A model generated the notes under the pieces. The model saw only the letters and a list, made by a program, of their open reading frames with translations. It did no database searches and was not told the DNA's origin. From assembly GCA_021848065.1 (NCBI GenBank), contig JAJZNA010000009.1:3271-67270 (forward strand): 64,000 nucleotides of DNA, read 5' to 3'. Both the position numbers and the translations under genes were made by a program. Shown here one piece after another: positions 1 to 64,000 of the stretch. The stretch comes from Candidatus Micrarchaeota archaeon. Its GTDB lineage: Archaea; Micrarchaeota; Micrarchaeia; Micrarchaeales; CABMGC01. Positions within the stretch are counted from its first letter, which is position 1, and each line of letters opens with the position of its first letter.

Positions 1-1
1 A

Positions 2-550
2 AATCAATACTTCGTGAGTCTTTATGGCATAGACCAGTACGGGAACCCGGTGAATGCAAGCACATTCTACCTCACAGGCACAGCGCCTGGAAAAGAGCTG
101 TACCTCTACGGAGGAGAACCTTATACAGTCACAGGCGCTCTTTACAAGGGAACCAATCTTACCGTAAACAGGCAGCTTGTGGTAAATTCTTCTGGCAGGG
201 TGTCGGTGGCACTACCCTTATATGATGTGCATATATCTGCATCAGACGTATTCGGGCTTCCCGTAGCGGTCCCAGTAATCCTGACCATTGAAAATGGCAC
301 AACTCTTGACATTCTCCTAAATGGCAATGGCTCTTCCGGCACCACTCTCCACGACGTACCTTATGGCAGACTTGTGGCCTCCACCGACTACCTAGGCTTC
401 CAGCTCTCGTCTTCCGTGGAATATGGGCAGCCTGTGCATCTTACTGTGCTATCTTATCTGGATTTTGCAGTATTCGCCGCAGTGGTGGTTCTTGCCATAG
501 TCATATACTTCATAGCAAGCAGGCACGTCCTCGGAGGGCATAACCAATAA
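2..550 (+). CDS. C-terminal part of a membrane-anchored extracellular protein (5' end probably beyond window)
   Basis: The frame is open from base 2, with no stop before the GTG at 14. It has NxS/T sequons and one C-terminal hydrophobic helix (FAVFAAVVVLAIVIYFIA) followed by a basic tail. No family recognised. Confidence 0.5.
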   Translation, partial: NQYFVSLYGIDQYGNPVNASTFYLTGTAPGKELYLYGGEPYTVTGALYKGTNLTVNRQLVVNSSGRVSVALPLYDVHISASDVFGLPVAVPVILTIENGTTLDILLNGNGSSGTTLHDVPYGRLVASTDYLGFQLSSSVEYGQPVHLTVLSYLDFAVFAAVVVLAIVIYFIASRHVLGGHNQ

Positions 551-581
551 TGCTTTATTCCTTCCTTACCATATCTGACTC

Positions 582-1103
582 ATGAAAGTGGCAATGCTCA
601 TAGCGCAGAGGGATTTCAAGGACGAGTCAGTGTCAGTTTCCAAGCTCATGCTTGAAAAGTGGGACATATCTGTGTCTATAGCGAGCTACTACACCCGGGA
701 TTGCATCGGCTATCACGGTGCAGTATACAAGCCTGACATAGATGCGGCGTACCTGAATCCCGACGACTTCGATGCACTGATCCTTATTGATGGCAAAGGC
801 ATAGACGAATTCAAGCTGTGCGATTTCAGGCCCCTTCTAGATACTGTAAAGCTCTTTTCTTCCAGGCGCAAACCCATAGCAGCAATCAGCAACGCTGTCA
901 AGATACTCGCACGTGCAAATATAATCTCAGGAGTGAAGGTTGCGGTTCCTAGGGATGACGAATCGCTAAGGCTGGTCAGCCTTTACCGCGGCGTCAGGTC
1001 CCACTCTGACATGGAGTCTGACAAGGGCATACTCACACTCTCAAATCCAGATATGATCTATGATTTCGCGGATCTTATAATAACGACGCTAGGGGCGAAA
1101 TAG
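582..1103 (+). CDS. DJ-1/PfpI-like protein (nucleophile Cys replaced by Ser)
   Basis: 173 aa with a class-I glutamine amidotransferase-like/DJ-1 layout (DALILIDGKG ... KPIAAISNAVKILA). The elbow position that is normally Cys reads Ser. Confidence 0.5.
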   Translation: MKVAMLIAQRDFKDESVSVSKLMLEKWDISVSIASYYTRDCIGYHGAVYKPDIDAAYLNPDDFDALILIDGKGIDEFKLCDFRPLLDTVKLFSSRRKPIAAISNAVKILARANIISGVKVAVPRDDESLRLVSLYRGVRSHSDMESDKGILTLSNPDMIYDFADLIITTLGAK

Positions 1104-1115
1104 CACCAGCCCCTG

Positions 1116-1430
1116 TTACCTGTAGAATATGTGCTTCTCCGAACCGCACCTGCTGCATACCACTGCCCTGTAATTCCTATCGCTTGGTATCCTAACCTTT
1201 GCATTGAGGCCTTCTATGAGAACCATGTTGCACTTCTTGCACAGTATCTTGTTCATGTATCCTGCAGACCTTATCCTGTAGTGGGACTTGATGGATTTTG
1301 CAATGCCCGCGTACCTGTCCGCCAGGATATCCGGCCTTCCCATCTTTGCGGTGCGCTCCTTGGCCAGTTCGAGCAGCCTGGATATCCTTTCCTGTGCGAT
1401 CTCGCTAAGAAGCCTTTCGTTCTTTACCAT
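1116..1430 (-). CDS. rnp4: RNase P protein component 4 (Rpp21/Rpr2)
   Basis: 104 aa. N-terminal helical AQERISRLLELAKE region followed by a zinc ribbon, CKKC...CSRCG, typical of archaeal Rpp21. Confidence 0.8.
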   Translation of the reverse strand: MVKNERLLSEIAQERISRLLELAKERTAKMGRPDILADRYAGIAKSIKSHYRIRSAGYMNKILCKKCNMVLIEGLNAKVRIPSDRNYRAVVCSRCGSEKHIFYR

Positions 1431-1434
1431 GTAA

Positions 1435-1752
1435 TCAAAACTCTACGTATATCTCTCCTGTAGAATTATCTACTCTGGCCCTATATGTATTTATGTCTGT
1501 AACCCAGGGCGTATTCCCATCTGCCTGCCCGGTTTCAACATCGAAAGCGCCTTCATGAAGCGGGCATATTATCTTACCGCCATCCACATGCCCTTTTCCA
1601 AGAAGCCCTCCCTTATGACTGCATGTGCCGTCAATCACGTGTATCCTACCGTCAATCTTTACAACGGCGAGCTCCCTGCCTCCAATGCTTGTGGCAACAG
1701 GTACATTGTCCTTCAGGTCGCCAATCATGAGCCCCAGTTTATGCTCAACCAT
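1435..1752 (-). CDS. Rieske [2Fe-2S] domain ferredoxin-like protein
   Basis: Rieske ligand motifs CSHKGG and CPLHEGAFD. Start moved to the internal ATG (MVEHKL) at 1752, which lies 4 nt after the glyS stop; the 1800 start would overlap glyS. Confidence 0.75.
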   Translation of the reverse strand: MVEHKLGLMIGDLKDNVPVATSIGGRELAVVKIDGRIHVIDGTCSHKGGLLGKGHVDGGKIICPLHEGAFDVETGQADGNTPWVTDINTYRARVDNSTGEIYVEF

Positions 1753-1756
1753 CACA

Positions 1757-3247
1757 TCATCCAATAAAATCCTGCACGTCAAGCCTTGTGTTCTTCTCAA
1801 GGAAAGCTGCTATATCGTCTATCTTTACCCTCTCCTGCTTCTTCTCATCCCTGTATCTTACAGTTACCGTATTGTGGTTTGGGGATCCTGTGTCAACGGT
1901 CTCGTAATCGACAGTTATGCAGAACGGCGTCCCTATCTCGTCCATCCTGGCATACCTCCTGCCTATGGACCCTGCATCGTCATACTCCATCCTGAACTTT
2001 GTCTTGAGCTTTTTGTGCAGTGCTGTTGCCACTTTCTCTATAGAATCCTCATGCTGCAGCGGGAATATGCCTGCTGCAAACGGCGCAAGATAGTTGGGGA
2101 GCTTCATCACCGACCTGTCTTCTATCTTGGCGAACATGGTGTCTGAAAGCATCCACACGTTCCTGTCTATGCCGAAGCTTAGCTCCAGCACGTGGGGAAC
2201 GAATCTCTTGCCGTCTACGAGAACGGAGAAGTCCTTGTTCGAACCCTTCGAATGCGACTTCAGGTCATAGTCTGTCCTGTAGTGCAGGCCGCCAACCTCC
2301 TTGAATCCGCCCCAGCTGTCCACATATACCTCCAGGTCCATGTGCACCTTGTTGTAGAACGCCTTGCTGTCCCCGCCCTTCTCGAAGAACCTGAAGCTTG
2401 ATGCAGGAACGCCAAGGACCTCGGTGTAGAATATGTCTATAAGCGCCATGTGGTAGGCGTAGAACTCGGGTATGCCATGCTTCCCTATAACGTCCCTTAC
2501 CTTTATCCTCTCGCTCTTTTCCGCCCCGTAGAAAAATACCGTGAGCTCTCGCTCCTCGAACTTTCCTATGTCAACCGGGAAGGATTCGGGGTTGAAGAAT
2601 ATCTGCAGCTCAGCCTGGGTGAGCTCCCTGAGCCTATAGAGCCCCTGCCTTGGGGATATCTCATTCCTGTAAGCCTTTCCAATAAGAGCAAGACCCACCG
2701 GCATCGACTTCCTAAGGACATTGAACTCCCTGAAGAAGTTCAGGTACACTGACTGCGCTGTCTCAGGGCGCAAATACCCTTTCTCAGACCTGTCCGGTCC
2801 AAGGTACACATCAAACATCATGTTGAATGGCCTTGACTTGCCTAGCTTGCCCCCATCCTTCGGGCATGCTATCTTATTGTCTTCCACTACCTGGTCTATC
2901 TCTTCCGGTCCAGCTCCTTCAGACACCTTTATTCCAGAATCTGCGATAAGCACATCCGCACGGTAATATGTTTTGCACCTCGCGCATGAGACGAGTATGT
3001 CATTGAAAAGAGCAGCATGTCCTGATGCAACGAGCGGCTTCTCAGGAAGTATTGTTGACGCGTCAAGCAGGTAGTAGTTGTCTCCTGAGTCTATGAAAAA
3101 TGATATCCACGCGCTTTCAAGCCTCCTCTTAAGCAGCGCCCCTACGTGCCCGTAGTCATAATACCCTGCAATGCCTCCGTATATGTCTGCGGTGGGCCAG
3201 AACAGACCCCTCCTCTTGGCAAGTGATGTAATGTCTTCCATATTCAT
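1757..3247 (-). CDS. glyS: Glycine--tRNA ligase (archaeal/eukaryotic class II type)
   Basis: 496 aa. N-terminus AKRRGLFWPTADIYGGIAGYYDYGHVG plus class II motifs (RNEISPRQGLYRLRELTQAE, GIDR) characteristic of alpha2 GlyRS. Confidence 0.9.
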   Translation of the reverse strand: MNMEDITSLAKRRGLFWPTADIYGGIAGYYDYGHVGALLKRRLESAWISFFIDSGDNYYLLDASTILPEKPLVASGHAALFNDILVSCARCKTYYRADVLIADSGIKVSEGAGPEEIDQVVEDNKIACPKDGGKLGKSRPFNMMFDVYLGPDRSEKGYLRPETAQSVYLNFFREFNVLRKSMPVGLALIGKAYRNEISPRQGLYRLRELTQAELQIFFNPESFPVDIGKFEERELTVFFYGAEKSERIKVRDVIGKHGIPEFYAYHMALIDIFYTEVLGVPASSFRFFEKGGDSKAFYNKVHMDLEVYVDSWGGFKEVGGLHYRTDYDLKSHSKGSNKDFSVLVDGKRFVPHVLELSFGIDRNVWMLSDTMFAKIEDRSVMKLPNYLAPFAAGIFPLQHEDSIEKVATALHKKLKTKFRMEYDDAGSIGRRYARMDEIGTPFCITVDYETVDTGSPNHNTVTVRYRDEKKQERVKIDDIAAFLEKNTRLDVQDFIG

Positions 3248-3382
3248 GGCAAAACCAGGATGTTGTAGATGTAATGGCCGTAACTGCTATTAAAAGCTTT
3301 TCCATAATTTTCCCTGCGCCTGACATGATTCCTGACAGAATATATATGTTGTGTGCGGTAAAAACCCTAAAAGGTAAATGCT

Positions 3383-3859
3383 ATGGTTTTTGTCAGCGGC
3401 TTTTCTATACGTGACTACCGGGAATCTGACAAAATGGCCATAATAGAGCTAAACCGGGTATCCTTGGAGAATACCGATGCATTCCTGTGGAACGTGAACG
3501 GCTACTACGATGACCTCAATGACATCGCGGCGCAGTACCTCCGGGCCGGCAGGTTCTTCGTTGGCGAAGTGGATGGCAGGATAGTTGCCACTGGCGCTGT
3601 CAGAGTCATATCCGAAGGCACGGCTGAAGTAAAGCGGATAAGGGTGCATCCAGACTTCCAGCGTAAGGGCATAGGGCAGTCGATGCTAAGCCTGCTGGAG
3701 AGGACTGCGCGCGGGCTAGGATGCACGCGCATAGTGCTGGACACTACAATAAAACAGACGGCAGCGCAGGCAATGTACCTCAAGAATTCTTACAGGGAGC
3801 TAAGGCGCGAGAGGATATATGATACCACAGAGCGCATATACTATGAAAAAATGATCTAG
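3383..3859 (+). CDS. GNAT family N-acetyltransferase
   Basis: Acetyl-CoA binding motif A (RIRVHPDFQRKGIGQSML). 158 aa. Confidence 0.8.
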   Translation: MVFVSGFSIRDYRESDKMAIIELNRVSLENTDAFLWNVNGYYDDLNDIAAQYLRAGRFFVGEVDGRIVATGAVRVISEGTAEVKRIRVHPDFQRKGIGQSMLSLLERTARGLGCTRIVLDTTIKQTAAQAMYLKNSYRELRRERIYDTTERIYYEKMI

Positions 3860-3875
3860 CCCCAAATCGCGTCTT

Positions 3876-4823
3876 CTACTGCCTTTTCAATCTCATAAGG
3901 AGCACTTGGTACGGCCCGAGCATATCTGCCACCTGCTGATCCGTGAGTTCGATCCCCGCATTGCGAAGCCTTATCGGGGAGATCAAACCTGCAACCGATC
4001 CGAATGGGTGTCTCTCACTTATCTCAAATCCCTGGTCAAGGTAAAGCCTCTCCGCGTCCTCAAAGGTCCTGAACATATTTACAGCAAGCTTGGAGCCCGT
4101 ATTCCTATCAAGTAGCCCCGGGCTTCCGCTAATTCGGTCTTCATGCATCAACGCTTCTATGGCATTCCTGTCAGGTGTTATCAATACGCTGCCAGGCTTG
4201 AATTGGCTAAGGATCTCTGCTATGTTGCTCAATATCTCTATCTTCTTATCTATGCTATGATAACGCAGCACTCCTTCCATTACTACCGCAATGCGCCTCC
4301 TTCTGGTAAATTGCCCCACTGCCTTAGCCATATACGTGCTGTTATCTGCAGACCCCATATTTATCGTCAATGTACTTGAAGGAGCTGAGCCAATCCTTTC
4401 CGCTACTTCCTCTTTAAGGGCAGCTACAAAGGGGAGGTCAAGGTCTGAGTATGCCACACCCTCTCTAGACATATAAAGGCTGCGAGGGGATAGCCCTGCG
4501 CCGATTTCGAGTACTTGGGTGATTTTAAGCTGGTTTAGAATGGCGTCTATGATTACATGCCTTGCCTCAAACTGTGGGGCAGTCCTGATTAGCGGTCCCC
4601 ATTCGCTCATCCATTCCGGCCCGAGCTTCTCATATAGCAGGGGGCTTGCGGTTTCCAGTACCTCGCGTGCCAGGCGTATCTCACCTATGCTTTTCACTGC
4701 CACGCACCAGAGCGCAGAACGCTGTGCCCCCCGTTGCAGCCCTCCTATGGCTTGCACGCCTGAAGCACCCGCGCTAGGCTCTATCCCTAGTAATGTGGGT
4801 GGCTTCTGCTTCTGCACAGTCAT
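3876..4823 (-). CDS. Class I SAM-dependent methyltransferase (LCM/TcmP-like)
   Basis: Motif I VLEIGAGLSPRS followed by an acidic-loop D-L-D. 315 aa. Confidence 0.55.
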   Translation of the reverse strand: MTVQKQKPPTLLGIEPSAGASGVQAIGGLQRGAQRSALWCVAVKSIGEIRLAREVLETASPLLYEKLGPEWMSEWGPLIRTAPQFEARHVIIDAILNQLKITQVLEIGAGLSPRSLYMSREGVAYSDLDLPFVAALKEEVAERIGSAPSSTLTINMGSADNSTYMAKAVGQFTRRRRIAVVMEGVLRYHSIDKKIEILSNIAEILSQFKPGSVLITPDRNAIEALMHEDRISGSPGLLDRNTGSKLAVNMFRTFEDAERLYLDQGFEISERHPFGSVAGLISPIRLRNAGIELTDQQVADMLGPYQVLLMRLKRQ

Positions 4824-4920
4824 CCAATCAACGCAGACTATAAGTGCCTGACCTGATATTAATTACTATCGGCTTAAAATTGCAATTTTCGGGCTGGAAA
4901 TTCATATCCGCCATGCCGGG

Positions 4921-6207
4921 CTACTCCTTTGGAACCATTACTGGGGATATCCCTGCACCTTCTCCTACCATATTTGCCTTCTCCCCCTTGTACACCCTGG
5001 AGAACAGCATTATGTTCTTAGGCGAAACGATCTCTTCAGGCGTTCTGATGAACACCAGGGCATCCATTGTGCTTACGAGCCCGCCCTTGACTTCGTCTGC
5101 AGGCGCGTAGTTCATGCACATGTAATTGCCTTCCTTTGCCAACCTGCTAAGTATATTCGCATAGCCCTTGGTGTACTTGTCCAGTATATAGACTTCTCTA
5201 CCGCCGCTGCCATGCCCTATCTTAACTGCGACTTTAAGCCCATTCCTTATCATCCACTTTGCAGTCTGCGCCTCAGAAGGGGTCAAGATCCTGGCCCAGG
5301 GCAGCACTTCATTAAGAAACGTCCTTTCGCCTTGCGATATCTGTAATGTCTCATCCCACCGCGCATCCGAGAGATAGGCGAGTATGAATTTGGACGTCAT
5401 TATGGAATTGGCAAGGGGCGGCCACAGTTCAACGTTGCCTTCCAGGTATGCCTCGAATATAGGGCCCCCTGCAAGCGCTTTCCACCTCTCAAAATTTGGC
5501 CCTTCGCTTGCCGCAATATGCACTGCGCCTATCTCCACTCCAGATTTCTTGTGCACCAAAACCCCGTTTTCGTATGCAAGCTCCTTGTCGGAGCATGGGA
5601 ATACAACCTTCACATCCGAATTTGACGATATGAACCTGGCCAACGCTTCCAGGTCCCCGAATATATTTGTGGAGTAATTGCTGCCTATCCTATCAAGTAT
5701 GGCTATGCTCCTATGCTTGGCACTGCCGACCAGCGGGGCGAACACCTTTTCCCATAACAGCGCCCCACCGCCATCCGAGCGCTGTGCACTTGGGAGAAGC
5801 CCATGCCTCTCTCCAATTCCAAGTTCGCCCATCGACCTCTCCACAACGGATGTCAATATGAAGAATGCCGATCCGAGGTTGTATTCTACTATGTACCTTC
5901 CTTGGAAGTCAAGCCTTGAAAAATTCAGGAATGGATGCCTCTTCCTTACGTATGGCAGCATGTCCTCCGGCACATTTCTCTCAAGCAGCCTTACTATGTC
6001 AGCGTCTAATTCACCGGATGATATCTTCTGCCTGTACAGCCTCGCTACCTTCTGGATTATTGACACAAACTGCCTCACAGTCTGCTGATAAAAAAGAAGG
6101 TCCTTCTTGCCTATGGTTATTATGTGCTTGGATATTTTAGAGTCCTTCCTGATCTTGCTGCTGACCTTCTGGTCCAGGGCGCCAAGTTCCTCGTCGGACA
6201 TTTCCAT
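4921..6207 (-). CDS. Hypothetical protein, possible ATP-grasp-like fold
   Basis: 428-aa ORF with no convincing competing ORF. The GHGSGGREVYIL segment resembles the ATP-grasp glycine-rich loop. The family assignment is weak. Confidence 0.35.
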   Translation of the reverse strand: MEMSDEELGALDQKVSSKIRKDSKISKHIITIGKKDLLFYQQTVRQFVSIIQKVARLYRQKISSGELDADIVRLLERNVPEDMLPYVRKRHPFLNFSRLDFQGRYIVEYNLGSAFFILTSVVERSMGELGIGERHGLLPSAQRSDGGGALLWEKVFAPLVGSAKHRSIAILDRIGSNYSTNIFGDLEALARFISSNSDVKVVFPCSDKELAYENGVLVHKKSGVEIGAVHIAASEGPNFERWKALAGGPIFEAYLEGNVELWPPLANSIMTSKFILAYLSDARWDETLQISQGERTFLNEVLPWARILTPSEAQTAKWMIRNGLKVAVKIGHGSGGREVYILDKYTKGYANILSRLAKEGNYMCMNYAPADEVKGGLVSTMDALVFIRTPEEIVSPKNIMLFSRVYKGEKANMVGEGAGISPVMVPKE

Positions 6208-6298
6208 GCTGTATATGGCATCTCACGGGCTTAAAATTCTTATTGTGGCTTCGTATTGCCATCACGCCACGCAGCGACTATTGGCCGTAGCCCCGTTG

Positions 6299-7681
6299 TC
6301 ATTCCAGCCAAAGCCCTGCATCCTGCTTCGTCATCGATCTATCATCCGGGGCGTGCTCGTTAAGTATCCTGTACTGCAGCGTGTTCTTCCCATCCAGTTT
6401 CCTGTAGCATAGGGTTCCTACCAGCACGTTCGTTGCTATCAGGCTCGAAACGCTCATTCCGTTGACTTTGCTGAGAACTGCATTTACTCCTTCAAAATCC
6501 CCCTCCTTCAGCACCGGCAGCACGAACAGGACTCCTTCAGGGAGCTTTATGTCCCCTTCAAGTGCGTACCGGTTCATGATGCTGTCATCGCTGTCTTCTA
6601 TTATGTTCCTCAGGACCACGTTCCTGTCCTTCAGATATTTCATGTGGTTTATTTTTTCGAGTATTATCACAGAGACGTATTTGATGTGCACTCTCTCCAT
6701 TGTTATTGTTATCCTCCTTATGACTCCAGCGTTTAGCAATTTGTGGTATGTGTATCTTGCGCTACCCTCTGCCAAATTGTATTTCCTATCTATCTTGCTG
6801 AAATCCATGGATCCGTCACTATTAAGCTCCTTTAGAAGCGCGTACTCCCTATTGCGAAGGTAGTTTCCTTGCGGCCTGGGCTCGGACTTGCTTCTAGTCC
6901 ATAGCTTCTCAGACAGCATATCAAAGAATGAGTTTCTGAGGGGGACAAAAGAGTAAGACTGGTAGAAAGGCGCAACATAAAGCTGAAGGTCATAATCCGG
7001 AAACATCCTGCTGCGCATATTGTAAAAGCTCATCATCGTGTCCCCTTCCTTTGGCAGAACTACGTAAAGCAGCAGGTCAAAATTGCCTTTGGTCAGCATC
7101 GCGAGCTGCACTGGCTTCTCCAGGTCCAGAACTTTCCTCATCTGGTCCACATCCGGCGTCTTCCCAGAGAATTTGATCATGATTATGTACGTGAGATATC
7201 CTAGCCTGTCCAGATCTATCTCAGCCAGGTATCTAATGCCATACCTCCTCTCGATCCCGTTTCTCTGCCATTCTATCCCGCTTGTGCTCAATCCAACCCT
7301 ATTTCCAAGCTCTGGCAATGTTATGCGGCCGTTGTTGCTGAGTTCTTTGAGTATTTGCACGTCGTAATGCCCGATCCTATTGCCCACTTCAACGGATGCA
7401 GGGGCCATGCCTCGCTTTTCGGATGGCGTCTCCCTGCGAAATGCAATTCTGGCAGCTGAAAGCTCCGGATTCCTGGGCACAGCTGGTATAAACTCCCCGG
7501 CATCGGTTATGCGGCCTATATATTTCGTGATCTTCTTTATGCTCTTGAGCTTCTTGTCCCATACGCTCGTAGACTCATAAACGTAGCTTCTCCCGTTGAT
7601 TACCTTTATGTCAACGTAATGGCTGCGCACTCCTCGGATTTTCTCCAATGCTTCTGATATCTTGGGAGGCAATTCTTTCAT
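6299..7681 (-). CDS. Transcriptional regulator with two tandem Lrp/AsnC-type HTH+RAM modules
   Basis: Two copies of the pattern ILKELSNNGRITLPELGNRVGLS / LLKELNSDGSMDFSKIDRKYNLA, each followed by a beta-alpha-beta (RAM-like) segment. About 100 aa at the N-terminus are of unknown type. Confidence 0.6.
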   Translation of the reverse strand: MKELPPKISEALEKIRGVRSHYVDIKVINGRSYVYESTSVWDKKLKSIKKITKYIGRITDAGEFIPAVPRNPELSAARIAFRRETPSEKRGMAPASVEVGNRIGHYDVQILKELSNNGRITLPELGNRVGLSTSGIEWQRNGIERRYGIRYLAEIDLDRLGYLTYIIMIKFSGKTPDVDQMRKVLDLEKPVQLAMLTKGNFDLLLYVVLPKEGDTMMSFYNMRSRMFPDYDLQLYVAPFYQSYSFVPLRNSFFDMLSEKLWTRSKSEPRPQGNYLRNREYALLKELNSDGSMDFSKIDRKYNLAEGSARYTYHKLLNAGVIRRITITMERVHIKYVSVIILEKINHMKYLKDRNVVLRNIIEDSDDSIMNRYALEGDIKLPEGVLFVLPVLKEGDFEGVNAVLSKVNGMSVSSLIATNVLVGTLCYRKLDGKNTLQYRILNEHAPDDRSMTKQDAGLWLE

Positions 7682-7765
7682 ATATGGTATATTAAAACTG
7701 GTATGATATAAAAGACTTTTGTATTGTATATACCTTTTCCTTTAGACCTCGCAAAAATGGCACAT

Positions 7766-7781
7766 ATCCCATATATGGGAT
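7766..7781. promoter_or_regulatory. Perfect 16-bp palindrome ATCCCATATATGGGAT upstream of the Lrp-like regulator
   Basis: Read directly from the sequence. It lies about 85 bp upstream of the start at 7681, inside a divergent AT-rich intergenic region. Confidence 0.35.
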
Positions 7782-7900
7782 AAAATTAGACCCTAAAACT
7801 AAAATAAAAATGAAAATTATTGCAAAAAATTAATTTATATGCTAATAAAATGGCTATAATAACAAAATCAAATATATATAGAAGGTACGGCACTACATAT

Positions 7901-7993
7901 AGTGTAACCTCAGGTTACGAATCACGCTGTTTTTCTAAAAAACAGACCCAACATACCCAATCCCAAACGGCGCGTGCCTAAAAAACACGCGCC
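7901..7993 (+). ncRNA. Candidate small RNA (three consecutive hairpins downstream of a TATA-like box)
   Basis: TATA-like aatatatata at 7871-7880. Hairpins GTAACC-TCA-GGTTAC (7904-7918), CTGTTTTT-CT-AAAAAACAG (7927-7945) and GGCGCGTG-CCTAAAAAA-CACGCGCC (7969-7993). Both flanking genes diverge from this region, so these are not their terminators. No known RNA family recognised. Confidence 0.25.
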
Positions 7994-8175
7994 ACTATTG
8001 CTTCATTTCCTGAAAATTAAAAGTTATCTCTGGTCCTATTTAAAGGTTCCTATTCCCAAAGCCAAAGCCTAGTTTATGCGATGGCACATAATTGCCAAAG
8101 CTCGGGCTGAAGCCTGGCCTGCTGTAATTACAGTATTATATACTTACTTGTATGCAATACCCTTAGTGTGATCTG

Positions 8176-9108
8176 ATGAAGGAGAGTCCTGAAGCGAAGC
8201 GCGCGAGGCTTCTAAACCTTGCAAAGGAGAGCGTCACAAGTGCGTACTCCAGCGGTGAGCATGCCATAGCGCAGGCCATAGTCTCTTACAATGAGCTTGA
8301 CAAGATGCGCAACCTAGTGCACGAGAAGCTTGAGGAATGGTACGGCATACACTTCCCGGAACTCAGGCTGTCAAACCAGCTCACTTATGCCAAGTTCGTT
8401 GCCGAATTTGGCCTGGACAAGAAGGCTGCAAGCAAGGAGAGGCTCGCCGAGATACTCGGCACCGGATCGGACACTGTGATGAGGCAGATAGAGGCGAGCA
8501 TGGGCCAGGAGCCATCTCCAGAGGAATATGACGCCATGAAGGATCTAGCCGAACTGGAGCTTGATATATCCAATAGGATGGAGAGGCTTGACAAGTACAT
8601 CGAGAAGTCAACCAAGGCCCTCATGCCTAACATAACTTATCTTATAGATTACAAGATAGCTGCAGAGCTGCTAGCCAAGGCAGGTTCGCTGGCAAAGCTC
8701 TCAATAATGCCTGCCGGCACCATACAGCTGCTAGGAGCCGAAAAGGCGCTCTTCAAGCACCTCAAGTTCGGTTCAAGGCCCCCTAAGTATGGGGTGCTCT
8801 TCAAGCTTCCGCAGATAAACACTGCAGGCAGGTTCGAGAGGGGCAGGCTCGCAAGGATATACGCCACAAAGCTGTCAATAGCCGCCAGGGCAGACGGCAT
8901 CTCAAAGAATTTCATAGCTGATAAGCTTAAGGAGCAGCTGGACAAGGCGATAGCCTTGCAGGCAAAGAAGCCCAAGAGGCAGGGTCCAGCGCCAATGCAG
9001 CATGAACGCAGGGGAGGAGAGCAGCACTTCAGGCAGGGGCAGAAGCGCTGGGACAGGCCCCGCCAAGGCCATGGTGGTGGGCGCAGGTGGCAGGACAGGC
9101 GAAGGTAG
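8176..9108 (+). CDS. nop5: C/D box sRNP core protein Nop5 (Nop56/58 homologue)
   Basis: NOSIC and Nop domain motifs (EWYGIHFPEL, AGSLAKLSIMPAGTIQLLGAEKALF, PKYGVLF). C-terminal Arg/Gly-rich tail. Confidence 0.9.
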   Translation: MKESPEAKRARLLNLAKESVTSAYSSGEHAIAQAIVSYNELDKMRNLVHEKLEEWYGIHFPELRLSNQLTYAKFVAEFGLDKKAASKERLAEILGTGSDTVMRQIEASMGQEPSPEEYDAMKDLAELELDISNRMERLDKYIEKSTKALMPNITYLIDYKIAAELLAKAGSLAKLSIMPAGTIQLLGAEKALFKHLKFGSRPPKYGVLFKLPQINTAGRFERGRLARIYATKLSIAARADGISKNFIADKLKEQLDKAIALQAKKPKRQGPAPMQHERRGGEQHFRQGQKRWDRPRQGHGGGRRWQDRRR

Positions 9109-9133
9109 TGCCGTGGAAGTCTATCCTGAAGAA

Positions 9134-9625
9134 ATGGTAGACATAGTGGGTCCTGAAGGCAATATACTATATAAGGTCACCAAAGGGGAAGCCCACGCCA
9201 AGGGTCTGCTGCATAAGACTGTGATAGGCGAGGTCATTGACGGGTCTGGCAATGTCGTGCTCATAATGCCTGCCAGCCATAAGCAGGACTATGGGAAGTA
9301 TGTTTCAGCTGTAGGCGGTCACGTGCGCTCAGGCGAATCCGAACTAGATGCCCTGCGCCGCGAGGCATCAGAAGAGATAGGGACAGGGTTCACGGATCAT
9401 AAGCTTATCGGCAGGTTCGTGTTCAATAGGTTTGTGCTGAACCGGCATGAGAACCACCTATTCTGCGTGTACAAGATCTCATGCAGCGGGGACATGCACC
9501 TGGGCAACGAGGCAGAAAGCTTCAGAAGGTTCAGCCGTAACGAACTTGGCTCTCTCATCTCAGGAGATCGCGGCATGTTCGGTGACAGCTACCTTGCAAT
9601 AGTTGACAAGTTGCATGTGGCCTGA
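9134..9625 (+). CDS. NUDIX hydrolase
   Basis: Nudix box GGHVRSGESELDALRREASEEIG. Start placed at the in-frame ATG 9134 (or GTG 9113) after the nop5 stop. The upstream part of the 9002 ORF is a Gly/Arg-rich shadow of the nop5 tail. Confidence 0.8.
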   Translation: MVDIVGPEGNILYKVTKGEAHAKGLLHKTVIGEVIDGSGNVVLIMPASHKQDYGKYVSAVGGHVRSGESELDALRREASEEIGTGFTDHKLIGRFVFNRFVLNRHENHLFCVYKISCSGDMHLGNEAESFRRFSRNELGSLISGDRGMFGDSYLAIVDKLHVA

Positions 9626-9748
9626 CCACCGCCGTATCCGCTCTGCGCACAATCGCATTTGCATTAAACCAGGTAAATGCCGTGTTCTGCCAACCTTTAT
9701 ATATGTTTTAGAACAGAGTTATACTGGTCATCGATTAGGGTGTATAAT

Positions 9749-11701
9749 GTGGGAAATGAAACCAACAATAATGCAGTGACTATTGTAACAAGTGCAAAGA
9801 CAGAAGATTATTCAGCGAATCCTTTACTTGCCCCGTATCACAGGGCGATAGAAGAAATGGAGAAGATGCCTGTTCTTGAAAAGACCAAGACAGTGTGTCC
9901 GGAATGCAAGCTCATAGTCGATGGGACCATATACAAGGACGGAGACAACGTCATGATAAGGAAGCACTGCGAAGACCATGGCTGGACTGTGGAGAAGTAC
10001 TGGGAAGACTATGACATGTACATAAAGATGAAGAATTACAATTATTACGGGAGGGGATTCGATAACCCTAACTATATAAACAAGGGGGAGAACTGCCCGT
10101 TCGACTGCGGTATCTGTGAAAGGCACAAGTCACACACAGGTCTTGCCAATGTCGTAATAACGAACAGGTGCCACCTCTCATGCTGGTACTGCTTCTTCTA
10201 CGCAAAGGAGGGTGAGGCAATATACGAGCCTACCCGCGATGAGATAGACCATATATTCAGCGTTCTGAGGACCCAGAAGCCAATAGCTGCCAACGCGCTC
10301 CAGATAACTGGAGGAGAGCCTACCATGCGCTCTGATCTTGTTGACATAGTGGCCATGGCAAAGAAGCAGGGCTTCGACCAGATACAGCTCAATACAACTG
10401 GAATAAACCTTGGCGCAAATCCAAAGCTCGCCATGAAGCTCAGGCATGCCGGAGTGAGCTGCCTATACATGAGCTTCGACGGCGTATCCAAGAGGTCAAA
10501 CCCAAAGAACCACTGGGAAGTGCCTGCAACGCTCGATGCGTGCAGGAAGGCTAATCTTGGAATAGTTCTCGTTCCTACTGTCATAAGGACGATAAACGAC
10601 CACGAACTAGGAGACATAGTCAATTTCGCACTTAACAACACCGATGTCATCAAGGCGGTCAACTTCCAACCTGTTTCTCTTGTAGGCAGGATGCCTTCAA
10701 GGCTCAGGGAGAAGCAGCGCATATCCATACCAGGCGCAATAAAGCTCATAGAGCAGCAGACCGGCGGAGTTGTGGCCAAGGAGGACTGGTTCTCAGTGCC
10801 TTATGTTGGTGGAATAAACAAGTTCATAGAGGCCCTTACCGGGGAGTACAAGTACGACATGTCCATACACTTCGCTTGCGGAGCAGGCACATACGTCTTC
10901 CTAGACCCTGACGGCAAGGTGGTGCCAATAACCCGCTTCGTTGACGTTTCCGGACTGATGGAGCACCTCCAGAACGCGATAAGCGAGATGGATGGCAAGT
11001 CAAAGCTGCAGAGGAGGCTCATAGCCCTCAGGGCCCTCACCGGAATACGCAGGTACGTTGACAATGAGAAGCAGCCGAAGTCCGTAAACTTCACCAAGCT
11101 GATAACTTCTGTAGTTCTCAAGCACGACTTCGCCACAATGGGCAAGTTCCAGCTCAAGTCCCTCTTCCTGGGAATGATGCACTTCCAGGACGAGTATACA
11201 TACGACATTAAAAGAGTTGAGAAGTGCGATATCCACTACTCAATGCCAGACGGCCGTGTGCTTCCGTTCTGCACATTCAATGTCTTCCCAGAAGTCTACA
11301 GGGATAAGATACAGAGGCAGTACGCCATACCTTCAAAGGAATGGAAGAACATGCACAACGACTGGTCATATGGTGAGGACAAGTATGTCAGGAATGTCAA
11401 GGAGATAGAGGCCACGGACATGTACAAGAAGTCCTACGGCAACATGATAAACTACTTCACTCTCCCTGTAAACCTGGCAGAAGCCCAGGCTATGGCCAGG
11501 TCAAGGGGAAGGCCGATAAATCCGGTATATGCACAGCAGCCTCAGGTACAGAAGGTAGTGGCTGCTGCCGCAGAGGCTCCAAAGCACGTCATGAAGACTC
11601 CTGAAGAGGATTCATGCGCATGCGGCAACTCGGGAGGCTGCGGATGCGGCTCTTCTGGCCAGTCTGAGAAGCATGGCGGATGCGGCTGTGGCAACTGCTA
11701 A
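9749..11701 (+). CDS. tes: Radical SAM tetraether lipid synthase (Tes / GDGT-MAS, MJ0619 family)
   Basis: N-terminal zinc ribbon CPEC...CEDHG, a CPFDCGIC cluster and the radical SAM motif CHLSCWYC. Downstream blocks LQITGGEPTMRSDL, YMSFDG, VLVPTV and VNFQPVS are collinear with MJ0619-type proteins. Start uncertain: GTG 9749 follows a GGGTG SD-like and a TATA at about 9696-9704; alternatives are 9677 and 9857. Confidence 0.8.
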   Translation: MGNETNNNAVTIVTSAKTEDYSANPLLAPYHRAIEEMEKMPVLEKTKTVCPECKLIVDGTIYKDGDNVMIRKHCEDHGWTVEKYWEDYDMYIKMKNYNYYGRGFDNPNYINKGENCPFDCGICERHKSHTGLANVVITNRCHLSCWYCFFYAKEGEAIYEPTRDEIDHIFSVLRTQKPIAANALQITGGEPTMRSDLVDIVAMAKKQGFDQIQLNTTGINLGANPKLAMKLRHAGVSCLYMSFDGVSKRSNPKNHWEVPATLDACRKANLGIVLVPTVIRTINDHELGDIVNFALNNTDVIKAVNFQPVSLVGRMPSRLREKQRISIPGAIKLIEQQTGGVVAKEDWFSVPYVGGINKFIEALTGEYKYDMSIHFACGAGTYVFLDPDGKVVPITRFVDVSGLMEHLQNAISEMDGKSKLQRRLIALRALTGIRRYVDNEKQPKSVNFTKLITSVVLKHDFATMGKFQLKSLFLGMMHFQDEYTYDIKRVEKCDIHYSMPDGRVLPFCTFNVFPEVYRDKIQRQYAIPSKEWKNMHNDWSYGEDKYVRNVKEIEATDMYKKSYGNMINYFTLPVNLAEAQAMARSRGRPINPVYAQQPQVQKVVAAAAEAPKHVMKTPEEDSCACGNSGGCGCGSSGQSEKHGGCGCGNC

Positions 11702-11784
11702 ACGTTCTAGGTGCACAGACGCATGTTCTGTGCACTTATTTATATGTCCTGCATGCCAAATAATGTTGCAATAAGGTAACTCAA

Positions 11785-12483
11785 ATGGACAGACGACAAA
11801 CCTCTCCTGAGGAGAGCGGATTCGTGAAGGACCTGAAGGAGGAAGATGACAGCGGGTATGACGATCATGTGGTATACAACGGCAAGTCTTACCGCGTGCC
11901 TTACAGGACAGTTAGGGAGATAAAGATAACGGGCGTGAGCAAGGAGCAGCTGCGTGACATAGAGCACTCTGCAAGGCTCCAGTACAGGCTTCTTCTGCTT
12001 GACTCTGTGCTCAAGGCCAAGGTCGAGTTCATAAGGGGAACCATAATAATAACCTACAATCCTGAGGACTCCAAGAACAGGAAGGAGAAGATAAGCCTTG
12101 AGGAGCTCATAGCGTTCCTTTCAAAGGAAGGCGTCTCTGTAGACAAGGGCAATATAACCTCAAGGGACGTCGACTATATCGAAGAGATATACAAGTACCA
12201 GTTCGAGCCCGAGAGCATAAGGGAGCATGCGCCTTATGGATACAGCCTTGAAGAGTGGAAACGCATGAAGCCTGAATGGGAGCGTAATAGCGCCAAAGCT
12301 AAGTCTGAAAAGGTTGAAAAATTCAAGAACTGGCAGGACGAGTACCTGGAGCAGCACCCAGAACTCGCGGCTGAGTACAATTATACGCCAAAGCCCAAGA
12401 AGGCCTCGATGATGGACAGGCTTCTTGGCAACAAGGGCGGCAAGAAGGAAAAGGATAAGGGCTTCTGGTTCCACGGTGCCTGA
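11785..12483 (+). CDS. Hypothetical protein (acidic N-terminus, HMA-like ferredoxin-fold segment without CxxC, Lys-rich C-terminus)
   Basis: 232-aa ORF directly downstream of tes on the same strand. The segment VLKAKVEFIRGTIIITYNPED...LEELIAFLSKEGVSV resembles an HMA fold. Confidence 0.5.
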   Translation: MDRRQTSPEESGFVKDLKEEDDSGYDDHVVYNGKSYRVPYRTVREIKITGVSKEQLRDIEHSARLQYRLLLLDSVLKAKVEFIRGTIIITYNPEDSKNRKEKISLEELIAFLSKEGVSVDKGNITSRDVDYIEEIYKYQFEPESIREHAPYGYSLEEWKRMKPEWERNSAKAKSEKVEKFKNWQDEYLEQHPELAAEYNYTPKPKKASMMDRLLGNKGGKKEKDKGFWFHGA

Positions 12484-12488
12484 AGGGC

Positions 12489-13865
12489 TCACTTCAGGGA
12501 GCCGAGGATGCTGTTTATCACGCCTCTCTTGTTTCTCTTGTCCCTTAGCTTAATGGTGCCTGCACATCTATGGCCACCACCGCCTTCGATGCCTTCGCCA
12601 TACCTTTCTTTCACTTCTGCTATTATGTCCAGCAGGCTCATATCCTTGCACAGCTCCTTGTCGAGCCTCATCAGGAGATATGCGCCTACGTGAACTATCA
12701 CCATAACCCTTCCGTGTCCAGAGGCAACTATCCTGTCCAGCAGCTTCGATGAGAACCTTCCCGGCAGCGGGTATTTGGATTCATCAGACCTCACATCCTC
12801 GAAGTCGAGCATGAAGATCTCAAAGTCCCTGCCTTTGTAGCGTCTCAGGGACTCTATTCCCGCATCCAGGACCTCTCCAAGGCGCATATTGGCATATCTC
12901 AGAAGTTCAGACCTTTTCTTCTCATTAGCGAATATGGCCTCGAACTCCTGGGGGGTCACGTTCATCCTTCCGCCACCCAATGCCATCCCTACATCGCTGG
13001 TTACCAGATCGAATATGATTGAGGCTTCATTCCCCCTTGCCCCAGTGTCTGCGTAGGTGCTATAGTCGCCTATGAACGATGCGTTCTCATACTCCTCCGT
13101 ATCTACTGCCGAGAACGTCTTGGAGAATGCGCTTGCAAGGAAGCCTGCAGTGTAGCTTGAGTCTCCGCCAAAGTTCCACGGGTTTATGTAATGCTCAAGC
13201 TCAGTGCCGCGGAATCCTTCAGTCATTGGGTGGTGGTCAAGCCATATGATATCAAACTTGCCCTTCGCTGACGAGATGCCAGAATTGCTCTCTGCCGCAG
13301 TGCCGAAATCTATTATGACCAGAAGAGGCTTCTCTATGGCGCTGTAGCCGTTTGTTGCAAGCATGTCGTTCTCCGCCTCCGCAGACGAGTATGCAACCCC
13401 CCTGTTCATCATCCACATTGTGTTTGGCGCAAAGCCTATCCTCTCGCCAAGCTCCTTGATTGAGAGGTAAAGGGAGTATGCTCCTCCAGAGCCGTCGGCA
13501 TCGTTATGGAACCTTATCACTATTGGCACTCCTAGAAGCAGTTTCCTTAGGAAAAGGCGTGCGGCCGATTCAAGCCTGCCCCACAGCCTCCCTGTTATGC
13601 TATCCAGCGGTTCCACCCCTTTGCGGTACACTTCGGCCCGCATTATCGAAGATATCTTCTTTCCAAGGGCCTCTTCAACAGATTTTGCAAGGTCAGTGCC
13701 AGAGGCCGGTTCCAATTCCGCAATGCCATCAAGCCTTACGCTGTCTCCAACAGAAAAAGATCTATTGCTCCTGAATTCCACGGACTTGAAGCCTCCTTCA
13801 ATCCCGGAAACAACAAATATTCCACCGCGTTCCCTGTGCCTTATGCAAGATATTATCCCTTCCAT
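12489..13865 (-). CDS. DHH/DHHA1 family phosphoesterase (archaeal RecJ-like)
   Basis: DHH motifs HNDADGSGG, IIDFG and WLDHH, plus the DHHA1 motif GGGHRCAG. Confidence 0.8.
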   Translation of the reverse strand: MEGIISCIRHRERGGIFVVSGIEGGFKSVEFRSNRSFSVGDSVRLDGIAELEPASGTDLAKSVEEALGKKISSIMRAEVYRKGVEPLDSITGRLWGRLESAARLFLRKLLLGVPIVIRFHNDADGSGGAYSLYLSIKELGERIGFAPNTMWMMNRGVAYSSAEAENDMLATNGYSAIEKPLLVIIDFGTAAESNSGISSAKGKFDIIWLDHHPMTEGFRGTELEHYINPWNFGGDSSYTAGFLASAFSKTFSAVDTEEYENASFIGDYSTYADTGARGNEASIIFDLVTSDVGMALGGGRMNVTPQEFEAIFANEKKRSELLRYANMRLGEVLDAGIESLRRYKGRDFEIFMLDFEDVRSDESKYPLPGRFSSKLLDRIVASGHGRVMVIVHVGAYLLMRLDKELCKDMSLLDIIAEVKERYGEGIEGGGGHRCAGTIKLRDKRNKRGVINSILGSLK

Positions 13866-13874
13866 CCGATGTTC

Positions 13875-14906
13875 TCAACCCGCTCCGGTGATATTGGCTA
13901 TGTAACCCCTTCCCACTGCCACCACGCACTGGCTGTTCAGGGTAGTATTGGCTATGTATCCGCAATAGCTGGTGCTATTGTATATCTGTGCTAGCGTGTA
14001 ATAGCATTGGTACGAGTAGGGCACAGGCAGCACTGTGCATGCGCTTGTGTTCCTCGCCGATACTGCCTTGAAGTAGTATATGGTGCTGTTGCAGAGCGCA
14101 GGGTCCGCCTGCTGCTGGCACAGGTTCATAAATTCTGTCAAGTTCAGCCCTGCTGTTGCATTGTACGAGACCGAGCTGAAGTGGCTTGCCGCCAGGTTGC
14201 ATAGCGGCCTGGTGGAGTTTGATGCAAAACCGCAGTAGCTTGAGTTTGAAGATATGTATGCCAGGGATGCGTAGCATCCGTCCCTGGCCCCGAACGTGAT
14301 GTTTGCTATCGAGGCGATGCTTAACACCTGCCCTACTCCGCTATATGCTGCTCCAGGGGAGAATCCCAGCATGCTGAATGCGGATAGCGTTATGTTGGTA
14401 TCGTTGTTGCTCGGCATCCTTGCGCAGTAGTTCTTGTCCTTGTGTATTACTGCCTGTGCCAGATACACCGCCGACACGCATGACAGCTTCCCCGTGCTGT
14501 TGGGGATGGTATAGCATGCATTTGCAATGCCCGTGCCTACCTCTATGCGGTCTATGCAGCTCTGCATCACCGACGGGCTGAGCCCTGCGCACAGTCCCGG
14601 ATTCGCCGTGGCATTGGCGATGAACGAGACGCACTCTTCAGATACATTCCTGTCCAAAGCAAGCCCACACGCCGTATCATTCTTTGTATTCTCGGCTATT
14701 GCAATATAGCACTGGCTGGAGTATTGCGCCGGCAGAGTGCTGCACATCGAGAGGTTTGAAGTGGTATAAGCCACCTGGCTTATGCAGTTGTAATTCTGGC
14801 TTGGGAATATGCTGCTGCACGTACCTGGCTTGTAAAGCCCAGTCCAAACGGTAGATACAATGGCTATGGCTACGAGTATCACTGTTATTGCAATGTAAAG
14901 CCTCAT
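13875..14906 (-). CDS. Signal-anchored extracellular Cys-rich repeat glycoprotein
   Basis: N-terminal TM (MRLYIAITVILVAIAIV) followed by about 10 repeats of roughly 25-26 aa, each carrying two Cys (C-x3-[IVL]A-x7-10-C-x9-10). Many NxS/T sequons. The ATG at 14906 is preferred over the TTG at 14954. Confidence 0.6.
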   Translation of the reverse strand: MRLYIAITVILVAIAIVSTVWTGLYKPGTCSSIFPSQNYNCISQVAYTTSNLSMCSTLPAQYSSQCYIAIAENTKNDTACGLALDRNVSEECVSFIANATANPGLCAGLSPSVMQSCIDRIEVGTGIANACYTIPNSTGKLSCVSAVYLAQAVIHKDKNYCARMPSNNDTNITLSAFSMLGFSPGAAYSGVGQVLSIASIANITFGARDGCYASLAYISSNSSYCGFASNSTRPLCNLAASHFSSVSYNATAGLNLTEFMNLCQQQADPALCNSTIYYFKAVSARNTSACTVLPVPYSYQCYYTLAQIYNSTSYCGYIANTTLNSQCVVAVGRGYIANITGAG

Positions 14907-15004
14907 CCTTTCGTTCTTCAGGTTGCCTTGTATCCTGTTTTCCGCTGCAGCCAAAAGATCTACCTGAAGATATGTGGCTGTCTAAATATATAATGATATA
15001 TGGG

Positions 15005-15772
15005 TCAGTCGCCTATGTTCTCTACCGATAGCACGTTAAACCCGTCGGGGGTTATCTCGTATGGCGCGGTGGTGAAGCTGTGCTTGTACCCCCTCATCTT
15101 GACTATCTCAAGTGCGCTTACCCTTTTCGCTTCCTCCCCGCTGAGATACATGACCATCATGCCATCGAATATGAAGTGTTCTGGCTTGAACACCAGCTTG
15201 GACCTATCAGGGCTCTGCAGCTCAGATGTGAGTATGGTTGTCACCCCAAGCCTCCTGAAGTTCGCCACAAGGGACCACATCGACTTCCTATACACCATGG
15301 GATCCTTTATGAGCAGCTCAAGGGCAGACGATGAATCTAGCACGGCCCTTGTCGCCTTCTTTGCGACTATCTGCCTTTCTATATCCGTTATTATCCTTCC
15401 GAACTCATAGCTTGCGTCATCGAACTTGTCCATTATGCCCTCGGTCATATCCCTTCCGTTGATCACAAGCTTGCCTTCGGCTATCAGCTCGTCTATATCG
15501 TCAAAATTTCCGAACGCGCTCTTCGCATTGTGTATTATCTTCTTCGGGTCCTCCTCGAAAGTGAAGAATATGCCCGGATTTCCCTCCTTCGCATTCCTGT
15601 AAAGGAATTCAAAAGCCAGAAGCGTCTTCCCCGCGCCAGGGCCTCCAGATAGGATTACCTGGTTCTCCTTGGGTATGCCTCCGAAAAGCATCGCATCCAA
15701 TCCCCCTATACCCGTCTTAACAAATTCAAGAGGCTCTCCCAAAATCCCACCACTATCTCTATTCCACCCCAC
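15005..15772 (-). CDS. KaiC-like / RecA-superfamily ATPase
   Basis: TGIGGLDAMLFGGIP followed by Walker A SGGPGAGKT and Walker B-like VLDS. The GTG start at 15772 abuts the TATA element, so the TTG at 15742 is a plausible true start. Confidence 0.8.
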   Translation of the reverse strand: MGWNRDSGGILGEPLEFVKTGIGGLDAMLFGGIPKENQVILSGGPGAGKTLLAFEFLYRNAKEGNPGIFFTFEEDPKKIIHNAKSAFGNFDDIDELIAEGKLVINGRDMTEGIMDKFDDASYEFGRIITDIERQIVAKKATRAVLDSSSALELLIKDPMVYRKSMWSLVANFRRLGVTTILTSELQSPDRSKLVFKPEHFIFDGMMVMYLSGEEAKRVSALEIVKMRGYKHSFTTAPYEITPDGFNVLSVENIGD

Positions 15773-15784
15773 TATATAAATTTA
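15773..15784. promoter_or_regulatory. Shared TATA-like element (tatataaattta) between divergent genes
   Basis: This is the only AT-rich element in the 15-bp gap between the annotated divergent starts at 15772 and 15788. Confidence 0.35.
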
Positions 15785-15787
15785 TGC

Positions 15788-16531
15788 ATGACTGACCAAT
15801 ATACATCAATATTGGTGGAGCACATGAAGCAGCTTACGATAATCGGCATAATCCTTCTGGTATTCTCAGTAATGCTAGTGTATGAGAGTTCGCTCCAGTT
15901 TGAGGGCAGCGTGTCAAACAGCGCGCTCCAGTCTGTTGTGGTGGGGCCACACGCTTCAGCAGCGATGCCTTTCCAGGTATCAAACGGCACTGCCGTGGGC
16001 ACTTTCTATTATGCCAACACCAGTAACCTTACCTACTATCTCCTTGACAGCCAGGCCTTTTCAGGAGTGTCAAGCATGCTAAACTCCACCGGGCTCCTAA
16101 CAGCGGCTTATGCCTACAATGGCATGGGTGCTTACGAGATCATTTACTCCAACTCCTCTGGAATATTCCCCAGCTCCTTGGGAAGGCTGCCTAAGGGCAG
16201 CTACTTCTACAATGGCACGTCAATATTCCCTAACGGCACATACTACAATGTATTCCAGAACTTCGGCAGCCAGAACACTCTTGTTTACTATTCCATAATA
16301 CAGAAGCCCCAGCTATCCACTACCAGCACCCTGTTCTCTTCAGGCGCATACGGCATACTTGCAGCGTTGCTGTTCCTTGCCGGAATAGGCATGATAGGCT
16401 ATTCTTTGCTTGCGCGCAGGGAGCCCAAGCAGGTGAGTGAGGCCGATGTCGATGCCCTGTACGCCTCGTACGATAATGGCGCACGCAAAGCCAGAAAGGG
16501 AGCCAGAAAGAAGCACGGCAAAGGGAAATAG
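15788..16531 (+). CDS. Membrane glycoprotein (N- and C-terminal TM helices), unknown function
   Basis: N-terminal TM LTIIGIILLVFSVMLV, an NxS/T-rich ectodomain, a C-terminal TM GILAALLFLAGIGMIGY and a basic tail. Alternative start at ATG 15824. Confidence 0.55.
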   Translation: MTDQYTSILVEHMKQLTIIGIILLVFSVMLVYESSLQFEGSVSNSALQSVVVGPHASAAMPFQVSNGTAVGTFYYANTSNLTYYLLDSQAFSGVSSMLNSTGLLTAAYAYNGMGAYEIIYSNSSGIFPSSLGRLPKGSYFYNGTSIFPNGTYYNVFQNFGSQNTLVYYSIIQKPQLSTTSTLFSSGAYGILAALLFLAGIGMIGYSLLARREPKQVSEADVDALYASYDNGARKARKGARKKHGKGK

Positions 16532-16556
16532 AATGCCTGCAATCTTGTGACATCCT

Positions 16557-16576
16557 CCCACCCTAAAGGGTGTGGG
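16557..16576 (+). repeat. Solo copy of the bulged-T hairpin found at both ends of the tnpB element
   Basis: CCCACCC-TAAAG-GG(T)GTGGG has the same outer stem and bulged T as the hairpins at 55251-55271 and 56510-56530, with compensatory inner-stem changes. Confidence 0.5.
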
Positions 16577-16618
16577 TTTTACGCCACAAATTATAAACCT
16601 TATCGGCAAGCTATATGC

Positions 16619-17308
16619 ATGGACACACTGCAGGAACGAATAGCAGGCGAGATAACCCTGTCCGACAGCCCCGGAAGCACGATGAAGAAATGGAGGGAGC
16701 TCTTCGGAATATCACAGGTAGAGCTTGCCAAGCATCTCAAGATATCCACTTCAACGATAAGCGATTATGAGGGAAACAGGCGCGCAAGCCCGGGAGTGGG
16801 CATAATAAAGCGCTTTGTTGCCGCGCTCTTCCTCCTGGATGAACAGAAGGGCGGAGAGGTCAGGCGGAACCTTGAAAAGTACAACCTGCCCCAGGAGAAC
16901 ACCCCTTTCTTCATGGTCCACGACTTCTCAGCGCCAATAAGCGGCACCGACTTCGCAAGGATAATCGAGGCCAAGATAGTATCAAACCCGAATTATCTGG
17001 ACACTATGAAGATATTCGGCTACACCCTTCTTGACAGCCTGCGTGTAATACTGGAAATATCCCCTAGCGAGTATCCCAAGCTTTTCGGCACCACCAATGA
17101 GAGGGCATTCGTCTTCGACCAGGTTAGCACTGGCAGATCGCCCATGGTCGTCATACGCGTCGCACCTATAAAGCCTAGGATAGTGGTGATACAGAACGTG
17201 GACAACCTGGACAAGCTTGCGATCAAGATATCACAGATAGAGAAGATACCTCTTCTGACAACAAAGCTTTCAACTGATGAGATAAAGGCAAGGCTCAGCA
17301 AGCTCTAG
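16619..17308 (+). CDS. XRE-type HTH transcriptional regulator with conserved archaeal C-terminal domain
   Basis: HTH segment WRELFGISQVELAKHLKISTSTISDYEGNRR. Start set at ATG 16619 (MDTLQER), downstream of the TATA-like ttataaa at about 16591. Confidence 0.65.
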   Translation: MDTLQERIAGEITLSDSPGSTMKKWRELFGISQVELAKHLKISTSTISDYEGNRRASPGVGIIKRFVAALFLLDEQKGGEVRRNLEKYNLPQENTPFFMVHDFSAPISGTDFARIIEAKIVSNPNYLDTMKIFGYTLLDSLRVILEISPSEYPKLFGTTNERAFVFDQVSTGRSPMVVIRVAPIKPRIVVIQNVDNLDKLAIKISQIEKIPLLTTKLSTDEIKARLSKL

Positions 17309-17316
17309 CAAACAAG

Positions 17317-18276
17317 TCATCTCAGCAGCGAGGCAGTTATTATCACTACGTAGGCGCCGACCAGAAGGAAGCTCTCCTTATACGTTATTCTTCCTCGCAG
17401 TATCATGCCCATTGCGATCAGGTTTACTGCAATGACCATTATGAACTCGAACTCAGCCCCGCCAAGACCTACCGGTGCTGATGCAAGTATGCCTATGAGG
17501 CCTATGAGCATCGTATTGTTCTGGAGCTTGCTCCCTATGAAGCTCACTATGGCGGTCGATCCGCCTGCGGCATTCTTTGTCGCTATCCTATAGCCGCTTA
17601 TGTTCTCGTCCATATCTGCTGCAATCGGGGAGACCACCAAGGCCAGCCATAATGCAGATATCCCAAGAAGCGAAGATACCTCGGATATCAGCACTACGAA
17701 TGTATCTGATATGCCCAGGGCTATTAGGGTACCTAGCGCAAGGTATGCAAGGCCCTTCATCAGCTCCTTCCTTCCCTTGGCACTAGACGCATGCACCTTT
17801 ATCGCATCCTTGGCCCTTGTGTATCTGTACACCAGGTATCCAAAATATACAAGTAGCAGCACTGATCCTGACATTATGTTAAGTGTCCCGTATAGCAGGA
17901 GGAAGAGAAGCAGGAGCGTGGAGAACAGTAAAAATCGAATCTCGATCTTGTAGTCCTCCTTCATGGCTATGGGCTTCTTCCACTTCAGCGTGTATGCTAT
18001 GCCTATCGCTCCCATCCCAAGCGTGAATAGTATGAGATTGCCGCCTATCGCGGACCCTATGGCTACGCTGTACGACCCTTTCAGTGTGGCTATCACCACG
18101 AACATGGTTTCCGGCAGGGCTCCGGCAAGCCCGAGTACGACCCCACCGGCCATTCCCTGGCCTATGAGGGGCTCGAGCTTCTCTATGCCCTTTGCCACGA
18201 ATTCAGCAGCGATGCCAAAGCCTATTATGACTGCTATTATCTCAAGGACAATCGCATCGAGCTGAAGCATGCTCAC
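17317..18276 (-). CDS. Ca2+/cation antiporter (CaCA/YrbG-like) membrane protein
   Basis: About 10 TM segments. Alpha-repeat-like motif GALPETMFVVIA, with a second repeat in the C-terminal half. Confidence 0.55.
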   Translation of the reverse strand: MSMLQLDAIVLEIIAVIIGFGIAAEFVAKGIEKLEPLIGQGMAGGVVLGLAGALPETMFVVIATLKGSYSVAIGSAIGGNLILFTLGMGAIGIAYTLKWKKPIAMKEDYKIEIRFLLFSTLLLLFLLLYGTLNIMSGSVLLLVYFGYLVYRYTRAKDAIKVHASSAKGRKELMKGLAYLALGTLIALGISDTFVVLISEVSSLLGISALWLALVVSPIAADMDENISGYRIATKNAAGGSTAIVSFIGSKLQNNTMLIGLIGILASAPVGLGGAEFEFIMVIAVNLIAMGMILRGRITYKESFLLVGAYVVIITASLLR

Positions 18277-18281
18277 TAATT

Positions 18282-18851
18282 GTGCAGGAAAGCTTAAATC
18301 TTAGCATTGCAATAGCTATCTTGCGGTCGATTGGCTTGGTAAATCCGATACTATTCATAGCAGCCGTAGTGGTCATATCACTACTGATCTACGCTACGTA
18401 CACGCTTCTCCCTCATGGGCTTCCTCAGGCACACCTTCCATCGGCTCCGAATCTGGAGGAGCAGGCAGCCACGGCAGCCGCAGGCCAGAGCAATGCCACT
18501 GTAAATTCATTGCCTTCGCAAAGGCATGACCTTATCTTTATCTATGAGACCGACATGAACGGCACAAGGCCAGACCACGCCATAACTCCATCAAACATAA
18601 CTGTCGCATACGGATCCAATGTTACTCTCTTTATAACAAACAACGGAATAGTGCCCCACGGACTTGAAATAATAGGCCCCGGATTCAACGTAAGCCTTCC
18701 CGAGATGATACTCCCAGGGGAGAATGCAACGCTAAACTTCACTGCGCCGCCTCCAGGCAATTATACCATATTTTCACAGAGATCTGGTGACATGGCGCTG
18801 GGCATGCATGCAAACATGACTTCAGTAGCCACTTGCCAATATTCCTGCTGA
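18282..18851 (+). CDS. Signal-anchored cupredoxin-like domain protein (type-1 Cu Cys ligand absent)
   Basis: N-terminal TM. The cupredoxin-like strand pattern ITVAYGSNVTLFITNNGIVPHGLEI...GNYTIFSQRSGDMALGMHANM has Ser where the Cys ligand is expected. Confidence 0.5.
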   Translation: MQESLNLSIAIAILRSIGLVNPILFIAAVVVISLLIYATYTLLPHGLPQAHLPSAPNLEEQAATAAAGQSNATVNSLPSQRHDLIFIYETDMNGTRPDHAITPSNITVAYGSNVTLFITNNGIVPHGLEIIGPGFNVSLPEMILPGENATLNFTAPPPGNYTIFSQRSGDMALGMHANMTSVATCQYSC

Positions 18852-18857
18852 ATCCCC

Positions 18858-19403
18858 TCACTTGAAAATTCCTGCAATAAGAAGCGCGGCAAGGCATGAC
18901 GTCGTATGCCATTTGCCTCCAGCTATCTGCTTACGCACCTCCTCAAGGCCCAGGAGCCCAATGCTGCGTATGGTCTCCGTCTCCTCATGGCTTGTCTTAC
19001 CTATCTTCCTTATTCCATCAGCCCTCACTACATATCCCTTGTGCATGTCCTTTGTGGAGTAATCTGATAGCCTGCCCATGTACCTAAACCTTCCCCCTCC
19101 ATACCCCGTCTCCTCAAGGAGCTCCCTGCGCGCAGCATCCACTGGCTTTTCCCCGCGCCCTATAAACCCTCCGGGGATCACATGGTCGAAGCCTCCGTAT
19201 CCGTGCTTGTATTCTTCCAGCACCAATAGCCTGTTTTTGCTGTCAGTGGCCACTACCACCACGTAGTCCGGCTTCTTAACAAGCGAATAATCCTCTATGA
19301 CCGTCCCGTCCGGAAGCCGTACCTTGTCCATGTACACATCAAGGTACTTGGACTTGAGCACCCTGCGATGCTTGAGCACTTTCCATTTGCCAGAGCCATC
19401 CAT
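18858..19403 (-). CDS. NUDIX hydrolase (ADP-ribose pyrophosphatase-like)
   Basis: Nudix box GGFIGRGEKPVDAARRELLEETGY. Confidence 0.8.
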   Translation of the reverse strand: MDGSGKWKVLKHRRVLKSKYLDVYMDKVRLPDGTVIEDYSLVKKPDYVVVVATDSKNRLLVLEEYKHGYGGFDHVIPGGFIGRGEKPVDAARRELLEETGYGGGRFRYMGRLSDYSTKDMHKGYVVRADGIRKIGKTSHEETETIRSIGLLGLEEVRKQIAGGKWHTTSCLAALLIAGIFK

Positions 19404-19552
19404 ACCTGCACCTATCCTATCTGAACTGTCATGTATAAATCAGCTATCTACAGCTTCTGCAAGCCTATCCCAGGTACCTATTGCAGAGGTTGACGAGCTA
19501 AAGGTACCTGCCATAAAGAAGAACTAAAGCAGAGGTAAGGAACACGCCAAAC

Positions 19553-19927
19553 CTAAATCAAGGTAATTTGTAGTTCTGGAAAGAGTTTTTTTATTTCTTT
19601 GAAATCATGATCCTTTGTATATAACCTAAGCCTGTTCACAATCGCCGAGGACGCTATATACACATCATTTTCATTTACTAATTTTCCGGATTTTTTGAGT
19701 TTAGTAAATATCTCAGACGCCTTCAATATTATGGGATTGGAGAAATTAATTGTTTCAAAGGCCCCTTCTAGCAGCAACTTTTGTTCTTCTGCATTGTTTT
19801 TGTATCTTACATATTCGTATATGCTTATAACACTCAAATAGCACTCGCTTTCAAGCAGGCCTTTGTCTCCTTTCCTATCAAATATGTCTATCAGCATACT
19901 GGTATCTAGGAGAATTCTCTCGGCCAT
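19553..19927 (-). CDS. vapC: PIN-domain toxin VapC
   Basis: ILLDTSMLIDIF N-terminus (first acidic residue of the PIN domain). 124 aa. Its start overlaps the upstream antitoxin gene by 22 nt. Confidence 0.75.
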   Translation of the reverse strand: MAERILLDTSMLIDIFDRKGDKGLLESECYLSVISIYEYVRYKNNAEEQKLLLEGAFETINFSNPIILKASEIFTKLKKSGKLVNENDVYIASSAIVNRLRLYTKDHDFKEIKKLFPELQITLI

Positions 19928-20145
19928 CCATACACCTTCCTATCCTTAAGCAATTCCTCTACAGTAACTTTGCTTTCTTTTTCGTTTACTGCAAATAGCT
20001 TCTTTAGGGATAGTTGCTTGAGAAGTTTCTTATAGTTAGCAATTAGCTTATCCAGTGCCTCATCCATATTTTTCGTATTAAGATCTTCCTTAAGCTCCAG
20101 CAACTCGTCATATGTGGAATTTGATACCGCTATAGTTTTTACCAT
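19906..20145 (-). CDS. vapB: VapB-type antitoxin
   Basis: 79-aa protein immediately upstream of vapC and overlapping it. The N-terminal beta-strand MVKTIAVSNSTYDEL is typical of small DNA-binding antitoxins. Confidence 0.6.
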   Translation of the reverse strand: MVKTIAVSNSTYDELLELKEDLNTKNMDEALDKLIANYKKLLKQLSLKKLFAVNEKESKVTVEELLKDRKVYGWPREFS

Positions 20146-20150
20146 ATTCT

Positions 20151-20183
20151 CTATAAATTTATAGATTTATAAATTTATAAATC
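20151..20183. promoter_or_regulatory. Tandem palindromes / TATA region upstream of vapB (candidate operator)
   Basis: CTATAAATTTATAG (20151-20164) and the perfect 20-bp palindrome GATTTATAAATTTATAAATC (20164-20183) begin 6 nt upstream of the vapB start. The spacing fits a leaderless transcript. Confidence 0.4.
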
Positions 20184-20378
20184 TTTACTAACCTGAAAAT
20201 ATGTGTTATGCACCATAACAATAGAGAGAATAAAGCCGCTGTCAACTCAACAGCTACGTATAAATAAAAAGCCTGTTGCGTCTACGAATTTCAATTCTAT
20301 TGCCATATCCTTAGGTTACTCCATAGAGATTATGGCTGGCAGGCCGTATTGCGTTGCCACCTATTTTGCCTTCATATA

Positions 20379-20449
20379 TGGGGGTAAGGAGAATTGAACT
20401 CCTGCCCGCAGAATGTCAATCTGCTATCCTACCACTAGACGATACCCCC
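20379..20449 (-). tRNA. tRNA-Val (anticodon GAC)
   Basis: Folded by hand on the minus strand: acceptor GGGGGTA/TACCCCC, D-arm GTCT-AGTGGTA-GGAT, anticodon arm GCAGA-TTGACAT-TCTGC, T-arm AGGAG-TTCAATT-CTCCT, discriminator A. CCA is not encoded. Confidence 0.9.
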
Positions 20450-20466
20450 AGCGAATTACATAAGGT

Positions 20467-21363
20467 CTAAACAATTATATTATCTCCGTCCGATGCGACT
20501 CTGCTTTCCTTAAATGCTTTCTTGGCATCGTCCTCGAGCTTCTTGACGTTGCTGTACCTTGCGCTTATATGTGTAAGCACAAGCCTCTTAACCTTAGCCT
20601 TCTTAGCCACCGTAGCCGCCTCGAATGCTGTTGAGTGCATTCTCTCCTTTGCAAGCTCCACGTCCTCCTCTGCGTAAGAAGACTCGTGTATGAGCAGGTC
20701 GGCATCTCCAGCAGCCTTCACAGTATCACTTGAAGGGCGCGTATCAGCTGCATAAGCTATCTTCTTTCCCTTTACCAGGCTCGTGACGTCTTCCAGTTTG
20801 ACGGTCTTCTTACCTATGACAAGGCTCCCATTCTTCTGGATCGATGAATGCATCTCTCCTTTTATCCCGAGTTTGGCGGTCTTGGACACTATAAACCTTC
20901 TTCTATCGTCTTCTTTGAAGACATATCCGTACGCAGGTATGCTATGCTTCAGCTTGAATGACTTTATCGAATAGCCATTGCCTTTGTACACTACCCCAGA
21001 TGAACCAACGCCTATGACCTCTATGCTATATTCCAGAAGCGCCCTGTCGAACGAGAGCAGCATCTTTATCACGCTCTCGTACCCTTTTGGTATGAATATC
21101 TTCAGAGGCTCTGTGCGCCTGTTCATCCCAAGTGTCCTAACTAGGCCCGCCACGCCTATCACGTGGTCTCCATGCGCATGGCTTATGAATATGGCCTTGA
21201 GCTTGGAGAAGTTCACCCCGTACCTGAGCATCTGCAGCTGCGCGCTCTCCCCGCAGTCAAAAAGTATCAGGTCGCCTTCGTATTTAATCGCTATTGAGGG
21301 CATCGACCTCTCCTTTGTGGGCGACGAACCTGCAGTGCCTAGCATCACTATATTCACGTCCAT
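20467..21363 (-). CDS. rnz: Ribonuclease Z
   Basis: Metallo-beta-lactamase motif ISHAHGDH within the RNase Z N-terminal pattern MLGTAGSSPTKERSMPSIAI..LFDCGE. Confidence 0.9.
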   Translation of the reverse strand: MDVNIVMLGTAGSSPTKERSMPSIAIKYEGDLILFDCGESAQLQMLRYGVNFSKLKAIFISHAHGDHVIGVAGLVRTLGMNRRTEPLKIFIPKGYESVIKMLLSFDRALLEYSIEVIGVGSSGVVYKGNGYSIKSFKLKHSIPAYGYVFKEDDRRRFIVSKTAKLGIKGEMHSSIQKNGSLVIGKKTVKLEDVTSLVKGKKIAYAADTRPSSDTVKAAGDADLLIHESSYAEEDVELAKERMHSTAFEAATVAKKAKVKRLVLTHISARYSNVKKLEDDAKKAFKESRVASDGDNIIV

Positions 21364-21366
21364 CTT

Positions 21367-22488
21367 CTACAACTCGAGCGTTATCTTTTTATCCTTAAGG
21401 TTTATCTTTCCTATCCTCATCTCGGGAAATGCCTTCCTGACCTCATCAATAGTGGCTCTCTTGTTCTGCTGCATGTAATATATCACCGCATTTACCGCAT
21501 TCATGTTCTCGAATATGCTCCTGGCCGTGAGGTTAGCATTTACCGACTCCGTTTCGAACTGCACAACCAGGTTTCTCTGTTTTTCTATTGTTGCATTCAG
21601 TTCTTCAAGCTCCTTGTTTGGCGCCTCATCCTCGCGCATGGCATGCCTGGCGCCTATGTGTGCCTCATCAAGCGCTTCGCATAGGGTGTCAAACTCCTTT
21701 CTCTCAAGCCCGGAATACTTGGACAACGCAACCAATGAATAGTCGACAATGCTGCCCCCTTCCATATACACCAATGGCCTGCAGCCTGGCAGGCTCCTTA
21801 AGAAGGCCAGGAATGCCTCTCCAAGCCTTGCCGCATCCTCACGCGAAAGTGCAGACTTGGGATCCAGGCCTGCGCCGCGTATAATCTCGTCAAGGTACAG
21901 TGGCCCTATGTTTATGTGCCTTGATATCTCTACAATCATCTTGGACTTTGATGCACATACCTTGTCCATTATCTCTAGAATTCCGTTATCGTCAAGTCCG
22001 TAGATGTCGACGCTATCTCCTTTAGGGAATACGTAGTCGAACCCAGGCCTTACCGATCTCTCCCTGTAATTTATCTGCATGCTGCATAGCTCTATCTTGC
22101 CGGACTCGTTCAGTATGACCAGATTGCCCTTACCGAACATCTCAAGCAGCATCCTGTATTTGCCTTCGCGTGTGCTGAACTCTAACACCGCTATGCGGTC
22201 AGACCCATGCTGGTACACCCCTACCACTTTCGAGTCCTCTATCCTCTTCCTGACGGCCATTGCGAACTTTGTAGCCTCCCCAACCTCTTCCTTGAAGCTC
22301 GTCTTGTTCAGGGTCACGAGCAGCTTGCAGTAAACCTCCACGTTGCCGTCCTGATTATGGAACGACATCCTGAAAGCACCATCCCCTAGGTCGTAGAACT
22401 TCTTCAGGAAGCTGCCTTCGAGCACCGGCTTGAGCTCGCGCAGAGCCACTCCCAGCTCCAGCGCAGTTATCTCATGCATGCGGATCAA
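21367..22488 (-). CDS. NFACT-family protein (Rqc2/NEMF/FbpA N-terminal homologue), short form
   Basis: NFACT-N-like N-terminus (ITALELGVALRELKPVLEGSFLKKFYD), a central helical/coiled-coil part, and no obvious C-terminal NFACT-R domain at 373 aa. Confidence 0.55.
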   Translation of the reverse strand: MIRMHEITALELGVALRELKPVLEGSFLKKFYDLGDGAFRMSFHNQDGNVEVYCKLLVTLNKTSFKEEVGEATKFAMAVRKRIEDSKVVGVYQHGSDRIAVLEFSTREGKYRMLLEMFGKGNLVILNESGKIELCSMQINYRERSVRPGFDYVFPKGDSVDIYGLDDNGILEIMDKVCASKSKMIVEISRHINIGPLYLDEIIRGAGLDPKSALSREDAARLGEAFLAFLRSLPGCRPLVYMEGGSIVDYSLVALSKYSGLERKEFDTLCEALDEAHIGARHAMREDEAPNKELEELNATIEKQRNLVVQFETESVNANLTARSIFENMNAVNAVIYYMQQNKRATIDEVRKAFPEMRIGKINLKDKKITLEL

Positions 22489-22493
22489 AACGA

Positions 22494-23315
22494 CTATTGT
22501 TTGCCAACTTTCTTTAAGCCTTCCTCACGTATGGCCTTTGAGAAGAGCTCTGCCTGCTTCCTGGCGGCTGATGACTGCTCTATGCTTGTGCCTATCTGGA
22601 TTATGTCCGCGCCGCTCTTTATGGCCTTTCTTGCATCGGCATCAGTCCTTATCCCTCCACCTACAATATATGGCACGTCTATGGAAGCCTTCACTGCAGC
22701 TATCATCTCTGCCGATATGGGGCCTTGTCCCTGCATCTGCGGGTTCGATCCCGTGTCGGTGACTATGAACCTATTGCCTAGATACTGCCCTGCGAGCGCA
22801 AGCGCCGCAGCTATCTTGGACTTTTCCCTGGGAACCAAGTTGACGTCCCCTACCCATCCTACAGTTCCACCCGGGGCGACCACTATGTATCCCACCGGAA
22901 GGGGCTCGACGCCAAGATGCTTCACTACCGGTGCTGAAAGCATCTGCGCATGGGTTATCCAGTAAGGCGTCCTTGCGTTCAGGAGGGACATGAAGTATAG
23001 CGCATCGGCATATTTGGTGAGTGTCGCTATGTTTCCCGGAAACAAGACTACCGGTGAAGAAACTGAATCCTTTATGCCTTTGGTAACGTAATCCAGCAAC
23101 TCTCCCTGCGCCCCTATGCTACCTCCCACCAGGATGAGGTCCGCGCCTCCTTCGGCCGCCTCCCTGGCTGTCTTTATCGCCATTTCCGGCGTTTTGTAAT
23201 CGACAGGGTCTACCAGCATGAACATCAGTGCGCCCTTGTCTTCAAGCCTCTCGTATATGTACTTCTCAGTCTTACCTACTTTCATCTGCATGTGATCACA
23301 TTTATCATGATTCAT
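22494..23315 (-). CDS. Geranylgeranylglyceryl phosphate synthase (PcrB/GGGPS family)
   Basis: TIM-barrel PcrB motifs LVDPV, GGADLILVGGS, YIVGGGIR. Its start overlaps the upstream stop as ATGA. Confidence 0.85.
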   Translation of the reverse strand: MNHDKCDHMQMKVGKTEKYIYERLEDKGALMFMLVDPVDYKTPEMAIKTAREAAEGGADLILVGGSIGAQGELLDYVTKGIKDSVSSPVVLFPGNIATLTKYADALYFMSLLNARTPYWITHAQMLSAPVVKHLGVEPLPVGYIVVAPGGTVGWVGDVNLVPREKSKIAAALALAGQYLGNRFIVTDTGSNPQMQGQGPISAEMIAAVKASIDVPYIVGGGIRTDADARKAIKSGADIIQIGTSIEQSSAARKQAELFSKAIREEGLKKVGKQ

Positions 23316-24298
23316 TTCATCTTGGCGAGGAATTCTTCTATAAGCGCCGCACCGCCTTTGGCTATGTCTACCTTCGGCTTGAATCCAAGCTCCCTCCTGG
23401 CCTTGCTTATGTCTACGAGCCTGTTAGACATTATGAACCTCAGCTCATCGCTGTCAAGGTTTCTCCTCTTTGCCAGCAGCTTCACTACCAACGGGCTTAT
23501 GTGCCTTGCAGGCCTCTCCACCTTGAGCATGTCTGCTATTAGGTCCAGGAGCTGCTCTTGGGTGTATGCAACTCCATCGCTTATATTGTATATTCCTGAT
23601 GTACCCGTGCCGCTCTCCATGGCGAGCATGTACGCTGAGACTACGTCGTCTATGTGCACCAGCGATAGGTGGTTGCTGCCATTGCCGATTATGTAAGCCT
23701 TGCCCTCCTTCACTGCCCTGAACATCTTGAAGTATGATGCTGCGAACTCGCTTCCGTATATCGCCGATGTCCTCATTATCGTATATCTTATCTTTCCAGA
23801 GTGCCTCTCTATCTCCTTCTCCGCAAGCGCTTTGCTGTGCCCGTACTTGTCCGTAGGCGCAAGCCTAGACTCTTCCGTAAGCACGTCCTCCCTGTCCTTT
23901 CCGTATACATCTACCGAGCTGGAGAATATAATGTGTGGCACTTTGTTGGAGATACTGGCTTCGACTACGTTGGCAGTGCCTTTCACGTTTACGCGCATTA
24001 TGTCCCTGGTGCTTGCCCTGTGTTCGCTCACTATGGCAGCGAGGTGGAACACCGTGTCCACGCCATCGAATGCCTCATCAAGCATTTTTCTGTCGTTTAT
24101 ATCCCCAACGTACGGTATGACCCCGCTAGGCATCCTGCCCATGAAGTCCTTTGTTTCGGAAAGCGTCCTTACTGTGTATCCCTTTTCCACGAGGGAACGC
24201 ACAAGGCATCTCCCGACCCGTCCCGCACCTCCTGTAACGAACACCGTCTTGGAATCGGAGTTTCTGCTGTATGTAGATCCGGCTTTAAAATGGGCCAT
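23312..24298 (-). CDS. NAD-dependent epimerase/dehydratase (SDR family)
   Basis: Rossmann motif VFVTGGAGRVG and catalytic YGHSK. Start set at ATG 24298 (MAHFKAG), which overlaps the upstream stop as TAATG. Confidence 0.8.
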   Translation of the reverse strand: MAHFKAGSTYSRNSDSKTVFVTGGAGRVGRCLVRSLVEKGYTVRTLSETKDFMGRMPSGVIPYVGDINDRKMLDEAFDGVDTVFHLAAIVSEHRASTRDIMRVNVKGTANVVEASISNKVPHIIFSSSVDVYGKDREDVLTEESRLAPTDKYGHSKALAEKEIERHSGKIRYTIMRTSAIYGSEFAASYFKMFRAVKEGKAYIIGNGSNHLSLVHIDDVVSAYMLAMESGTGTSGIYNISDGVAYTQEQLLDLIADMLKVERPARHISPLVVKLLAKRRNLDSDELRFIMSNRLVDISKARRELGFKPKVDIAKGGAALIEEFLAKMK

Positions 24299-25092
24299 TA
24301 AGCCACCCTTTCCTTGAGTAATTTTCCTGCTACGAACCTCATGTACCCTTCGGGTACATTGTTCATGGCATATCTGATCCAATCCTTTCCGAACGGGACG
24401 AGAACGCTCACATCCACCCCTTTCTTGGACGCCCTCTTTATCTTCCTATCGCCATAGCCTAACTCAAACGCTATGCTTCCAGTGCGCTTGGACCTTACTA
24501 TGTATCTCATAATGCTGCTGTCAAAAGAGGAAAGTACGAGGTTGTCCACACTCTTCCTGACCTCAGCTACTCTCCTCTGCAGTTCCTTCCTGTCGTACTC
24601 GTAATCCTTGAATGACATCTTCAGGAAATTTATCCTCGGCCCGGATCTTATATATTCGTCTATTCTGGCCACGTTTATGGCAAGGCCGACTCCCTCCAGC
24701 TTAGAAAGCTTAAGCGCATTGTGCACGCTTGCGTTATTGGGGTCTATCCACATGAATACCCCGTACTTTCCTGCAGATTCAGCCACAGCCATTGCGTTGC
24801 CTACTGCAAGCTCTTCGTCGAACTCAGAGCCTAGCTGCTCAAGGCGCACGTGCATGCTGGATTTTATCCCGGATCTTGATATGCGCCTGGCTAGCTCAGA
24901 ATACGCTGTTGCATTGTACCTAGCCTTGGACTTGTCTAAAACATTCCCGCTAAGGAAGGTTATTGATGATGGGATATTGGAACTGTTAAGCTCCCTGGCG
25001 GCCTCAAGTGCCGAATCCATTGTCGTGCCAGCGATGTGTTTGCGTATCAGTTTGTGTAGAATGCTCTCTACGAAAGATTCATGATCCTCCAA
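24298..25092 (-). CDS. Proline dehydrogenase-family FAD oxidoreductase (short archaeal type)
   Basis: The HIAGTTMDSALEAARELN N-terminal pattern and the C-terminal VLVPFGKDWIRY motif resemble PutA-type ProDH barrels. Confidence 0.5.
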   Translation of the reverse strand: MEDHESFVESILHKLIRKHIAGTTMDSALEAARELNSSNIPSSITFLSGNVLDKSKARYNATAYSELARRISRSGIKSSMHVRLEQLGSEFDEELAVGNAMAVAESAGKYGVFMWIDPNNASVHNALKLSKLEGVGLAINVARIDEYIRSGPRINFLKMSFKDYEYDRKELQRRVAEVRKSVDNLVLSSFDSSIMRYIVRSKRTGSIAFELGYGDRKIKRASKKGVDVSVLVPFGKDWIRYAMNNVPEGYMRFVAGKLLKERVA

Positions 25093-25160
25093 TTAAAACA
25101 CTGATCAAAACGATTTGAACGTTCAGCTTATTAAACCTGACCCAAACCACTTCTCCCACA

Positions 25161-25838
25161 TCAAATCCTGGCCAGCATTTTAATTGCCTCCTCCTTTCCA
25201 GGGCCGGCTATATCTGGTATCACTGCGACCTGTAACGCTTCGTCCCAGTAGGTGCCAACATACACTATGTTCCTCACGCTCGCCTGGAAGCTCATCCTGC
25301 CTATAAAGTTTATGCTTGCAAGGGCATGCGTATAGCCTGCCCGCGACAGGAATCTCGCGCCAGGGGCCTCGCTGTCAACTTCCTCGCCATGCGGCACCCC
25401 TGTCAGTGTGTCCGCCATATACCATCCTTCCCTTCTTGGATAACCCTCTACAACATAAATTGCAGAAGCTTTCAGCACATTCCCATCGACTGCATAGTGC
25501 CCAGGCTCCAGGACGAGGGCAAGGCCCTCCACTCCAAGGTATTTTCTTGGTACATGAAATTCGACCATGAGCCGTTCATCCCCGAATGGACCTTCGTGCT
25601 GCACAACTTCTGGCAACATTCCACCAGTATCATGCCCGCCTGTTATTACTATGCTTCCGGTCCATAGCTTCAAGCCCTGCCCTTTCTCACCAGCAAGCCC
25701 GCGCGCCTGTATTTCCCTATCCGCCTCCCTGTTTGTTGCAAATCTAACCAGGTGTGCCAGTCTTGCTATCTTATGCGGCGATGCCTCTATATCTCCGTGC
25801 CATAGCTTCACATGCGTATCTGCACGTTCCATGTGCAT
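25161..25838 (-). CDS. Hypothetical protein
   Basis: 225-aa ORF that fills the gap between flanking genes. No motif recognised. Confidence 0.45.
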   Translation of the reverse strand: MHMERADTHVKLWHGDIEASPHKIARLAHLVRFATNREADREIQARGLAGEKGQGLKLWTGSIVITGGHDTGGMLPEVVQHEGPFGDERLMVEFHVPRKYLGVEGLALVLEPGHYAVDGNVLKASAIYVVEGYPRREGWYMADTLTGVPHGEEVDSEAPGARFLSRAGYTHALASINFIGRMSFQASVRNIVYVGTYWDEALQVAVIPDIAGPGKEEAIKMLARI

Positions 25839-25960
25839 CCTTACCCTATACCTATACCTCCTCGCACCCTTTTAAACCGAACCTTCAAACTTCCACACGC
25901 ACACGCCAACTATTAATAAGATATTTGGCAATTACTCAATTTGCATAAAGGCGGCGACAT

Positions 25961-27217
25961 ATGTTAACCCTATCAAAATCAAAAGGCACCGGCGGAGTGG
26001 TAAAGTCATCACCAGAAGACTTCATTGTAAATGAGATAACTTCGCATGGGCATGCACTAGTTACTGGACAGAAGTATGCAGCATCCGACCTTGATGAGGA
26101 AGAAATAACTGACGGAAAGTTCACCACATTCGTGCTACAGAAGAGGAACTGGGATACTGTGGGGGCACTGATAAGGATATCAAAATTGACAGGGCACGGA
26201 AAGAAGTCCATAGGCTATGCCGGTACTAAGGATAGACAATCAGTATCCACGCAGCTTGCATCCATATATGGCGTCGAGCCTGAGAGGCTCCTGGGGATAA
26301 GGCTAAAGGACGTCTCCATAAATGGGGCCTGGAGATCCAATGGCGTCGAGCTCGGGAGCAACATTGGGAACTCCTTTTCTGTAAAGATCCACGAATGCAA
26401 GCCGCAGGGCGCCGAAGACGTGCTGGAGGAGCTTGGTGGAATGGCGCCAAATTACTTCGACAGGCAGCGCTTTGGCATGAGGCTGAATAACTTCGCCGTC
26501 GGCATGCACATACTAAAGGGCGATTTCAATGCAGCACTGATGGAATTCCTCACAGATACGAACCTGGAGACCAACGAGGACGCCATCTCCGCAAGGAACA
26601 AGCTGGCAGAGACACGTGCGTTCGGAGAGGCCCTGGCATACTTCCCCAGGTATCTAAAGAACGAGCGAATGGCTATAGAGTACATGTCAAGATATGACAA
26701 TCCGGCAAATGCCCTGCGAAGGCTCCCCAGAGGCGTACTTATGATGTTTATACACTCGGTGCAATCTTACCTCTTCAATGCCTCTCTCGAGGCGAGGATA
26801 GCTGATGGGGATCTAAGCTCCAATGTTATGTGCGGCCGTAATGCCTACGGGTTCCCTGATGCAGGCGCTGTGGCATCCTCCGGAGACTTCGCAATGGGAA
26901 GCATACCTGGTTATGAGACCAAGCCAGATACACTCAAAGAGTACGAGAAGGACCGCATTGACGACCTTGGAATAACTCTGGAGAGCTTCAAGATAAAATC
27001 CATGCCAGAGCTCAGCATGCGCGGTTCGTACCGCACGCTCCTCACTCCTGTAAAAGACATATCCCATTCGTCGGAAGGGAGCACCCTCATGCTTAACTTC
27101 TCCATACCTAGCGGGTCCTATGCAACGATATTCCTCAATGAGATAACGAAGTCCGACTCCTTTTCAGTTTCCGAAATACCTGCAGTATATGAAAAATCTC
27201 TGCGCGACCTGCGATGA
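25961..27217 (+). CDS. truD: tRNA pseudouridine(13) synthase TruD/Pus7
   Basis: PEDFIVNEI N-terminus and the catalytic motif GYAGTKDRQSVSTQ. Confidence 0.85.
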   Translation: MLTLSKSKGTGGVVKSSPEDFIVNEITSHGHALVTGQKYAASDLDEEEITDGKFTTFVLQKRNWDTVGALIRISKLTGHGKKSIGYAGTKDRQSVSTQLASIYGVEPERLLGIRLKDVSINGAWRSNGVELGSNIGNSFSVKIHECKPQGAEDVLEELGGMAPNYFDRQRFGMRLNNFAVGMHILKGDFNAALMEFLTDTNLETNEDAISARNKLAETRAFGEALAYFPRYLKNERMAIEYMSRYDNPANALRRLPRGVLMMFIHSVQSYLFNASLEARIADGDLSSNVMCGRNAYGFPDAGAVASSGDFAMGSIPGYETKPDTLKEYEKDRIDDLGITLESFKIKSMPELSMRGSYRTLLTPVKDISHSSEGSTLMLNFSIPSGSYATIFLNEITKSDSFSVSEIPAVYEKSLRDLR

Positions 27218-27434
27218 AGTCTAAACTTGATACGCCGGGACTGGGATTTCCATAGGCACTGCCATCTGCAACGGCCTAATTTGAACCCAGAAGGCCCGAA
27301 GGCCACCAGATCTCGAGTTTCGCCAATTGTTCTGGCGCGATACCGGATTCTGCCATCCCGGCGCAGCGTTAAATGGTGGAACGATAAAAGTAATAAATAC
27401 CTGCTGCGCTATATTTGCATCTAAATCTGATGAA

Positions 27435-28997
27435 ATGCCTTCGCTATCCTCAAAGTCAACATTAAGGCTCTTCGTTGTCGCCTTATTCGTGCTTCTAACC
27501 CTTTCCGGGCTGATGTTCTCCCTATACTTGATATACTTTGGCGCACACGACTTCTACACGTATGCCATAGCCTCATTTTTCATAATACTCTCCCTAGTGT
27601 CGGGGTTCTTCAACATATTTATCTCATATTCATACTACAGGTCCGCATTCTACGGGGAGTATCTCGATGGCATAAAGAAGAGGCTCAAGCCCCTTTCCGC
27701 ATATCCTACTGTGGCTGTGGCAATGCCCGTGTACAACGAGGATAAGAGCATAGTCAAGAAGAACTTGCTGAGGCTAAAGGACTTGAATTATCCATCTGAT
27801 AGGATACGATTCTACCTTCTTGACGATTCCACTAAGAAGTCCATCTCTTGGGACCTTAAAAAATTCGCCAAGGCCAATGGCATAGTATACCTAAAGCGCA
27901 AGGTACGTGATGGATTCAAGGCTGGCGCACTGAACAACATGCTCAAACACTCCAAAGAGGAGTTCATAGCCCTGTTTGATTATGACGAATATCTTACAGA
28001 CCCCAACTTCCTTACCGACCTGCTTCCGTACTTCCAGTCGGAGCGCCTGTCATACATACAGACAGAGAAAAGATACTTCAAGGGAACATTCTTTTCTGAT
28101 ACCGTGGATCTGTTCGACGCATTCTTCTTCAGGTTCGTACAGCCTTCCCGTGCCCTCAACAACACTGCGATATTCGCCGGCTCCTGTGGCCTGATAAGGA
28201 GGTCCGCGCTGGATAATATCGGCGGTTTTCCAGAGTACATAATAGAGGATACCTTCTTTAGCCTAGAATCAGACATGCACAACTACACGAGCCTCTACCT
28301 GCCCAAGGTGTACGCCTATGGCAAGCCAATCTACACGTTCACAGATCTTGTAAAGCAGCAGTGGAGATACAATTACGGGGACACGCAGTTCCTCCTATAC
28401 TACTTAAAGAGGATATGGAATAACAGCGATGGGCAGAGGAAGCAGTCATTGCTCTCCACCATAGACTATATAACCCATGGCTTTGGGCTGAACTACGTAT
28501 CAATAATACTGATAATGTTCACAATACTCTCTGCCCTGGTCATATTCGCAGCAGTCCCGCCTGCGCATATCTCAATATCCCAACTGCTAAGTGCCCAGTA
28601 CATAGCCACTACGATGGAGATAATCGGCATCGGCACATTCATAATCTCTGTACTTGCGCCTGCGATATTGACCAAGATACACTTCAAGTCCATAAAGAAG
28701 GGGCTCATGGTATTCCTGCTGAATTTTGCCCTCTCCTTCATAAGGACGAAGGCCGCCATGGCAGCCTACCTGAACACGTACCCTACCTCCGCATGGTCAA
28801 AGGGTGAACGAAGGACTCTGGGCTCAAAGGTTCTTATAACACTGAAAAACTCTTTCTCTGAGGTTCTTTTCTCCATGGCGCTGCTTGTCCTGAGCATGTT
28901 TGCCTTCATAATAAATAATGTATATGGGGCAGCGTGGCTCCTATGGTATGCCATACTCTATTCATCCACATTCATACTCTTCTACAAATACGGTTAA
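27435..28997 (+). CDS. Membrane-embedded family 2 glycosyltransferase (processive, cellulose/chitin-synthase-like)
   Basis: GT2 motifs VAVAMPVYNED, LLDDST, ALFDYDE, QTEKRY and a QxxRW-like QQWRY. Several TM helices on both sides. Start set at ATG 27435 (MPSLSS). Confidence 0.75.
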   Translation: MPSLSSKSTLRLFVVALFVLLTLSGLMFSLYLIYFGAHDFYTYAIASFFIILSLVSGFFNIFISYSYYRSAFYGEYLDGIKKRLKPLSAYPTVAVAMPVYNEDKSIVKKNLLRLKDLNYPSDRIRFYLLDDSTKKSISWDLKKFAKANGIVYLKRKVRDGFKAGALNNMLKHSKEEFIALFDYDEYLTDPNFLTDLLPYFQSERLSYIQTEKRYFKGTFFSDTVDLFDAFFFRFVQPSRALNNTAIFAGSCGLIRRSALDNIGGFPEYIIEDTFFSLESDMHNYTSLYLPKVYAYGKPIYTFTDLVKQQWRYNYGDTQFLLYYLKRIWNNSDGQRKQSLLSTIDYITHGFGLNYVSIILIMFTILSALVIFAAVPPAHISISQLLSAQYIATTMEIIGIGTFIISVLAPAILTKIHFKSIKKGLMVFLLNFALSFIRTKAAMAAYLNTYPTSAWSKGERRTLGSKVLITLKNSFSEVLFSMALLVLSMFAFIINNVYGAAWLLWYAILYSSTFILFYKYG

Positions 28998-29007
28998 TGG
29001 TGAGATC

Positions 29008-29316
29008 ATGATATACTTCAACAAGTTCGACACAGCGAAGGGGCGCATCGTCGCCATGTGCGACGAAGAGCTCATGGGAAAGGTATTCAAGGACGGCAAG
29101 GTGGAGCTAGACCTGAAGACTTATGGGGGCTTCTACAAGGGCGAACTAATAAGTGAGGAAAAGGCAAAGTCGCAGATAGACGATAGCGTCTACTCTGCCA
29201 ATGTGGTGGGGGAAAGGTCAGTAAAGCTACTCATGGACGCAAATCTTGTAACAGAATCAGAAGTAAAGACTGTCCAGGGTGTGCGCTTCGTCCATCTTTT
29301 CAGGGTGGACAAGTAG
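29008..29316 (+). CDS. DUF424 family protein
   Basis: MIYFNKFDTAKGRIVAMCDEELMGK pattern typical of DUF424/COG2412. Start at the internal ATG 29008, after the GT2 stop. Confidence 0.65.
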   Translation: MIYFNKFDTAKGRIVAMCDEELMGKVFKDGKVELDLKTYGGFYKGELISEEKAKSQIDDSVYSANVVGERSVKLLMDANLVTESEVKTVQGVRFVHLFRVDK

Positions 29317-29337
29317 CTGCCACAGTCCTGCGGCGTC

Positions 29338-29682
29338 TCAGGCCCCTCCCTTAAGGGCTATCAATGCCGCGGCTATGTCGCCGTTGGCATCCTCCAGGGC
29401 CTCTCTTGCCTTCTCCCTGTCATCGACTCCTGATTTCTCCATAACAAGCGCTATGTCATCCTCGTTTATCTCCGTCTTTACCTTGTCGACTTCCTTTATG
29501 TCCCCGTTTATCTGGAATGATCTTGTTCCCTGTGCATCTATCTGCATTACCTGCGGGTTGTCTATGACTATATCCCTATCCTTTCCCTCTATGACTACTC
29601 TCAGGGCCTCGATCTCGGAAGAGCGTATGCCCATGCTCTCCATCATCCTTTTGAGCTGCCTTGGGTCAACGTTAGGCATCAT
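29338..29682 (-). CDS. nac: Nascent polypeptide-associated complex protein (NAC alpha, with UBA)
   Basis: MMPNVDPRQLKRMMESMGI, then the NAC beta-barrel, then the C-terminal UBA-like REALEDANGDIAAALIAL. Confidence 0.85.
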   Translation of the reverse strand: MMPNVDPRQLKRMMESMGIRSSEIEALRVVIEGKDRDIVIDNPQVMQIDAQGTRSFQINGDIKEVDKVKTEINEDDIALVMEKSGVDDREKAREALEDANGDIAAALIALKGGA

Positions 29683-29905
29683 AATATCATTATAGTATGT
29701 AAGGCACAAGGTTTATAAGCAAGGACATGCAGTAGGCAGTAATGCATCGGGTTATTGCATGGGACTTGCTATGACACTACAAACTGCTCCAAAATCCGGT
29801 GGGTTTGCCTTTCGTCGTAGCACTTCGTCAATAGTAGAAATCACTTCTAACAAAAGACGAAATTTTACTGCTAATATGCAAATTAAAAGTAAAATAAATC
29901 GAAAG

Positions 29906-29915
29906 TATTTAAATA
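29906..29915 (+). promoter_or_regulatory. TATA-like box upstream of the S-layer candidate gene
   Basis: tatttaaata lies about 50 nt upstream of ATG 29962. An SD-like gtggtgg sits at 29954-29960. Confidence 0.35.
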
Positions 29916-29961
29916 GTTAACTACAAACTCAATATCACAATTGAATATTAAGTGTGGTGGA

Positions 29962-32900
29962 ATGAAAACCATAAACGCAAAGAGAATAGCTGCGGTCGCA
30001 GCAAGTTTGTTGATGGGCCTCGCGTTCGCAGGCACAGGAGTGACTTGGAATAATATCCCTATAATAAATAACCAGGGACAACCAGTCGTACAGGTAGTAG
30101 TAGGTTCGGCAGCACAACCGAGCGACGGAGTAGTTGCGGCAAACATCGCTGCAGTACTGGGCAACTTGGCCTTTACATCCGTAAACGTTACGGCATCTGT
30201 AAGCCAGAGCAGCCTCTCGAAGGTTAACTGTGTGGTAACAACTCCACAGTGCACGCTGACCAACCAGCAGGTATGGTTCAACGCAAAGGGCTTCTCAGCT
30301 CCAAGTGGTTCGTACGCATTCACCGCACTGATAGGATCCGTGTTCAACGGAGCAGTGAACCTTGGTTCACCTCAGAACACGAAGACCCTCCAGTCATCTA
30401 CTACATATACATACCCAGGTGCATTTGCAAACAACCAGCCAGGACTGCAGATGTCTCCAGTGGCATCTCCATACAGTGGATCAGTAACTCCACCAGCTCC
30501 GCAGACCGTAACTGCCTCTTCTAACGGGGGTGGTTTGTCATCTTCAGGATTTGGAGGAACGGGATTCAGGCTCAGCGGGAATGACAACCTTCTTCAGGTT
30601 ACATCCTCACAGCTTCCATCCCTTCTGACAAACTGGGGTTCATACGGCGAGTCAACAACGCTCTGGTTCACAGGCATACCTGTATTTGACCAGTCAACGT
30701 CACCTGCAGTGAACAACTTCGCAGTGTTCGACGTAGGCGGTGCATACCAGGCAATGTTCAACAAGCCAATACAGTGGAGAACGGGCAGCAACTCGATAAA
30801 CAATGCAGCAATAAACTTCATGGGAGCAAACTGGACAATACTGAACTACAAGCTTCCTGGAGCAAGCGCATGGAACCACTACACAACGCAGGTTCTGGCA
30901 TCCCCAGCAACAGCGTCAGGAAACGCAATGCTTGGAGGAGCAATATCCCTCGCCTCTACTCTGACCCCTGTGCAGACAGTGTACGTGGGCCACAACATAA
31001 CGAGCGGCGGATTCACAGTCTCCCTTACGGACTTGGGACAGCCTAACTCCAACGGAACATCGCAGGCGTCAGTCAATGTATTCTACAATGGAACATTGAC
31101 AAATACAACGCAGCTAGCTCCTGGAGTCACGACAAAGTTCACTGTTGGAACGCACAACATATATGTAAAGGTAAATCAGACCTTTGCAGGTTTGTATGCA
31201 TACCAGAAGTGGGCAAAGTTCCAGCTGTACTCAAACGTAATGAACGTAACTGACAACACTGCGCTCAACCAGTCGAACGCAAATGGATGGACAGCAAGGC
31301 TGTGGTGGACAAATACAACAAACGGTGCAGGCAGCATGCCTAACGCACTCTCAGGAATAGTTGTGTACAACACATCTCCAAACAACAACCCTCTGCTTCC
31401 AGGACAGACGTTCAAGATAGCAACGCCTAACATGACGAACTATCAGCTGAACTTTGTGGGATCAACACTGGGAACGAACTTCGACCCGGTGACGTTCACT
31501 ACGGGTACAACGACAACGAGCTACCAGAACCTGGGTTCAAACCCTGCAACAACTGGTCTGGGCAACATCGCAAACCTGACGCAGCAGCCTTCACCTACTC
31601 TTACCGTATCAAGCGGAAGTGTAACAGGCGCATTCACATACGCAGGACAGGTATCAAGCCAGCTGTACTACAACCTTGTTCCATACAAACTCAATGAGGT
31701 TGCAAACGGTATAACTGCAAACACCATGCTAGCAACAGGCGCTGCTCATGACTCTGCGGTTACTACGGACAATGTGTTGCTCAGTGCAACTAACGGCGAT
31801 GCCAATGTGGTAACGCCTAGCAACCCTCTGACCGTGACCGTAGTGGGTTACACGACCTCAACACAGGCTGGCGGTGTCTCAAACACCCTCGCATCGAACT
31901 CCATAACGTTCTATGCACTGCCTGGTGGTAGCAACTCAGTAGGTCTTGGTGAGCTCTTGTACAACGTTACTAACATCTACTTCAGCAGACCAGTTCCTCT
32001 GCTTGATGCAAATGTTATAACATATACTGCAGCGGTAGGTACGCCTGCAGTGAACACGTTGGCAACACTCGTGCCAGCGAATCCAGAGCTAATGTACTAC
32101 TCCCAGTCTGGACAGTCTAACTACCGCCTCACATCTGGTTCAAGTGTAAACTACAACCAGCAGAACGGGCAGCCAATAGAGTACTTCAACCTGACTCCTG
32201 CAACTCCAGGAGTAACAGGAACGTCAAAGCCGTATTTCACGTACAAGGTGACTGAATACCCTGTACCTGCAATAACCTCGACGAACGACATACTCGAATT
32301 GGGAATCTACAACAGCTCTACTGGAATAAGCGCATCGCCATACTTCCAGCTGAACACTTCAGTGGCGGGAACGAAGAACAACGCAACATACGTCTCTTCG
32401 CAGGGCAATTCCGTGAACGCGCCTCAGGGCTTTATGACTGAGCGTGGAAGCAAGGTTGCTTCAATCTCCCCAACTTCGGTGACTCTGGACCTGGCAAAGG
32501 CTGTAGACACACTGCAGTTCGTGGTCTCCCCTACAATGGGATACAACGCGTCAACGTCTTCGACGACGACGTCAGTTGGACCTGTTGGAATAGGACAGGC
32601 TGTACCTGGAGTGGCTAACCTGACAGTTAGCGCAGTGAACGCAACATGCGCATTCACGGCAACCAGCTGCAACGTAACCGGACTCGGCAACCTGACTGCA
32701 ACACCTTCGCAGACCCAGGCAGTAACGCCTGTGTACCTCCACACTGACACGACGCCTCTCGTAGTGCTTGACAGCCAGGCAAACCCTGCTGCAACACTCA
32801 TAGTGGTAGGAAGCAAGTACGTGAACTCAGTGGCTGGACAGGTATTCGCACAGAACCCATCGCTTAACTCAAGCTTTGGACCAAGCTCTGTCGTAGTATC

Positions 32901-33009
32901 TGCAGAGGGCACGAACAGGATACTGGTCGCAGGATACTCTGCAAACCAGACCGTTCAGGCAGGCAACCAGTTCATACAGCAGTTGCTGCAGGCCGCAGGA
33001 GTAGCGTAA
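29962..33009 (+). CDS. Putative S-layer / major surface glycoprotein
   Basis: Signal peptide MKTINAKRIAAVAASLLMGLAFAG. 1,015 aa rich in T/S/N/G/V with dozens of NxS/T sequons and no TM anchor. Strong hairpin plus oligo-T terminator downstream. Start set at ATG 29962. Confidence 0.6.
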   Translation: MKTINAKRIAAVAASLLMGLAFAGTGVTWNNIPIINNQGQPVVQVVVGSAAQPSDGVVAANIAAVLGNLAFTSVNVTASVSQSSLSKVNCVVTTPQCTLTNQQVWFNAKGFSAPSGSYAFTALIGSVFNGAVNLGSPQNTKTLQSSTTYTYPGAFANNQPGLQMSPVASPYSGSVTPPAPQTVTASSNGGGLSSSGFGGTGFRLSGNDNLLQVTSSQLPSLLTNWGSYGESTTLWFTGIPVFDQSTSPAVNNFAVFDVGGAYQAMFNKPIQWRTGSNSINNAAINFMGANWTILNYKLPGASAWNHYTTQVLASPATASGNAMLGGAISLASTLTPVQTVYVGHNITSGGFTVSLTDLGQPNSNGTSQASVNVFYNGTLTNTTQLAPGVTTKFTVGTHNIYVKVNQTFAGLYAYQKWAKFQLYSNVMNVTDNTALNQSNANGWTARLWWTNTTNGAGSMPNALSGIVVYNTSPNNNPLLPGQTFKIATPNMTNYQLNFVGSTLGTNFDPVTFTTGTTTTSYQNLGSNPATTGLGNIANLTQQPSPTLTVSSGSVTGAFTYAGQVSSQLYYNLVPYKLNEVANGITANTMLATGAAHDSAVTTDNVLLSATNGDANVVTPSNPLTVTVVGYTTSTQAGGVSNTLASNSITFYALPGGSNSVGLGELLYNVTNIYFSRPVPLLDANVITYTAAVGTPAVNTLATLVPANPELMYYSQSGQSNYRLTSGSSVNYNQQNGQPIEYFNLTPATPGVTGTSKPYFTYKVTEYPVPAITSTNDILELGIYNSSTGISASPYFQLNTSVAGTKNNATYVSSQGNSVNAPQGFMTERGSKVASISPTSVTLDLAKAVDTLQFVVSPTMGYNASTSSTTTSVGPVGIGQAVPGVANLTVSAVNATCAFTATSCNVTGLGNLTATPSQTQAVTPVYLHTDTTPLVVLDSQANPAATLIVVGSKYVNSVAGQVFAQNPSLNSSFGPSSVVVSAEGTNRILVAGYSANQTVQAGNQFIQQLLQAAGVA

Positions 33010-33031
33010 AGAGTACGCAATTAGTTCGACA

Positions 33032-33090
33032 GGCGAAGCCTTAGGGCTTCGCCGTCTTTCTTTTTCTTTTTCCTTTTCTATTCCTTTTCT
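33032..33090 (+). terminator. Hairpin plus pyrimidine/T-rich tract terminator
   Basis: GGCGAAGCC-TTAG-GGCTTCGCC (33032-33053) followed by a long run of T/CT tracts. Confidence 0.7.
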
Positions 33091-33178
33091 GCTTTTATCA
33101 TCGTTTTTTATCCCGAACTTTTAAGAAATCTTTATAAGCTTCTGCATTGAATTAATAACACTACATCTTGGGTATGAT

Positions 33179-35287
33179 ATGCAACGATTAACCTATGTCC
33201 TCGTATTTCTTGCCATCCTTTCAGCTTCAGTAGGCGCAGATTACACATCTCTTTTTGCACAGACAAACATCGCACCAAATGCAAACGCCCTACTCCAAGA
33301 ATACAACGTATCCAACTCGCTCATTTCCAGCATGACTTATGCCAACATAAACTACAGCGGGCACTCATATCTCCTCGCCTATTCCGGGAAGACTCCAGAA
33401 TTCCTCATAAACAGCACCGGCGGTGTTTACAGCATAATACTAAACTCAACCAACATCGCAGCAATAATAAATAATCACATAATAAACACGAGCCTTTACA
33501 GCATTAACACCACATACCTTGAAAGCTCCATGAACTCGTACAACCAGTCATCGTCGTCTGCGCTTACTGCATGCATAGAGGAGACTGGGCTGGACAGGGC
33601 AACCTGTACATTTGCCAACAACTGTGAGTCATGCACCCAGGTTCCTGCATGTGGAGGGGCTCCGCGCAAGAATTTCCAGTCTGCATTCTATGCGACAGGG
33701 GGCATATATGGCATCCTGGCATATGGGATAATGCTTCTGCAGTCTCAATACGCCAGCCTTGAATCAAACTTCTCAATATACTTCTCCGGAGTGAATTCAC
33801 TTAAGGGCGGAAATCCGCAAGGCCTTAACTCAGTAGTATCTGGATTTGGCAACGTCTCAAACATCACCTCTACAATATACCAGAACCCCCTATTCCCGCC
33901 CCTGCAGACTGCAGATTTTGGCCTGTGCTCTTCCGGAGGTGCAGGAACATCTAACGTTCCATCCGCGAACGGACCTTGGTACTGTTCATCTCTCGGATTC
34001 TGCCCATCCCTCTCATACAATTACACGCTCCTTGGGAACATGCAATCATACATATCGAGCGTAAGTTCGCTTCCGCTGACAAGCCAGCAGGTTGGCCAGA
34101 TAGCTGTCAACATAACCACAAATGAGGACGTGTATGTGCTTCCTGTCCTGACCAAGGAGAAGCACGCCCAGGCGCTCGCCATAGCCAATTCCGTGCTCCC
34201 TGATTACAACATGACAACTGCCGGAGCTGCCCTGCTTCTCTCGCACATATCAAACTCCATGCTGCAGAACCAGCTTTCAGCGTTGCAGTCAAACTATACC
34301 AAGCTTACTAGGAATTACGTAGTGTACAACCTATCCAGCCTCAACAAGTCCCTTGCAATACAGTACTCGCAGTTCAAGACTACCTATTACAACCTCAATT
34401 CAACATACTCCACTGCAGTATCCCTCGCTGCCAACAATACTGTTGCACTTGTAGAGCTCCAGTCAGGCAATCCAAGCCCTTCACAGCAGCTTACAGCACT
34501 CAGCTTCAGGCAGGCAAGCCTAAATTACATACTCGGATCCAAGACGAACAACATAAGCTCTGTCTACAATCAGCTTGTATCGGTAAGCCAGAGCGCCAAG
34601 TCTCTTTCGTTCACGCCAAGCCTTACGCAGTCGGGGGCAAGGCTCCTGGGCGCGCCTATCGCTTCTGCCATAGTCTCTGCAATGGGCCTGCCGTACTCTA
34701 CGGCACTCGCATACATGCCCGCCCTCTCCCTAGTGCCTGCAATAATAGTAGCAATAGTGGTCCTTGTGGCGCTATTCATGCTTCACAGGTCAATGATATC
34801 AAATAAGCGCATAATGCTCAACAGGAGGACCAGGAGGAACTGGCACATCGTGTTCATACTGGCAGGAGTTGTTGCTCTGATATTCCTGGCGGCCACGTAT
34901 GCGACAGCATCGGCAGCGAATGGGGAGGCGCCCATATCCTCATTCATAGCCGCAGTGCATTCATCCAAAAGTGTAGTGATAGCTCTCAACGGCACCAACA
35001 ACACCGCAATGATTTCGTGCGCAAACAGCGTAAAATCCTCGCTCAAAGCAATGAACAAGACTGCCACTGTAATAACCATGCGCGGAATATCATGCAACAA
35101 TGGATACCCTCTTGAGACTGTTGACAAGTGCATGGCCAGGTACGCCTCCAACAGCACCCCGGTAATAATATTCACAAACACGCCTACGATCTCGGTGTCT
35201 GCATACTCGTACTACGGCAGTGTTCTGAGCGTGAGCGGCGACCAGCAGTTCATGTCAACCTGCATTCCATCCATAATGATAAGGTGA
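33179..35287 (+). CDS. Membrane-anchored glycoprotein (signal peptide, Cys cluster, coiled-coil-like region, two TM helices, C-terminal ectodomain)
   Basis: Signal MQRLTYVLVFLAILSASVGA. Heptad-like LQNQLSALQSNYTKLTRNY region. TMs PAIIVAIVVLVALFML and HIVFILAGVVALIFLAA are separated by an RRTRRN loop. Confidence 0.6.
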   Translation: MQRLTYVLVFLAILSASVGADYTSLFAQTNIAPNANALLQEYNVSNSLISSMTYANINYSGHSYLLAYSGKTPEFLINSTGGVYSIILNSTNIAAIINNHIINTSLYSINTTYLESSMNSYNQSSSSALTACIEETGLDRATCTFANNCESCTQVPACGGAPRKNFQSAFYATGGIYGILAYGIMLLQSQYASLESNFSIYFSGVNSLKGGNPQGLNSVVSGFGNVSNITSTIYQNPLFPPLQTADFGLCSSGGAGTSNVPSANGPWYCSSLGFCPSLSYNYTLLGNMQSYISSVSSLPLTSQQVGQIAVNITTNEDVYVLPVLTKEKHAQALAIANSVLPDYNMTTAGAALLLSHISNSMLQNQLSALQSNYTKLTRNYVVYNLSSLNKSLAIQYSQFKTTYYNLNSTYSTAVSLAANNTVALVELQSGNPSPSQQLTALSFRQASLNYILGSKTNNISSVYNQLVSVSQSAKSLSFTPSLTQSGARLLGAPIASAIVSAMGLPYSTALAYMPALSLVPAIIVAIVVLVALFMLHRSMISNKRIMLNRRTRRNWHIVFILAGVVALIFLAATYATASAANGEAPISSFIAAVHSSKSVVIALNGTNNTAMISCANSVKSSLKAMNKTATVITMRGISCNNGYPLETVDKCMARYASNSTPVIIFTNTPTISVSAYSYYGSVLSVSGDQQFMSTCIPSIMIR

Positions 35288-35291
35288 GAGA

Positions 35292-35882
35292 TTGGCATCA
35301 AAAAGCTCCAAGACCAGCACTCAAGGAAAGGCCGCTAAGGCAAAGCATGAGGCTACGGGCGAATCCCAGGCGCGAAAGAAGGAAGCGCAAGGAGGACAGC
35401 GCCTGGACAAACGCACGATAGCAATAGCAGCGGCAGCCGTGATAATAATTATTGCCGCGGTTCTATACTCAATGACAATGGCATCCGGTGTTCCTTTCTC
35501 TACCTTCAGGTCCGATTTCCAGGGTGCGAGCCGTGTCAGCATAACTGCAACATACGCAACGCAGGCGCAGCTTGCCAATGAGACGTCCTGCTTCACTTCC
35601 ATAATACAGGTAGTTGCCCATACAAGGCAGCCTTCCACAATAGACTTCTTCATAATAGACAACCAGTCCGGCACGTGCACGTACTCCAGCACGGGCCTTG
35701 GAGGGAGCGTCAATCCTGTAACCACAAATGCGACATACTGCCTTTCAAAGGCATACGCGGAGAACGGGCTCTTCCTTAATTACAGCGCCTCAAACTCCAC
35801 CCTCATACGCTCCAAGCATATGTTTGTGTACGGAAACAATGGCTATCTGGCCCAATGCCCTATAGCAATAGACCTTAGCTGA
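35292..35882 (+). CDS. Signal-anchored protein with an ectodomain related to the C-terminal domain of the preceding gene
   Basis: Lys-rich N-terminus, TM IAIAAAAVIIIIAAVLY, and an ectodomain that shares a spaced Cys/hydrophobic pattern with residues after TM2 of the 33179 gene. Confidence 0.5.
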   Translation: MASKSSKTSTQGKAAKAKHEATGESQARKKEAQGGQRLDKRTIAIAAAAVIIIIAAVLYSMTMASGVPFSTFRSDFQGASRVSITATYATQAQLANETSCFTSIIQVVAHTRQPSTIDFFIIDNQSGTCTYSSTGLGGSVNPVTTNATYCLSKAYAENGLFLNYSASNSTLIRSKHMFVYGNNGYLAQCPIAIDLS

Positions 35883-35921
35883 AGAAGCTAGCCGTATAAC
35901 TGCATGTGGTTAATGGGGACT

Positions 35922-36347
35922 TTACGCCTGTTCGGCGCCGTGGAGCTCCTGCACATCCGTGCTTATTGGCAGTATGGCTTCCATTGTCCTGTTTGTCTCC
36001 ATTACCTTTCTCATGGTCACGTTGTAGTTCCTCTCCCCCTTGGTGAATTCAGAGAGCCTGATGAAGTACCATCCCTTGTTGCTTATCTTCCATGCAACGA
36101 ATGTAAGCGATGTGGTGTTCCTCTCCCACTCTACCAGCTTCTGGTACTGGTCCGGATCAAGGGAGAGGCTTCCCCTGTCCCAGGCCTTGCACTCTATGGC
36201 AAAGCAGAGGCTTCCCTTCAGGGCAAGGATGTCAGGCCCAAGGGCATTGACTCCAGATCCGGCAGCCCTTACGACTGAGTATCCCAACCCGTAGAACTTG
36301 TTGAGCAGTTCGCGTTCGCTCCTAGCCCCCTTAACATACCTTCTCAA
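35922..36347 (-). CDS. hjc: Holliday junction resolvase Hjc
   Basis: KGARSERELLNKFYGLGYSVVRAAGSG...DILA...FAIECKAW, the archaeal Hjc nuclease motif set. Confidence 0.85.
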   Translation of the reverse strand: MRRYVKGARSERELLNKFYGLGYSVVRAAGSGVNALGPDILALKGSLCFAIECKAWDRGSLSLDPDQYQKLVEWERNTTSLTFVAWKISNKGWYFIRLSEFTKGERNYNVTMRKVMETNRTMEAILPISTDVQELHGAEQA

Positions 36348-36745
36348 GCTATCGCCAAGAGAATCTCCGCTTGAGAATTAATAAACATTTGCGAGATATC
36401 CTGGCAAAATACGGCCTCAAGCGATCCGGGCCAATAATGCCATTCTATTCCTCTCCAGTATGCTATTTGGCGCCCCAGGCAATACTATTATTAAGGTTCG
36501 TCTCCTAAAATATTGTTAGAAAACAGTTGCATTATCAGGTGGCAAAATGGCCCTTTATACTAATCTAAAAACAATCTGGTACTTGAAGTACCATCTTTGC
36601 ATAGATGATCGAGGCCGCACACTCGCATAATCAGCTGTTTCTAAGGGCGTGGTAGCGTGCATAGGCGTGTACTGTCAGGACAGGGAATTATTAGAGCCAT
36701 GACTTTTGCCGCGTGCGTCCGGATCATGTTAATAAAGTGTTAATT

Positions 36746-38116
36746 ATGGCAAAGATATATCTGGAAATAGTAAAATATATGGTTGAAGCAAAATTCAACA
36801 TAGAGGGGGTTGTGGACAAGCCTGACATAATAGGCGCCGTGTTTGGGCAGACTGAAGGGCTTTTGGGCAACGACCTCGATCTTAGGGAACTTCAGAAGAA
36901 CGGAAAGATAGGAAGGATAGAGATAGAAGTAAATCAGACTGCCAACAAGACGTTTGGAAAGCTCTTCCTCCCAGCCTCGCTGGACAGGGTCGAAACCTGC
37001 ATACTCGCAGCCGCAGTGGAATCAGTGGACAGGGTAGGGCCTTACGAAGCCAACTTCATAGTGGAGAAGGTAGAGGATACTAGGTCTGAGAAGAGGAGGA
37101 AGATAATAACCAGGGCAAAGGACCTGGTCAAGAAGCTCATGACGTCCGGTGGAATGCCTGACAGCAAGGAGATATCCGAGCTGGTGCAGCAGGACGTAAG
37201 GGCAAGCGAAGTCACAGAGTATGGTCCAGAGAAGCTTCCAGCAGGGCCGGACATCGCAACAAGCGACGAGCTCATAATCGTGGAAGGAAGGGCGGACGTG
37301 CTCAACCTGCTAAGGAACGACATAACCAATGCGATAGCCGTAGGCGGCGCTGCCAATACCATACCAAAGACTCTTGTGGAACTGATCAACCAGAAGGAGA
37401 CGACCCTATTCGTAGACGGGGACAGGGGAGGCGACATGATAGCAAGATCCATACTTAACGTGGCCGAAGTTGACTACATAACAAAGGCTCCTGATGGGAA
37501 GGAGGTCGAAGACCTCCAACGCAAGGAGATAATAAAGGCCATAAGGACAAGGATACCTACTGACCAGTACAGGGGCCTAGGCAACAGCCGCGAGACCCGT
37601 GTGCAGGCACAGAGGAAGCAGGAGCAGCACCAGAGGCCTCAGGCGCAATACCAGGCGCCCAAGCCAGAGCCTCAGCAGCCAAGGCCCCAGGTCCAGGAAT
37701 CTGAAGGCCCGGCTCGCACTGCAGGGGTACCTTTGATAGACTCCCGCGCATACGAACCGGCATCAAATCTGGGTAAGGCCGAGCCCAAGTCAACTACCGA
37801 AAAGCCAGTCCTAGAAGCACAGGTGCTGGCACAGATATCCGGTGGACTTGACGAGCTGTCCGGAACGCTCAGATCAAGGCTTTATGATAGCGCGGGCAAT
37901 GTTGTCAAGGAGGTTCCTATAAGGGAGCTCCTCTCAGAAGTGGACTACTCGAAGAATGTCTATGCGATAGTTCTTGACGGGGTCATAACACAGAGGCTCG
38001 TGGAGCTGGCCCTGCAGAAGGGCATAAAGGCCATATACGGCCAGAAGGCCAATCCGCTCACCAGGAAGTTCCATGACATAACCCTCTACAGCAAGGAGCA
38101 GGGAACGATATCCTGA
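36746..38116 (+). CDS. dnaG: Archaeal DnaG primase/exosome-associated Toprim protein
   Basis: N-terminus KFNIEGVVDKPDIIGAVFGQTEGLLG. Toprim motifs IIVEGRADV and FVDGDRGG. A Q/P-rich insert precedes the C-terminal domain. Start set at ATG 36746. Confidence 0.85.
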   Translation: MAKIYLEIVKYMVEAKFNIEGVVDKPDIIGAVFGQTEGLLGNDLDLRELQKNGKIGRIEIEVNQTANKTFGKLFLPASLDRVETCILAAAVESVDRVGPYEANFIVEKVEDTRSEKRRKIITRAKDLVKKLMTSGGMPDSKEISELVQQDVRASEVTEYGPEKLPAGPDIATSDELIIVEGRADVLNLLRNDITNAIAVGGAANTIPKTLVELINQKETTLFVDGDRGGDMIARSILNVAEVDYITKAPDGKEVEDLQRKEIIKAIRTRIPTDQYRGLGNSRETRVQAQRKQEQHQRPQAQYQAPKPEPQQPRPQVQESEGPARTAGVPLIDSRAYEPASNLGKAEPKSTTEKPVLEAQVLAQISGGLDELSGTLRSRLYDSAGNVVKEVPIRELLSEVDYSKNVYAIVLDGVITQRLVELALQKGIKAIYGQKANPLTRKFHDITLYSKEQGTIS

Positions 38117-38127
38117 AGGTGCTGCAC

Positions 38128-38592
38128 ATGAAAGTCGGGTTCGCAGATACAACCTTTTCAAGATTCGACTACGCGCCTGTGGTGCTTGATGTCCTTTCCA
38201 AATCCGATCCAAAGGTCGAGGTGGAGAGGTACACCGTCCCAGGGATAAAGGACCTGCCTGTTGCATGCAAGATCCTGTTCGGCAGGAAGTGCGACATAGT
38301 GATAGCATGCGGCATGGTGGGCAAGGCGGCAATAGACAAGCAGTGCTCGCACGAGGCGAGCATGGGCCTGCAGTCCGTTCAGCTCAGCGAAGGCAAGCAC
38401 ATACTGGAGGTTTTCGTGCACATGGACGAGGCCTGCGACGACAATGACCTTGCCAGCATATGCGAGGACAGGTCCAGGAAGCACGCGCACAATGCGCTCA
38501 TGCTCCTCTTCAACCGCGAGGAGCTGCAGAAGCGGGCCGGGACAGGAAGGCGCCAGGGCCGCGCTGATGAAGGCCCTATAAAGGTGGATTGA
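38128..38592 (+). CDS. ribC: Riboflavin synthase, archaeal type
   Basis: MKVGFADTTFSRFDYAP N-terminus typical of archaeal RibC. Adjacent to ribH. Confidence 0.8.
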   Translation: MKVGFADTTFSRFDYAPVVLDVLSKSDPKVEVERYTVPGIKDLPVACKILFGRKCDIVIACGMVGKAAIDKQCSHEASMGLQSVQLSEGKHILEVFVHMDEACDDNDLASICEDRSRKHAHNALMLLFNREELQKRAGTGRRQGRADEGPIKVD

Positions 38593-39006
38593 ATGGTATC
38601 TATAGCAATAGTAAGGTCAAGATTCAACGAGGAGATAACGTCGCAGATGCTCAAGAGGGCCAGGGCACACGCAAAGAGGCTCGGCATCAAGGTTGTTGCA
38701 GAAGCCACAGTGCCTGGAGCATTCGACATGCCCCTAGCGATAAAACGCCTGCTATCCAGAAAGGATGTTGATGGGGTAGCTACAATAGGCGCCGTGATAA
38801 AGGGCAGCACAAAGCATGACGAACTGATCTCCTACCAGCTGGCAGACTCCATAACGAGGCTCTCGCTGGAGTATGGCAAACCAATAGGGCTTGGGGTAAT
38901 GGGCCCCGGAGTCACATGGGCCCAGGCCAAGAAGAGGATTGCACAGTATTCCGAGCAGAGCGTTGAGGCAGTGCTAAGGGTGCACGAAGAGCTCAAGCGC
39001 ATATGA
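38593..39006 (+). CDS. ribH: 6,7-dimethyl-8-ribityllumazine synthase
   Basis: IAIVRSRFNEEIT...VPGAFDMP...GAVIKGSTKHDE motifs. Confidence 0.9.
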   Translation: MVSIAIVRSRFNEEITSQMLKRARAHAKRLGIKVVAEATVPGAFDMPLAIKRLLSRKDVDGVATIGAVIKGSTKHDELISYQLADSITRLSLEYGKPIGLGVMGPGVTWAQAKKRIAQYSEQSVEAVLRVHEELKRI

Positions 39007-39049
39007 CTGCATGACGCTGCCACGTTCAGAATCCTGAAGATGGCTGCGT

Positions 39050-40732
39050 TTACGTCTTCCTGTTCCTTATCTCATCGGCTAGTTCAGCCATGAACTCTGA
39101 AAGGCTTACCTGGTTGCGCTGGGTGCCGTCGCGCTTCCTTATCGATACCGTCTTTGCCTCTTCCTCCTTCTTGCCCAGTATGATTGCGTACGGTATCTCC
39201 TTGAGCTTAGCCTCCCTTATCTTGTGCTGCATGGTCCTGTCAGACGAGTCCAGCATTACGCGAAGGCCCTTTGACAAAAGCTCCTCATATACCGACTTCG
39301 CATAGCCGCCGACCTGGTCTGATATGGGTATCACAGCAACCTGCACCGGTGCAAGCCATGCAGGGAACTTCCCATTGAAATGCTCCACAAGTATTGCAGT
39401 GAACCTCTCCAGGGAACCAAGTGCCGCCCTGTGAATTATTACCGGGTCATGCTCCTTTCCGTCCTCTCCCACGTACTTTATGCCGAACCTGAGCGGCTGC
39501 TGGTAGTCTACCTGCAGCGTTCCGAGCTGCCATGCGCGCCCCAGGGCGTCGTTCACGTCGAAATCTATCTTCGGGCCGTAGAACGCACCCTCCTTGTCCT
39601 TTATCTCGTACTTCATCCCGATCCTTTCAAGCGAAGCCTTTAGCGATGCCGTGGCTTTCTCCCAGAGCGCATCGTCGCCTATATGGTCATCGGGCATCGT
39701 GGAGAGCTTTGCAGTGAACTTCATGGCGAAGGTGTCATACACCGTCTTTACGAACCTGAGGAATCTCTCGGCCTCCTCGCCTACCTGCTCCTCAGTAAGG
39801 AAGATGTGGCCATCGTCCTGCGTGAGCTCCATAACCCTAAAGAGCCCGGTGAGGGCGCCGCTGACCTCCTTCCTATACAGCTTGTCGAATGTCGCAGTCC
39901 TGAAAGGGAGCTCCCTGTAGCTCCATGTCTTGGATTTGTATATAAGTATGGTCGAAGGGCAGCTCATGGGCTTGAGCCCCAGCTCCCCCATGTCGTTGCT
40001 GAACATGAACATGTTCTCCTTGTAGTGGTCGTAGTGGCCGCTAACGTGCCAGAGCGCGGTGTTGGAAACTACCGGCGTGCTCGTCTCCCTGTACCCGTCC
40101 TTGTCTTCCAGCTCGCGTATGAACTTCATGAGCTCCTTGTATATGACGTACCCGTTAGGATGCCAGTACACCATGGAGGGCGATACCTCCTGGAAGCTGT
40201 AGAGGTCAAGCTTCTCCCCTATGGACCTGTGGTCGGTTTCAGGAAGCCCTGCCCAGTCGCTCTTCCTGACTATCGAGGTGTTGACTTCAACGGGCTTGAC
40301 CTTCTTGTAGGTCTTGGCCTCCCCCGAGCTGCCATAGCTCCTCGACTGCTCTGCAAGAGGATGCCCCTTTATCGCGAAGACAGGCTTCTTGGTCCATCCG
40401 AACGGTGCCTTCCTGACCTCGAATTCCCTTGATATGGACTTGTATAAATGGTCTACTATCGCCATGGCCTCCTTGGGCCTGGCAAGGTCACTGCTCAGGT
40501 GCGCATATGGGTAGATGAGAACGCTCTTCCTTCCCAGCTTCCTCAGGAACTCTTCAGTATCCTTAGCGGCCTTCTCCGCGGTATCATTGGTATCCCCTGC
40601 CTCCACGCTTACGAGCACCACAAGCGTGTCTGTCATGGATAGGCTCTTCTGTTCTGGCTCTTCGTACACTTCTGCCTCTGGGCTTACTGCCTCATACTTC
40701 ACGCTATCCATGTCAAGCTGGAGTATTCTCAT
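39050..40732 (-). CDS. thrS: Threonine--tRNA ligase with archaeal-type N-terminal editing domain
   Basis: Class II core motifs (FRTATFDKLYRKE, GHIF, HRAALGSLERF) and the anticodon-binding domain. The N-terminal ~140 aa resemble the archaeal DTD-like editing module. Confidence 0.9.
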   Translation of the reverse strand: MRILQLDMDSVKYEAVSPEAEVYEEPEQKSLSMTDTLVVLVSVEAGDTNDTAEKAAKDTEEFLRKLGRKSVLIYPYAHLSSDLARPKEAMAIVDHLYKSISREFEVRKAPFGWTKKPVFAIKGHPLAEQSRSYGSSGEAKTYKKVKPVEVNTSIVRKSDWAGLPETDHRSIGEKLDLYSFQEVSPSMVYWHPNGYVIYKELMKFIRELEDKDGYRETSTPVVSNTALWHVSGHYDHYKENMFMFSNDMGELGLKPMSCPSTILIYKSKTWSYRELPFRTATFDKLYRKEVSGALTGLFRVMELTQDDGHIFLTEEQVGEEAERFLRFVKTVYDTFAMKFTAKLSTMPDDHIGDDALWEKATASLKASLERIGMKYEIKDKEGAFYGPKIDFDVNDALGRAWQLGTLQVDYQQPLRFGIKYVGEDGKEHDPVIIHRAALGSLERFTAILVEHFNGKFPAWLAPVQVAVIPISDQVGGYAKSVYEELLSKGLRVMLDSSDRTMQHKIREAKLKEIPYAIILGKKEEEAKTVSIRKRDGTQRNQVSLSEFMAELADEIRNRKT

Positions 40733-40783
40733 CTAAAACACTAGAGAAATAGGATGACTTTAAGCATTAAAACCTTTTCTACA

Positions 40784-41515
40784 TCATTCCTCTCTCCATT
40801 TTGCGAACTTCCTAAGTATCGCCATGTAAACCAGCACCTCCAATACAAGGAGCACAGGCATGTAGTAGTTCATGGGCGCCAGGCCGTAGATGCCCTGGAT
40901 CGTGACAGCTGCTGGCGTCACTGGTGATATGGCAAGCAGGTAAAGGGCCGTCTTGGGCAGTTCTGTGTACGGATAGAATGTTGGCGGTATGAGGCTCATG
41001 AAGGCCGAGACGATGCCGGATATGGACCACATGCCTATGGTGCGCCTTATCCTGCTCCCAACAAGCATGGCTATGGACGTGGTGGCCAGCGCAAGCATGA
41101 ATATCACCGCAAACGTGGCGGCAAGCTTCCATACGCTAAAGAGGCCGAATGCGATGCTTATTATGCTGAAAAATGCTATGCCGGGCGCGCAGAACACAAG
41201 GCTGGCAAAAGCGAATCCCAGGGCATACTCCACGACCCCAACCCTTGTTGCTATTATCAGGTCCTGAAGCCTGAATTCGAGCCTGAACATGGCGCTCTCC
41301 CCGGTAGTCACTAGTGTAGCCGTCGACACTATGGCAACGAAGCCTCCTGCAACCGCAAAGTCCATGAGCTTGCCTGCGGAAAGGACGTATATTACGAAAA
41401 GCAGGCACGTAGGTGTGACTATGTTGGCTATCCAGCTTGCAGGGCTCTTGGTTATCCAGGAGAGCCCGTTGAACTTCATGAAAGAGAGGATGAAATTAGT
41501 CCTCAATTGCACCAC
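40784..41515 (-). CDS. ABC-2 type transporter permease
   Basis: Six predicted TM helices. Overlaps the upstream ATPase gene by 20 nt. Confidence 0.7.
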   Translation of the reverse strand: MVQLRTNFILSFMKFNGLSWITKSPASWIANIVTPTCLLFVIYVLSAGKLMDFAVAGGFVAIVSTATLVTTGESAMFRLEFRLQDLIIATRVGVVEYALGFAFASLVFCAPGIAFFSIISIAFGLFSVWKLAATFAVIFMLALATTSIAMLVGSRIRRTIGMWSISGIVSAFMSLIPPTFYPYTELPKTALYLLAISPVTPAAVTIQGIYGLAPMNYYMPVLLVLEVLVYMAILRKFAKWREE

Positions 41516-42329
41516 CTCCGTTGACTATCAAAAGGTCCTCGAGGCTTGCAGGACGCGTGTAATATCCCTTGCCTACGAACTTCCTCGCCTCAGCTGCGCT
41601 CAGGTACGATATCCTCATGCCCCCTACCTTGTATTTTCCAGTGGGCCCTTCGACCCTCACCTTGCCATTGAAAGATTTTAGGAGTTCCGGCACGCTTCCC
41701 TGCGCAACGCACCTGCCGTTGTCTATAAGCACAACTTCGTCTGCCAGCTCTTTTGCCTCTTCCATGTAATGGGTTGTTATTACCGTGTCGCAGTCCAGCT
41801 TTTTTATGGCAGACCAGACCTCAAGCCTCGAGATGGGGTCCAACCCTGTGGTGGGCTCGTCGAGGAATATTATCTCCGCCTTGGAGGCTATCGCCATCGC
41901 CACGAAGACCTTCCTCTTCATTCCCCCGGAGAGGTCTGCTGTGGGCTTGTCCCTGACCTGCCACATGTTAAGCTCCTTCAAGGCGCCCTTGGCAAGCCCT
42001 TCTATCTCATCTTTCTCGAGCCCTCGCGCATTGAGGTACATGGATACGTGCTCCATCGGGGATGCTATCCCCATCACCTTGGCCTCCTGGGGTATGCTTG
42101 CTATGATGCCTCTTATCCTGTCCACATCCTTTACAAGGTCAAGGCCGTTTATGCGTACAGTGCCCGACGTGGGCATCATCTGCGTGGAGAGTATCCTTAG
42201 CGTGGTCGTCTTTCCGGCCCCGTTCCTTCCAAGTATGCCAGTTATCTTCTTGCCTAACGTGAGGGAGAGGTTGCTCACGGCCGTAGTGCCGTCTGCATAC
42301 CTTTTAGTAAGCCTCCTTATCTCAATCAT
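41496..42329 (-). CDS. ABC transporter ATP-binding protein
   Basis: Walker A GRNGAGKTT, signature LSGGMKRKV, Walker B IIFLDEPTTGLD. Confidence 0.9.
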   Translation of the reverse strand: MIEIRRLTKRYADGTTAVSNLSLTLGKKITGILGRNGAGKTTTLRILSTQMMPTSGTVRINGLDLVKDVDRIRGIIASIPQEAKVMGIASPMEHVSMYLNARGLEKDEIEGLAKGALKELNMWQVRDKPTADLSGGMKRKVFVAMAIASKAEIIFLDEPTTGLDPISRLEVWSAIKKLDCDTVITTHYMEEAKELADEVVLIDNGRCVAQGSVPELLKSFNGKVRVEGPTGKYKVGGMRISYLSAAEARKFVGKGYYTRPASLEDLLIVNGGGAIED

Positions 42330-42441
42330 GACTTCTAGATTGTAAAAGCCCGTATTAAAACATTCCCCTGGAAAACCCAGTATCCCTTAAGCTGCCAGGG
42401 CCTACCGCAACCGTTTTAAGCTCTTTCCCTATAAAGCTATC

Positions 42442-43986
42442 ATGAAGGCAGATGCTGTACTAGTCCTGAATTTCGGGGGCCAATACTGCCACCTCATAGG
42501 CCGCAGGATAAGGGATATGGGGGTCTACTCCGAAGTCGTTCCTAACGACATAACTCCAGAAGGCATAAAGGGTCTCTCAAATAACTTAAACGTCAAGGGC
42601 ATAATACTGTCCGGAGGCCCATCCAGCATATATGACAAGGACGCTCCTCAGATGGATGCAAGGATCCTTGATATGGGCCTGCCTGTGCTTGGCATCTGCT
42701 ATGGCCATCAGCTTCTTGCAAAGTATCTGAAAGGTAAGGTTATACGCGCTCCAAAGCAGGAGTATGGCATAGCCCACTCCCGCATAAGGAAGACCGACGC
42801 CGTACTATCCGGCCTGGGCAGGGTGGAACAGGTGTGGATGAGCCACGGTGATAGGGTCCTCTCAGTGCCTAAGGGGATCGATGTGTTGGCAAGCACCGAG
42901 AACTGCCCAATAGCCGCATTCAGCCATTCCGCAAGGAGGATATTCGGGGTGCAGTGGCATCCCGAAGTAGTGCACACCAGGAATGGGAACAAGGTGCTAT
43001 CAAATTTCGTACTCGATATATGCGGTGCCAGGAAGACCTGGAACGCCACAGGCACTGCGTCAAAGTATGTCGACGAAATAAAATCACGGGTAGGGGACAG
43101 GAGGGCAATACTTGCGATGAGCGGAGGGGTAGATTCAAGCACAGCGGCTCTCATCGCATCCAAGGCATTGGGCAAGAGGCTTACTGCCGTGTTCGTTGAC
43201 ACCGGCATGATGCGCAAGGACGAGGCGAAGTCGATAAAGGCCATGGCATCAAGACTGGGCATCAACCTCGTCGTGGTAGATGCTGCAAGGGAGTTCATGG
43301 CCGCGCTGAGGGGCGTGTCCGATCCAGAGCAGAAGAGGAAGATAATCGGTAGGGAGTTCATAAGGTCGTTTGAGAAGGTTGCCAAGAAGGTAGGCGCAGA
43401 CTACTTAATACAGGGAACAATATACCCTGACAGGATAGAGTCCGGCAAGTCATCAAAATCCAGCGTAATAAAGACGCATCATAACGTAGGGGGCATACCT
43501 GAGCAGATAAAATTCAAAGGGATAATAGACCCGCTCAGGGACTTATACAAGGATGAGGTAAGGCGCCTGGCAACGAAGCTGGGCATGCCGCGCCAGATGG
43601 TTCACAGGCAGCCTTTCCCAGGCCCCGGTCTTGCCGTAAGGATACTAGGTGAAGTGACCAAGGAAAAGCTCGACATGCTTAGGGCTGCAGAATCAATAGT
43701 TTCGCAAGAGATGGAGCGCTCAGGGGAGGCATCAAAGGCATGGCAGTACTTCGCAGTCCTGACCGGATCAAGGAGCACAGGGGTCAAAGGGGATGCAAGG
43801 GCGTACGGGCATGTCATAGCCATCCGCTCAGTGGACAGCACCGAGGCTATGACGGCGAACTTCTCAAGGATACCTTACGATGTCCTTGAAAATATCTCTA
43901 CGCGCATAACTGGGGAGATACCTAGCGTGGTGCGCGTGGTGTATGACATAACCAATAAGCCTCCGTCAACAATCGAATGGGAGTGA
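42442..43986 (+). CDS. guaA: GMP synthase (glutamine-hydrolysing), fused GATase + ATP-pyrophosphatase
   Basis: GATase motifs GICYGHQ and HPE, PP-loop SGGVDSS, C-terminal KPPSTIEWE. Confidence 0.9.
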   Translation: MKADAVLVLNFGGQYCHLIGRRIRDMGVYSEVVPNDITPEGIKGLSNNLNVKGIILSGGPSSIYDKDAPQMDARILDMGLPVLGICYGHQLLAKYLKGKVIRAPKQEYGIAHSRIRKTDAVLSGLGRVEQVWMSHGDRVLSVPKGIDVLASTENCPIAAFSHSARRIFGVQWHPEVVHTRNGNKVLSNFVLDICGARKTWNATGTASKYVDEIKSRVGDRRAILAMSGGVDSSTAALIASKALGKRLTAVFVDTGMMRKDEAKSIKAMASRLGINLVVVDAAREFMAALRGVSDPEQKRKIIGREFIRSFEKVAKKVGADYLIQGTIYPDRIESGKSSKSSVIKTHHNVGGIPEQIKFKGIIDPLRDLYKDEVRRLATKLGMPRQMVHRQPFPGPGLAVRILGEVTKEKLDMLRAAESIVSQEMERSGEASKAWQYFAVLTGSRSTGVKGDARAYGHVIAIRSVDSTEAMTANFSRIPYDVLENISTRITGEIPSVVRVVYDITNKPPSTIEWE

Positions 43987-44097
43987 CCTACAGATCTGAA
44001 ACATTTGACGACGGCATTGCTTTTTCATCAAAGTTTTTTGAGACGTCTGCCCCTAGTTAAGAACAAGATTTTCTGCGTACTAAAAGCTAAGAACCCA

Positions 44098-44135
44098 ACA
44101 AGATTTATATTGATTTATATGGAACATAATTTGGG
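44098..44135 (+). repeat. Copy 1 of the identical 38-nt upstream block (TATA-containing)
   Basis: acaagatttatattgatttatatggaacataatttggg ends 8 nt before ATG 44144 and is identical to 46299-46336. Confidence 0.85.
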
Positions 44136-44143
44136 TATGTGTA

Positions 44144-44647
44144 ATGTATAGTGTTAATAAGAAAGGTTTTGGTTGGAAATTAATCTTAGGATTTTTAGCA
44201 GTAGCAGTTTTACTATTAATATACTTATTTATTCAGGTATTTAATTATTTTGAACCACATACTGCTACCATACAACTAAACTGTATATCAAATACACCCC
44301 CATATCAATGTCCTGCCTTAGTCTATGATCACACTACTGGAAATATAACTGTACAGTTAGAACAGTCAACAGGAACAAATTGGACTTCCACAAGCATATT
44401 CTTCATACCGCAAGGAACTCCAACTATTGATGGTACTCCTGTTACTATTATGAGAAATGGCTCTGGTAGTGTAGTTGCAGGCGGACTTAATAATAACCAA
44501 TTTATTTCGATCACCTTAGCTGTTTCTTCTCCTGCAGTTACTGCAATAGGCACATCTGCAATTGGAGAAATATGGGCCAAATATACGACTTCAAATGGAG
44601 GTCCTTATTATTCTGAACTTGCAAAAGTAAATGTAAAGGCAACATAA
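44144..44647 (+). CDS. Small signal-anchored beta-rich protein, cassette partner A1
   Basis: N-terminal KKG + TM (WKLILGFLAVAVLLLIYLF). Paralogous to the 46339 gene (shared ...TGN(I/L)T..., IWAKYTTSNGGPYY). Confidence 0.65.
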   Translation: MYSVNKKGFGWKLILGFLAVAVLLLIYLFIQVFNYFEPHTATIQLNCISNTPPYQCPALVYDHTTGNITVQLEQSTGTNWTSTSIFFIPQGTPTIDGTPVTIMRNGSGSVVAGGLNNNQFISITLAVSSPAVTAIGTSAIGEIWAKYTTSNGGPYYSELAKVNVKAT

Positions 44648-44666
44648 CTATCTTGTTGGTTATCAA

Positions 44667-45674
44667 ATGAAATCTCTATTCATTTTTACCTTATATCTGT
44701 TCTTTATTTCATTGATAGCTTCTACCATGATATACGGCAATCATACCATCATAATTCAAAATGCTTCTTGGGCGGGATGGTCTATATACAACTCAAATCA
44801 GCCCAATTCGTACACTATAAATTCTATAAATGGTTCGTGGATTGTTGAAAAAGTGTTACCTAGTAACGAATTGGGTTGGGGGATGCAGTGGATTGGTATT
44901 GGCGGCTTGGGTAATTCAGACTTACTCCAGATAGGTACCGTATCCAATTGGGATTGCGAATTGGTGCTGTCTAAACCCATGTGCTATCCCAAATACCGTG
45001 CATTTTGGGAAACTACTAATAATGCCATTATAACTTCTGAACAACCTATTAGTATCTCAGTACACCCTGAAGATAAAATATACGCTTCAATAAATTCTAT
45101 TAGCAGTACTCACTGCCTCCTAGGGGCACCATGCTGGGAGTTATATCTTAAAGACTTAAATGGTAGCCAAATTTCTACATATTACGTAACTTACACGCCT
45201 AACCGAACTTCAGCAAATTGGGAGGAAGAAAGTATTGGTCCTTTAAGTGGCTCTACCTACCCATTCCCACTATCAAAATTCTGGGCTGCAGATTTTGGTC
45301 CTAAATATACGGATATGCCGAATACTAATTACGCAAATGTAAATATAACAACTAACAAGCCAGTTGGGTGGTATTCAAATTTAGTTGAAACCTACATTTC
45401 TAGAAACTTTGCAGGAACTGCCCATCCTTCTAATGTTACTATCAGTTCAGATAATTCTAGTTTCATAGTCTACGAAGGCCCGCAGCTTGAAATGGTTGGA
45501 GGCCTCAATGTTTCAAGGTCAATGCTGGATCTGGGCCAGGAGGCTGCCATTAATGGTCCTCACGCAGAAGGAGGTTCGGGCAATTACACATACCAATGGA
45601 TCGGGAGCTGCGTGGCGGGGGCATGGGGTTTTTATTATTTATCTATGTATAATATGTTATACTTTAATACTTGA
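44667..45674 (+). CDS. Peptidase G1 (eqolisin)-like secreted protein, apparently 3'-truncated paralogue of the giant gene
   Basis: Signal peptide, then G1-like blocks SWAGWS, INGSWIV, QWIGIGG, LLQIGT, ANWEEES, AADFGP. Collinear with the first ~320 aa of the 46891 protein; similarity ends just after GGSGNYTYQWI, inside the first Ig-like repeat. Confidence 0.6.
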   Translation: MKSLFIFTLYLFFISLIASTMIYGNHTIIIQNASWAGWSIYNSNQPNSYTINSINGSWIVEKVLPSNELGWGMQWIGIGGLGNSDLLQIGTVSNWDCELVLSKPMCYPKYRAFWETTNNAIITSEQPISISVHPEDKIYASINSISSTHCLLGAPCWELYLKDLNGSQISTYYVTYTPNRTSANWEEESIGPLSGSTYPFPLSKFWAADFGPKYTDMPNTNYANVNITTNKPVGWYSNLVETYISRNFAGTAHPSNVTISSDNSSFIVYEGPQLEMVGGLNVSRSMLDLGQEAAINGPHAEGGSGNYTYQWIGSCVAGAWGFYYLSMYNMLYFNT

Positions 45675-45690
45675 GATTTGGTAGATTGAA

Positions 45691-45993
45691 ATGGTCGGTA
45701 CACAAAAAGGGGGGCAGGTTACCCCCTCTAAGACCCACAATTTAGCTATTGGGATAGCAATTGGACTTTTAGTATATGTTATATCCTTGGCCAGTGCATC
45801 GCGTTTTATGTTTTGCACCCGTGTAATGCTGTGTTATTTTGGGACATTATTTTTTGCATTAATTTTACCAATAATATTAATATTTCTCTCTAGTGCAATT
45901 TTGTCAAGATATTATAGGTATGCCTTTTCCAAAATAGTCTTAGTTGCCCTTTTATTGTGGTTGGTGTTAAACGCATTATCTTTTCATACATAA
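45691..45993 (+). CDS. Small polytopic membrane protein (3 TM), unknown function
   Basis: 100-aa ORF with three hydrophobic helices. No homology recognised. Confidence 0.35.
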   Translation: MVGTQKGGQVTPSKTHNLAIGIAIGLLVYVISLASASRFMFCTRVMLCYFGTLFFALILPIILIFLSSAILSRYYRYAFSKIVLVALLLWLVLNALSFHT

Positions 45994-46078
45994 CTGATGC
46001 TTATATCAAAACTAACGGTAATTATATGCATAAAAACAAAAGAAAAACCGTGTTTTATTACTCTTAATAGCACAAATA

Positions 46079-46298
46079 TATGTCATACCAAATGTTTATG
46101 CACTAACTATCTCGGGTTCAATGAATAGTAGCACTTGGGCAGGCTATTTGGCATCTGCCTCTGGATATTTTCCCGGTGCTTCAACTCCGCCATCAGTTAC
46201 CGCTATAAATGGTTCGTGGATTGTTGAAAATGCAATAACCACTAACGAAACCACTACGGGGCGCAATGGATAGGTCTACAAAACCTTCTTCAAGGCCC
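46079..46298 (+). pseudogene. Remnant of a third G1-like gene N-terminus (frameshifted/deleted)
   Basis: Translates as ...MNSSTWAGYLASASGYF...VTAINGSWIVENAI...GRNG*, then continues in the +1 frame as GAQWIGLQNLLQG. It shares ataaatggttcgtggattgttgaaaa with 44825-44850 and runs straight into promoter-repeat copy 2. Confidence 0.6.
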
Positions 46299-46336
46299 AC
46301 AAGATTTATATTGATTTATATGGAACATAATTTGGG
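46299..46336 (+). repeat. Copy 2 of the identical 38-nt upstream block
   Basis: Identical to 44098-44135. Ends 2 nt before ATG 46339. Confidence 0.85.
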
Positions 46337-46338
46337 GT

Positions 46339-46839
46339 ATGGGTATGTCCAGTATTGATAAGAAAGGTTCTTGGTGGAAATGGGTAGTTGGTTTTATAGT
46401 AATAATTATACTGTCAGCAGTATTTTTATCAGGTATATGGCTCCCATTTCAAGGTACACCTCTAAGCACAAGATGCATCACACAACAAAACTATACTTGT
46501 TCTGAGGTCGTTTATAGCCACAGTACTGGTAATTTAACACTAATTATAGGGCAGTCAACTAGATATAACTGGACCTCTGTTAGTATATATTTTGTACCGT
46601 TTGGTACGGCTAATGTTGGTGGTATACCTAGCACAATACTTGATGGTATTGCTTCAGGTAATGTTATAATGCAAGGTCTAGCAAGCGGATCTACCTCCTC
46701 TATTACATTGAGGATATCCTCCCCTTCAGTTACACAAAAGGGCACAGTAGCAAATGGATCTATATGGGCCAAATACACCACTTCAAATGGTGGGCCATAT
46801 TATGCTCAAATGGCTCTGCTAAAAACAAGTGCAACATGA
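46339..46839 (+). CDS. Small signal-anchored beta-rich protein, cassette partner A2
   Basis: Paralogue of the 44144 gene: KKG + TM, Cys pair, TGNLT, SIWAKYTTSNGGPYY. Confidence 0.65.
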   Translation: MGMSSIDKKGSWWKWVVGFIVIIILSAVFLSGIWLPFQGTPLSTRCITQQNYTCSEVVYSHSTGNLTLIIGQSTRYNWTSVSIYFVPFGTANVGGIPSTILDGIASGNVIMQGLASGSTSSITLRISSPSVTQKGTVANGSIWAKYTTSNGGPYYAQMALLKTSAT

Positions 46840-46890
46840 TGTGATTCAATAGTTTACTATACCTCTTTACATAGCATTTATTCAAAGCCT

Positions 46891-49800
46891 TTGCTTATCT
46901 TTTCTTTTGCAATGTGTATAATCTCCATAGCATTCGCCACACAAAACATTCAACCCGAGTTTGGTCCTTGGGCCGGGTGGTCAATATCTGCCAGTGCTAA
47001 TGGCAACTCCAATCTTTATACTGTCAATGCAATAAACGGTTCATGGGTTGTGCAGAATACCATTCCAACAGGAATAACTGATGGTTTCGGATCTCAATGG
47101 ATTGGAATAGGTGGTGTGAGTTCAACACCCCTAATCCAAATAGGTACTGTGTCTGATTGGGTAGTTACCTGTACTAATATCACTTGCTCCGGACACACAT
47201 TATACGCACCATTTGCAGAAACAGTTGGTTTAGGTGGTGTGATACCATTTATCTACACTATGCTGATGTCTATAAGTCCTGGAGACAAGATGCAGTCATC
47301 GATAAATTTAGTAAATGGTTCTTACTGTTTAATGGGTTCCCCCTGCTGGAAGTTATATCTCAACGACACAAATAAAAGTAAAAACAGTAGGCCTTGGATA
47401 ACATACATAACATTTGCTCCTAACCGGACTTCTGCTGATTGGGAAGAAGAAAGTTTGCAACCGTTTACTATGTCTTTACCACTATCAAATTTCAAGGTAG
47501 CATACTTTGGACCCCATTTTACAAAAATACCTAATACAAATCAAGCCAACATAAACTACTCGACAAATGTATCTATTGGTGGATACAATTATCTATTAAG
47601 AAACATATTTTCTGAGGGAGGAGCTGGGTTTGCAAACGCGTCAAACCTCTATTCAGATAATTCCAGTTTCATAGTCTACGAAGGCCCACAGCTGCAACTA
47701 AACGGAAATATAAATGCATCGTCTACTCTGCTCAATTTCGGACAAAATTCTACCCTCATCGGGTTAAATGCAACAGGCGGTTCTGGAAACTACACCTATA
47801 CTTGGATTGAACAGAAGTACGTGAATGCAAATACTTCAGTTACAACAAACGTAAATTGCTATAAAGGACCTTCAGATAACCAAATGCATTATATATTCTC
47901 TCCAGGGTGCGGGGTTACCCCAGGTATCTATCTCTTCACGCTTGAAGTAACTGATAACCGCACTGAAGTAACCCAGAAATCTAATACCGTAAGCATAACT
48001 GTAAATCCCAATCCTTCAGTCAGCCTTCCAACAAACATATCTTTGTACATACCTATACGTATAACCAACTCCCAGAACTCTCCAACTTCTGCACCATTTG
48101 ACCAGGCCGTTACTGTTGATAGCGCGGAATTCTCACGCTATGAGAATGCTAACCTTAGCAATATACGGTTCTTCTATAAAAATGGCACTATTGTACCTTC
48201 GTGGCTGGAAGGGAGTTACAAGAGCAGTTTCAGCAACGCATCTACGCGCACGTTATACTGGCTTAAACTCCAGAATGGGATAGGCGCAGGCCAGACTATA
48301 TATGTGTACATGGGATTTGGGCCTACTGGATCAATGATGTTCAATTCGAATAACACTGGTGCTGACCCGTATGGGTTTTCCAGCTCATATCCAATCTACT
48401 CATACGATGACGGCTCAAAAATATTTCCATTCTACGATAATTTTGCTGGAAATACGCTCGACAGTAATTGGACTGCTATAAATGGTTCAGGGAAAGAAAC
48501 AAGGCAAGGCTATTATGTTGATAATGGGCTCTACCAAAATCAAAGCTCAGGCGCAGAAGTATCCATATATACTGGAAACATGTTCCATTATGGGCAAATT
48601 GTTGACTTTGGGGGTTCTATCCCTTCTAGATACGCTCTACCTTCTGGCCCACCATACTACTGTGGCGTGGGTGAAGGTACAAACAAGGAAGGCTTCTTCA
48701 ATGCAGCTAATGCATTTTCAGATAATGTCTTGACAAATGGCCAAGCAATACTTATGGGCTACGGTGTTCAAGAACAGTCTTCATTAGGCTGTAGCGGCGG
48801 CGGATACGATGGCAAATGGCTATACGATAGTGAACTAGCATCCAATAATCTCTTCGAAGCCCCTAGTGCGTCATCAATACTCTTCGGATCAAATAACGAA
48901 ACAGGTATATCCTCCAATGCAACTGCATATCTTGGCAGTTATAATCTGAATTATGCTTTCCAGACCGCAAATGTAGCTATAATTAATTCTGCCGAAGGTG
49001 AACTTCTAGGACTCCAGATGGTAAACCTGGCTAGCGGATACCTTCATTGGGTTCGTATAAGAAACTCGCCTCCAGATGGCATAATGCCAAATGTGACTAT
49101 AGCCTCAATACCTACTAATCTGTCATTTTCTAATCCGATAACCCTGCAAGGATACCCTGACACACTTACCGCGCATGTGCCTTTCAATGATCCTGTAACA
49201 CTCACTATAGGGGACCCTATAGCTAGCATAAATGGCACAGGCAGTGTCAATTACACCATATGCTCTACAAAATCTACATGCTTGCCTGCTGGTACCTATA
49301 CTGTAACCGTTAATGACACAAAACAGTCTGTTGTAGAAAATTGGACTCTTGTGATAGAGGCGCCCCCAAATGTAATTGCCACACCTTCCAAATCAACGCT
49401 TGATCAGGGCCAGCAGATATACCTAAGCGCAAACATATCTAATGGGACCGGACAATATGATTATCAATGGTATAACCTTACTTTAGGGAACAGCACTGCA
49501 ATTACGGGTCAAACTGGAAAGCTGTTTCTATTCAATGCTATGAAAACAGGCACATTCAAATATTATGTAATAGCAAATGACATTGGAACCAACGAAACTT
49601 ATTCAGCAAAATCCAATAACGTTACTGTTACTATATATCCTATGCTATCTGTAAATATAACTCCCGCATTCAGAGCCATGTCGCCTGGTGGAAATGATAA
49701 TATCCTCATGCATTCTATTGTTAATGGTGGCACTGGGAATTTCACATACCAGTGGTATAATTTCAGCTCCGGAATATTCCCCGTCCCTATGCCTGCTCTA

Positions 49801-52800
49801 ACTTCAAATGAAACTTCAGTGGTGTTCAATTCCCTTGGTGATTATTCTTACCTTCTAATAGTTACTGATGAAGGTACAACAACCTCACCCAAAGCATCTA
49901 CAATATCATATCCTAACAACATCTCAGTAACTTATCCTATCATAAAGTTATTTCCTAAAAATGACACAATATTCAATAATCAATCTATTACTTTTACAAA
50001 TCTAACACTTCCAAACGACACCGTCTATACCTTTTCGTATAACATATCGCAATACGGAAAATCCGCTTCAACTTCAAACTATCTGGTATCTGGAAATTCG
50101 ATACGATTCTTCAATATAAACTCGCAGCATCCTCAAATTTTTAATGTATCAGAAACTGCTATGGACAGTTCAGGACATATCGGGTTATCGTCTAACAGCA
50201 CGATAACCGTCAACCCCCCATATTTCTGGTCGCCTCCAAATAAAATAACAGCGTACATAAATCTCACAATATACAATGGCCAGAACTACTCCATAGCCGC
50301 CAATACACAAATACCCATATATCTAAATGTTGTAAAATACAATGCATATGCTGCTAATAATTTGGTTAACTTCGAAGTGTTCAACGGATTTGACGAAGAA
50401 ATAGTTCCATCCTGGATTGAGAACCAGACATCAAATAGTATAGCCTCAAATGGAAACGCTTTGATATGGGTAAAACTGCCATATGCAATAGCTGCAAAAT
50501 CAAGTTCTGTAAATGCAATATCTATGGGATTTGCAAATATGTCTACATCCCTTTTAAATCACAATAATGATGGCATAGCTCCAGAGCTATATTGTTTGGA
50601 AGGGGGAACAGTATGCCCTCAGACTAGCTACGGCGAATACGATGACGGTGCTTCTGTATTCAATTTTTATAGTAACTTTTCAGGTTCACAACTAAACGAC
50701 CAATGGACAAATCCATATGGGTCATCACTGACAGTGGATAATGGATTAACGCTAGCCCCTGCAACTAGCACTGGTTGTAGTAATAATGGCGGTGAACTTC
50801 AATCTGCCAATTCTTTCTATCTACCAGGCAATACTGTAGACTATTACGGTATACTACGTGGGGGAAGTGGCGCACCATGGTCTTCTGCAGGCATGGGTGT
50901 ATTTTCATCTCCAAATACTTGTGGAGGCACTAGTCAAGGCGATATTGACTGGGGTGCGAGCGAACGGTATTACAGAGCCAATCCAACAAGTTCCGACGCC
51001 AACATAAACTTCCTTTCAGAAATTACTGTATGGTCGATAGGTAGTAATCCTTCAGGATATGTATTATATTATTCACAAGGCTATCATAATACGCAATCAC
51101 AGCCAACTTCAAGTAATTTATCTAATGGGAATGTGGTAATTTATCAGCAAGTCAATTCTGGAGGATCTGCAAATGCAACTTGGGTCAGGATAAGAAAATC
51201 GCTTCCTAACGGCATCAAGCCTGAGGTATACTTCGGCCCATTGCTATATGCCCCATTAAATAACACAAAAGTACATGTCACCATAACTCTCTCACCGACA
51301 TCGGAACTCACTGATGCAGGACAGTCAGTGACATTCTATAATACAACTACCGGCGGCACTCCACCATACGTCTTCGCATACTCCGTGTCCCAATTCGGAA
51401 CACCTGCATCAACCGGCAACTATCTCATATCAGGAAACTCCATAAAGTTCACAAATGCCGGCACGTACAACGTAATAGAAAACGTCACTGACAGCATAGG
51501 CAACATTGCACACTCATCCAACAGCACGATAACCGTAAACCTAAAAACATCTAATTCTTCAGTGTGCGACATAGTTCCTGCAGATTTTAATATTACTGCA
51601 TGTATCCCTGTTTCAATAAGCAATACGCAAAATAGTAAAATGAATATGGGAACCCAGATTGCAATCCCATTCCCTGCGAATTCGTATGAAACATATGAAG
51701 CTGCAAACATGATGAATGTATTCCTATACAATGCCAGCAGCGGCAATACTGCCCCATGCTGGCTTGAAGGCAATACCCTAAACGAGATACAGTCGCAGAA
51801 CCTTTACGCATCCGCAAATCTGCTTTACTGGTGTAAGATGCCCGATTCAATACCTGCACAGTCAACAGATACCAACTGGTACTTTGGTTTTGCCAATTCC
51901 TCTACAGATCTTTATGGCAATCCGATTGCACAACTTGGTGCTGCCCCACAACTCCACTGTGGCAGCCCGTACAACTGCCCCACATCTTCATATGCAGGCG
52001 CAGACAACGGCAATGCTGTATTCAGCTTCTACGATAATTTCTCAGGAACAACATTGAGATCCAAATGGGCAGGTAGCACTAATCCATCATATTGTACTTA
52101 TACTGTATCAAATGGGCTTGAGGTAACGGATTCCCATTCAAATGGTGGCAATATCTTCTGTCAAACCTACAGTCTGCCTTCGTTCACTCTTCCAATAATT
52201 TCGGAAGGATTGCTTGAAGGCACCACCAGTTCAACGTATACTTCGATAGGTGCAAATATGACTGCCACCTCACAGGCTAATACTAATTCATACTTGATGT
52301 GGTTCAACCCTTATCATGGCTGTGAAATCATGTCATCTGATGGGGAAATACTAGGTGATGTGTCTGGAATATCTTCGACATGCAATGAGAACGTTTGGTC
52401 AATTTATTCATTATTTGCATCTCCAAATTCCATCACCGCAACGTTGAACTATGATCTATCTGCATCTCAGAATACGAGTTCAGTGCCTGTACCCTCCCCA
52501 ACAAATATAATCACTTCTGTGGGTGAGTATCCTGGCACGGCAGTCTCAAAATACCAGTGGGTAAGGGCAAGAGTTCCACCTCCAAATAATGTCCAGCCAA
52601 CAATAAGTTATTCTTCTTTGAAGGTTGCAAATTCGCATGTATCCTTGCTATTCAGCTCAAATCCTGCAAATGCCGAATCTTCAATCAATGTGACTGCAAC
52701 CTGTGTGCCTAACACCGATACATGCGCAGTGCAATCTCCACTTGGAACAACCTTATGTTCGGGTACTGGTTCATGTGTATACCAGACATCAGCGCTGCCA

Positions 52801-54159
52801 GCAGGAAACTACACTTATTTTGCAAATGATCTCACCTTAAACCACAATGTAAAGGAAATTTTGCAGATGGTGGCATACTGCGGAAACACTCCTTCCGGAT
52901 TTAGCGTAGATACCTGCGTACCAATTAAAATAGATAACACCCAGACTAGCTCCATACTCCCGAACACCCAGATTGCAATTCCATTCCCTGCGAATTCGTA
53001 TGAAACATACGAAGCCGCAAACATGATGAATATATTCCTATACAACGCCAGCAGCGGCAAGACTGCTCCCTGCTGGCTTGAAGGAAATACCCTCAACGAG
53101 ATGCAGTCACAGAACCTTTACACGTCTGCAAACCTATTGTACTGGTGCAGGATTCCTGACTCAATACCTGCACAGTCAACAGATACCAACTGGTACTTTG
53201 GCCTTGCACCTTCCTCAACAGATCTTTATGGCAACTCCATTGCGCAACTCGGTGCCGCCCCACAGCTCTACTGTGGCAGCCCGTACAACTGTCCTGCATC
53301 ATCATACGCTGGCGCAGACAATGGCAATGCAGTATTCAACTTCTATGATAACTTCTCAGGGACCGTTCTAGGCTCCAAATGGTATGCCCGTGCAGGCACT
53401 GCGACTGTAAACAACAGCGTGACATTCACCATGGGCAGCCAGGACAGCTGGCTGTCATCCACAATTCCTATAAATGGCCTGACAAATGATACGGACTTCC
53501 TAGGATCAATTGCAGGAACTACCTCAGGATATGATGCGCAATGGGTCTGCTATAGCGAAGGAAGTGCATCTACCGACGGCTGCACAAGTTACGGATTTAA
53601 GATAGGAGGCAGCAGCGGCGCAGGAAGCGATCTTCTTTCATGTAGCGGCAGCCTATGTGAAACATACGGCACCATCTCGTCAGTGGCCACTCCTACTGCA
53701 ATATCCCTATTCTCAATATGGTCTGCAGGAGGGATGGCGTATGTCTCTGATAATTATGGCATCATAAGTTCCGTTAACAACTCGCAGTATCTCACATCCA
53801 ATATTGATTTTGGAGGATCTTCGACATTCACCTCGGGCATGAAGTACTTCCTATATTATGTAAGATCGAGGACGCAGCCGCCTAACAACGTGCAGCCGTC
53901 AATAAGTTATGGCACTTCAGGAAGCCTCAATGGGACCAAGGCTGCGGTTGCGGGAAGCACTGCACCATACCTAGGCAACGCGTATACTGTTTCAGGCCAA
54001 TCAACGCAGCTAACCGCGACCAATTCTTTGTCCGGAGGTGGCATGATAACAAGTTCCACTTCAACGGGTGGCTTTACTTCGATTAGCACGGTCACTACTG
54101 TGGCTCCTTCTAACAATGTGGGGACGGTGCAGAAATCGCACCATAAATCTTCAAAATAA
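46891..54159 (+). CDS. Giant secreted multidomain protein: peptidase G1-like domain + 4 x (DUF2341-like + LamG/ConA-like) modules + Ig/PKD-like repeats
   Basis: Uninterrupted 2,422-codon ORF (TTG 46891 or ATG 46912) with a hydrophobic N-terminus. G1 blocks PWAGWS, INGSWVV, QWIGIGG, LIQIGT, ADWEEES. DUF2341-like starts lie near 48040, 50245, 51590 and 52905. Each module ends in [WY]VR[IAS]R..PP[DN][GN]..P. Ig-like repeats carry G-G-[ST]-G-x-[YF]-x-Y-x-W. The C-terminal tail is S/T/G-rich and there is no TM anchor. Confidence 0.7.
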   Translation: MLIFSFAMCIISIAFATQNIQPEFGPWAGWSISASANGNSNLYTVNAINGSWVVQNTIPTGITDGFGSQWIGIGGVSSTPLIQIGTVSDWVVTCTNITCSGHTLYAPFAETVGLGGVIPFIYTMLMSISPGDKMQSSINLVNGSYCLMGSPCWKLYLNDTNKSKNSRPWITYITFAPNRTSADWEEESLQPFTMSLPLSNFKVAYFGPHFTKIPNTNQANINYSTNVSIGGYNYLLRNIFSEGGAGFANASNLYSDNSSFIVYEGPQLQLNGNINASSTLLNFGQNSTLIGLNATGGSGNYTYTWIEQKYVNANTSVTTNVNCYKGPSDNQMHYIFSPGCGVTPGIYLFTLEVTDNRTEVTQKSNTVSITVNPNPSVSLPTNISLYIPIRITNSQNSPTSAPFDQAVTVDSAEFSRYENANLSNIRFFYKNGTIVPSWLEGSYKSSFSNASTRTLYWLKLQNGIGAGQTIYVYMGFGPTGSMMFNSNNTGADPYGFSSSYPIYSYDDGSKIFPFYDNFAGNTLDSNWTAINGSGKETRQGYYVDNGLYQNQSSGAEVSIYTGNMFHYGQIVDFGGSIPSRYALPSGPPYYCGVGEGTNKEGFFNAANAFSDNVLTNGQAILMGYGVQEQSSLGCSGGGYDGKWLYDSELASNNLFEAPSASSILFGSNNETGISSNATAYLGSYNLNYAFQTANVAIINSAEGELLGLQMVNLASGYLHWVRIRNSPPDGIMPNVTIASIPTNLSFSNPITLQGYPDTLTAHVPFNDPVTLTIGDPIASINGTGSVNYTICSTKSTCLPAGTYTVTVNDTKQSVVENWTLVIEAPPNVIATPSKSTLDQGQQIYLSANISNGTGQYDYQWYNLTLGNSTAITGQTGKLFLFNAMKTGTFKYYVIANDIGTNETYSAKSNNVTVTIYPMLSVNITPAFRAMSPGGNDNILMHSIVNGGTGNFTYQWYNFSSGIFPVPMPALTSNETSVVFNSLGDYSYLLIVTDEGTTTSPKASTISYPNNISVTYPIIKLFPKNDTIFNNQSITFTNLTLPNDTVYTFSYNISQYGKSASTSNYLVSGNSIRFFNINSQHPQIFNVSETAMDSSGHIGLSSNSTITVNPPYFWSPPNKITAYINLTIYNGQNYSIAANTQIPIYLNVVKYNAYAANNLVNFEVFNGFDEEIVPSWIENQTSNSIASNGNALIWVKLPYAIAAKSSSVNAISMGFANMSTSLLNHNNDGIAPELYCLEGGTVCPQTSYGEYDDGASVFNFYSNFSGSQLNDQWTNPYGSSLTVDNGLTLAPATSTGCSNNGGELQSANSFYLPGNTVDYYGILRGGSGAPWSSAGMGVFSSPNTCGGTSQGDIDWGASERYYRANPTSSDANINFLSEITVWSIGSNPSGYVLYYSQGYHNTQSQPTSSNLSNGNVVIYQQVNSGGSANATWVRIRKSLPNGIKPEVYFGPLLYAPLNNTKVHVTITLSPTSELTDAGQSVTFYNTTTGGTPPYVFAYSVSQFGTPASTGNYLISGNSIKFTNAGTYNVIENVTDSIGNIAHSSNSTITVNLKTSNSSVCDIVPADFNITACIPVSISNTQNSKMNMGTQIAIPFPANSYETYEAANMMNVFLYNASSGNTAPCWLEGNTLNEIQSQNLYASANLLYWCKMPDSIPAQSTDTNWYFGFANSSTDLYGNPIAQLGAAPQLHCGSPYNCPTSSYAGADNGNAVFSFYDNFSGTTLRSKWAGSTNPSYCTYTVSNGLEVTDSHSNGGNIFCQTYSLPSFTLPIISEGLLEGTTSSTYTSIGANMTATSQANTNSYLMWFNPYHGCEIMSSDGEILGDVSGISSTCNENVWSIYSLFASPNSITATLNYDLSASQNTSSVPVPSPTNIITSVGEYPGTAVSKYQWVRARVPPPNNVQPTISYSSLKVANSHVSLLFSSNPANAESSINVTATCVPNTDTCAVQSPLGTTLCSGTGSCVYQTSALPAGNYTYFANDLTLNHNVKEILQMVAYCGNTPSGFSVDTCVPIKIDNTQTSSILPNTQIAIPFPANSYETYEAANMMNIFLYNASSGKTAPCWLEGNTLNEMQSQNLYTSANLLYWCRIPDSIPAQSTDTNWYFGLAPSSTDLYGNSIAQLGAAPQLYCGSPYNCPASSYAGADNGNAVFNFYDNFSGTVLGSKWYARAGTATVNNSVTFTMGSQDSWLSSTIPINGLTNDTDFLGSIAGTTSGYDAQWVCYSEGSASTDGCTSYGFKIGGSSGAGSDLLSCSGSLCETYGTISSVATPTAISLFSIWSAGGMAYVSDNYGIISSVNNSQYLTSNIDFGGSSTFTSGMKYFLYYVRSRTQPPNNVQPSISYGTSGSLNGTKAAVAGSTAPYLGNAYTVSGQSTQLTATNSLSGGGMITSSTSTGGFTSISTVTTVAPSNNVGTVQKSHHKSSK
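51652..52068 (+). repeat. Intragenic repeat copy A (DUF2341-like module core)
   Basis: Roughly 90% or more identical by eye to 52966-53382. The offset is exactly 1,314 nt (438 codons, in frame). Confidence 0.8.
52966..53382 (+). repeat. Intragenic repeat copy B
   Basis: See copy A. For example, cagattgcaat[c/t]ccattccctgcgaattcgtatgaaacata[t/c]gaagc[t/c]gcaaacatgatgaat. Confidence 0.8.
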
Positions 54160-54170
54160 CCGGTGTAAGA

Positions 54171-54461
54171 ATGGCCAATATCTCCAAAATAACTGAGGAA
54201 CTTGGAAGGTCTCCAACCTTGGAAAACTGGGAAAGGTTCCGCAAGGCCCTTGCATCTTCCGGAATAAAATATTATTCAATAAAGTTTCCAGAGCCTAGTC
54301 TCAAGGGACTAGAAGACCTGCGCAGCGCGTATGCAGAGCTCTACGATTCAAGGGGAAGACCCATTTTCCGAGTGCCTATAATAATGTCATCAGGGAAAGG
54401 CGTACGCGGTGCGACTTCCTACCTTAAGGGCCTGCTGAACCTGAACAGGTGGCCATCATGA
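54171..54461 (+). CDS. Hypothetical small protein
   Basis: 96-aa ORF whose 3' end overlaps the cysD start by 13 nt. No motif recognised. Confidence 0.4.
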   Translation: MANISKITEELGRSPTLENWERFRKALASSGIKYYSIKFPEPSLKGLEDLRSAYAELYDSRGRPIFRVPIIMSSGKGVRGATSYLKGLLNLNRWPS

Positions 54462-55246
54462 TCAAGCAAGACCTCGCAGAGCTTGAAGAAAAGAGCATAT
54501 TCATACTGCGCGAGGCGCATTCACGTTTCAAGAATGTGGCAGCGCTCTGGTCCATGGGCAAGGACTCTACTGTGATGCTCTCAATTGCAAGGAAGGCCTT
54601 CATGGGAAAAGTCCCATTTCCCGTCATACACATAGACAATGGCATAGACTTCCCTGAGACGTACCAGTTCAGGGACGAGTTGGCTCGGAAATGGGGCCTG
54701 GACCTTATAGTTGCCCAGAGCGCCATAAAGCCTGAGATATCCGGGTTCGGATGCTGCGGTGCGAACAAGACAGAGGCGCTTAAGAGGGTTCTAGCCTCCA
54801 ACGGCTTCGACGCGCTCATAGTGTCCATAAGAAGGGATGAGAATGGCGTACGTGCAAAGGAAAGGGTAATCTCGCCAAGGGACAAGAACTTCAAGTGGAA
54901 GTATCGGGACCAGCCTGCAGAGGTCTGGGACAGCTATTCATTCAGGCAGGAATCCGGAGGCCATGCACGCGTACACCCTCTGCTGGACTTCAACGAGCTT
55001 GATATATGGGATTACATCCGTAAGGAGCGTATTCCCGTAAATCCACTATACTATTCAAGGAATGGGAAGAGATACCGCAGCCTCGGATGCACCCATTGCA
55101 CAAGCCCTATAAGCTCCGAAGCCAAGAGTGTAAAGGGCATAATATCTGAACTCGAGTCAAGCAGGCTTGAGGAGCGCTCCGGAAGGGATCAGGACAAGGA
55201 GCGCGAATACGTGATGCAGCGGCTAAGATCACTCGGATACATGTAA
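54449..55246 (+). CDS. cysD: Sulfate adenylyltransferase subunit 2 (CysD, PAPS-reductase fold)
   Basis: PP-loop-like LWSMGKDSTVML, then FPVIHIDNGIDFPETYQFRDE, then C-terminal ERSGRDQDKE. Confidence 0.8.
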   Translation: MAIMIKQDLAELEEKSIFILREAHSRFKNVAALWSMGKDSTVMLSIARKAFMGKVPFPVIHIDNGIDFPETYQFRDELARKWGLDLIVAQSAIKPEISGFGCCGANKTEALKRVLASNGFDALIVSIRRDENGVRAKERVISPRDKNFKWKYRDQPAEVWDSYSFRQESGGHARVHPLLDFNELDIWDYIRKERIPVNPLYYSRNGKRYRSLGCTHCTSPISSEAKSVKGIISELESSRLEERSGRDQDKEREYVMQRLRSLGYM

Positions 55247-55247
55247 A

Positions 55248-56450
55248 CTACCCACGGCTAAAGCCTGTGGGCTTTCCATCAAGATGATTTGAATGTTGCA
55301 CAGCAACCAACAAACCACTTTCATCGGACATCTGTCTAAGGTCGTTTACAAGACCTTCCCTATTGGAAATCTGGAAGGGTTTATGGTTAGTAGAATCCTT
55401 CCGCTCCAAAAGGCATTTCAATGCAATATTCTTGCTTGCATTTCTGTCGGAGTTCACGACAACTCCGCATTCCTTGCATTCAAAGAGGGCATAATTATTG
55501 CTACTGTGTCCCTTACCAACAGCACCGCAGTGGTTACAGAACTTGGAGGTATGCCACGAATCAACGATATTCAGCGTAATCTTCTTATCAAAACAACGAG
55601 AAGTAAGAATCTCCCGAAACTTCCTGAATGGCATCCTCATGACTTCCTTGTTGAATCTTCTGCCCTTCAGTTTGAATCTCTTGAGGTTCTCAATGGAAAT
55701 ATCTGCATTATATTCTCCTGCAAGGTCAAGAATCCCCTTAACCATCTGCCCTATATTAGTATCAACGAAGTCATATTCACGAGTCTTCAATCTTCGGAGG
55801 GCAGAGAGATTATTGAAACCCTGCATTACGGAGCGTCTTCGCATAATTCCCTTCCTCTTCATCCAGATATGCAATCCAAAGTAATCCTGATGCAGAACCT
55901 TGCCTTTATCGGAAAGGACGGAAACGGCGATGCGCTTCGCATTGAAATCAATCCCCATAACATTTCTTTTGGCAGGCAATTCAACCTCATCTTTGGAAAG
56001 ATATGCGACAATCTGGAGGTTAGGGGTCAGCCCATAGGTCTTGCACGTCCATCCACTCTTCAGAAGGTCGGAGTATCTCTGGAAGTTGCGGTTCTTGATA
56101 AAGGGTATTGCAATCCTGTTTCTCGGATATATTCCGAGTTCAATGAAGTCGAAAGATTTAGTGGAGAAGGCTTTACAGTTTCGAGGAATGTTGAACTTGA
56201 CGGTTATGCCTTTGGACTGGTTCTTGCTTCTCCAGACTGCACGTTCCAGAGAAGCATAAACTTGAACATTGAATCCTGTTCTTATTTTGGATTCGGCAAA
56301 CGTCTTCCTATGAAAATCCATGAAGGTATTGCAAAAATCCCTGTCTTCCCAGAGTTTATTGAACTCGGAAGTGGCTTTCAAAGAGAACTCTTCCAAGAAC
56401 CTTCTCTTTCTGGTAGTTGCATCAATCTGCAAAAGAACAGCACGTTTCAT
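55248..56450 (-). CDS. tnpB: TnpB (IS605 OrfB-type RNA-guided endonuclease)
   Basis: RuvC-I GIDFN, RuvC-II ISIENL, zinc finger CNHCG...CKECG, RuvC-III NSDRNASKNIA. The ATG at 56450 (MKRAVLLQ) is preferred; the ORF extends to TTG 56504. The C-terminal GKPTGFSRG is read through the end hairpin. Confidence 0.85.
   Translation of the reverse strand: MKRAVLLQIDATTRKRRFLEEFSLKATSEFNKLWEDRDFCNTFMDFHRKTFAESKIRTGFNVQVYASLERAVWRSKNQSKGITVKFNIPRNCKAFSTKSFDFIELGIYPRNRIAIPFIKNRNFQRYSDLLKSGWTCKTYGLTPNLQIVAYLSKDEVELPAKRNVMGIDFNAKRIAVSVLSDKGKVLHQDYFGLHIWMKRKGIMRRRSVMQGFNNLSALRRLKTREYDFVDTNIGQMVKGILDLAGEYNADISIENLKRFKLKGRRFNKEVMRMPFRKFREILTSRCFDKKITLNIVDSWHTSKFCNHCGAVGKGHSSNNYALFECKECGVVVNSDRNASKNIALKCLLERKDSTNHKPFQISNREGLVNDLRQMSDESGLLVAVQHSNHLDGKPTGFSRG
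55251..55271 (+). repeat. tnpB-element end hairpin (3' side of tnpB; candidate RE / omega-RNA scaffold end)
   Basis: CCCACGGC-TAAA-GCC(T)GTGGG. Confidence 0.6.
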
Positions 56451-56509
56451 CCTACTAACCAAATAAATATGGATAACGATGTATATGATGCTTATGCTCG
56501 ACAATTCCC

Positions 56510-56530
56510 CCCGCCCGTGAACGGTGTGGG
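56510..56530 (+). repeat. tnpB-element end hairpin (5' side of tnpB; candidate LE)
   Basis: CCCGCCCG-TGAA-CGG(T)GTGGG. Confidence 0.6.
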
Positions 56531-56557
56531 CTTCCTTGTCGAGATTAGGTGATTATT

Positions 56558-57760
56558 ATGAAGATCAACCGTGTTGCAGTGCTTGGAAACAAGGACCACG
56601 GCAAGTCAACGCTCATAGGAAACCTGATGATCTCCACAGGATCTACTTCTCAACAGCGCATAACTGATGCAAAAGAGGCCAGTGCCAGGTTTGGCCAGAG
56701 ATTCGAGCCTGCATTTATCCTCGATAGTTTCATGGAGGAGCGCAAAGGCGGATTCACCCTGGATTCAACGCGCGTGCAGATGGTGCATGGCGGCCGTGCG
56801 TTCGAATTCATAGACCTTCCAGGCCACGAGGAGCTTATGAAGAACATGCTTAGCGGGGCTTCCAATGCCGAAAGTGCCCTAGTCCTAATATCCGCAGACC
56901 CTAAGGAAGGGATAAGCGAGCAGACAATGCGCCACGTGTTCCTGGCTTCCATGCTTGGGATGGGAAGCCTCACATTCGCAGTTAACAAAATGGATGCCGC
57001 TGGATACAGCCAGCAGGCCTTCGAAGAGATAAAAGCAAGAATGTCATCATTCATTTCAGGAATAGGCTTCTCAGGCAGATCTGCCTTTGTGCCCATATCT
57101 GCATATGCTTCTGAGAATCTAATCGGGCTTTCCAGAAACATGCCGTGGTACTCCGGGCAGAGCCTTATGCAGACGCTTGCCTATGGCTCAAGATCACAAG
57201 TACGGAACCGGAAAGATCCTCTTAGGCTTTCCATACAGGGCACGCTTGATGGCGATCTTATCATCGGCAAGATGCTTTCGGGCAGCCTGAGGCAGGGGCA
57301 GTCGGTTGTTTCCATGCCCCAGAGCGTAAAAGGAAAAGTGTCCAAGCTTTATGTGGGGAATAAGCCTGCAAAGAGTGCAATTGCCGGGCAAAACGTTGCC
57401 ATTCGTACAGATATGAAAGCCAATCCACCCATACCCGGATCCGTTGTTTATGGGGCCAAATCCGCACCTAGCTTTGGGGACAGTTTCAGTGCCATGGTGT
57501 TCGCCACTTCAAGACTGGGAAACGATGTTGAAATGCGAGTAAACGGAACTTCAGTTCCATGCCGCATGCAGGTAGGGCACTATCTGTATCCTCTCAATGT
57601 ACGGCCCCGTTCTGGTGGCGTAAAGCCACTATGCGCTGCCAGAGTAACCATAACGCCATCCAGGCCAATTGTGGCAGAGCCATTCAGGAAATCCAGGGAG
57701 CTTGGAAGATTCTCCATATACTACCACGACAGATTCGCTGGCATAGGCATAATGCTTTAA
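56558..57760 (+). CDS. cysN: Sulfate adenylyltransferase subunit 1-like GTPase (CysN / EF-1alpha family)
   Basis: G1 GNKDHGKSTLIGNLM, G3 DLPGHEELMKNM, G4 NKMD, beta-barrel domains II/III. Genomic partner of cysD. Start at ATG 56558, after the SD-like aggtga. Confidence 0.7.
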   Translation: MKINRVAVLGNKDHGKSTLIGNLMISTGSTSQQRITDAKEASARFGQRFEPAFILDSFMEERKGGFTLDSTRVQMVHGGRAFEFIDLPGHEELMKNMLSGASNAESALVLISADPKEGISEQTMRHVFLASMLGMGSLTFAVNKMDAAGYSQQAFEEIKARMSSFISGIGFSGRSAFVPISAYASENLIGLSRNMPWYSGQSLMQTLAYGSRSQVRNRKDPLRLSIQGTLDGDLIIGKMLSGSLRQGQSVVSMPQSVKGKVSKLYVGNKPAKSAIAGQNVAIRTDMKANPPIPGSVVYGAKSAPSFGDSFSAMVFATSRLGNDVEMRVNGTSVPCRMQVGHYLYPLNVRPRSGGVKPLCAARVTITPSRPIVAEPFRKSRELGRFSIYYHDRFAGIGIML

Positions 57761-57792
57761 ACTTGCTCACCTCAATATATCATGTTGTTTCT

Positions 57793-58971
57793 ATGAAGAT
57801 AGTGGTGCTAGGCGCTGACGGATATCTGGGATGGCCCCTCTCACTGAGGCTGATGGCAAGAGGCCATGACGTGGTGGGTGTTGACAACTTCGCCACAAGG
57901 AAGGCCGTGAAGGAAGTAGGTTCTGATTCAGCCATCCCCATACTTAGCATGCCTGACCGCATAAAGGCCGCGAAAGAGATCCACGGCTTCAAGATGAAGT
58001 TCCACGAAGGGGACGTTACAAAATACGAGCTTCTTCACAAGGTCCTAAAGGAAGAAAAGCCTGACGCAGTGGTCCATTTCGCAGAGCAGCGCTCAGCGCC
58101 ATACTCAATGATTGACGTAAAGCATGCAGCCTATACTCTATCAAACAACATAGTAGGTTCTGTCAACCTGATTTATGCCATAATGGCGGTAGATCCAAAT
58201 ATTGCAAGCGTGAAGATGGGCACGATGGGTGAGTTCGGGACGCCCAACTTCGACATACCCGAATCTGCGTTCGTGGATGTGGAGATAAACGGAAGGAAGG
58301 ACCGCATAACAACCCCAAAGTTTGCCGGTTCATGGTATCATTGGACAAAGGTGCACGACACCAACAACCTTCTCTTCGCCAACAAGGTGTGGGGAATAAC
58401 TGCGACAGACATAATGCAGGGGCCCGTATACGGCACCAGGACAAAGGAGATAACGGACGAGAGGCTTCACACAAGATTCGACTTCGACCAGGCGTGGGGC
58501 ACGGTGGTGAACCGTTTCTGCGTGGAGAGCGTACTTGGCATGCCTCTAACGGCGTATGGGAAGGGGGGCCAGATAAGGGGATACCTATCCCTAGAGGACA
58601 GCGTAACGGCACTGTCCTTGCTGATCGAGAATCCCCCTAAGAAAGGTGAGTACCGCGTTGCAAACCAGTTCGTGGAGCTTTTGAGCGTCAACAATATCGC
58701 ATCACTTGTGCAGAAGACTGCAAAAGGGCTTGGCATAAATGTTGAAATATCTCACGTTGACAATCCAAGGGTAGAGGCGGATACGCACTACTACAATCCT
58801 GAAATCAAAGTCCTTCCATCACTGGGATTCCACCCGAGCCTGAAGATGGCAGATATACTCGGCCAGGTGATAGGTGACCTTATGCGCTACAAATCCAGGA
58901 TGGAAAAGTTCAAGGGCAGCATAATGCCGCAGACTAGGTGGAGGGATCATCCAAGCGCTGACACCAGTTGA
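57793..58971 (+). CDS. sqdB: UDP-sulfoquinovose synthase (SQD1/SqdB/Agl3 family SDR)
   Basis: MKIVVLGADGYLGWPLSLRL Rossmann start. Blocks VVHFAEQRSAPYSM, GEFGTPN, GSWYHWTKVHD, QGPVYGT, RFDFDQAWGTVVNRF are collinear with SQD1-type enzymes. Start at ATG 57793, not 57559. Confidence 0.8.
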   Translation: MKIVVLGADGYLGWPLSLRLMARGHDVVGVDNFATRKAVKEVGSDSAIPILSMPDRIKAAKEIHGFKMKFHEGDVTKYELLHKVLKEEKPDAVVHFAEQRSAPYSMIDVKHAAYTLSNNIVGSVNLIYAIMAVDPNIASVKMGTMGEFGTPNFDIPESAFVDVEINGRKDRITTPKFAGSWYHWTKVHDTNNLLFANKVWGITATDIMQGPVYGTRTKEITDERLHTRFDFDQAWGTVVNRFCVESVLGMPLTAYGKGGQIRGYLSLEDSVTALSLLIENPPKKGEYRVANQFVELLSVNNIASLVQKTAKGLGINVEISHVDNPRVEADTHYYNPEIKVLPSLGFHPSLKMADILGQVIGDLMRYKSRMEKFKGSIMPQTRWRDHPSADTS

Positions 58972-59115
58972 CCATTTGCATTATAGCCAACAGCAAAATA
59001 ATATGTCAAACTGCCTGGGCACCTACGCAAACAAGTTGTCCCATTACTGAAAATGTTTTTGTATACGACGATAGTAAAAGCCCGCACGTTCCCAACGTGA
59101 ATTAAGTCCGAGTAC

Positions 59116-59460
59116 TCATCTATTGCTTGATAATTGTCTGACTAATTTAGTGTGTTGCTCTATTGACTGCTTTAGTAGAGCATCATAAAAATGTATTAAC
59201 TCATTTACCAAATGATTTTCTGTATTAAGCCTGAACATGTCCTGCTTCCCTATTCTTCTAGTTTTTACTATTATCTCATTTGCGAGCAGTTGTGACCAGA
59301 TGGTGTTCAATGTGTTATATGATATTTCTGAGTTATCTGCCAATTCCTTCTTAGAATAATCAAACTCCCTAGAAGTAAGTAAGAAATCTAGGACCTTAGA
59401 TAATGGGGAATTACCTACGAGCCTTATGAATGTGCTTTCTTCTGCCACTGCTATCAGCAC
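59116..59460 (-). CDS. Winged-helix transcriptional regulator (small archaeal type)
   Basis: SKVLDFLLTSREFDYSKKELADNSEISYNTLNTIWSQLLANEIIVKTRRIGKQDMFRL is a wHTH pattern. The gene is AT-rich. Confidence 0.55.
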   Translation of the reverse strand: MLIAVAEESTFIRLVGNSPLSKVLDFLLTSREFDYSKKELADNSEISYNTLNTIWSQLLANEIIVKTRRIGKQDMFRLNTENHLVNELIHFYDALLKQSIEQHTKLVRQLSSNR

Positions 59461-59522
59461 TTACTAGTTAAGTGCCCAACATATATAAATATTTGCATTA
59501 TATAGCATATAACTGTGAAACA

Positions 59523-59792
59523 ATGAAACTTTCACATGAACAGCATCTTAAGATAAAAACAGTTATTCTGAGGAAGCTGGTTATTCACAATATTTGGGGT
59601 GCAAAACACACTAATTATGAATTTGTCCAAAAGGGATTGCCAAAGGACCTAAGAGGAAGCGCCAAGGATGTAGCAGATGACCTTATTAAAAATGGAATAT
59701 TGCTTTCACATCCAACTGGCTATGGTATGCAGATATCACTAAATCCAGACATGGCTAATGAGATCAAGGCAGTGCTAGGGATTGAGAACTAA
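59523..59792 (+). CDS. Hypothetical small protein
   Basis: 89-aa ORF from ATG 59523 (MKLSHEQ), divergent from the wHTH gene. Confidence 0.4.
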   Translation: MKLSHEQHLKIKTVILRKLVIHNIWGAKHTNYEFVQKGLPKDLRGSAKDVADDLIKNGILLSHPTGYGMQISLNPDMANEIKAVLGIEN

Positions 59793-59850
59793 GGCATATC
59801 CTGTGATAAACTCTGATGATGGACTCCACAACTAGGTCAAAACCCTCTTT

Positions 59851-60618
59851 TCAGAGGTTGTCAAAAGAGTAGTTCAGTGCGTTATGGTAGCTCTCAGTGT
59901 CTCCTACATTGAGCCATTTCTCTTTCTCCAGCAATATGCCGTACACCTTCCCTCCAGACCCTATTATGCCCTGTATTCCGTCGGTAAGCTGCAGCTCTCC
60001 CACCGGGTTTATCCTCTTAAGGCTTTCGAATATCTTGCTGGAGAATATGTAAACTGCAGATATCGCCATGTTTGACTTCGGCTTCTCTGGTTTTTCTTCA
60101 ACTCCCAAGATCCTGAATGCTTTGTGCCCCATGTATTGCTCTTCGGAGCCTACCTCTGCAACTCCATACCTCTTCTTCGGGTTTTCGAATTTCCTCAGAA
60201 GCAGAACTGCATCTGCGCCTTTTTCCGAGAACAGGTCCAAGGCCTCGGCATAGCCTCCCGTAAGCACACCGTCGTCAGCATGCACTACTATGGCGTCGCT
60301 TCCGGCAAAATCCTCCCCTCTGAGCACTGCATCTCCGAATCCAAGTGGCTTGTTCTGAAACACGAACGTGACTCCCCTCTCAAACATGTAGTCCATCAGA
60401 AGCGACCTGTGTTTTCCCACTACAAAACAGAACTTCTTGACGCCAGTGGCTACTAGCGCGTCCATTATAAGGTCAGCTACCGGAACTGCTATCCTTTTGC
60501 CATCCTCCGTCTTGAAAAGCGGAAGGAGGCCTTTAGGCACCACATAAGTGACACGGCGCATCCTGCTGCCTTCTCCTGCTGAGGTTATTATGCATTTTGG
60601 GACAATGTTTTTTGGCAT
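59851..60618 (-). CDS. Sugar-1-phosphate nucleotidyltransferase (glucose-1-phosphate uridylyl/thymidylyltransferase-like)
   Basis: N-terminal SAGEGSRMR...PKGLLPL signature and the GFGDAV motif. Confidence 0.75.
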   Translation of the reverse strand: MPKNIVPKCIITSAGEGSRMRRVTYVVPKGLLPLFKTEDGKRIAVPVADLIMDALVATGVKKFCFVVGKHRSLLMDYMFERGVTFVFQNKPLGFGDAVLRGEDFAGSDAIVVHADDGVLTGGYAEALDLFSEKGADAVLLLRKFENPKKRYGVAEVGSEEQYMGHKAFRILGVEEKPEKPKSNMAISAVYIFSSKIFESLKRINPVGELQLTDGIQGIIGSGGKVYGILLEKEKWLNVGDTESYHNALNYSFDNL

Positions 60619-60741
60619 AAACGACCATACTAGTTAGATAGATAGAGAACTTAAAATTTAAAAGGTCTTCACTTCCTCAACCCGACTCTATAAATAAGTT
60701 AAGAACTTGACATCTACATACGACTACTTTGTTAGCGCGAG

Positions 60742-61866
60742 GTGGCGAAGTCAAGACTAAAATATTTATGCGTCTATGTTAAAAGCATAGTCGTGGGCAA
60801 CTTGAAAAAATCCATGAATGCTGGTTTATTTGTAATATTTGCATCACTTGTTATACTATCTTTGATTGGCATACTGTCAGTTCTGTCCAACGGCCCGGCT
60901 TCGTCACCTACAGCTACAATATTCAACGCCCCAACGCACCAAATATTTGTTACAAACTGGGCATCAGATTCTGTTTCTGTGATAAATGCTAGCAACTACT
61001 CAACAGTTAAAACTATCACAGGTTTTAAAAAACCACTATCAATAGCTCCACTCCAAGGTAAGGGTGAAATATTTGTAGCTAACTCTGGGAGCAATACTAT
61101 CTCTGTAATAAGCACTACTACTGACACAATAAGTTTTAACATAACTGTAGGTCAAAATCCTGTAAGTATGGCATTTACCCCAGATAGCAAACTTGCATAC
61201 GTCACAAATTCGAATAACACCGGCAACATAAGTACTATTTCTGTAATAAATACAACTACCTACAATGTGGTCAATACCATAAGGCTTCAGGGTGGTAGTG
61301 CTGGGGGGATAGCAATTTCGCCAGATGGCTTGCAAGCGTTTGTGGCAATTGTTGGAAGCAAGTATATTGCAATAATAAACACATCAAATAGCGGTGTGAA
61401 CTATCTATATCTTGGTGAAAAAGCACACACTCCTTGCGATGCCTATGCGTCACCAAACAGCGCATACATTTTCATCGGTTCTTGCAATGCCAATGGTGTG
61501 TATATAATAAATACCATCACTGATACGCTGATTGGAAACATTACTAATATAGGTGGCGGTTCTGACCCCTACGGATCCGAAATTACAGTTTCTCCGGATG
61601 GCAGCAAATTGCTTATCTCTAATGTAAGTTCAATAAGCAATAGCCCATCTGGCACAGTATCTGTTATTGATACGTCTAATTATTCTATTTATAAAATAAT
61701 AAACAATATTGGATCTCCGTACGCACTAGAATTCTCACCAAATGGTTCTAGGATATTCATAACTGATTATGAGACCGCTTCGCTATATGTATTGAATGCC
61801 ACTACTTACTCTGATATAAAAAGAATACACGTAGGGCTTCTTCCAAGCGGCGTTGCTATGACTTAA
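60742..61866 (+). CDS. Signal-anchored YVTN-family beta-propeller repeat protein
   Basis: N-terminal TM GLFVIFASLVILSLIGILSVL, then about 7 repeats of the ~40-aa YVTN pattern (FVTNWASDSVSVIN, VANSGSNTISVIS, YVTNSNN..ISVIN, ...). Alternative start at ATG 60814. Confidence 0.75.
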   Translation: MAKSRLKYLCVYVKSIVVGNLKKSMNAGLFVIFASLVILSLIGILSVLSNGPASSPTATIFNAPTHQIFVTNWASDSVSVINASNYSTVKTITGFKKPLSIAPLQGKGEIFVANSGSNTISVISTTTDTISFNITVGQNPVSMAFTPDSKLAYVTNSNNTGNISTISVINTTTYNVVNTIRLQGGSAGGIAISPDGLQAFVAIVGSKYIAIINTSNSGVNYLYLGEKAHTPCDAYASPNSAYIFIGSCNANGVYIINTITDTLIGNITNIGGGSDPYGSEITVSPDGSKLLISNVSSISNSPSGTVSVIDTSNYSIYKIINNIGSPYALEFSPNGSRIFITDYETASLYVLNATTYSDIKRIHVGLLPSGVAMT

Positions 61867-61959
61867 AATATCGCAGCTAATTCTGCAACATCTATGGGTG
61901 CATATTTGCGCACGAGCACAGGTTATATTAAATAGCACCACCAAAAATGTTTGGGTCAA

Positions 61960-64000
61960 ATGGGTAAATATAGTTTGCATCTGGGTCTCATAACCCTATT
62001 TTTATTTAGTATTTTTGCTGGACGCAGTATGGCTATCAGCTATAGAAGTATTAATAGTACAAGCACTGCAACAGTATCTGGTGGCAATATCGGTGGCACC
62101 GCTGCTCCCTATTATATATTCGTAATCTACAATAGTTCAAGCGCACAACCCATTTCAGGCGCATCCGTCATAGCAAAATTCGTTACACCTTCAGGAACAT
62201 ATGGGCCAAGCCACTGTACTACAAGTTCCGTATATTATAACCTTCCAGGGTATTCCTTTGTTACTCTTCAAGCTCCTCCTGCAGGTGATACCCCAACCGT
62301 ACCATCAACCGGCAACCCTGCTTTTTATCTGGTCTCATGTTATATTGGTTTCGGTATCAATATAGGTACAGGTACGGTATATTATTCAGTCACTGCGAAT
62401 GGCTATCACAATTCCCCAACTTACAACTTCACTGCAGATACTAACAATCCATATCCAAATCAAGAAACATTTGTACTTACCCCAATGACTTCCTTAAACT
62501 CGCCTGCAACAACTTCAACAACCAGTACGACTACTGCAACAACAACCTCCACTAGTACCACAACCATTTCGACTACGTCTACAGTTTCAACATCAACTTC
62601 AACGACTACAACAATACCTACTTCGACTACAACAGTACCACCGATCCAGTCCGCAAATATCTCTGTAACAATAAGTCCATCTACAGCACAAGTTCCTTTG
62701 ACATTAATGGCAAGTAGCTTGACAGAACACAACGCACCAATTGTAATAACTATCAGGAACACCGGTGAACTCGGGTCAAACTGGAGCCTTGCAAATTATC
62801 CAAGATATGTGTCTTTTTCACAAACTAGTGGCACAATCGAAAGAGTGTCTTCAACGAACAGAACTCCAACAATAGAGATAAGTGGAACAATAAATGCTAC
62901 AGAAATCCCAAAAAGTGACATAGGCACACCAATGAATATTAGTATTGAGGTTCTTAGCAGCGGCATTCCATCTGGGGGCGTTACAAAATATTTGCGTATT
63001 GAGGCAACCAATGTTACTTGTGGTTACGTCGGTTATTATTGCGGAAGCATAAACCAAACTTTTCTGGCAGTGGAAATGGATATGGCACTATACAAGAACA
63101 AGTCTTCGGGTCTCTATACTTTTGTATGGGGCATACACCCATACCAACACTATGGTGTAATCCTATTTAATCGATCTCAGGCATATTCAGTTGCAAATCA
63201 GGTATTAATAAGTCTAACCAACGATGGTTTTAACACAACAATAACTAATTCAACAACCTCTTCTGCTGGCATACTAACAGAAACGAATTATACCAGTTTC
63301 AGTGCTTTCTCACCTGACCAACGTCTATTTTTAAATGTAGCACAGACTGTGGTAGAAGGTTTCATTGCAGGTGCGCCTTTTTCAGATCTTCTCACCACGT
63401 CAGCCATCTCTCTGGATTCAGGCATACCTTTTCTTGGCACTACTTATGATGTTGTAACCTTTATCAAAGAACCACATTCAGTAATGAATGGAATAGCTGT
63501 GGCTTCAGATGCTGTAAATATCGGTGCACAGTTTGTTCCAGATGGCACATCTTTATATAACTCAACCTGTTTTGTCCTAGATCCGGCAGGTTGCTACAAT
63601 GGATATGTAACTGGTACCATTACACGAGCTTATGCTCGCGATTTCAGTTTTGTGAATTCCAATACCATATATGTATATCAAAATAATGAAAAAAGACACA
63701 ATGTATTATACACCCTATATCCCGACCAACAGCTGGTAATTGAACTTCATAATGTCACTTTCCCATACAATTGCACCAGTTATGATACTTGCAACACTGC
63801 CACCCCTCAAAACCCATATCCTCTTGACTTTTATCCTGTATATGTGGAAGGAAATGACGCCTGGCTTCTCACTAATTCTATAATATATAATTTCGGTGGA
63901 CTAAATGGCACTTATGTTGGGGATAAGTATGTCCCCGGCGGACCTGCATTTATCACATCTTGTGGTGGTCTACCTACAATATTGCACCCTGGTAAATTGG
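61960..64000 (+). CDS. Large secreted glycoprotein with Thr/Ser-rich linker (3' end beyond window; absent from the ORF track)
   Basis: Translated by hand from ATG 61960 with no stop through 63999 (680 codons). Signal-like MGKYSLHLGLITLFLFSIFAG, TTSTTSTTTATTTSTSTTT linker at about 62497-62640, and many NxS/T sequons. Confidence 0.65.
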   Translation, partial: MGKYSLHLGLITLFLFSIFAGRSMAISYRSINSTSTATVSGGNIGGTAAPYYIFVIYNSSSAQPISGASVIAKFVTPSGTYGPSHCTTSSVYYNLPGYSFVTLQAPPAGDTPTVPSTGNPAFYLVSCYIGFGINIGTGTVYYSVTANGYHNSPTYNFTADTNNPYPNQETFVLTPMTSLNSPATTSTTSTTTATTTSTSTTTISTTSTVSTSTSTTTTIPTSTTTVPPIQSANISVTISPSTAQVPLTLMASSLTEHNAPIVITIRNTGELGSNWSLANYPRYVSFSQTSGTIERVSSTNRTPTIEISGTINATEIPKSDIGTPMNISIEVLSSGIPSGGVTKYLRIEATNVTCGYVGYYCGSINQTFLAVEMDMALYKNKSSGLYTFVWGIHPYQHYGVILFNRSQAYSVANQVLISLTNDGFNTTITNSTTSSAGILTETNYTSFSAFSPDQRLFLNVAQTVVEGFIAGAPFSDLLTTSAISLDSGIPFLGTTYDVVTFIKEPHSVMNGIAVASDAVNIGAQFVPDGTSLYNSTCFVLDPAGCYNGYVTGTITRAYARDFSFVNSNTIYVYQNNEKRHNVLYTLYPDQQLVIELHNVTFPYNCTSYDTCNTATPQNPYPLDFYPVYVEGNDAWLLTNSIIYNFGGLNGTYVGDKYVPGGPAFITSCGGLPTILHPGKL

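Follow-up and report, generated by a model that had tools for sequence, protein, structure and literature searches.

Two anciently duplicated surface-protein operons and a probable module exchange between strains in an uncultivated archaeon

Results

The locus described here comprises two anciently duplicated two-gene operons, which lie in what is probably a surface-protein island that varies between strains of an uncultivated acidophile, itself probably a member of the Micrarchaeota. It lies in a 64,000-nt stretch of a Candidatus Micrarchaeota assembly (GCA_021848065.1 JAJZNA010000009.1:3271-67270, hereafter the window), and in both copies the order is a promoter block, a small paralogous gene and a gene with a peptidase-family-G1 N-terminal domain. 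Another sample carries, in place of the end of the first small gene and the short gene's G1 head, an allele diverged by ~50%. Contig comparison demonstrates this apparent swap and places its 3′ junction in a conserved linker block. The features discussed below are as follows.

43987..58485, strand not assigned: variable genomic island with the cassettes (missing from sister genome L071; GC profile)
44098..44135, + strand: predicted promoter/leader block, copy 1 (exact 38-nt repeat)
44144..44647, + strand: small1, 167 aa, N-terminal membrane helix and extracellular beta-sandwich predicted from an AF2 model, uncharacterised family
44667..45674, + strand: short paralogue, 335 aa, with signal peptide, peptidase-G1-like domain, start of a PKD-like repeat and uncharged aromatic C-terminal tail
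45446..45487, + strand: linker block (SDNSSFIVYEGPQL) at the G1-domain/PKD-repeat boundary, conserved at the nucleotide level; apparent strain recombination junction
45528..46066, + strand: constant segment, 100% identical in the two alleles; short-gene 3′ end, ORF100 and start of the remnant
45691..45993, + strand: ORF100, hypothetical protein of 100 aa in which about three segments are hydrophobic; annotated as a gene by two assemblies
46026..46298, + strand: pseudogene remnant, ~90 codons from the 5′ end of a further G1-like gene (from translations; G1 HMM at 46034-46270, E 3e-10)
46299..46336, + strand: predicted promoter/leader block, copy 2 (exact repeat of 44098-44135)
46345..46839, + strand: small2, paralogue of small1, 164 aa when counted from the homologous ATG (ORF open from 46339)
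46891..54159, + strand: giant secreted glycoprotein, of 2422 aa if TTG 46891 is the start codon and 2415 aa if ATG 46912 is (Pfam DUF2341; motif and sequon counts)
47652..47693, + strand: linker-block copy within the giant gene, identical to 45446-45487 at 40/42 positions

The low-GC island spans 14.5 kb, with a GC content of 0.37-0.46 in its cassette part vs ~0.52 in the 4 kb upstream. The sister genome lacks it entirely and carries 1.8 kb of unrelated genes in its place, between flanks that match the window closely (93% nt identity for guaA, 91-95% for the downstream genes). By tblastn of the window, G1-like copies are limited to the 335-aa gene, the giant gene and one ~90-codon fragment. 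Pairing of a small gene with a G1-like gene recurs at 8 independent loci outside the window, and on two more contigs a small-gene relative is followed directly by a large gene; the small gene and the G1 head behave as one co-inherited module. The sequence-only reading of this DNA had likewise paired each small gene with a G1-like gene (44667, 46891), which holds, the two heads being 45% identical. ORF100 matched no family in Pfam or NCBIfam.

Profile comparison assigns the N-terminal head to the glutamic peptidases (G1/eqolisin), with its Gln/Glu dyad intact; it is a predicted peptidase. Searched alone, the 335-aa protein (N1) lay below the Pfam threshold, with no match at E<=0.01. A profile compared with PDB sequences matched the aspergillopepsin II heavy chain (1Y43_B, E 4.6e-8) with the catalytic Gln and Glu aligned, and the homologues P0003-P0005 carry PF01828 (Peptidase_A4). 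Q88 of LLQIGT, invariant in 9 sequences, aligns with ILQTG, and the Glu of NWEEES/DWEEES/DWIQES aligns with the EWIVED motif; in scytalidoglutamic peptidase (SGP) the catalytic residues are Q53 and E136. The best three hits of a PDB fold search with the head were 2IFW, 2IFR and 1S2B (E 4e-5 to 2e-4, TM ~0.6 on the target, from a low-confidence model with mean pLDDT 52).

The 335-aa product, found in exactly this form on 7 contigs, resembles the giant N-terminus over ~310 aa, and similarity stops directly after GGSGNYTYQWI. This loss of similarity had been noticed before and taken as truncation in a decaying copy. The observation stands but the interpretation does not: the gene is intact and has the predicted promoter block, both its alleles are open, and in a distant Micrarchaeota genome a comparable short form, ending at the same motif, lies beside a giant paralogue. 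The gene starts 20 nt past the small1 stop codon, a gap that makes co-transcription of the two probable. The giant protein combines a G1-like head with PKD-like repeats, three to four modules of DUF2341/LamG type and an end rich in Ser and Thr, and lacks a C-terminal membrane segment. Its N-glycosylation sequons number 76, and the motifs GGxGNxTYxW and WVRxR recur along it. As a candidate archaeal S-layer protein it was rejected: PF05123/PF05124 and TIGR01564/01567 are absent, and the searches returned only DUF2341 in Pfam and zero NCBIfam matches; the Micrarchaeota S-layer protein SLP_Mh served for feature comparison (bioRxiv 10.1101/2021.04.28.441871). PF05124 does occur elsewhere in the window, in a different gene (29941-33009, 1,022 aa).

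Small1 has no match in Pfam or NCBIfam and 303 relatives among 1.84 billion representatives. Its AF2 model, of modest confidence (pLDDT 69), has a helix at residues 9-35 followed by nine strands, and the best PDB fold match of this model is a Haloferax volcanii pilin (8FJ5_A, E 4e-3), with a TM score of only 0.32-0.38. Assignment as an archaeal type IV pilin is not supported by the N-terminal sequence. At the position of the class III signal motif ([K/R]-[G/A] followed by an uninterrupted hydrophobic stretch), small1 and small2 have KKG and then FGWK/SWWK; the N-termini of relatives P0059, P0062, P0066 and P0067 are basic and lack the conserved G/A site, and the pilin models in Pfam and NCBIfam gave no match. 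The role we infer for the small protein is to dock, anchor or control the head with which it is paired.

The duplication that gave rise to the two cassettes is evidently ancient, as judged from the 45-47% amino-acid identity of small1 and small2 and from third codon positions near saturation. Small2 is closer to the intact small gene of another organism's cassette (L083, 55-58%) than to small1, and the picture of a decaying paralogue series is to that extent unsupported. Set against 40-46% third-codon-position identity in the surrounding coding sequence, the block at 44098-44135 and 46299-46336 is identical at 38/38 positions, beyond what chance would give, as the sequence-only reading had noted for the identity itself, and homology between the two loci ends abruptly just 5′ of it. 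Since the paralogues are old, this identity points to a constrained cassette promoter/leader and not to a recent duplication. Each copy begins 46 nt upstream of a small-gene ATG; the placement upstream of both small genes had been recognised, with the start of the second at 46339 in place of the homologous 46345. In copy 1 a TATA-like box, TTTATAT, occurs twice (44104 and 44114), and the block ends in AATTTGGG, 8 nt from the ATG. These boxes, and a TATA-to-ATG spacing resembling that of other genes in the window, underlie the prediction that the block acts as an archaeal promoter. Further copies with <=10 mismatches are absent from the window. In the Ga0335074 metagenome, five related cassettes with diverged coding sequences are preceded by an almost invariant block of ~70 nt whose ends agree (CAAGAT...TATA...AAGTTGGG). 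A common, cassette-specific block of this kind suggests that both operons are probably expressed and co-regulated.

Recombination at the locus, proposed earlier, is supported: a gene fragment is illegitimately joined to a promoter block, short identical patches occur in otherwise saturated paralogues, and the short gene of a co-occurring strain is mosaic. This last allele (B) is seen directly on one Logan contig of 1,452 nt, L003 (SRR13236739), whose identity to the window is 100% over 45528-46066 and 89% over 45445-45527, and which is not alignable upstream; all 9 mismatches fall within 45452-45527, and none lies beyond. The contig yielded neither the 5′ junction nor the small gene of allele B, and a donor of the allele was not found. 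It encodes an intact 337-aa protein with all family motifs and a head 49% identical to that of the window allele (A). Both alleles are open frames with G1 motifs and the same C-terminus, ORF100 is identical in L003, and cassette 2 from that run matches the window at 100%. Contig end positions indicate that several samples contain both alleles. In two further runs allele-A contigs terminate at 45557 (= 45527 + k-1), in another the end is 45527, and an ENA assembly has a k141 graph node covering 45449-45589. In two other samples contigs cross the allele region unbroken, which places the alleles in different genomes and argues against within-genome paralogues.

The junction falls in sequence conserved beyond its protein-coding content. 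Between the two linker copies, 11/14 identical residues use the same codon (P=0.004 vs background), and a 23-nt core is identical in four cassette lineages bar one C/T position; more distant cassettes use other codons. An explanation that we regard as unlikely, yet the most serious of the alternatives, is plain birth-and-death evolution with no ongoing exchange, in which the block is a constrained promoter, the linker reflects codon or structural constraint, and allele B is an old balanced polymorphism or an ordinary strain-to-strain import in which the blocks play no particular part. The age of the paralogues fits this account, as does gain or loss of the island as a whole. A strongly constrained promoter would explain the identical block without a role in recombination, and the upstream blocks kept in many cassettes elsewhere argue for regulatory constraint. 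Truncated copies elsewhere, such as one of 190 aa (L070) and a 5′-truncated one adjoining a transposase-like ORF (L169), look like ordinary decay. Against it, the swap junction lies exactly inside the nucleotide-conserved linker, whose synonymous sites are homogenised in this lineage, in contrast to distant relatives, where different codons specify the same peptide; the ends of contigs suggest as many as three separate junctions in an 80-nt span, and the pseudogene remnant has lineage-specific patches in common with both alleles.

That remnant was already recognised as a frameshifted third copy fused to promoter copy 2, and it is real and longer than was thought, beginning not at 46079 but at 46026, where its ATG lies. 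The frame is broken in an A-run (46029-46046) and by a 1-nt deletion near 46257; the gene is cut after the LLQ(I)G motif, ending ...QWIGLQNLLQG, within ~3 nt of the promoter block. Its exact match to the short gene, earlier given as 26 nt, is 28 nt long (46203-46230 = 44824-44851), and it is 87.5% identical to allele B over 72 nt, variable loop included; the patchy identity comprises tracts in common with either allele.

The sequence-only reading had suggested that the 335-aa gene and the remnant are silent donors for the giant N-terminal domain, in the manner of pilS/vls-type antigenic variation. We consider this very improbable, and the recombination observed does not support it: what is exchanged appears to be the small gene plus head, between co-occurring strains. 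Partial copies do adjoin the giant gene, nucleotide-identical patches (the 28-nt match, the 42-nt linker, the tract shared with allele B) join the copies, mosaicism is present, and L083 repeats the layout, with a remnant (83 codons of G1 sequence, ending QWIGIGG) immediately ahead of an intact cassette. But the giant head and small2 are 100% identical across the assembled contigs of 8/8 assemblies, the allele-B run included, and no mosaic variant of the giant gene is seen among them; it is the short gene that varies. A set of several promoter-less partial copies over the variable region was likewise sought, and the window has a single small fragment and no cassette array. A candidate element for initiating recombination was not encountered in the course of the other analyses. 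The 335-aa gene has an intact frame, signal peptide and catalytic residues, and with both alleles intact and a promoter block of its own it is unlikely to be silent; the tiny promoter-proximal remnant is the one copy that could count as such. That reading would fail if strains had only static copies and a conserved, full-length 44667 gene. The giant head is indeed static and the 335-aa gene intact, close to that outcome, but the short-gene head is mosaic in L003, and the earlier interpretation as a whole is partly supported.

Least credible of all is an assembly or binning artefact, also foreseen earlier, in which the repeats or the mosaic contig are mis-joins between related populations: every sequence does come from metagenome assemblies and allele B from one short contig, but three independent MEGAHIT assemblies are in 100% agreement with one another and with an NCBI MAG contig, both block copies are crossed at 100% identity by MEGAHIT k141 contigs of two samples, the Logan k=31 contigs of six runs are interrupted exactly k-1 bases inside either copy (starts 44106 and 46307, end 44127) as a true two-copy 38-mer predicts, the mosaic contig encodes an intact protein with family motifs, and allele-A contigs stop at the k-mer position predicted from allele B's last difference.

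Discussion

Taken as a whole, the explanation that we favour, and hold to be moderately probable, is a two-operon island of co-regulated cassettes whose [small + head] modules are exchanged between strains at conserved boundary blocks. Each operon would encode a small membrane-anchored beta-sandwich protein and a secreted G1-headed protein, which in operon 1 would be short, a head with a constant hydrophobic tail, and in operon 2 a 2,422-residue glycosylated adhesin-like protein. Variation would arise by homologous recombination at nucleotide-conserved boundary blocks, with the linker SDNSSFIVYEGPQ as the putative 3′ boundary and the promoter block probably as the 5′ boundary, so that whole modules could be traded between strains. 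Short conversion tracts and illegitimate deletions would generate remnants, which recur in L083, L070 and L169, and virus pressure or host recognition might be the selective driver.

Neisseria pilE/pilS and Borrelia vlsE are silent-cassette systems of antigenic variation. As in these, partial copies of a surface gene lie beside an expressed one, short conserved blocks flank variable sequence, and sequence is shared in tracts, with a mosaic allele. Unlike them, the archaeal locus has one tiny fragment in place of an array, its 'truncated' copy is intact with its own promoter, the large gene is unvaried in the assemblies, and a whole two-gene module of ~1.3 kb appears to be swapped between strains instead of segmental mosaics arising within a clone. 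Also comparable are the Campylobacter fetus sap S-layer homologues, with their conserved 5′ region, and flagellin and O-antigen locus swaps, in which alleles are replaced by homologous recombination in conserved flanks. Deeply diverged alleles in an identical background, breakpoints in conserved edge sequence and a strain-variable island are common to both; here, in contrast, the unit is a small membrane protein plus its neighbour's peptidase-like head, one boundary is intragenic at a domain linker, and a paralogous operon keeps the same boundary blocks.

The giant proteins of Mia14 ('Ca. Mancarchaeum acidiphilum') are, in the excerpted account, also large, secreted, of PKD and LamG/DUF2341 type, island-encoded and strain-specific, and a role in host-cell contact is proposed for them; that excerpt makes no mention of a G1-like head, paired small gene, common promoter block or head swap (PMC5498576). 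With peptidase family G1 (scytalidoglutamic and aspergilloglutamic peptidases), members of which are known in bacteria and archaea (PMC3009609, PMC6154417), the head shares profile similarity, with a tentative resemblance in fold, and keeps the catalytic Gln (LLQIGT) and Glu (W-x-x-E-S/D), and the acidic habitat of the host fits the family's acid optimum. It differs from that family in its predicted setting, where the domain heads a giant multi-domain surface protein or a short tail-bearing one and is paired with a dedicated small membrane protein.

A 38-nt block is repeated exactly upstream of two surface-protein cassettes

Both cassettes consist of a 38-nt block, a small gene (small1 or small2) and a gene whose product opens with a peptidase-G1-like domain, here called the head.

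44098–44135 and 46299–46336, + strand: exact repeat of ACAAGATTTATATTGATTTATATGGAACATAATTTGGG, putative promoter/leader block copies 1 and 2
44667–45674: short gene of cassette 1 (335 aa), follows small1
46891–54159: giant gene of cassette 2 (2,422 aa), follows small2

Coordinates and translations agree with the sequence-only reading, which had placed an identical block before each small paralogue and a G1-like gene behind it. The window holds no third copy of the 38-mer, even with 10 mismatches allowed. Homology sets in abruptly at the 5′ edge of the block, and the downstream genes are then ~60–77% identical in nucleotide sequence. The block-to-ATG distance is 46 nt in both copies (ATG 44144 and 46345, respectively), with the small2 ORF opening at 46339, two codons before its ATG. 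Small1 and small2 are 45–47% identical, and the short-gene product (N1) and the giant are 45% identical over the N-terminal ~310 residues; alignment confirms that their likeness stops directly after GGSGNYTYQWI. An assembly artefact was ruled out as the source of the repeats, MEGAHIT contigs from two samples spanning the whole locus at 100% identity. In six runs, Logan contigs (k = 31) have their starts at 44106 and 46307 and their ends at 44127, all exactly k−1 bases into the 38-mer, as a genuine two-copy repeat would produce.

Of two TTTATAT boxes in the block, the second begins 30 nt ahead of the ATG, and TATA-like boxes occur at similar spacing elsewhere in the window (guaA, ~−27; an ABC gene, ~−30). 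This configuration fits an archaeal promoter yielding a leaderless or very short-leader mRNA. Five cassettes from JGI metagenome Ga0335074, which may come from one genome or from several, have a near-invariant ~70-nt upstream block and far more diverged coding sequences. The layout there is CAAGAT...TATATTATATA-CTTTCCTTTC...TAATTAGCAGGTAAGTTGGG, followed by 8–10 nt and the start codon, and the window block has its ends in common with it (CAAGAT, TATA and AATTTGGG).

Ga0335074 cassettes, with block TATATTATATACTTTCCTTTC..TAATTAGCAGGTAAGTTGGG:
L083, 3368–4565
L085, 86–225
L086, 3434–3573
L088, 388–527

Identity at 38 of 38 positions against an old, diverged coding background requires constraint or homogenisation. 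Near-invariant upstream blocks before diverged coding sequences argue that the block is a cassette-specific regulatory element, near-identical among paralogues within a lineage. Since only 20 nt, devoid of anything promoter-like, separate the short gene from small1, the two are probably co-transcribed. A sigma-70 promoter and terminator scan, a method inapplicable to an archaeon, gave the same counts as shuffled sequence, and an Rfam scan of the window found one tRNA and nothing else.

Small and G1-like genes form a conserved module, and their duplication is ancient

A small-family gene lies directly before a G1-like gene twice in the window, twice on L083, and on each of the contigs L085, L086, L088, L070 and L136. 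Small genes are also found on L021, a contig from a distant Micrarchaeota MAG, where they are divergently oriented relative to their G1-like partners, opposite to the window.

L021, 9320–15198: two tandem small + G1-like units, a short (317 aa) and giant pair

On L167 and L170 a small-gene relative or partial upstream gene is followed directly by a large gene, and ~140 further G1-like loci have no small gene. We interpret the small gene and G1-like gene as a conserved module that has not been described before.

The copies in the window had been viewed as a decaying paralogue series, an interpretation that their divergence contradicts. Small2 is closer to the intact small gene of L083 (55–58%) than to small1 (45%), and the giant head is about equally close to the L083 head (48%) and to N1 (45%). 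Third codon positions of the window paralogues are 40–46% identical, and identical residues use the same codon 40–51% of the time. The closeness of small2 to L083, together with third-position divergence, points to a duplication far older than the species rather than a recent series. A word-indexed protein search with small1 returned small1 alone; with giant residues 1–700, a search of limited sensitivity in which the giant itself was unlisted, it returned no close allele (best, 34% identity). Scans of GTDB genomes and JGI metagenomes found no close relatives (maxima 34% and 43% identity), so that strain comparison rests on exact-protein look-ups.

The heads are predicted to adopt a peptidase G1 fold

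Several comparisons assign the common N-terminal domain to the peptidase-family-G1 (eqolisin) fold. A profile of six homologues matches aspergillopepsin II (1Y43_B) with an E value of 4.6e-8, aligning LLQIGT with ILQTG and W-E-E-E-S with EWIVED. The Gln of LLQIGT and the Glu of W-E-E-E-S correspond to the catalytic dyad, and the Gln is invariant in the 9 sequences compared. Three database homologues carry PF01828, and scytalidoglutamic peptidase accounts for the three best PDB matches of a low-confidence AF2 model of the short protein (pLDDT 52). The label "G1-like" in the sequence-only reading probably meant "like giant gene 1", its agreement with peptidase family G1 being coincidental. Behind the giant's head come PKD-like repeats and three to four DUF2341/LamG-like modules; the protein ends in a Ser/Thr-rich stretch that lacks a membrane anchor, and 76 N-glycosylation sequons are present. 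This giant archaeal surface protein is predicted to carry an acid-active peptidase fold at its tip. An NCBIfam search gave no meaningful match for any cassette protein. Within the giant gene, a 395-nt direct repeat with 88% identity (51652–52046 and 52966–53360) makes two DUF2341-type modules far more alike than the others; Logan contigs of this gene stop at 50235–51324, upstream of the repeat.

The giant was rejected as a candidate S-layer protein, having no S-layer family match while a separate gene does:

29941–33009: likely true S-layer gene, 1,022 aa, Pfam S_layer_C (PF05124)

This gene lies 11 kb upstream of the cassettes, adjoined by a family-2 glycosyltransferase gene (27327–28997). 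Its product is likely the organism's S-layer protein and fits the kind described for Micrarchaeota (bioRxiv 10.1101/2021.04.28.441871).

The small proteins match nothing in Pfam or NCBIfam and have 303 relatives (E ≤ 1e-3) among 1.84 billion representatives. Their predicted structure is an N-terminal helix plus a beta-sandwich, and the model bears a weak likeness to an archaeal type IV pilin. Because this likeness is weak and a conserved prepilin cleavage motif is absent across the family, we treat them as signal-anchored extracellular proteins; they represent an unannotated family of ~300, paired with G1-like surface proteins.

The short gene appears to be functional

Contrary to the proposal that the short gene is a truncated, dying copy, its ORF is intact and encodes a signal peptide, the complete set of family motifs and the Gln/Glu dyad; its cassette has a putative promoter of its own, and the gene is unchanged on seven contigs. 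A second version of the gene, allele B (P0002, 337 aa, run SRR13236739), has a head 49% identical to that of the window's allele A; its frame is also intact, and its C-terminal 70 residues are identical to those of the short protein. The layout has a counterpart on L021, where a small gene, the 317-aa G1-like protein ending ...GGTGVYTYIWLEKRFV, a second small gene and a giant paralogue follow one another. Identity is higher between the two L021 copies (38%) than between these and the copies in the window (25–32%), implying that the short form was either maintained or generated repeatedly. Based on these features, we regard the 335-aa gene as a functional, promoter-bearing short paralogue. An ancient truncation, since fixed, may lie behind the short form; read as a degenerate PKD continuation, the short-gene tail and the start of ORF100 give a weak protein alignment (z ~2.4), and their DNA scores like shuffles.

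A strain-level swap replaces the small gene and head of cassette 1

Allele B is encoded on L003, a 1,452-nt contig that matches window 45445–46066 with nine mismatches, all in 45452–45527. The two are 100% identical over 45528–46066 and unalignable upstream of 45445, where L003 codes for the last part of another small protein and for a different G1 head. In the same run, cassette 2 (46307–47522) is 100% identical to the window, which indicates the same population with a replaced small-plus-head module. Positions relevant to the swap are as follows.

45446–45487: linker block SDNSSFIVYEGPQL, in which the swap junction falls
45449–45589: contig ends at 45527, 45557 and 45449/45589 (L004, L079, L080–L082; four samples)

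The linker block is identical to the giant gene's copy at 40 of 42 positions, and its synonymous sites are conserved (same codon in 11/14, P = 0.004). Its 23-nt core, AGTTTCATAGTCTACGAAGG[C/T]CC, is identical, a single C/T position aside, in four cassette lineages of this habitat; more distant cassettes have the same linker peptide in other codons. In two runs, Logan contigs of allele A stop at 45557, which is the last A/B difference (45527) plus k−1, and in a third they stop at 45527 (45497 + 30). ENA assembly ERZ27237063 has two successive k141 contigs, the first ending at 45589 and the second beginning at 45449, an exact 141-nt node. Contig ends of this kind indicate that several samples contain alternative heads alongside allele A; the positions are those expected of three slightly different junctions and hint at possibly several independent recombinations within ~80 nt. 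Allele B was rejected as a second locus of the same genome: k141 contigs cross the 539-nt common segment unbroken in two other samples, placing the alleles in different genomes. Look-ups with guaA and small genes did not recover the allele-B small gene or the 5′ junction of the swap, returning allele-A contigs alone, which break at the 38-mer.

The sequence-only reading had inferred recombination at this locus and suggested that the partial copies serve as silent donors for the giant's N-terminal domain, in the manner of pilS/vls-type systems. Its first part is supported by the mosaic L003 allele and by a true remnant, and the locus is recombination-active. The sole variation seen, however, is the swap of the short gene's module between strains, and the giant head is the same in each of the eight assemblies; silent donation to the giant by a pilS/vls-type system is thus unsupported, and we consider it very improbable.

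The remnant suggests conversion among copies

Just before promoter copy 2 lies a frameshifted head fragment, the remnant, which the family HMM matches with an E value of 3e-10. It runs from ATG 46026 through a frameshift in an A-run, a signal-peptide-like stretch, WAGY...INGSWIVEN and a 1-nt deletion to QWIGLQNLLQG, where it joins promoter copy 2 within ~3 nt. Its description as a frameshifted third copy fused to this promoter holds, with two corrections: it is slightly longer than claimed, and it matches the short gene exactly over 28 nt (46203–46230 = 44824–44851). Most of the remnant shows ~50% identity to each of the heads, and a central patch matches allele A at 28/28 positions and allele B at 87.5% over 72 nt. 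The 72-nt patch includes a variable loop (ITTN-TT-GAQWIG) common to allele B and the remnant and to no other head. Such a patchwork suggests that short tracts have been converted between copies. No homology crosses the remnant's join to promoter copy 2, which makes the junction illegitimate; a deletion, or a tandem duplication with its edge here, would leave such a join. A TATA-like CTTATATC (window 46001–46028) is located ~22 nt upstream of the remnant's ATG, and the pseudogene may still be transcribed.

Partial copies also occur elsewhere. On L083 (3448–4217), a contig from another organism, a full small gene and an 83-codon G1 fragment that terminates in QWIGIGG directly precede an intact small + giant cassette; the window remnant is cut a few codons beyond the end of this fragment, after the LLQ(I)G motif. 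A 190-aa truncated copy adjoins ftsY on L070. On L169 (3–2707, ERZ27233573, same ENA study series), a partial 480-aa transposase-like ORF, which we take to be IS66-like from reading its sequence without a family scan, abuts a 5′-truncated G1-like gene (227 aa). Another small-family gene follows, and the linker core is nucleotide-identical to the window's; L169 may come from this genome or a close relative of it and represent one more cassette locus.

The cassettes lie in a segment missing from a sister genome

The cassettes occupy a low-GC stretch (0.37–0.46 vs ~0.52 upstream; markedly low, 0.37–0.42, in the cassette part) inside the 14.5-kb segment 43987–58485, which is wholly missing from sister genome GCA_964561405.1 (contig CAZLPL010000025.1). 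There, guaA is 93% identical in nucleotide sequence, 1.8 kb of unrelated genes, including PDDEXK and TnsA-like endonuclease genes, stand instead of the segment, and the nucleotidyltransferase gene just downstream is kept. Also within the segment are cysD/cysN-like genes, with a TnpB gene between them, and a portion of a nucleotide-sugar epimerase gene, the 3′ end of which has its match in the sister genome.

54449–55246: cysD-like PAPS-reductase-domain gene of the 54449–57760 cluster
55248–56504, − strand: TnpB-like gene with Cas12f1-like TNB domain, exactly between the cysD- and cysN-like genes
56549–57760: cysN-like EF-Tu-type GTPase gene
57559–58971: epimerase ORF, Pfam match from residue ~80

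TnpB looks like an insertion splitting a sulfate-activation gene pair. The GTPase and epimerase ORFs overlap by 200 nt, and the epimerase probably starts further downstream than its first start codon. Hjc, ThrRS with an archaeal editing domain and the S-layer protein mark the window as archaeal. The cassette proteins are closest to those of Micrarchaeota, Parvarchaeota and Thermoplasmatota MAGs from acidic sites, and an identical contig is present in NCBI assembly GCA_021852005.1.

Discussion

We favor, with moderate confidence, a variable surface-protein island in which co-inherited modules, each a small membrane protein plus a G1-like head, would be exchanged by homologous recombination at nucleotide-conserved boundary blocks, leaving remnants as by-products. 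A more elaborate proposal, which we consider unlikely, casts the promoter/leader and the SDNSSFIVYEGPQ linker as anchors dedicated to recombination, in a cassette-exchange system that would shuffle co-adapted small-plus-head modules among paralogous operons, partial copies and strains. If so, a DPANN-type archaeon could vary the tip of a surface protein against viruses or for host choice.

DPANN archaea, Micrarchaeota among them, live attached to archaeal hosts, and the foremost candidates for host recognition and virus attachment are their giant surface proteins, which are strain-specific. To our knowledge, hardly anything has been established about the variation of these proteins. The locus described here offers a testable case, with a defined module, defined boundary sequences and two natural alleles in an otherwise identical background. 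Dedicated anchors would make it an archaeal analogue of bacterial antigenic variation with a distinct mechanism. Module exchange at boundary blocks is of a kind already known, allelic cassette replacement at surface-antigen loci; the present variant comes from a little-studied archaeal lineage and involves the hitherto undescribed pair of genes.

Follow-up and report, generated by a model that had tools for sequence, protein, structure and literature searches.

A single uninterrupted reading frame of 2,422 codons occupies positions 46891..54159 (+) of the window, by which we mean the whole 64,000-nucleotide stretch of DNA that was analysed. It opens with a TTG codon and encodes a giant protein, as the preliminary description had reported. 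The best named ThrRS matches (72-73% identity) are all from Micrarchaeota or Micrarchaeaceae; judged by its genes, the organism is a Ca. Micrarchaeota (DPANN) archaeon. Initiation at TTG 46891 yields a short hydrophobic leader (46891..46938, +; aa 1-16) without charged residues, with a predicted cut at ...SIAFA/TQN. The database gene call begins at ATG 46912 and gives a protein of 2,415 aa with merely 9 aa ahead of the mature domain, while the in-frame ATT 46876 would supply a canonical leader, MYSKPLLIFSFAMCIISIAFA. The homologues have leaders of 22-25 aa. The leader of the giant protein is probably a signal peptide, an assignment that is uncertain because the start codon is uncertain.

A frame of 7.27 kb cannot have arisen by chance. 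We considered whether the ORF might be an artefact of assembly or annotation, either a chimera or collapsed repeat or a pseudogene that has lost its start codon, as could be indicated by the non-canonical start codon, the short leader and the several assemblies that end exactly at the edge of the surrounding island. The assemblies that back the ORF are all short-read. However, independent assemblies agree in sequence: an ENA contig carries the full gene at 100% identity, the exact protein is on record from an NCBI contig of 69.8 kb, and a third assembly spans the 5' 2.1 kb. The only internal DNA repeat of the gene is 398 bp long and 87% identical. Because this repeat is single and diverged and the independent assemblies are identical, collapse is unlikely, and a collapsed-repeat artefact was rejected on these grounds. 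Relatives from other samples also show a collinear domain order. Together with the length of the open frame, these observations leave an artefact of any kind highly improbable.

The giant gene lies in a low-GC, mosaic, IS-flanked island, together with a truncated paralogous cassette. The flanking IS element carries a TnpB / Cas12f1-like_TNB gene (55248..56504, -). Upstream of the giant ORF, at a distance of 51 bp, is the gene for a 166-aa protein (46339..46839, +), here called the partner. The partner contains one N-terminal TM helix and an external domain of ~125 aa with two invariant Cys, and it matched nothing in Pfam, NCBIfam or the PDB. Further upstream, a paralogous partner gene of 167 aa (44144..44647, +), 47% identical to the first, precedes a paralogous G1-like gene, P0001, of 335 aa and 43% identity (44667..45674, +). 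P0001 retains the Gln and the Glu of the dyad discussed below, and it resembles a giant gene that has been truncated, since it ends right after the first PKD motif. The remnant of a third G1-like N-terminus is found at 46034..46270 (+) as a 79-aa open segment that matches the G1 profile with an E value of 6e-11. Neither the upstream partner gene nor the truncated paralog had been mentioned in the preliminary description.

The partner gene is directly upstream in all six cassettes examined, with a gap of -4 to +52 bp, and it is absent next to a single-domain G1 gene. Partner and G1 sequences co-varied weakly, with rho 0.50 (p 0.06) over pairs that are non-independent and span a narrow range of identity. 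The partner was also considered as a type IV pilin. A Gly at position -1 occurs in three of six partners and is missing in L004 and L013, the class III signal cleavage motif [KR]-G/A ahead of the hydrophobic helix is not conserved among the partners, and the part of the window that is annotated (~16-64 kb) showed no genes for type IV pili. The pilin assignment was rejected for the lack of a conserved cleavage motif and of nearby pilus genes.

The N-terminal domain of the giant protein (46963..47700, +; aa ~25-270) can be placed, as a divergent member, among the G1 "eqolisin" glutamic peptidases (Peptidase_A4), with a homology that is transitive but strong in sequence comparison. The motifs first quoted for it, WAGW, QWIGIGG, LIQIG and SADWEEES, are all present. 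As a single sequence the domain matched nothing in Pfam, NCBIfam or the PDB by phmmer, hmmscan of the giant protein gave no PF01828 match even at E<=10, and a G1 profile built from the subfamily alone reached neither PF01828 directly nor any G1 entry in the PDB. The domain is linked by phmmer to PF01828-positive proteins (P0005, 9e-15; P0006, 2e-14), and when the subfamily profile was aligned by hhalign to such PF01828-positive proteins, the probability was 100% and the E value 4.4e-42. These PF01828-positive relatives in turn match aspergillopepsin II and scytalidopepsin B (1y43_B, 1.6e-17; 1s2b_A, 1.3e-11), and a mixed profile matches 1y43_B at 1e-14. In a Foldseek search with an AF2 model of the domain, the first three ranks were scytalidoglutamic peptidase (SGP) structures (2ifw, 2ifr and 1s2b; E 4e-6, probability 1.0, TMt ~0.5), although the model is of low confidence (mean pLDDT 56.8). 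This ranking is in keeping with the two-sheet beta-sandwich of the G1 fold. The same list contains 1y43_B and galectins. The assignment to G1 proposed in the preliminary description therefore stood, by indirect profile and structural comparison; of its profile-HMM expectations, DUF2341 was matched directly, as detailed below, and PF01828 was not.

In the alignment, the catalytic dyad was found at the expected positions. Two outcomes that would have refuted the G1 proposal, no match to the G1 fold and a dyad that fails to align, were checked for, and neither occurred. Q83 (codon 47137-47139, +), in the motif LIQIG, aligns to SGP Q53, and E187 (codon 47449-47451, +), the third E of SADWEEES, aligns to SGP E136; neither varies among the six members of the subfamily, whose overall identity is just ~50%. 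The giant protein keeps G8, G41, G44, Q53, G55, F67, E69 and E136 in SGP numbering, that is, six of the eight hallmark residues described for the family (G8, G41, G44, G55, W/F67, E69, P72, D43; PMC6154417). D43 is replaced by Gly, as it is in 145 of 162 prokaryotic homologues. In the substrate-binding "70s loop", Gly also stands in place of P72, a position that is Pro in 148 of the 162 homologues, and an in-silico study suggested that P72 substitutions may be disabling (PMC6154417). Residue 68 is altered, and in the subfamily the 70s loop is expanded and variable and extra Cys pairs are present that are specific to it. No propeptide was found: WAGW begins ~10 residues past the predicted leader, and other prokaryotic G1 members carry extensions of ~100 aa.

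These departures raise the question of whether the domain has lost catalysis and simply caps a purely adhesive fibre with a further binding domain of ConA-like type. The ConA-like superfamily includes the G1 fold, galectins appear in the Foldseek list, and the loss of P72, the remodelled 70s loop, the altered residue 68, the missing propeptide and the failure to reach Pfam detection would all fit such a pseudo-peptidase. On the other side, the Gln and Glu are invariant at this level of divergence, and the four hallmark glycines and E69 are retained as well, a pattern that would be unexpected had catalysis been lost. We consider an inactive G1-like head improbable.

The remainder of the protein consists of four modules, each a DUF2341 domain followed by a predicted ConA-like jelly roll, with Ig/PKD-like domains between them. 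Module 1 (48028..49110, +; aa 380-740), module 2 (50242..51240, +; aa 1118-1450), module 3 (51583..52620, +; aa 1565-1910), which was chosen for modelling, and module 4 (52897..53916, +; aa 2003-2342) have their start motifs at aa 387, 1124, 1572 and 2010 and end in [WY]VR[IAS]R..PP at aa 720, 1431, 1890 and 2323. The 5' 398 bp of module 4 are 87% identical to module 3. DUF2341 (PF10102) scored 48.7 bits against the whole protein (cutoff 23.4; E 1.1e-12) in three stretches. The fourth copy is established because the modules are homologous to one another over their full length (28-52% identity, E 2e-16 to 1e-106). The model of the module (pLDDT 70.6, pTM 0.77) retrieved GH16 glucanases and legume/Emp47p lectins as its top PDB folds with a probability of 1.0 and TMt of 0.5-0.66, the jelly-roll half being modelled at a pLDDT of 50-66 only. 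Searches of the PDB with module profiles A3 and A4 matched nothing. The reading of the four modules as DUF2341 plus LamG-like was supported, for the LamG-like half by the modelled fold, and PF13385 (Laminin_G_3), one of the models proposed for the check, gave no profile match to the giant protein; relatives P0019-P0021 bear PF13385 alongside PF10102.

The GH16 motif ExDxxE / ExDxE is absent throughout the giant protein, and on this ground the modules were rejected as GH16 enzymes. They were also rejected as degenerate G1 domains, as the G1 HMM does not match them. Among 19 module copies, conservation is limited to residues of the DUF2341 portion, of the junction and of the final strand, and the jelly-roll half has no conserved acidic residues. 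The giant protein may be a surface-exposed "lectin", as the preliminary description proposed. We know of no ligand for DUF2341/ConA-like modules.

Ig/PKD-like domain 1 (47713..48024, +; aa ~275-378) carries the motif GGSGNYTYTW and gives sub-threshold matches to SprB and K319L-like_PKD. An array of about four such domains (49111..50241, +; aa 741-1117), the part richest in sequons, follows module 1, and Ig-like spacers lie at 51241..51582 (+; aa 1451-1564) and 52621..52896 (+; aa 1911-2002). The GG(S/T)GN(Y/F)TY.W motif occurs at aa 296 and 946 (GGTGNFTYQW at the latter) and NGTGQYDYQW at aa 851. The repeat motifs quoted earlier could thus be located, while in the giant protein the Pfam matches stay below threshold (Ig_7 21 bits, Ig_3 21, K319L-like_PKD 16, SprB 17). 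In the relative P0063, K319L-like_PKD reaches 28.2 bits against a gathering score of 27 bits, with no single stretch passing alone. A Ser/Thr/Gly-rich tail (53917..54159, +) ends the protein with KSHHKSSK.

The architecture recurs in at least eight metagenomic relatives, including P0010, P0012, P0013, P0014, P0063, P0113 and P0137, and in P0113 Pfam recognises both PF01828 and PF10102. A profile search of genome contigs found one locus only (L002), in a Micrarchaeota MAG. The G1 family is represented in metagenomes by 9,942 cluster representatives, mostly small secreted proteins of 250-400 aa. Among the best 150 G1 matches, about one-tenth are ~1,000 aa or longer, and in the long proteins that were scanned the G1 domain is joined to DUF2341 modules, Kelch/beta-propeller arrays or fn3. 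The N-terminal position of G1 in giants of such diverse composition would fit a generic processing role, in which the peptidase, instead of acting on foreign proteins, cuts its own chain or the partner at low pH and thereby frees or activates the adhesive modules; fungal G1 zymogens do self-activate at acid pH, and their preprosegments have been described (PMC6154417). No conserved cleavage site or propeptide was identified, however, and the truncated 335-aa paralog retains the dyad with nothing left to process. Such a maturation role in cis appears very unlikely.

The N-terminus is the sole segment of the giant protein with TM-strength hydrophobicity, and no C-terminal anchor, TM helix or sorting signal was recognised, in agreement with the claim that a membrane anchor is lacking. 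The protein contains 76 N-glycosylation sequons, compared with 52.9+-6.2 in shuffles, and only 8.8% charged residues. Together with the leader, these features suggest an extracellular protein with the signature of an acidophile. A protein without an anchor might be shed into an acidic biofilm as a nutritional protease for peptide scavenging, with no specific host cell involved; the DUF2341/ConA-like modules would then act like carbohydrate-binding modules and hold the G1 domain on glycoprotein or EPS substrates. The abundance of G1 as small secreted proteins agrees with this, as does the fact that the G1 enzymes characterised so far are secreted and serve in digestion or invasion, no in vivo role being known for the prokaryotic ones (PMC3009609). 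Yet the giant gene is strictly linked to a membrane-anchored partner, and its lineage consists of host-dependent episymbionts (PMC5498576). The distal half of the giant protein is mosaic and hypervariable, whereas the proximal half is conserved, a pattern which, taken with the position in an island, is more usual for proteins that act in cell-cell contact. We therefore regard free release for nutrition as rather unlikely, although it is the alternative to which we give the most weight.

We favor, at about even chances, a glycosylated surface protease-adhesin through which, at low pH, the cell makes contact with a host or a matrix. The gene product would be extracellular, heavily N-glycosylated and acid-stable. 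Its distal N-terminal domain may be a catalytically competent G1 glutamic endopeptidase that uses the Gln83/Glu187 dyad at low pH without a propeptide, and this head would be borne on a stalk of the four DUF2341 and concanavalin-A-like modules with Ig/PKD spacers between them. With their conserved scaffold and hypervariable jelly-roll loops, the modules would be ligand-binding, probably glycan-binding, units and not glycosidases. The single-pass membrane protein encoded upstream probably keeps the anchorless protein at the cell surface or regulates it there. Giant protein and partner would then enable the cell to bind a glycosylated surface, either the envelope of a Thermoplasmatales host or the matrix of a biofilm, and to cut proteins at that surface.

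An extension of the protease-adhesin reading, which we regard as speculative and doubtful, is a two-component host-contact system diversified by cassettes. The partner might be a dedicated dock for the propeptide-less G1 head, or might act on it in trans as an inhibitor or immunity factor. The truncated "partner + G1" copies and the G1 remnants upstream might be silent donors, and recombination at conserved junctions (FIVYEGPQ, GGSGNYTY) could reshuffle the distal, host-facing half in a manner like antigenic or phase variation. If this were true, a DPANN symbiont could keep up with changing host envelopes.

To our knowledge, little is understood of the ways in which DPANN archaea attach to their hosts and exploit them, and we know of no micrarchaeal host-contact protein with demonstrated activity. 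The family described here would join an assayable chemistry, the predicted acid proteolysis by a Gln/Glu dyad, to binding modules and a linked membrane partner, and it thereby offers concrete constructs and mutants to probe surface remodelling at the symbiont-host interface. G1 peptidases are usually called rare and single-domain; here they number ~10,000 metagenomic cluster representatives, some of them in giant fusions. Acid-stable, propeptide-free G1 domains may also be of biotechnological interest.

The G1 eqolisins (SGP, 1S2B/2IFW; aspergilloglutamic peptidase, 1Y43; bacterial pepG1; PF01828) share with the giant protein a homologous beta-sandwich, the Gln/Glu dyad, the conserved glycines, E69, an aromatic residue at 67 and occurrence in acidophiles. 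The giant protein differs from them in its missing propeptide and P72, its expanded 70s loop and extra Cys pairs, and it is too divergent for a direct PF01828 match. Described G1 enzymes are mature single domains of ~200 aa, whereas the giant protein fuses ~2,100 further residues. G1 enzymes are acid-active, and archaeal single-domain homologues have already been listed from Acidilobus, Caldivirga and Picrophilus (PMC3009609). We found no paper on G1 or eqolisin in Micrarchaeota, and a paper on AMD DPANN archaea (PMC12153355) mentions neither peptidases nor adhesins. The fusion, which the preliminary description did not recognise as a described architecture, is not unique given the relatives above, and DPANN giants that combine a protease with laminin-G domains have been described (PMC6642349).

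DUF2341 (PF10102 / MJ1470-like, arCOG03508) proteins of type IV pilus (Epd) loci are, like the giant protein, large, secreted and proposed to be adhesive. They have been suggested as pilus-associated archaeal adhesins (PMC4858521) and compared with PilY1 adhesins (PMC4858521, PMC10133366). Unlike Epd loci, the giant locus has, as far as the window is annotated, no genes for a pilus ATPase, TadC or prepilin peptidase, and its upstream partner does not conserve the class III signal.

In Ca. Mancarchaeum acidiphilum Mia14, LamG-like proteins are expanded on genomic islands, and host interaction was proposed for them (PMC5498576). These LamG-like/PKD/beta-propeller giants (Golyshina et al. 2017), compared here by their description, have in common with the giant protein the phylum, the type of acidic habitat, jelly-roll LamG-like domains, the island location and a proposed contact with a Thermoplasmatales host. 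In the Mia14 paper, neither a protease domain nor a small membrane protein as dedicated partner is mentioned. The SPEARE proteins of Nanohaloarchaeota are giant extracellular proteins with a protease region plus laminin-G and further adhesion domains; their extracellular portion varies, and they were detected by proteomics and have a proposed role in host attachment (PMC6642349). SPEARE has a serine protease, a C-terminal TM anchor and a cytoplasmic restriction-endonuclease domain, all three absent from the giant protein, which has a G1 glutamic peptidase and DUF2341 modules. The likeness is an analogy of design and not homology. By this analogy, the giant protein resembles a variant of the giant host-contact proteins known from such archaea, with a protease of a different class from that of SPEARE.

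The giant gene was described at the outset as one uninterrupted ORF, and the ORF listing bears this out: a single frame (46891..54159, +) encodes 2,422 aa, and all motifs quoted in the preliminary description are present in its translation. Its start codon is uncertain on sequence grounds. TTG at 46891 gives the leader MLIFSFAMCIISIAFA ahead of TQN, without a charged n-region; in the public gene call (P0009, 2,415 aa) the start is ATG 46912. Read by eye, only the in-frame ATT at 46876 would yield a canonical 21-aa leader resembling those of the homologues. TM-like hydrophobicity is confined to the N-terminus, in agreement with the proposed lack of a membrane anchor, and the C-terminal 80 aa form an S/T/G-rich tail with the final residues KSHHKSSK. 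The protein contains 76 N-x-S/T sequons (52.9±6.2 in 2,000 shuffles), and D, E, K and R together account for only 8.8% of residues. Sequon excess and low charge are typical for glycosylated extracellular proteins of acidophiles.

The giant gene sits between guaA and a PAPS-reductase-like gene, in a stretch whose GC content is 0.37-0.42 (window 44000-52000) as compared to ~0.50 in the flanks. The possibility that the ORF is an artefact was weighed on short-read assemblies throughout. An ENA contig is 100% identical to the window across 27 kb, including the whole giant gene; a second matches the gene's first 2.1 kb without a difference, and an NCBI assembly is identical as far as the island. Several other public assemblies from this population stop precisely at the guaA end of the low-GC stretch, which points to strain heterogeneity within the island. 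The gene holds one internal DNA repeat (398 bp) at only 87% identity, and therefore collapse of identical repeats appears unlikely.

Direct searches with the N-terminal domain found no match in Pfam, even at E≤10, no relevant match in NCBIfam, and none in PDB by phmmer. Among 5.8 billion proteins, residues 1-290 matched eight, of which five carry PF01828, including P0005 (9e-15) and P0006 (2e-14). A profile built from these sequences matched aspergillopepsin II heavy chain (1y43_B, 1e-14) and scytalidopepsin B (1s2b_A, 1.9e-7). Because this profile mixes close and distant members, the two were separated for a retest. The profile of the giant-protein subfamily only (A2) did not reach PDB; it matched A6, a profile of PF01828-type proteins, with a probability of 100% and E 4.4e-42 over 217 columns, and A6 matched 1y43_B (1.6e-17) and 1s2b_A (1.3e-11) in PDB. 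The AF2 model of the domain is weak overall (pLDDT 56.8, pTM 0.63; core 65-87). Its best three PDB matches are scytalidoglutamic peptidase (SGP; E 4e-6 to 6e-5, probability 1.0, TMt ~0.5), followed by neprosin, a glutamic-class peptidase; 1y43_B was also matched. The suggested likeness to SGP is supported by the stepwise profile links and, with a low-confidence model, by the fold.

The HMMER alignment places SGP Q53 (Gln of ILQTG) on Q83 of the query (LIQIG) and SGP E136 (Glu of IIED) on E187, the third E of SADWEEES, so that the Gln and Glu proposed earlier do fall at the dyad positions. The family hallmarks and the functions of D43 and P72 follow PMC6154417; of these hallmarks the query retains G8, G41, G44, Q53, G55, F67, E69 and E136 in an alignment with 162 homologues; position 67 is W or F within the G1 family, and F in the query. 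The D43 position is Gly in the query and likewise in 145 of the 162, and the P72 position is Gly in the query and Pro in 148. The giant protein has no propeptide, as WAGW starts ~10 residues past the leader. From the alignment and the retained hallmarks, we therefore place the domain in the G1 family as a divergent member whose dyad appears intact and whose 70s loop is remodelled. It is likely to be proteolytically active; the less probable rival reading of a pseudo-peptidase adhesin draws on the altered P72 position and is countered by the retained dyad.

A regex scan located four modules, starting at aa 387, 1124, 1572 and 2010 and ending with [WY]VR[IAS]R..PP at aa 720, 1431, 1890 and 2323. 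They align with one another over their full ~340-360 aa (28-52% identity, E 2e-16 to 1e-106), and PF10102 (DUF2341) scores 48.7 bits against a cutoff of 23.4. The model of module 3, chosen for modelling, has pLDDT 70.6 and pTM 0.77 (DUF2341 part 84-96, second half 50-66), and Foldseek matched it in PDB to GH16 lichenases/laminarinases, Emp47p, concanavalin A and legume lectins (probability 1.0, TMt up to 0.66). The second half is thus modelled as a ConA-like/LamG jelly roll, and the four DUF2341/LamG-like modules claimed before stand on the Pfam score, the mutual homology and these fold matches. No ExDxxE or ExDxE motif occurs in the whole giant protein. Over 19 module copies from the query and its relatives, conservation clusters in the DUF2341 part, the junction (G..APQL...Y..D.G..VF.FY.NF.G......W) and the closing strand (W.R.R..PPNGV.P), and the jelly-roll loops are not conserved. 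Such a pattern would fit a fixed scaffold with diversified binding surfaces better than it would an enzyme. The claimed Ig/PKD-like repeats are a tentative assignment. Copies of GG(S/T)GN(Y/F)TY.W and NGTGQYDYQW occur at aa 296, 851 and 946, and Pfam matches for the query spacers are all sub-threshold. The relative P0063, as a whole protein, exceeds the K319L-like_PKD gathering score.

A partner gene lies upstream (46339..46839, +; 166 aa). Its homologues (162-208 aa, 25-50% identical to the window copy in alignment) are found directly upstream in all six cassettes inspected, two in the window and one each in L003, L004, L005 and L013, with gaps of -4 to +52 bp; the L013 copy matches the partner-family HMM with E 1e-55. 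No partner gene stands beside the single-domain G1 gene in L012. A single TM helix lies at the N-terminus of the partner, and two Cys in its external domain are invariant; the protein has no match in Pfam, NCBIfam or PDB, and a class III signal motif is not conserved among partner proteins. The less probable rival reading of a free nutritional protease fits the missing anchor; this membrane partner speaks against it.

The paralogous cassette (44144-45674, +; 2 kb upstream) consists of a 167-aa partner and the G1-only gene P0001 (335 aa), which retains the Gln/Glu dyad, ends just past GGSGNYTYQW, the first PKD motif, and looks like a truncated giant gene. Between the cassettes, a short G1 N-terminal remnant lies at 46034-46270 (+; E 6e-11 to the G1 profile), and L013 has another in the equivalent place at 2939-3196 (E 7e-23); the window and this unrelated contig thus share one gene order, in which a partner, a G1 remnant and a second partner precede the giant gene. 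Two small ORFs without Pfam matches, within or next to the island, encode a 100-aa hydrophobic protein (45691-45993, +) and, directly 3' of the giant gene, a 96-aa protein (54171-54461, +). The query and P0010 share 84% identity over the C-terminal 960 aa but only 37% over the N-terminal ~1,000 aa. In DNA, identity to the P0010 gene (L003 11325-13919) is 92% across 51652-54246, which covers the last 2.6 kb of the giant gene and 87 bp past the stop; the preceding 4.7 kb have diverged strongly (37% in protein). In P0002, the head is of the P0010 type and the tail of the P0001 type. From this contrast and this swap, the giant gene is a mosaic, recombining gene, with a mosaic, fast-evolving distal half and a conserved proximal half. 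IS-element genes border the cassette in two distinct genomic contexts: a TnpB/Cas12f1-like_TNB gene 1 kb downstream in the window (55248-56504, -), and genes in L003 at 6540-7400 and 13844-14350, including a DDE_Tnp_1 gene.

Of 1.84 billion cluster representatives, 9,942 matched the G1 profile, most of them 250-400 aa long; 16 of the best 150 matches are at least 985 aa long. BLAST and HMM scans found the order G1 head, PKD, DUF2341/ConA-like in P0010 (1,943 aa), P0012, P0013, P0014, P0063, P0113 and P0137, and P0113 has Pfam matches to both PF01828 (5.7e-17) and PF10102 (29 bits). In other long relatives G1 stands next to Kelch/beta-propeller arrays or fn3, mostly at the N-terminus, and some have two G1 domains. 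L002, a contig of a Micrarchaeota MAG, encodes G1 (aa 140-390) within an ORF that spans at least 1,516 aa. A cis-processing domain, an unlikely rival reading, is compatible with the N-terminal arrangement, and the missing propeptide counts against it.

As to the organism, the neighbouring ThrRS, the one marker protein used, has its best named matches in Ca. Micrarchaeota/Micrarchaeaceae (72-73% identity), and related loci hold the archaeal genes PriX, PolD, TopoVI and thermopsin. In L004, a thermopsin (A5 acid protease) gene (15163-16638, -) and the P0012 giant gene are 3 kb apart; therefore at least two acid-protease classes occur in these genomes. An S-layer gene (PF05124 S_layer_C, 1,022 aa; 29941-33009, +) is followed by a 702-aa protein without Pfam match (33179-35287, +). 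A large low-GC gene at 62029-64000 (+) extends past the window end (1,495 aa in a longer public contig). Pfam has no match to its first 657 aa, and, lying downstream of a YNCE-type beta-propeller gene, it may encode a further surface protein.

The best-supported reading is that a host-dependent, acidophilic DPANN archaeon secretes the giant protein as a glycosylated protease-adhesin. A predicted acid-active G1 head would be mounted on a stalk of putative binding modules; the membrane partner encoded alongside probably keeps the protein at the surface or controls it there, and the protein's targets may be glycosylated host envelopes or biofilm matrix. This reading fits the host-interaction role proposed for LamG-like protein expansions on islands of the micrarchaeon Mia14 (PMC5498576), and its adhesive part fits the proposal that DUF2341 proteins are archaeal pilus-associated adhesins (PMC4858521). 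SPEARE proteins of nanohaloarchaea join a serine protease to LamG domains (PMC6642349), a general design that the giant protein shares. The G1 and DUF2341/LamG fusion was first thought unfamiliar as an architecture; its order recurs in at least seven relatives. The overall design is therefore already known, and the giant protein differs from it in having a G1 protease, DUF2341 arrays and a separate partner, with no TM or nuclease domain.

Follow-up and report, generated by a model that had tools for sequence, protein, structure and literature searches.

The region from position 54171 to 60618 of the window (the whole 64,000-nucleotide stretch of DNA analysed here) encodes a conserved 96-AA protein that we call p96, a CysD-like protein, an EF1A/CysN-like GTPase, a UDP-sulfoquinovose synthase and a sugar-1-phosphate nucleotidyltransferase. 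The host is a small acid-loving, Micrarchaeota-like archaeon. All of the open reading frames (ORFs) of the cluster are complete, and the four that the original prediction had named (cysD, a cysN-like GTPase gene, an SDR gene and a nucleotidyltransferase gene) are intact at the positions it gave. The same arrangement was read in six metagenome contigs from several samples, at 99.96–100% identity. Our analysis adds three features to this picture: p96, which is a conserved partner of CysD, a TnpB element between cysD and the GTPase gene, and two small ORFs between the synthase and transferase genes.

The SDR gene (57793–58971, plus strand) encodes a 392-AA UDP-sulfoquinovose synthase of the Agl3/SQD1/SqdB type. 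Its product scores 636 bits against the NCBIfam equivalog model NF041015 for this enzyme (cut-off 575) and 366 bits against SQD1 (1qrr), versus 44 bits or less for epimerases and dehydratases, so an ordinary epimerase or dehydratase is ruled out. It is 45% identical to Arabidopsis SQD1/SqdB (PDB 1QRR, 1I24) over 380 aligned columns; residues R101, T145, M146, Y182, H183 and K186 are all identical to those of SQD1 in the alignment with 1qrr, and the GxxGxxG motif reads GADGYLG. In a phylogenetic tree the protein lies in a Micrarchaeota clade that is sister to the Sulfolobales (Agl3) clade. Equivalog model, scores, retained SQD1/Agl3 catalytic residues and tree placement all agree with the SQD1/Agl3-type assignment proposed originally. 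The SQD1/SqdB enzymes serve synthesis of the lipid SQDG, whereas here the gene lies in a surface-glycoprotein context, and a lipid transferase of the SQD2/SqdX type was not identified.

The nucleotidyltransferase gene (59851–60618, minus strand, 255 AAs; PF00483 at 1.5e-29) is below the cut-off of all specific NCBIfam models. A synthase gene and a convergent nucleotidyltransferase gene are paired in 62 of 80 related loci, Sulfolobales among them, and the window protein is 56–63% identical to its Sulfolobales counterparts; by this context we take it to be an Agl2-like UDP-glucose pyrophosphorylase that supplies the synthase. The parallel characterised system is the N-glycan sulfoquinovose branch of Sulfolobus acidocaldarius (Agl3/Agl2, with Agl1 and Agl4), a member of the Sulfolobales, where there is biochemical proof that Agl3 makes UDP-sulfoquinovose for the N-glycan and where Agl2 is the pyrophosphorylase (PMC4388408). 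The two systems share the synthase family, the conserved catalytic residues (H, R101, T, M, Y182, K186) and an NDP-glucose pyrophosphorylase gene adjoining the synthase gene. They differ in that the window, which comes from a Micrarchaeota-like archaeon, encodes neither an Agl1-like transferase nor an Agl4-like kinase and carries a sulfate-activating module directly 5' of the synthase gene, which the Sulfolobales and Thermoplasmata loci lack.

Sequon-rich secreted proteins had been noted on both sides of the cluster, and counts of N-X-S/T sites bear this out. Directly upstream, in a low-GC island (GC 0.39–0.46), is the gene for a giant secreted surface protein of 2422 AAs with DUF2341 repeats (46891–54159, plus strand; PF10102), which has 76 such sites, or 3.1 per 100 AAs; the 3' 2.6 kb of this gene recurs in paralogous genes at 92–94% identity. 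On the other side is a secreted YVTN/YncE-type β-propeller protein (60742–61866, plus strand; TIGR02276 repeats, PF21783) with 12 sites, or 3.2 per 100 AAs, versus 0–0.7 per 100 AAs in most window proteins with a predicted cytoplasmic role.

The CysD-like protein (54458–55246, plus strand, 262 AAs; PF01507 at 1.3e-40) is a PP-loop ATP pyrophosphatase of a short type. The database gene call starts it at 54458; a GTG at 54449 could serve as an alternative start. The protein reaches 300 bits with the NCBIfam "CysD" model NF003587 (cut-off 195) and is below the cut-offs of the curated CysD equivalogs TIGR02039 and NF009214. It is much closer overall to the CysD of Pseudomonas syringae (1zun_A, 184 bits) than to the iron-sulfur APS reductase of P. 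aeruginosa (2goy, CysH type, 38 bits), and reaches 65 bits with reductase models whose cut-off is 235. Its SMGKDS PP-loop motif and CysD-type C-terminus line up with 1zun_A, and the C-terminal GY(F/M) tail is conserved. It differs from bacterial CysD (about 300 AAs) in lacking a 29-AA insertion that E. coli CysD has, and in having four cysteines, C99, C100, C211 and C214, that every one of 120 close homologues shares. Among the 150 closest 50%-identity representatives, 45 have all four, and in 38 more the aligned part of the sequence shows just one of the two pairs; the corresponding residues of E. coli CysD are K, H, C and L. The four residues align with C139, C140, C228 and C231 of 2goy, the [4Fe-4S] ligands of a protein with the same PF01507 fold, and both proteins have the CCGxxK and GCxxCT motifs around them; since the invariant cysteines fall on all four ligands, the CysD-like protein probably binds a [4Fe-4S] cluster. 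The catalytic C-terminal cysteine of APS/PAPS reductases (ECGLH) is absent, as judged by alignment with 2goy and with homologues. In two proteins from other organisms (P0262 and P0272) the four-cysteine type is fused to APS kinase, which suggests that its product is free APS, and it is presumed to be the catalytic subunit of a GTP-coupled ATP sulfurylase. A natural Sulfatase-DUF4214-CysD fusion (P0399) also exists.

The 400-AA GTPase (56558–57760, plus strand) has GTP_EFTU, D2 and eEF1A C-terminal domains and is presumably the G-protein subunit of that sulfurylase. Its best NCBIfam matches are EF-1-alpha (233 bits) and CysN (182–203 bits), all below the cut-offs, and among known structures it scores 188 bits with aEF1A and 158 with CysN (1zun_B). 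It retains the G1, G3 and G4 motifs intact, some indel positions being EF1A-like and others CysN-like in a mosaic, and an alignment shows no invariant cysteine. A neighbor-joining tree whose only references were one CysN and one EF1A grouped it with E. coli CysN rather than Aeropyrum pernix EF1A in 168 of 200 bootstraps (84%). As in the bacterial CysDN of E. coli and P. syringae (1ZUN), in which the PP-loop CysD and EF-Tu-family GTPase genes are adjacent and translationally coupled, the two genes abut or overlap in loci L013 and L014 and are within about 20 nt of one another in L018, L087 and L091. The original reading needs correction in that the pair is not a canonical CysDN: CysD is of the short four-cysteine type, the GTPase resembles EF1A in its G1 motif (DHGKS) and its C-terminus (LGRF) and is below every CysN and EF-1-alpha cut-off, and the archaeal module has extra conserved genes (p96, RHH) and no CysC fusion.

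One of these extra genes, p96 (54171–54461, plus strand), has a stop that overlaps the cysD start by 4 nt. It is present in 15 of 27 CysD loci (window counted), usually immediately 5' of this CysD type; in a divergent clade its place is taken by a TauE/SafE anion permease. The p96 alignment has ten invariant columns and no cysteine. The protein has no Pfam match, and its AF2 model (pLDDT 69) has no Foldseek match in the PDB with E < 0.4. In a further locus from the same samples (L111), a TnpB remnant cuts p96 short after codon 25.

Two insertions distinguish the window. The first is a 1.3-kb TnpB-only element of the IS200/IS605 kind (55247–56548, minus strand; PF07282, NF040570), which sits exactly at the junction, after the cysD stop codon and before the start codon of the GTPase gene, and disrupts neither ORF. 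Its tnpB ORF (55248–56450 or 55248–56504, minus strand) scores 54.6 bits with PF07282 and 83 with NF040570 (guided_TnpB, cut-off 100). It resembles known IS1341-like elements in having a TnpB with the TNB zinc-ribbon domain and no TnpA, imperfect subterminal palindromes that are similar at both ends, and a second, diverged copy at another site; that copy, elsewhere in the same operon of L013, aligns end to end at 70.5% nucleotide identity. It differs from them in its sub-threshold TnpB and in its position precisely at an operon junction, where its end furnishes the ribosome-binding site of the downstream gene. Both copies terminate in ...GAGATTAGGTGATTA, 1–4 nt before the next ATG; in the window this places AGGTGA 9 nt before the GTPase ATG (its last base 3 nt before that ATG), a Shine-Dalgarno sequence for the GTPase gene, and in L013 the element likewise places AGGTGA ahead of p96. 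The second insertion, 880 bp between the synthase and transferase genes, contains two small ORFs (59116–59792). One (59116–59460, minus strand, 114 AAs) encodes a small winged-helix (wHTH) protein with only weak matches (HTH_Crp_2, E 0.006; BigR, E 5e-4; both far below cut-off) and is absent from loci L007–L086. The other (59523–59792, plus strand; 89 AAs by the gene call, 106 from a GTG) has no family match in Pfam/NCBIfam profile searches and is absent from relatives in the locus comparison.

Five other Micrarchaeota/"Marsarchaeota" MAGs (L007, L011, L013, L014 and L018), whose proteins are only 42–77% identical (GTPases 42–61%), keep the order p96-CysD-GTPase-(0 to 2 genes)-synthase-transferase. 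This supports in part the original proposal that a CysDN is dedicated to the sulfoquinovose pathway. Against exclusive dedication, some 60 synthase loci of Thermoplasmata and Sulfolobales lack a neighbouring CysDN, and of the CysD-module loci with sufficient flank roughly half (L087–L092, L094, L098, L100, L101 and L104) have no synthase. The recurrent neighbours of the synthase-less module are PF01663 (eight loci), sulfatase-family PF00884 (five loci) and GT4 (eight loci) genes, which suggests that APS is used more widely or for another purpose. In favour of coupling, an APS kinase gene adjoins the synthase gene in Bathyarchaeia L078, an independent arrangement.

We consider it probable that the cluster consists of two joined modules. 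The first (57793–60618) would be an archaeal sulfoquinovose supply pair, in which the nucleotidyltransferase would make UDP-glucose and the synthase would convert it, with sulfite, to UDP-sulfoquinovose, destined most likely for N-glycans on the numerous sequon-rich surface proteins encoded nearby. The second (54171–57760) would be an archaeal short-type GTP-coupled ATP sulfurylase that converts sulfate to APS, made up of p96, the CysD-like PP-loop subunit (probably with a [4Fe-4S] cluster) and a deep-branching CysN/EF1A-like GTPase. Their union in one cluster in this lineage makes it likely that sulfate activation is given over, at least in part, to making sulfo-sugars or sulfo-glycans.

This reading has a chemical gap between APS and the sulfite that the synthase uses. 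As originally reported, the window has no APS/PAPS reductase; it also has no APS kinase or sulfite reductase (the sole tblastn match to E. coli CysH, CysC and CysI is the cysD gene itself), and none of these is present in the 27 CysD-module loci (window counted), searched over ±8–10 kb where the contig allows. No sulfite-generating gene was seen at archaeal synthase loci in general either, so the synthase normally depends on a distant supply; according to PMC4388408, it is not known how sulfite reaches these enzymes in vivo. The reduction of APS to sulfite is not encoded here and must be provided by a gene at another site, by the environment or the host, or by some other activity. We give some weight to a less likely view, in which the modules are independent neighbours in a general surface-glycan gene island, APS serving, for example, glycan O-sulfation by alkaline-phosphatase-superfamily proteins or sulfate salvage, and the synthase drawing sulfite from the host, the environment or a distant reductase. 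The missing reductases, the synthase-less modules with their PF01663, PF00884 and GT4 neighbours, and the Sulfatase-DUF4214-CysD fusion all favour such independence. However, the synthase gene directly follows the GTPase gene in six genomes (window counted), and retention of this order at 42–61% GTPase identity is more than a loose island predicts; moreover, the window has no alkaline-phosphatase-family partners, and the synthase is the only sulfur-using enzyme beside the module.

It is quite improbable that CysD, the GTPase and p96 form a self-contained machine that activates and reduces sulfate, or passes sulfite-level sulfur to the synthase, in place of a CysH-type reductase. The reductase-like CC...CxxC ligand set and its motifs, the lack of a separate reductase in all 27 loci and the gap in sulfite delivery would fit such a machine, but the ECGLH cysteine is missing, all four CysD cysteines are predicted ligands, neither p96 nor the GTPase offers an invariant cysteine, and the APS kinase fusions imply a free APS product. 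The iron-sulfur cluster of APS reductase, moreover, is not known to act as the electron source. Least credible is a decaying remnant, its operon uncoupled by mobile elements and its sulfate module non-functional: the TnpB element and the foreign 880-bp cassette do part neighbouring genes, the window lacks the upstream RHH gene and the downstream GT4, epimerase and PF01663 genes with which the module occurs in other loci, and p96 is cut in L111, but the five cluster ORFs are full length with PP-loop, four cysteines, G1–G4 and catalytic triad intact, divergence from relatives is proportionate across the cluster genes, the element ends supply AGGTGA, and the six contigs are identical in arrangement.

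We thus return to two joined modules, between which functional coupling is plausible. The sugar part belongs to a known type of pathway, here in a new lineage, and the sulfate-activating part is an undescribed variant of CysD/CysN.

Every open reading frame (ORF) between window positions 54171 and 60618 is intact, and the same arrangement, with 99.96–100% identity, is present in the six metagenome contigs examined, which come from several samples. The region contains, from left to right, a 96 amino acid (AA) ORF that we call p96 (54171–54461, + strand); a cysD-like gene (54458–55246, +; 262 AAs as called in the database) with a 4-nucleotide overlap between its ATG and the p96 stop codon; a TnpB gene (55248–56450 or 56504, −); the gene for an EF-Tu-family GTPase (56558–57760, +); an extended SDR gene (57793–58971, +), called the synthase below; a small winged-helix ORF (59116–59460, −); a small ORF with no assigned family (59523–59792, +); and a nucleotidyltransferase gene (59851–60618, −). 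The ORFs and sequon counts agree with the original prediction that cysD, GTPase, SDR and nucleotidyltransferase genes are clustered between sequon-rich proteins; those four genes stand as described there, and the insertion element, p96 and the two small ORFs had been overlooked. The flanking proteins (one of 2422 AAs with 76 N-X-S/T sequons and a secreted β-propeller protein with 12) carry 3.1–3.2 sequons per 100 AAs, compared with 0–0.7 in most predicted cytoplasmic proteins of the window. Farther upstream of the cluster lie genes for a membrane GT2 transferase (27327–28997) and an S-layer protein (29941–33009; PF05124, 25 sequons), and a search for the AglB WWDYG motif gave a sole match that is interrupted by stop codons.

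The MAGs that hold the nearest relatives of the synthase, CysD, GTPase and nucleotidyltransferase are labelled Candidatus Micrarchaeota, Micrarchaeia or "Marsarchaeota", and their names suggest acid mine drainage sediments as the habitat. The window is also syntenic with such relatives: genes for DnaG primase and threonyl-tRNA synthetase lie 5' of the p96–cysD–GTPase module in related locus L014, the synthetase gene is upstream of it in L018 and L090, and in the window both genes (36713–38116 and 39050–40732, respectively) are upstream of the module, with a low-GC island of surface-protein genes (44000–54159; GC 0.37–0.46) inserted between them and it.

The identity of the SDR is the clearest of the assignments. 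It matches the NCBIfam equivalog model NF041015 over its full length (residues 1–384 of 384) with 636.2 bits against a cut-off of 575, and it scores 366 bits with Arabidopsis SQD1 but at most 44 bits with the best epimerase or dehydratase in the PDB, and 44–54 bits with the GalE and RmlB NCBIfam models. Its N-terminal GxxGxxG NAD motif is GADGYLG, and residues R101, T145, M146, Y182, H183 and K186 (SQD1 numbering) are identical in a HMMER alignment to the SQD1 structure 1qrr_A; the replacements that inactivate Agl3 (PMC4388408) fall among these conserved residues. A neighbor-joining tree of 80 genome-derived relatives and SQD1 places the window protein in a clade of Micrarchaeota whose sister is the Sulfolobales clade (the Agl3 lineage), with Thermoplasmata, Nitrososphaeria and bacterial clades farther out. 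Thus the earlier assignment of this SDR to the SQD1/SqdB/Agl3 type is borne out by the equivalog score, the preference for SQD1 and the tree, and the phylogenetic and active-site checks proposed with it show kept catalytic residues and no grouping with ordinary epimerases. The protein is, as far as sequence can tell, a UDP-sulfoquinovose synthase, predicted to turn UDP-glucose, together with sulfite, into UDP-sulfoquinovose. Contigs labelled Verrucomicrobiia (L009, L010, L012 and L023) carry synthase/nucleotidyltransferase pairs that are 76–79% identical to the Micrarchaeota genes and nest within the Micrarchaeota clade. These are the result of either recent inter-domain transfer or mis-binning; the length of contig L010 (1.83 Mb) speaks for transfer.

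The nucleotidyltransferase has a PF00483 (NTP_transferase) fold and reaches no specific NCBIfam cut-off; its predicted role as an Agl2-type NDP-glucose pyrophosphorylase rests on context. Homologues of its gene are convergent to the synthase gene in 62 of 80 loci, the Sulfolobales neighbours being 56–63% identical, and the pair matches the arrangement of Agl2 (NDP-glucose pyrophosphorylase) and Agl3 in Sulfolobus acidocaldarius (PMC4388408). The module at 57793–60618 is an unexceptional case of the archaeal Agl3/Agl2 sulfoquinovose pathway, in a lineage where we found no prior description of it; nor did we find a paper in the literature that joins Micrarchaeota and sulfoquinovose. The two genes are 25–40 nucleotides apart in relatives but are separated in the window by an 880 bp cassette, whose two ORFs (59116–59792) were found only in the window lineage. 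The winged-helix ORF of this cassette has a weak, sub-threshold likeness to the sulfite-sensing repressor BigR (E = 5e-4).

The CysD homologue is of a distinct type. It has the SMGKDS form of the PAPS_reduct/PP-loop motif (SxGKDS) and passes the subfamily model NF003587 (300 bits; cut-off 195), but falls below the stricter models TIGR02039 (subfamily; 226 vs. 397) and NF009214 (equivalog; 229 vs. 413). All of its 120 closest homologues are about 262 AAs long and 68–77% identical to it, and C99, C100, C211 and C214 are invariant among them. In a HMMER alignment these four cysteines coincide with C139, C140, C228 and C231 of Pseudomonas aeruginosa APS reductase (2goy), the four ligands of its [4Fe-4S] cluster, and the surrounding motifs are similar (CCGANK vs. 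CCGIRK and LGCTHCT vs. IGCEPCT in CysD and 2goy, respectively). Characterised CysD proteins, on the other hand, are about 300 AAs long and have an internal insertion of about 29 AAs that the window protein lacks, and E. coli CysD has K, H, C and L at the four positions. The nearest 150 representatives of 50%-identity clusters built from 1.8 billion proteins include 45 with the full set of four cysteines, and 38 more, mostly fragments or partly aligned sequences, have one of the two pairs, whereas every representative with the long insertion lacks the set. One representative (P0291) contains an intein with a LAGLIDADG domain. A predicted iron-sulfur cluster is thus a probable new feature of the short CysD proteins; no description of a CysD with a 4Fe-4S cluster, of a short four-cysteine CysD family, or of a sulfate adenylyltransferase in Micrarchaeota was found in the literature.

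Could this protein, with its APS reductase ligand set, itself be an APS reductase? We rejected that reading, since APS/PAPS reductases have a catalytic C-terminal cysteine (in an ECGLH motif) while the window protein ends in LRSLGYM and has no fifth cysteine, and its similarity to CysD is much the higher (184 bits with P. syringae CysD vs. 38 bits with APS reductase; 65 bits with the APS reductase model TIGR02055, whose cut-off is 235). Four-cysteine CysD proteins are fused to APS kinase in two representatives (P0262 and P0272) and to a sulfatase-family domain and DUF4214 in a third (P0399). The family scores, these APS kinase and sulfatase fusions, and the TauE/SafE neighbour described below together give indirect support for a predicted role in sulfate activation, the formation of APS from ATP and sulfate.

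The GTPase has a translational-GTPase fold (PF00009, 1.7e-34) with intact G1 (GNKDHGKS), G3 (DLPGH) and G4 (NKMD) motifs, and lies under all curated cut-offs, including those of the CysN models TIGR02034 (182 vs. 336) and NF003478 (179 vs. 590). Its scores with EF-1-alpha models (233 and 203 bits) are slightly above those with CysN models (203 and 182), and it matches archaeal EF1A structures (188 bits) better than CysN structures (158 bits). In the DHGKS of G1 and the C-terminal LGRF it resembles EF1A; in its NKMD-xx-Y spacing and in having no counterpart of the EF1A insertion EFEAGMS it resembles CysN. In neighbor-joining trees with E. coli CysN, Aeropyrum pernix EF1A, E. coli EF-Tu and an aIF2-gamma as references, the family is monophyletic in 149 of 200 bootstraps, and the family plus E. 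coli CysN exclude A. pernix EF1A in 168 of 200 (one reference each); raw distances are smaller to EF1A than to CysN. We consider the grouping with CysN to be moderately supported by these sequences, with thin reference sampling. The GTPase evolves much faster than CysD (42–65% vs. 68–87% identity between the same genome pairs). Its gene adjoins cysD in 22 of 27 loci, with no gap or even an overlap between the two in L013 and L014; in the window the insertion element alone parts them. We rejected the reading that it is a translation-factor paralogue unrelated to sulfur on the strength of this association and of its grouping with CysN.

The p96 protein is cysteine-free. No Pfam match was found with 14 members scanned (E values up to 5 gave scattered noise), its predicted structure (from a three-sequence alignment; pLDDT 69) has no significant Foldseek match in the PDB, and a homologue search, limited by its word index, gave three relatives. 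An RHH (ribbon-helix-helix)-like protein of about 75 AAs is encoded before p96 in L090 (7457–7690), L014 (4986–5204) and 14 other loci, and not in the window. Its C-terminus (LKALGYM or LRALGYI) resembles the conserved CysD tail (LRSLGYM), and it might be a competitor for the CysD site on the GTPase or a sensor-regulator.

Across 27 loci, the window included, the core of this module is RHH–p96–CysD–GTPase, and in the window it extends from 54171 to 57760. Its recurrent neighbours are genes for PF01663 alkaline-phosphatase-superfamily proteins (8 loci), GT4 glycosyltransferases (8 loci), sulfatase-family proteins (5 loci), GalE-like epimerases and phosphoglucomutase; the window was found to have no RHH, GT4, PF01663, sulfatase or TauE gene, and only a distant epimerase gene at 23312–24382. 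The synthase/nucleotidyltransferase pair lies beside the module in six of the 27 loci, again including the window, and the order p96–CysD–GTPase–(0 to 2 genes)–synthase–nucleotidyltransferase is kept in L007, L011, L013, L014 and L018, in spite of GTPase identities of only 42–61%. The module is present without the synthase in L087–L092, L094, L098, L100, L101 and L104, and it is absent from all of the about 60 synthase loci of Thermoplasmata and Sulfolobales. A TauE/SafE anion permease gene takes the place of p96 in L103–L106, which are more divergent. An independent link between synthase and sulfate activation is seen in a Bathyarchaeia locus (L078), where the genes run synthase–GT2–APS kinase.

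The genes seen most often beside the four-cysteine CysD module encode alkaline-phosphatase-superfamily proteins (PF01663 or PF00884), and there is one fusion (P0399); the PF01663 cases include L014, L018, L091, L098 and L100, and sulfatase-family genes are in L094, L099 and L102–L104. No APS kinase or PAPS sulfotransferase was found near them. These neighbours may use or recycle activated sulfate, and the fused or adjacent sulfatase and PF01663 proteins might act on archaeal glycans as APS-dependent sulfuryl transferases. The GalE-like 4-epimerases encoded in or beside the cluster in L014 (7515–8459), L104 and L111 (10621–11586) could convert UDP-sulfoquinovose to a 6-sulfo-galactose ("sulfofucose") type sugar, which reportedly occurs in Thermoplasma N-glycans.

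The element that separates cysD from the GTPase gene (55247–56548) lies exactly between the stop codon of one and the start of the other. It is a TnpB-only element of the IS200/IS605 family (PF07282 above cut-off, NF040570 below it at 83 vs. 100) with no TnpA. It aligns from end to end (1302 bp, 70.5% nucleotide identity) with positions 6309–7628 of L013, a copy that occupies another place in this operon, with the RHH gene on one side and p96 on the other. Since L013 and L014 have the cysD and GTPase genes abutting or overlapping, it is the window that carries an insertion. Both copies have conserved termini with subterminal palindrome-like ends, and both are preceded at the left end by TGTAA. 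Each copy ends in CTTGTCGAGATTAGGTGATTA (AGGTGATTA), 1–4 nucleotides before the ATG of the next gene, so the element would supply a Shine-Dalgarno sequence and seems to provide that gene with its ribosome-binding site. Locus L004 was considered as an element-free "empty site" and ruled out; the ORF there is an antisense ORF of tnpB, and L004 is identical to the window. In different genomes, selfish genes turn up at the cysD/GTPase junction, a hotspot for them: TnpB in the window, free-standing LAGLIDADG endonuclease genes in L090 (8794–9618) and L101 (7984–8787), and a Vsr-like endonuclease gene in L007 (8317–8715).

In L111, a contig from the same samples, a paralogue of the giant surface-protein gene precedes p96 codons 1–25, which are fused to a TnpB remnant; beyond these lie genes for GT4, epimerase, phosphoglucomutase and HhH-GPD proteins, the remainder of the ancestral cluster as L007 and L014 have it. 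It would appear from this that duplicates of surface-protein genes, along with insertion elements, have split the cluster in this population. At least three giant, sequon-rich surface-protein genes are paralogues (window 44000–54159 and 62029–64000; L111 3158–9076; L115 1–1425). They have in common a 3' block of about 2.6 kb with 85–94% identity that has dragged the p96 start along with it, and behind one of them lies a complete p96 paralogue (77% identity) ahead of a nuo operon.

The synthase would need sulfite, and the p96–CysD–GTPase module should yield APS. When E. coli CysH, CysC and CysI were used in tblastn searches of the window and 101 related loci, only cysD genes and one APS kinase gene (in L078) were found; the earlier statement that the window has no APS/PAPS reductase holds, the CysH query matching only its cysD gene. 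In these loci, then, neither the module nor archaeal synthase genes in general have a linked reductase, so absence from the window says little about the genome, and the in vivo sulfite source of these synthases is an acknowledged gap (PMC4388408). Functional coupling of the two modules is the best-supported reading, and we think it somewhat probable. That the short four-cysteine CysD, the EF1A-like GTPase and p96 might form an iron-sulfur complex that passes sulfite-level sulfur directly to the synthase is a bolder idea that we regard as quite improbable; if it were true, Micrarchaeota would have a CysH-independent route from sulfate to a C–S bonded sugar.

Sulfoquinovose synthesis and CysDN are textbook systems. 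The p96–CysD–GTPase module is, as predicted here, a new CysDN variant, short, probably iron-sulfur, with an EF1A-like partner and p96; no description of it, and no paper joining sulfoquinovose with cysD or cysN, was found in the searchable literature. Fixed directly 5' of the synthase gene, it makes a compact five-gene system for testing sulfite supply. The four-cysteine CysD family is large, with dozens of 50%-identity clusters, and combines short length and the exact APS reductase iron-sulfur ligand set with a GTPase partner that lies between EF-1-alpha and CysN. An archaeal EF-1-alpha has been proposed as the origin of CysN, and the family bears both on that origin and on the evolutionary link between CysD and APS reductase. 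Elsewhere in the window (9677–11701) is a large radical-SAM protein that has a zinc ribbon (PF23545) at its N-terminus and a tail rich in Cys and Gly. It may be a tetraether-lipid-synthase-like enzyme; if so, it would come as a surprise in a DPANN archaeon that is supposedly lipid-dependent. Our findings suggest an investment by genome-reduced DPANN archaea in surface glycans that are sulfonated or sulfated, and these may matter for attachment to their hosts.
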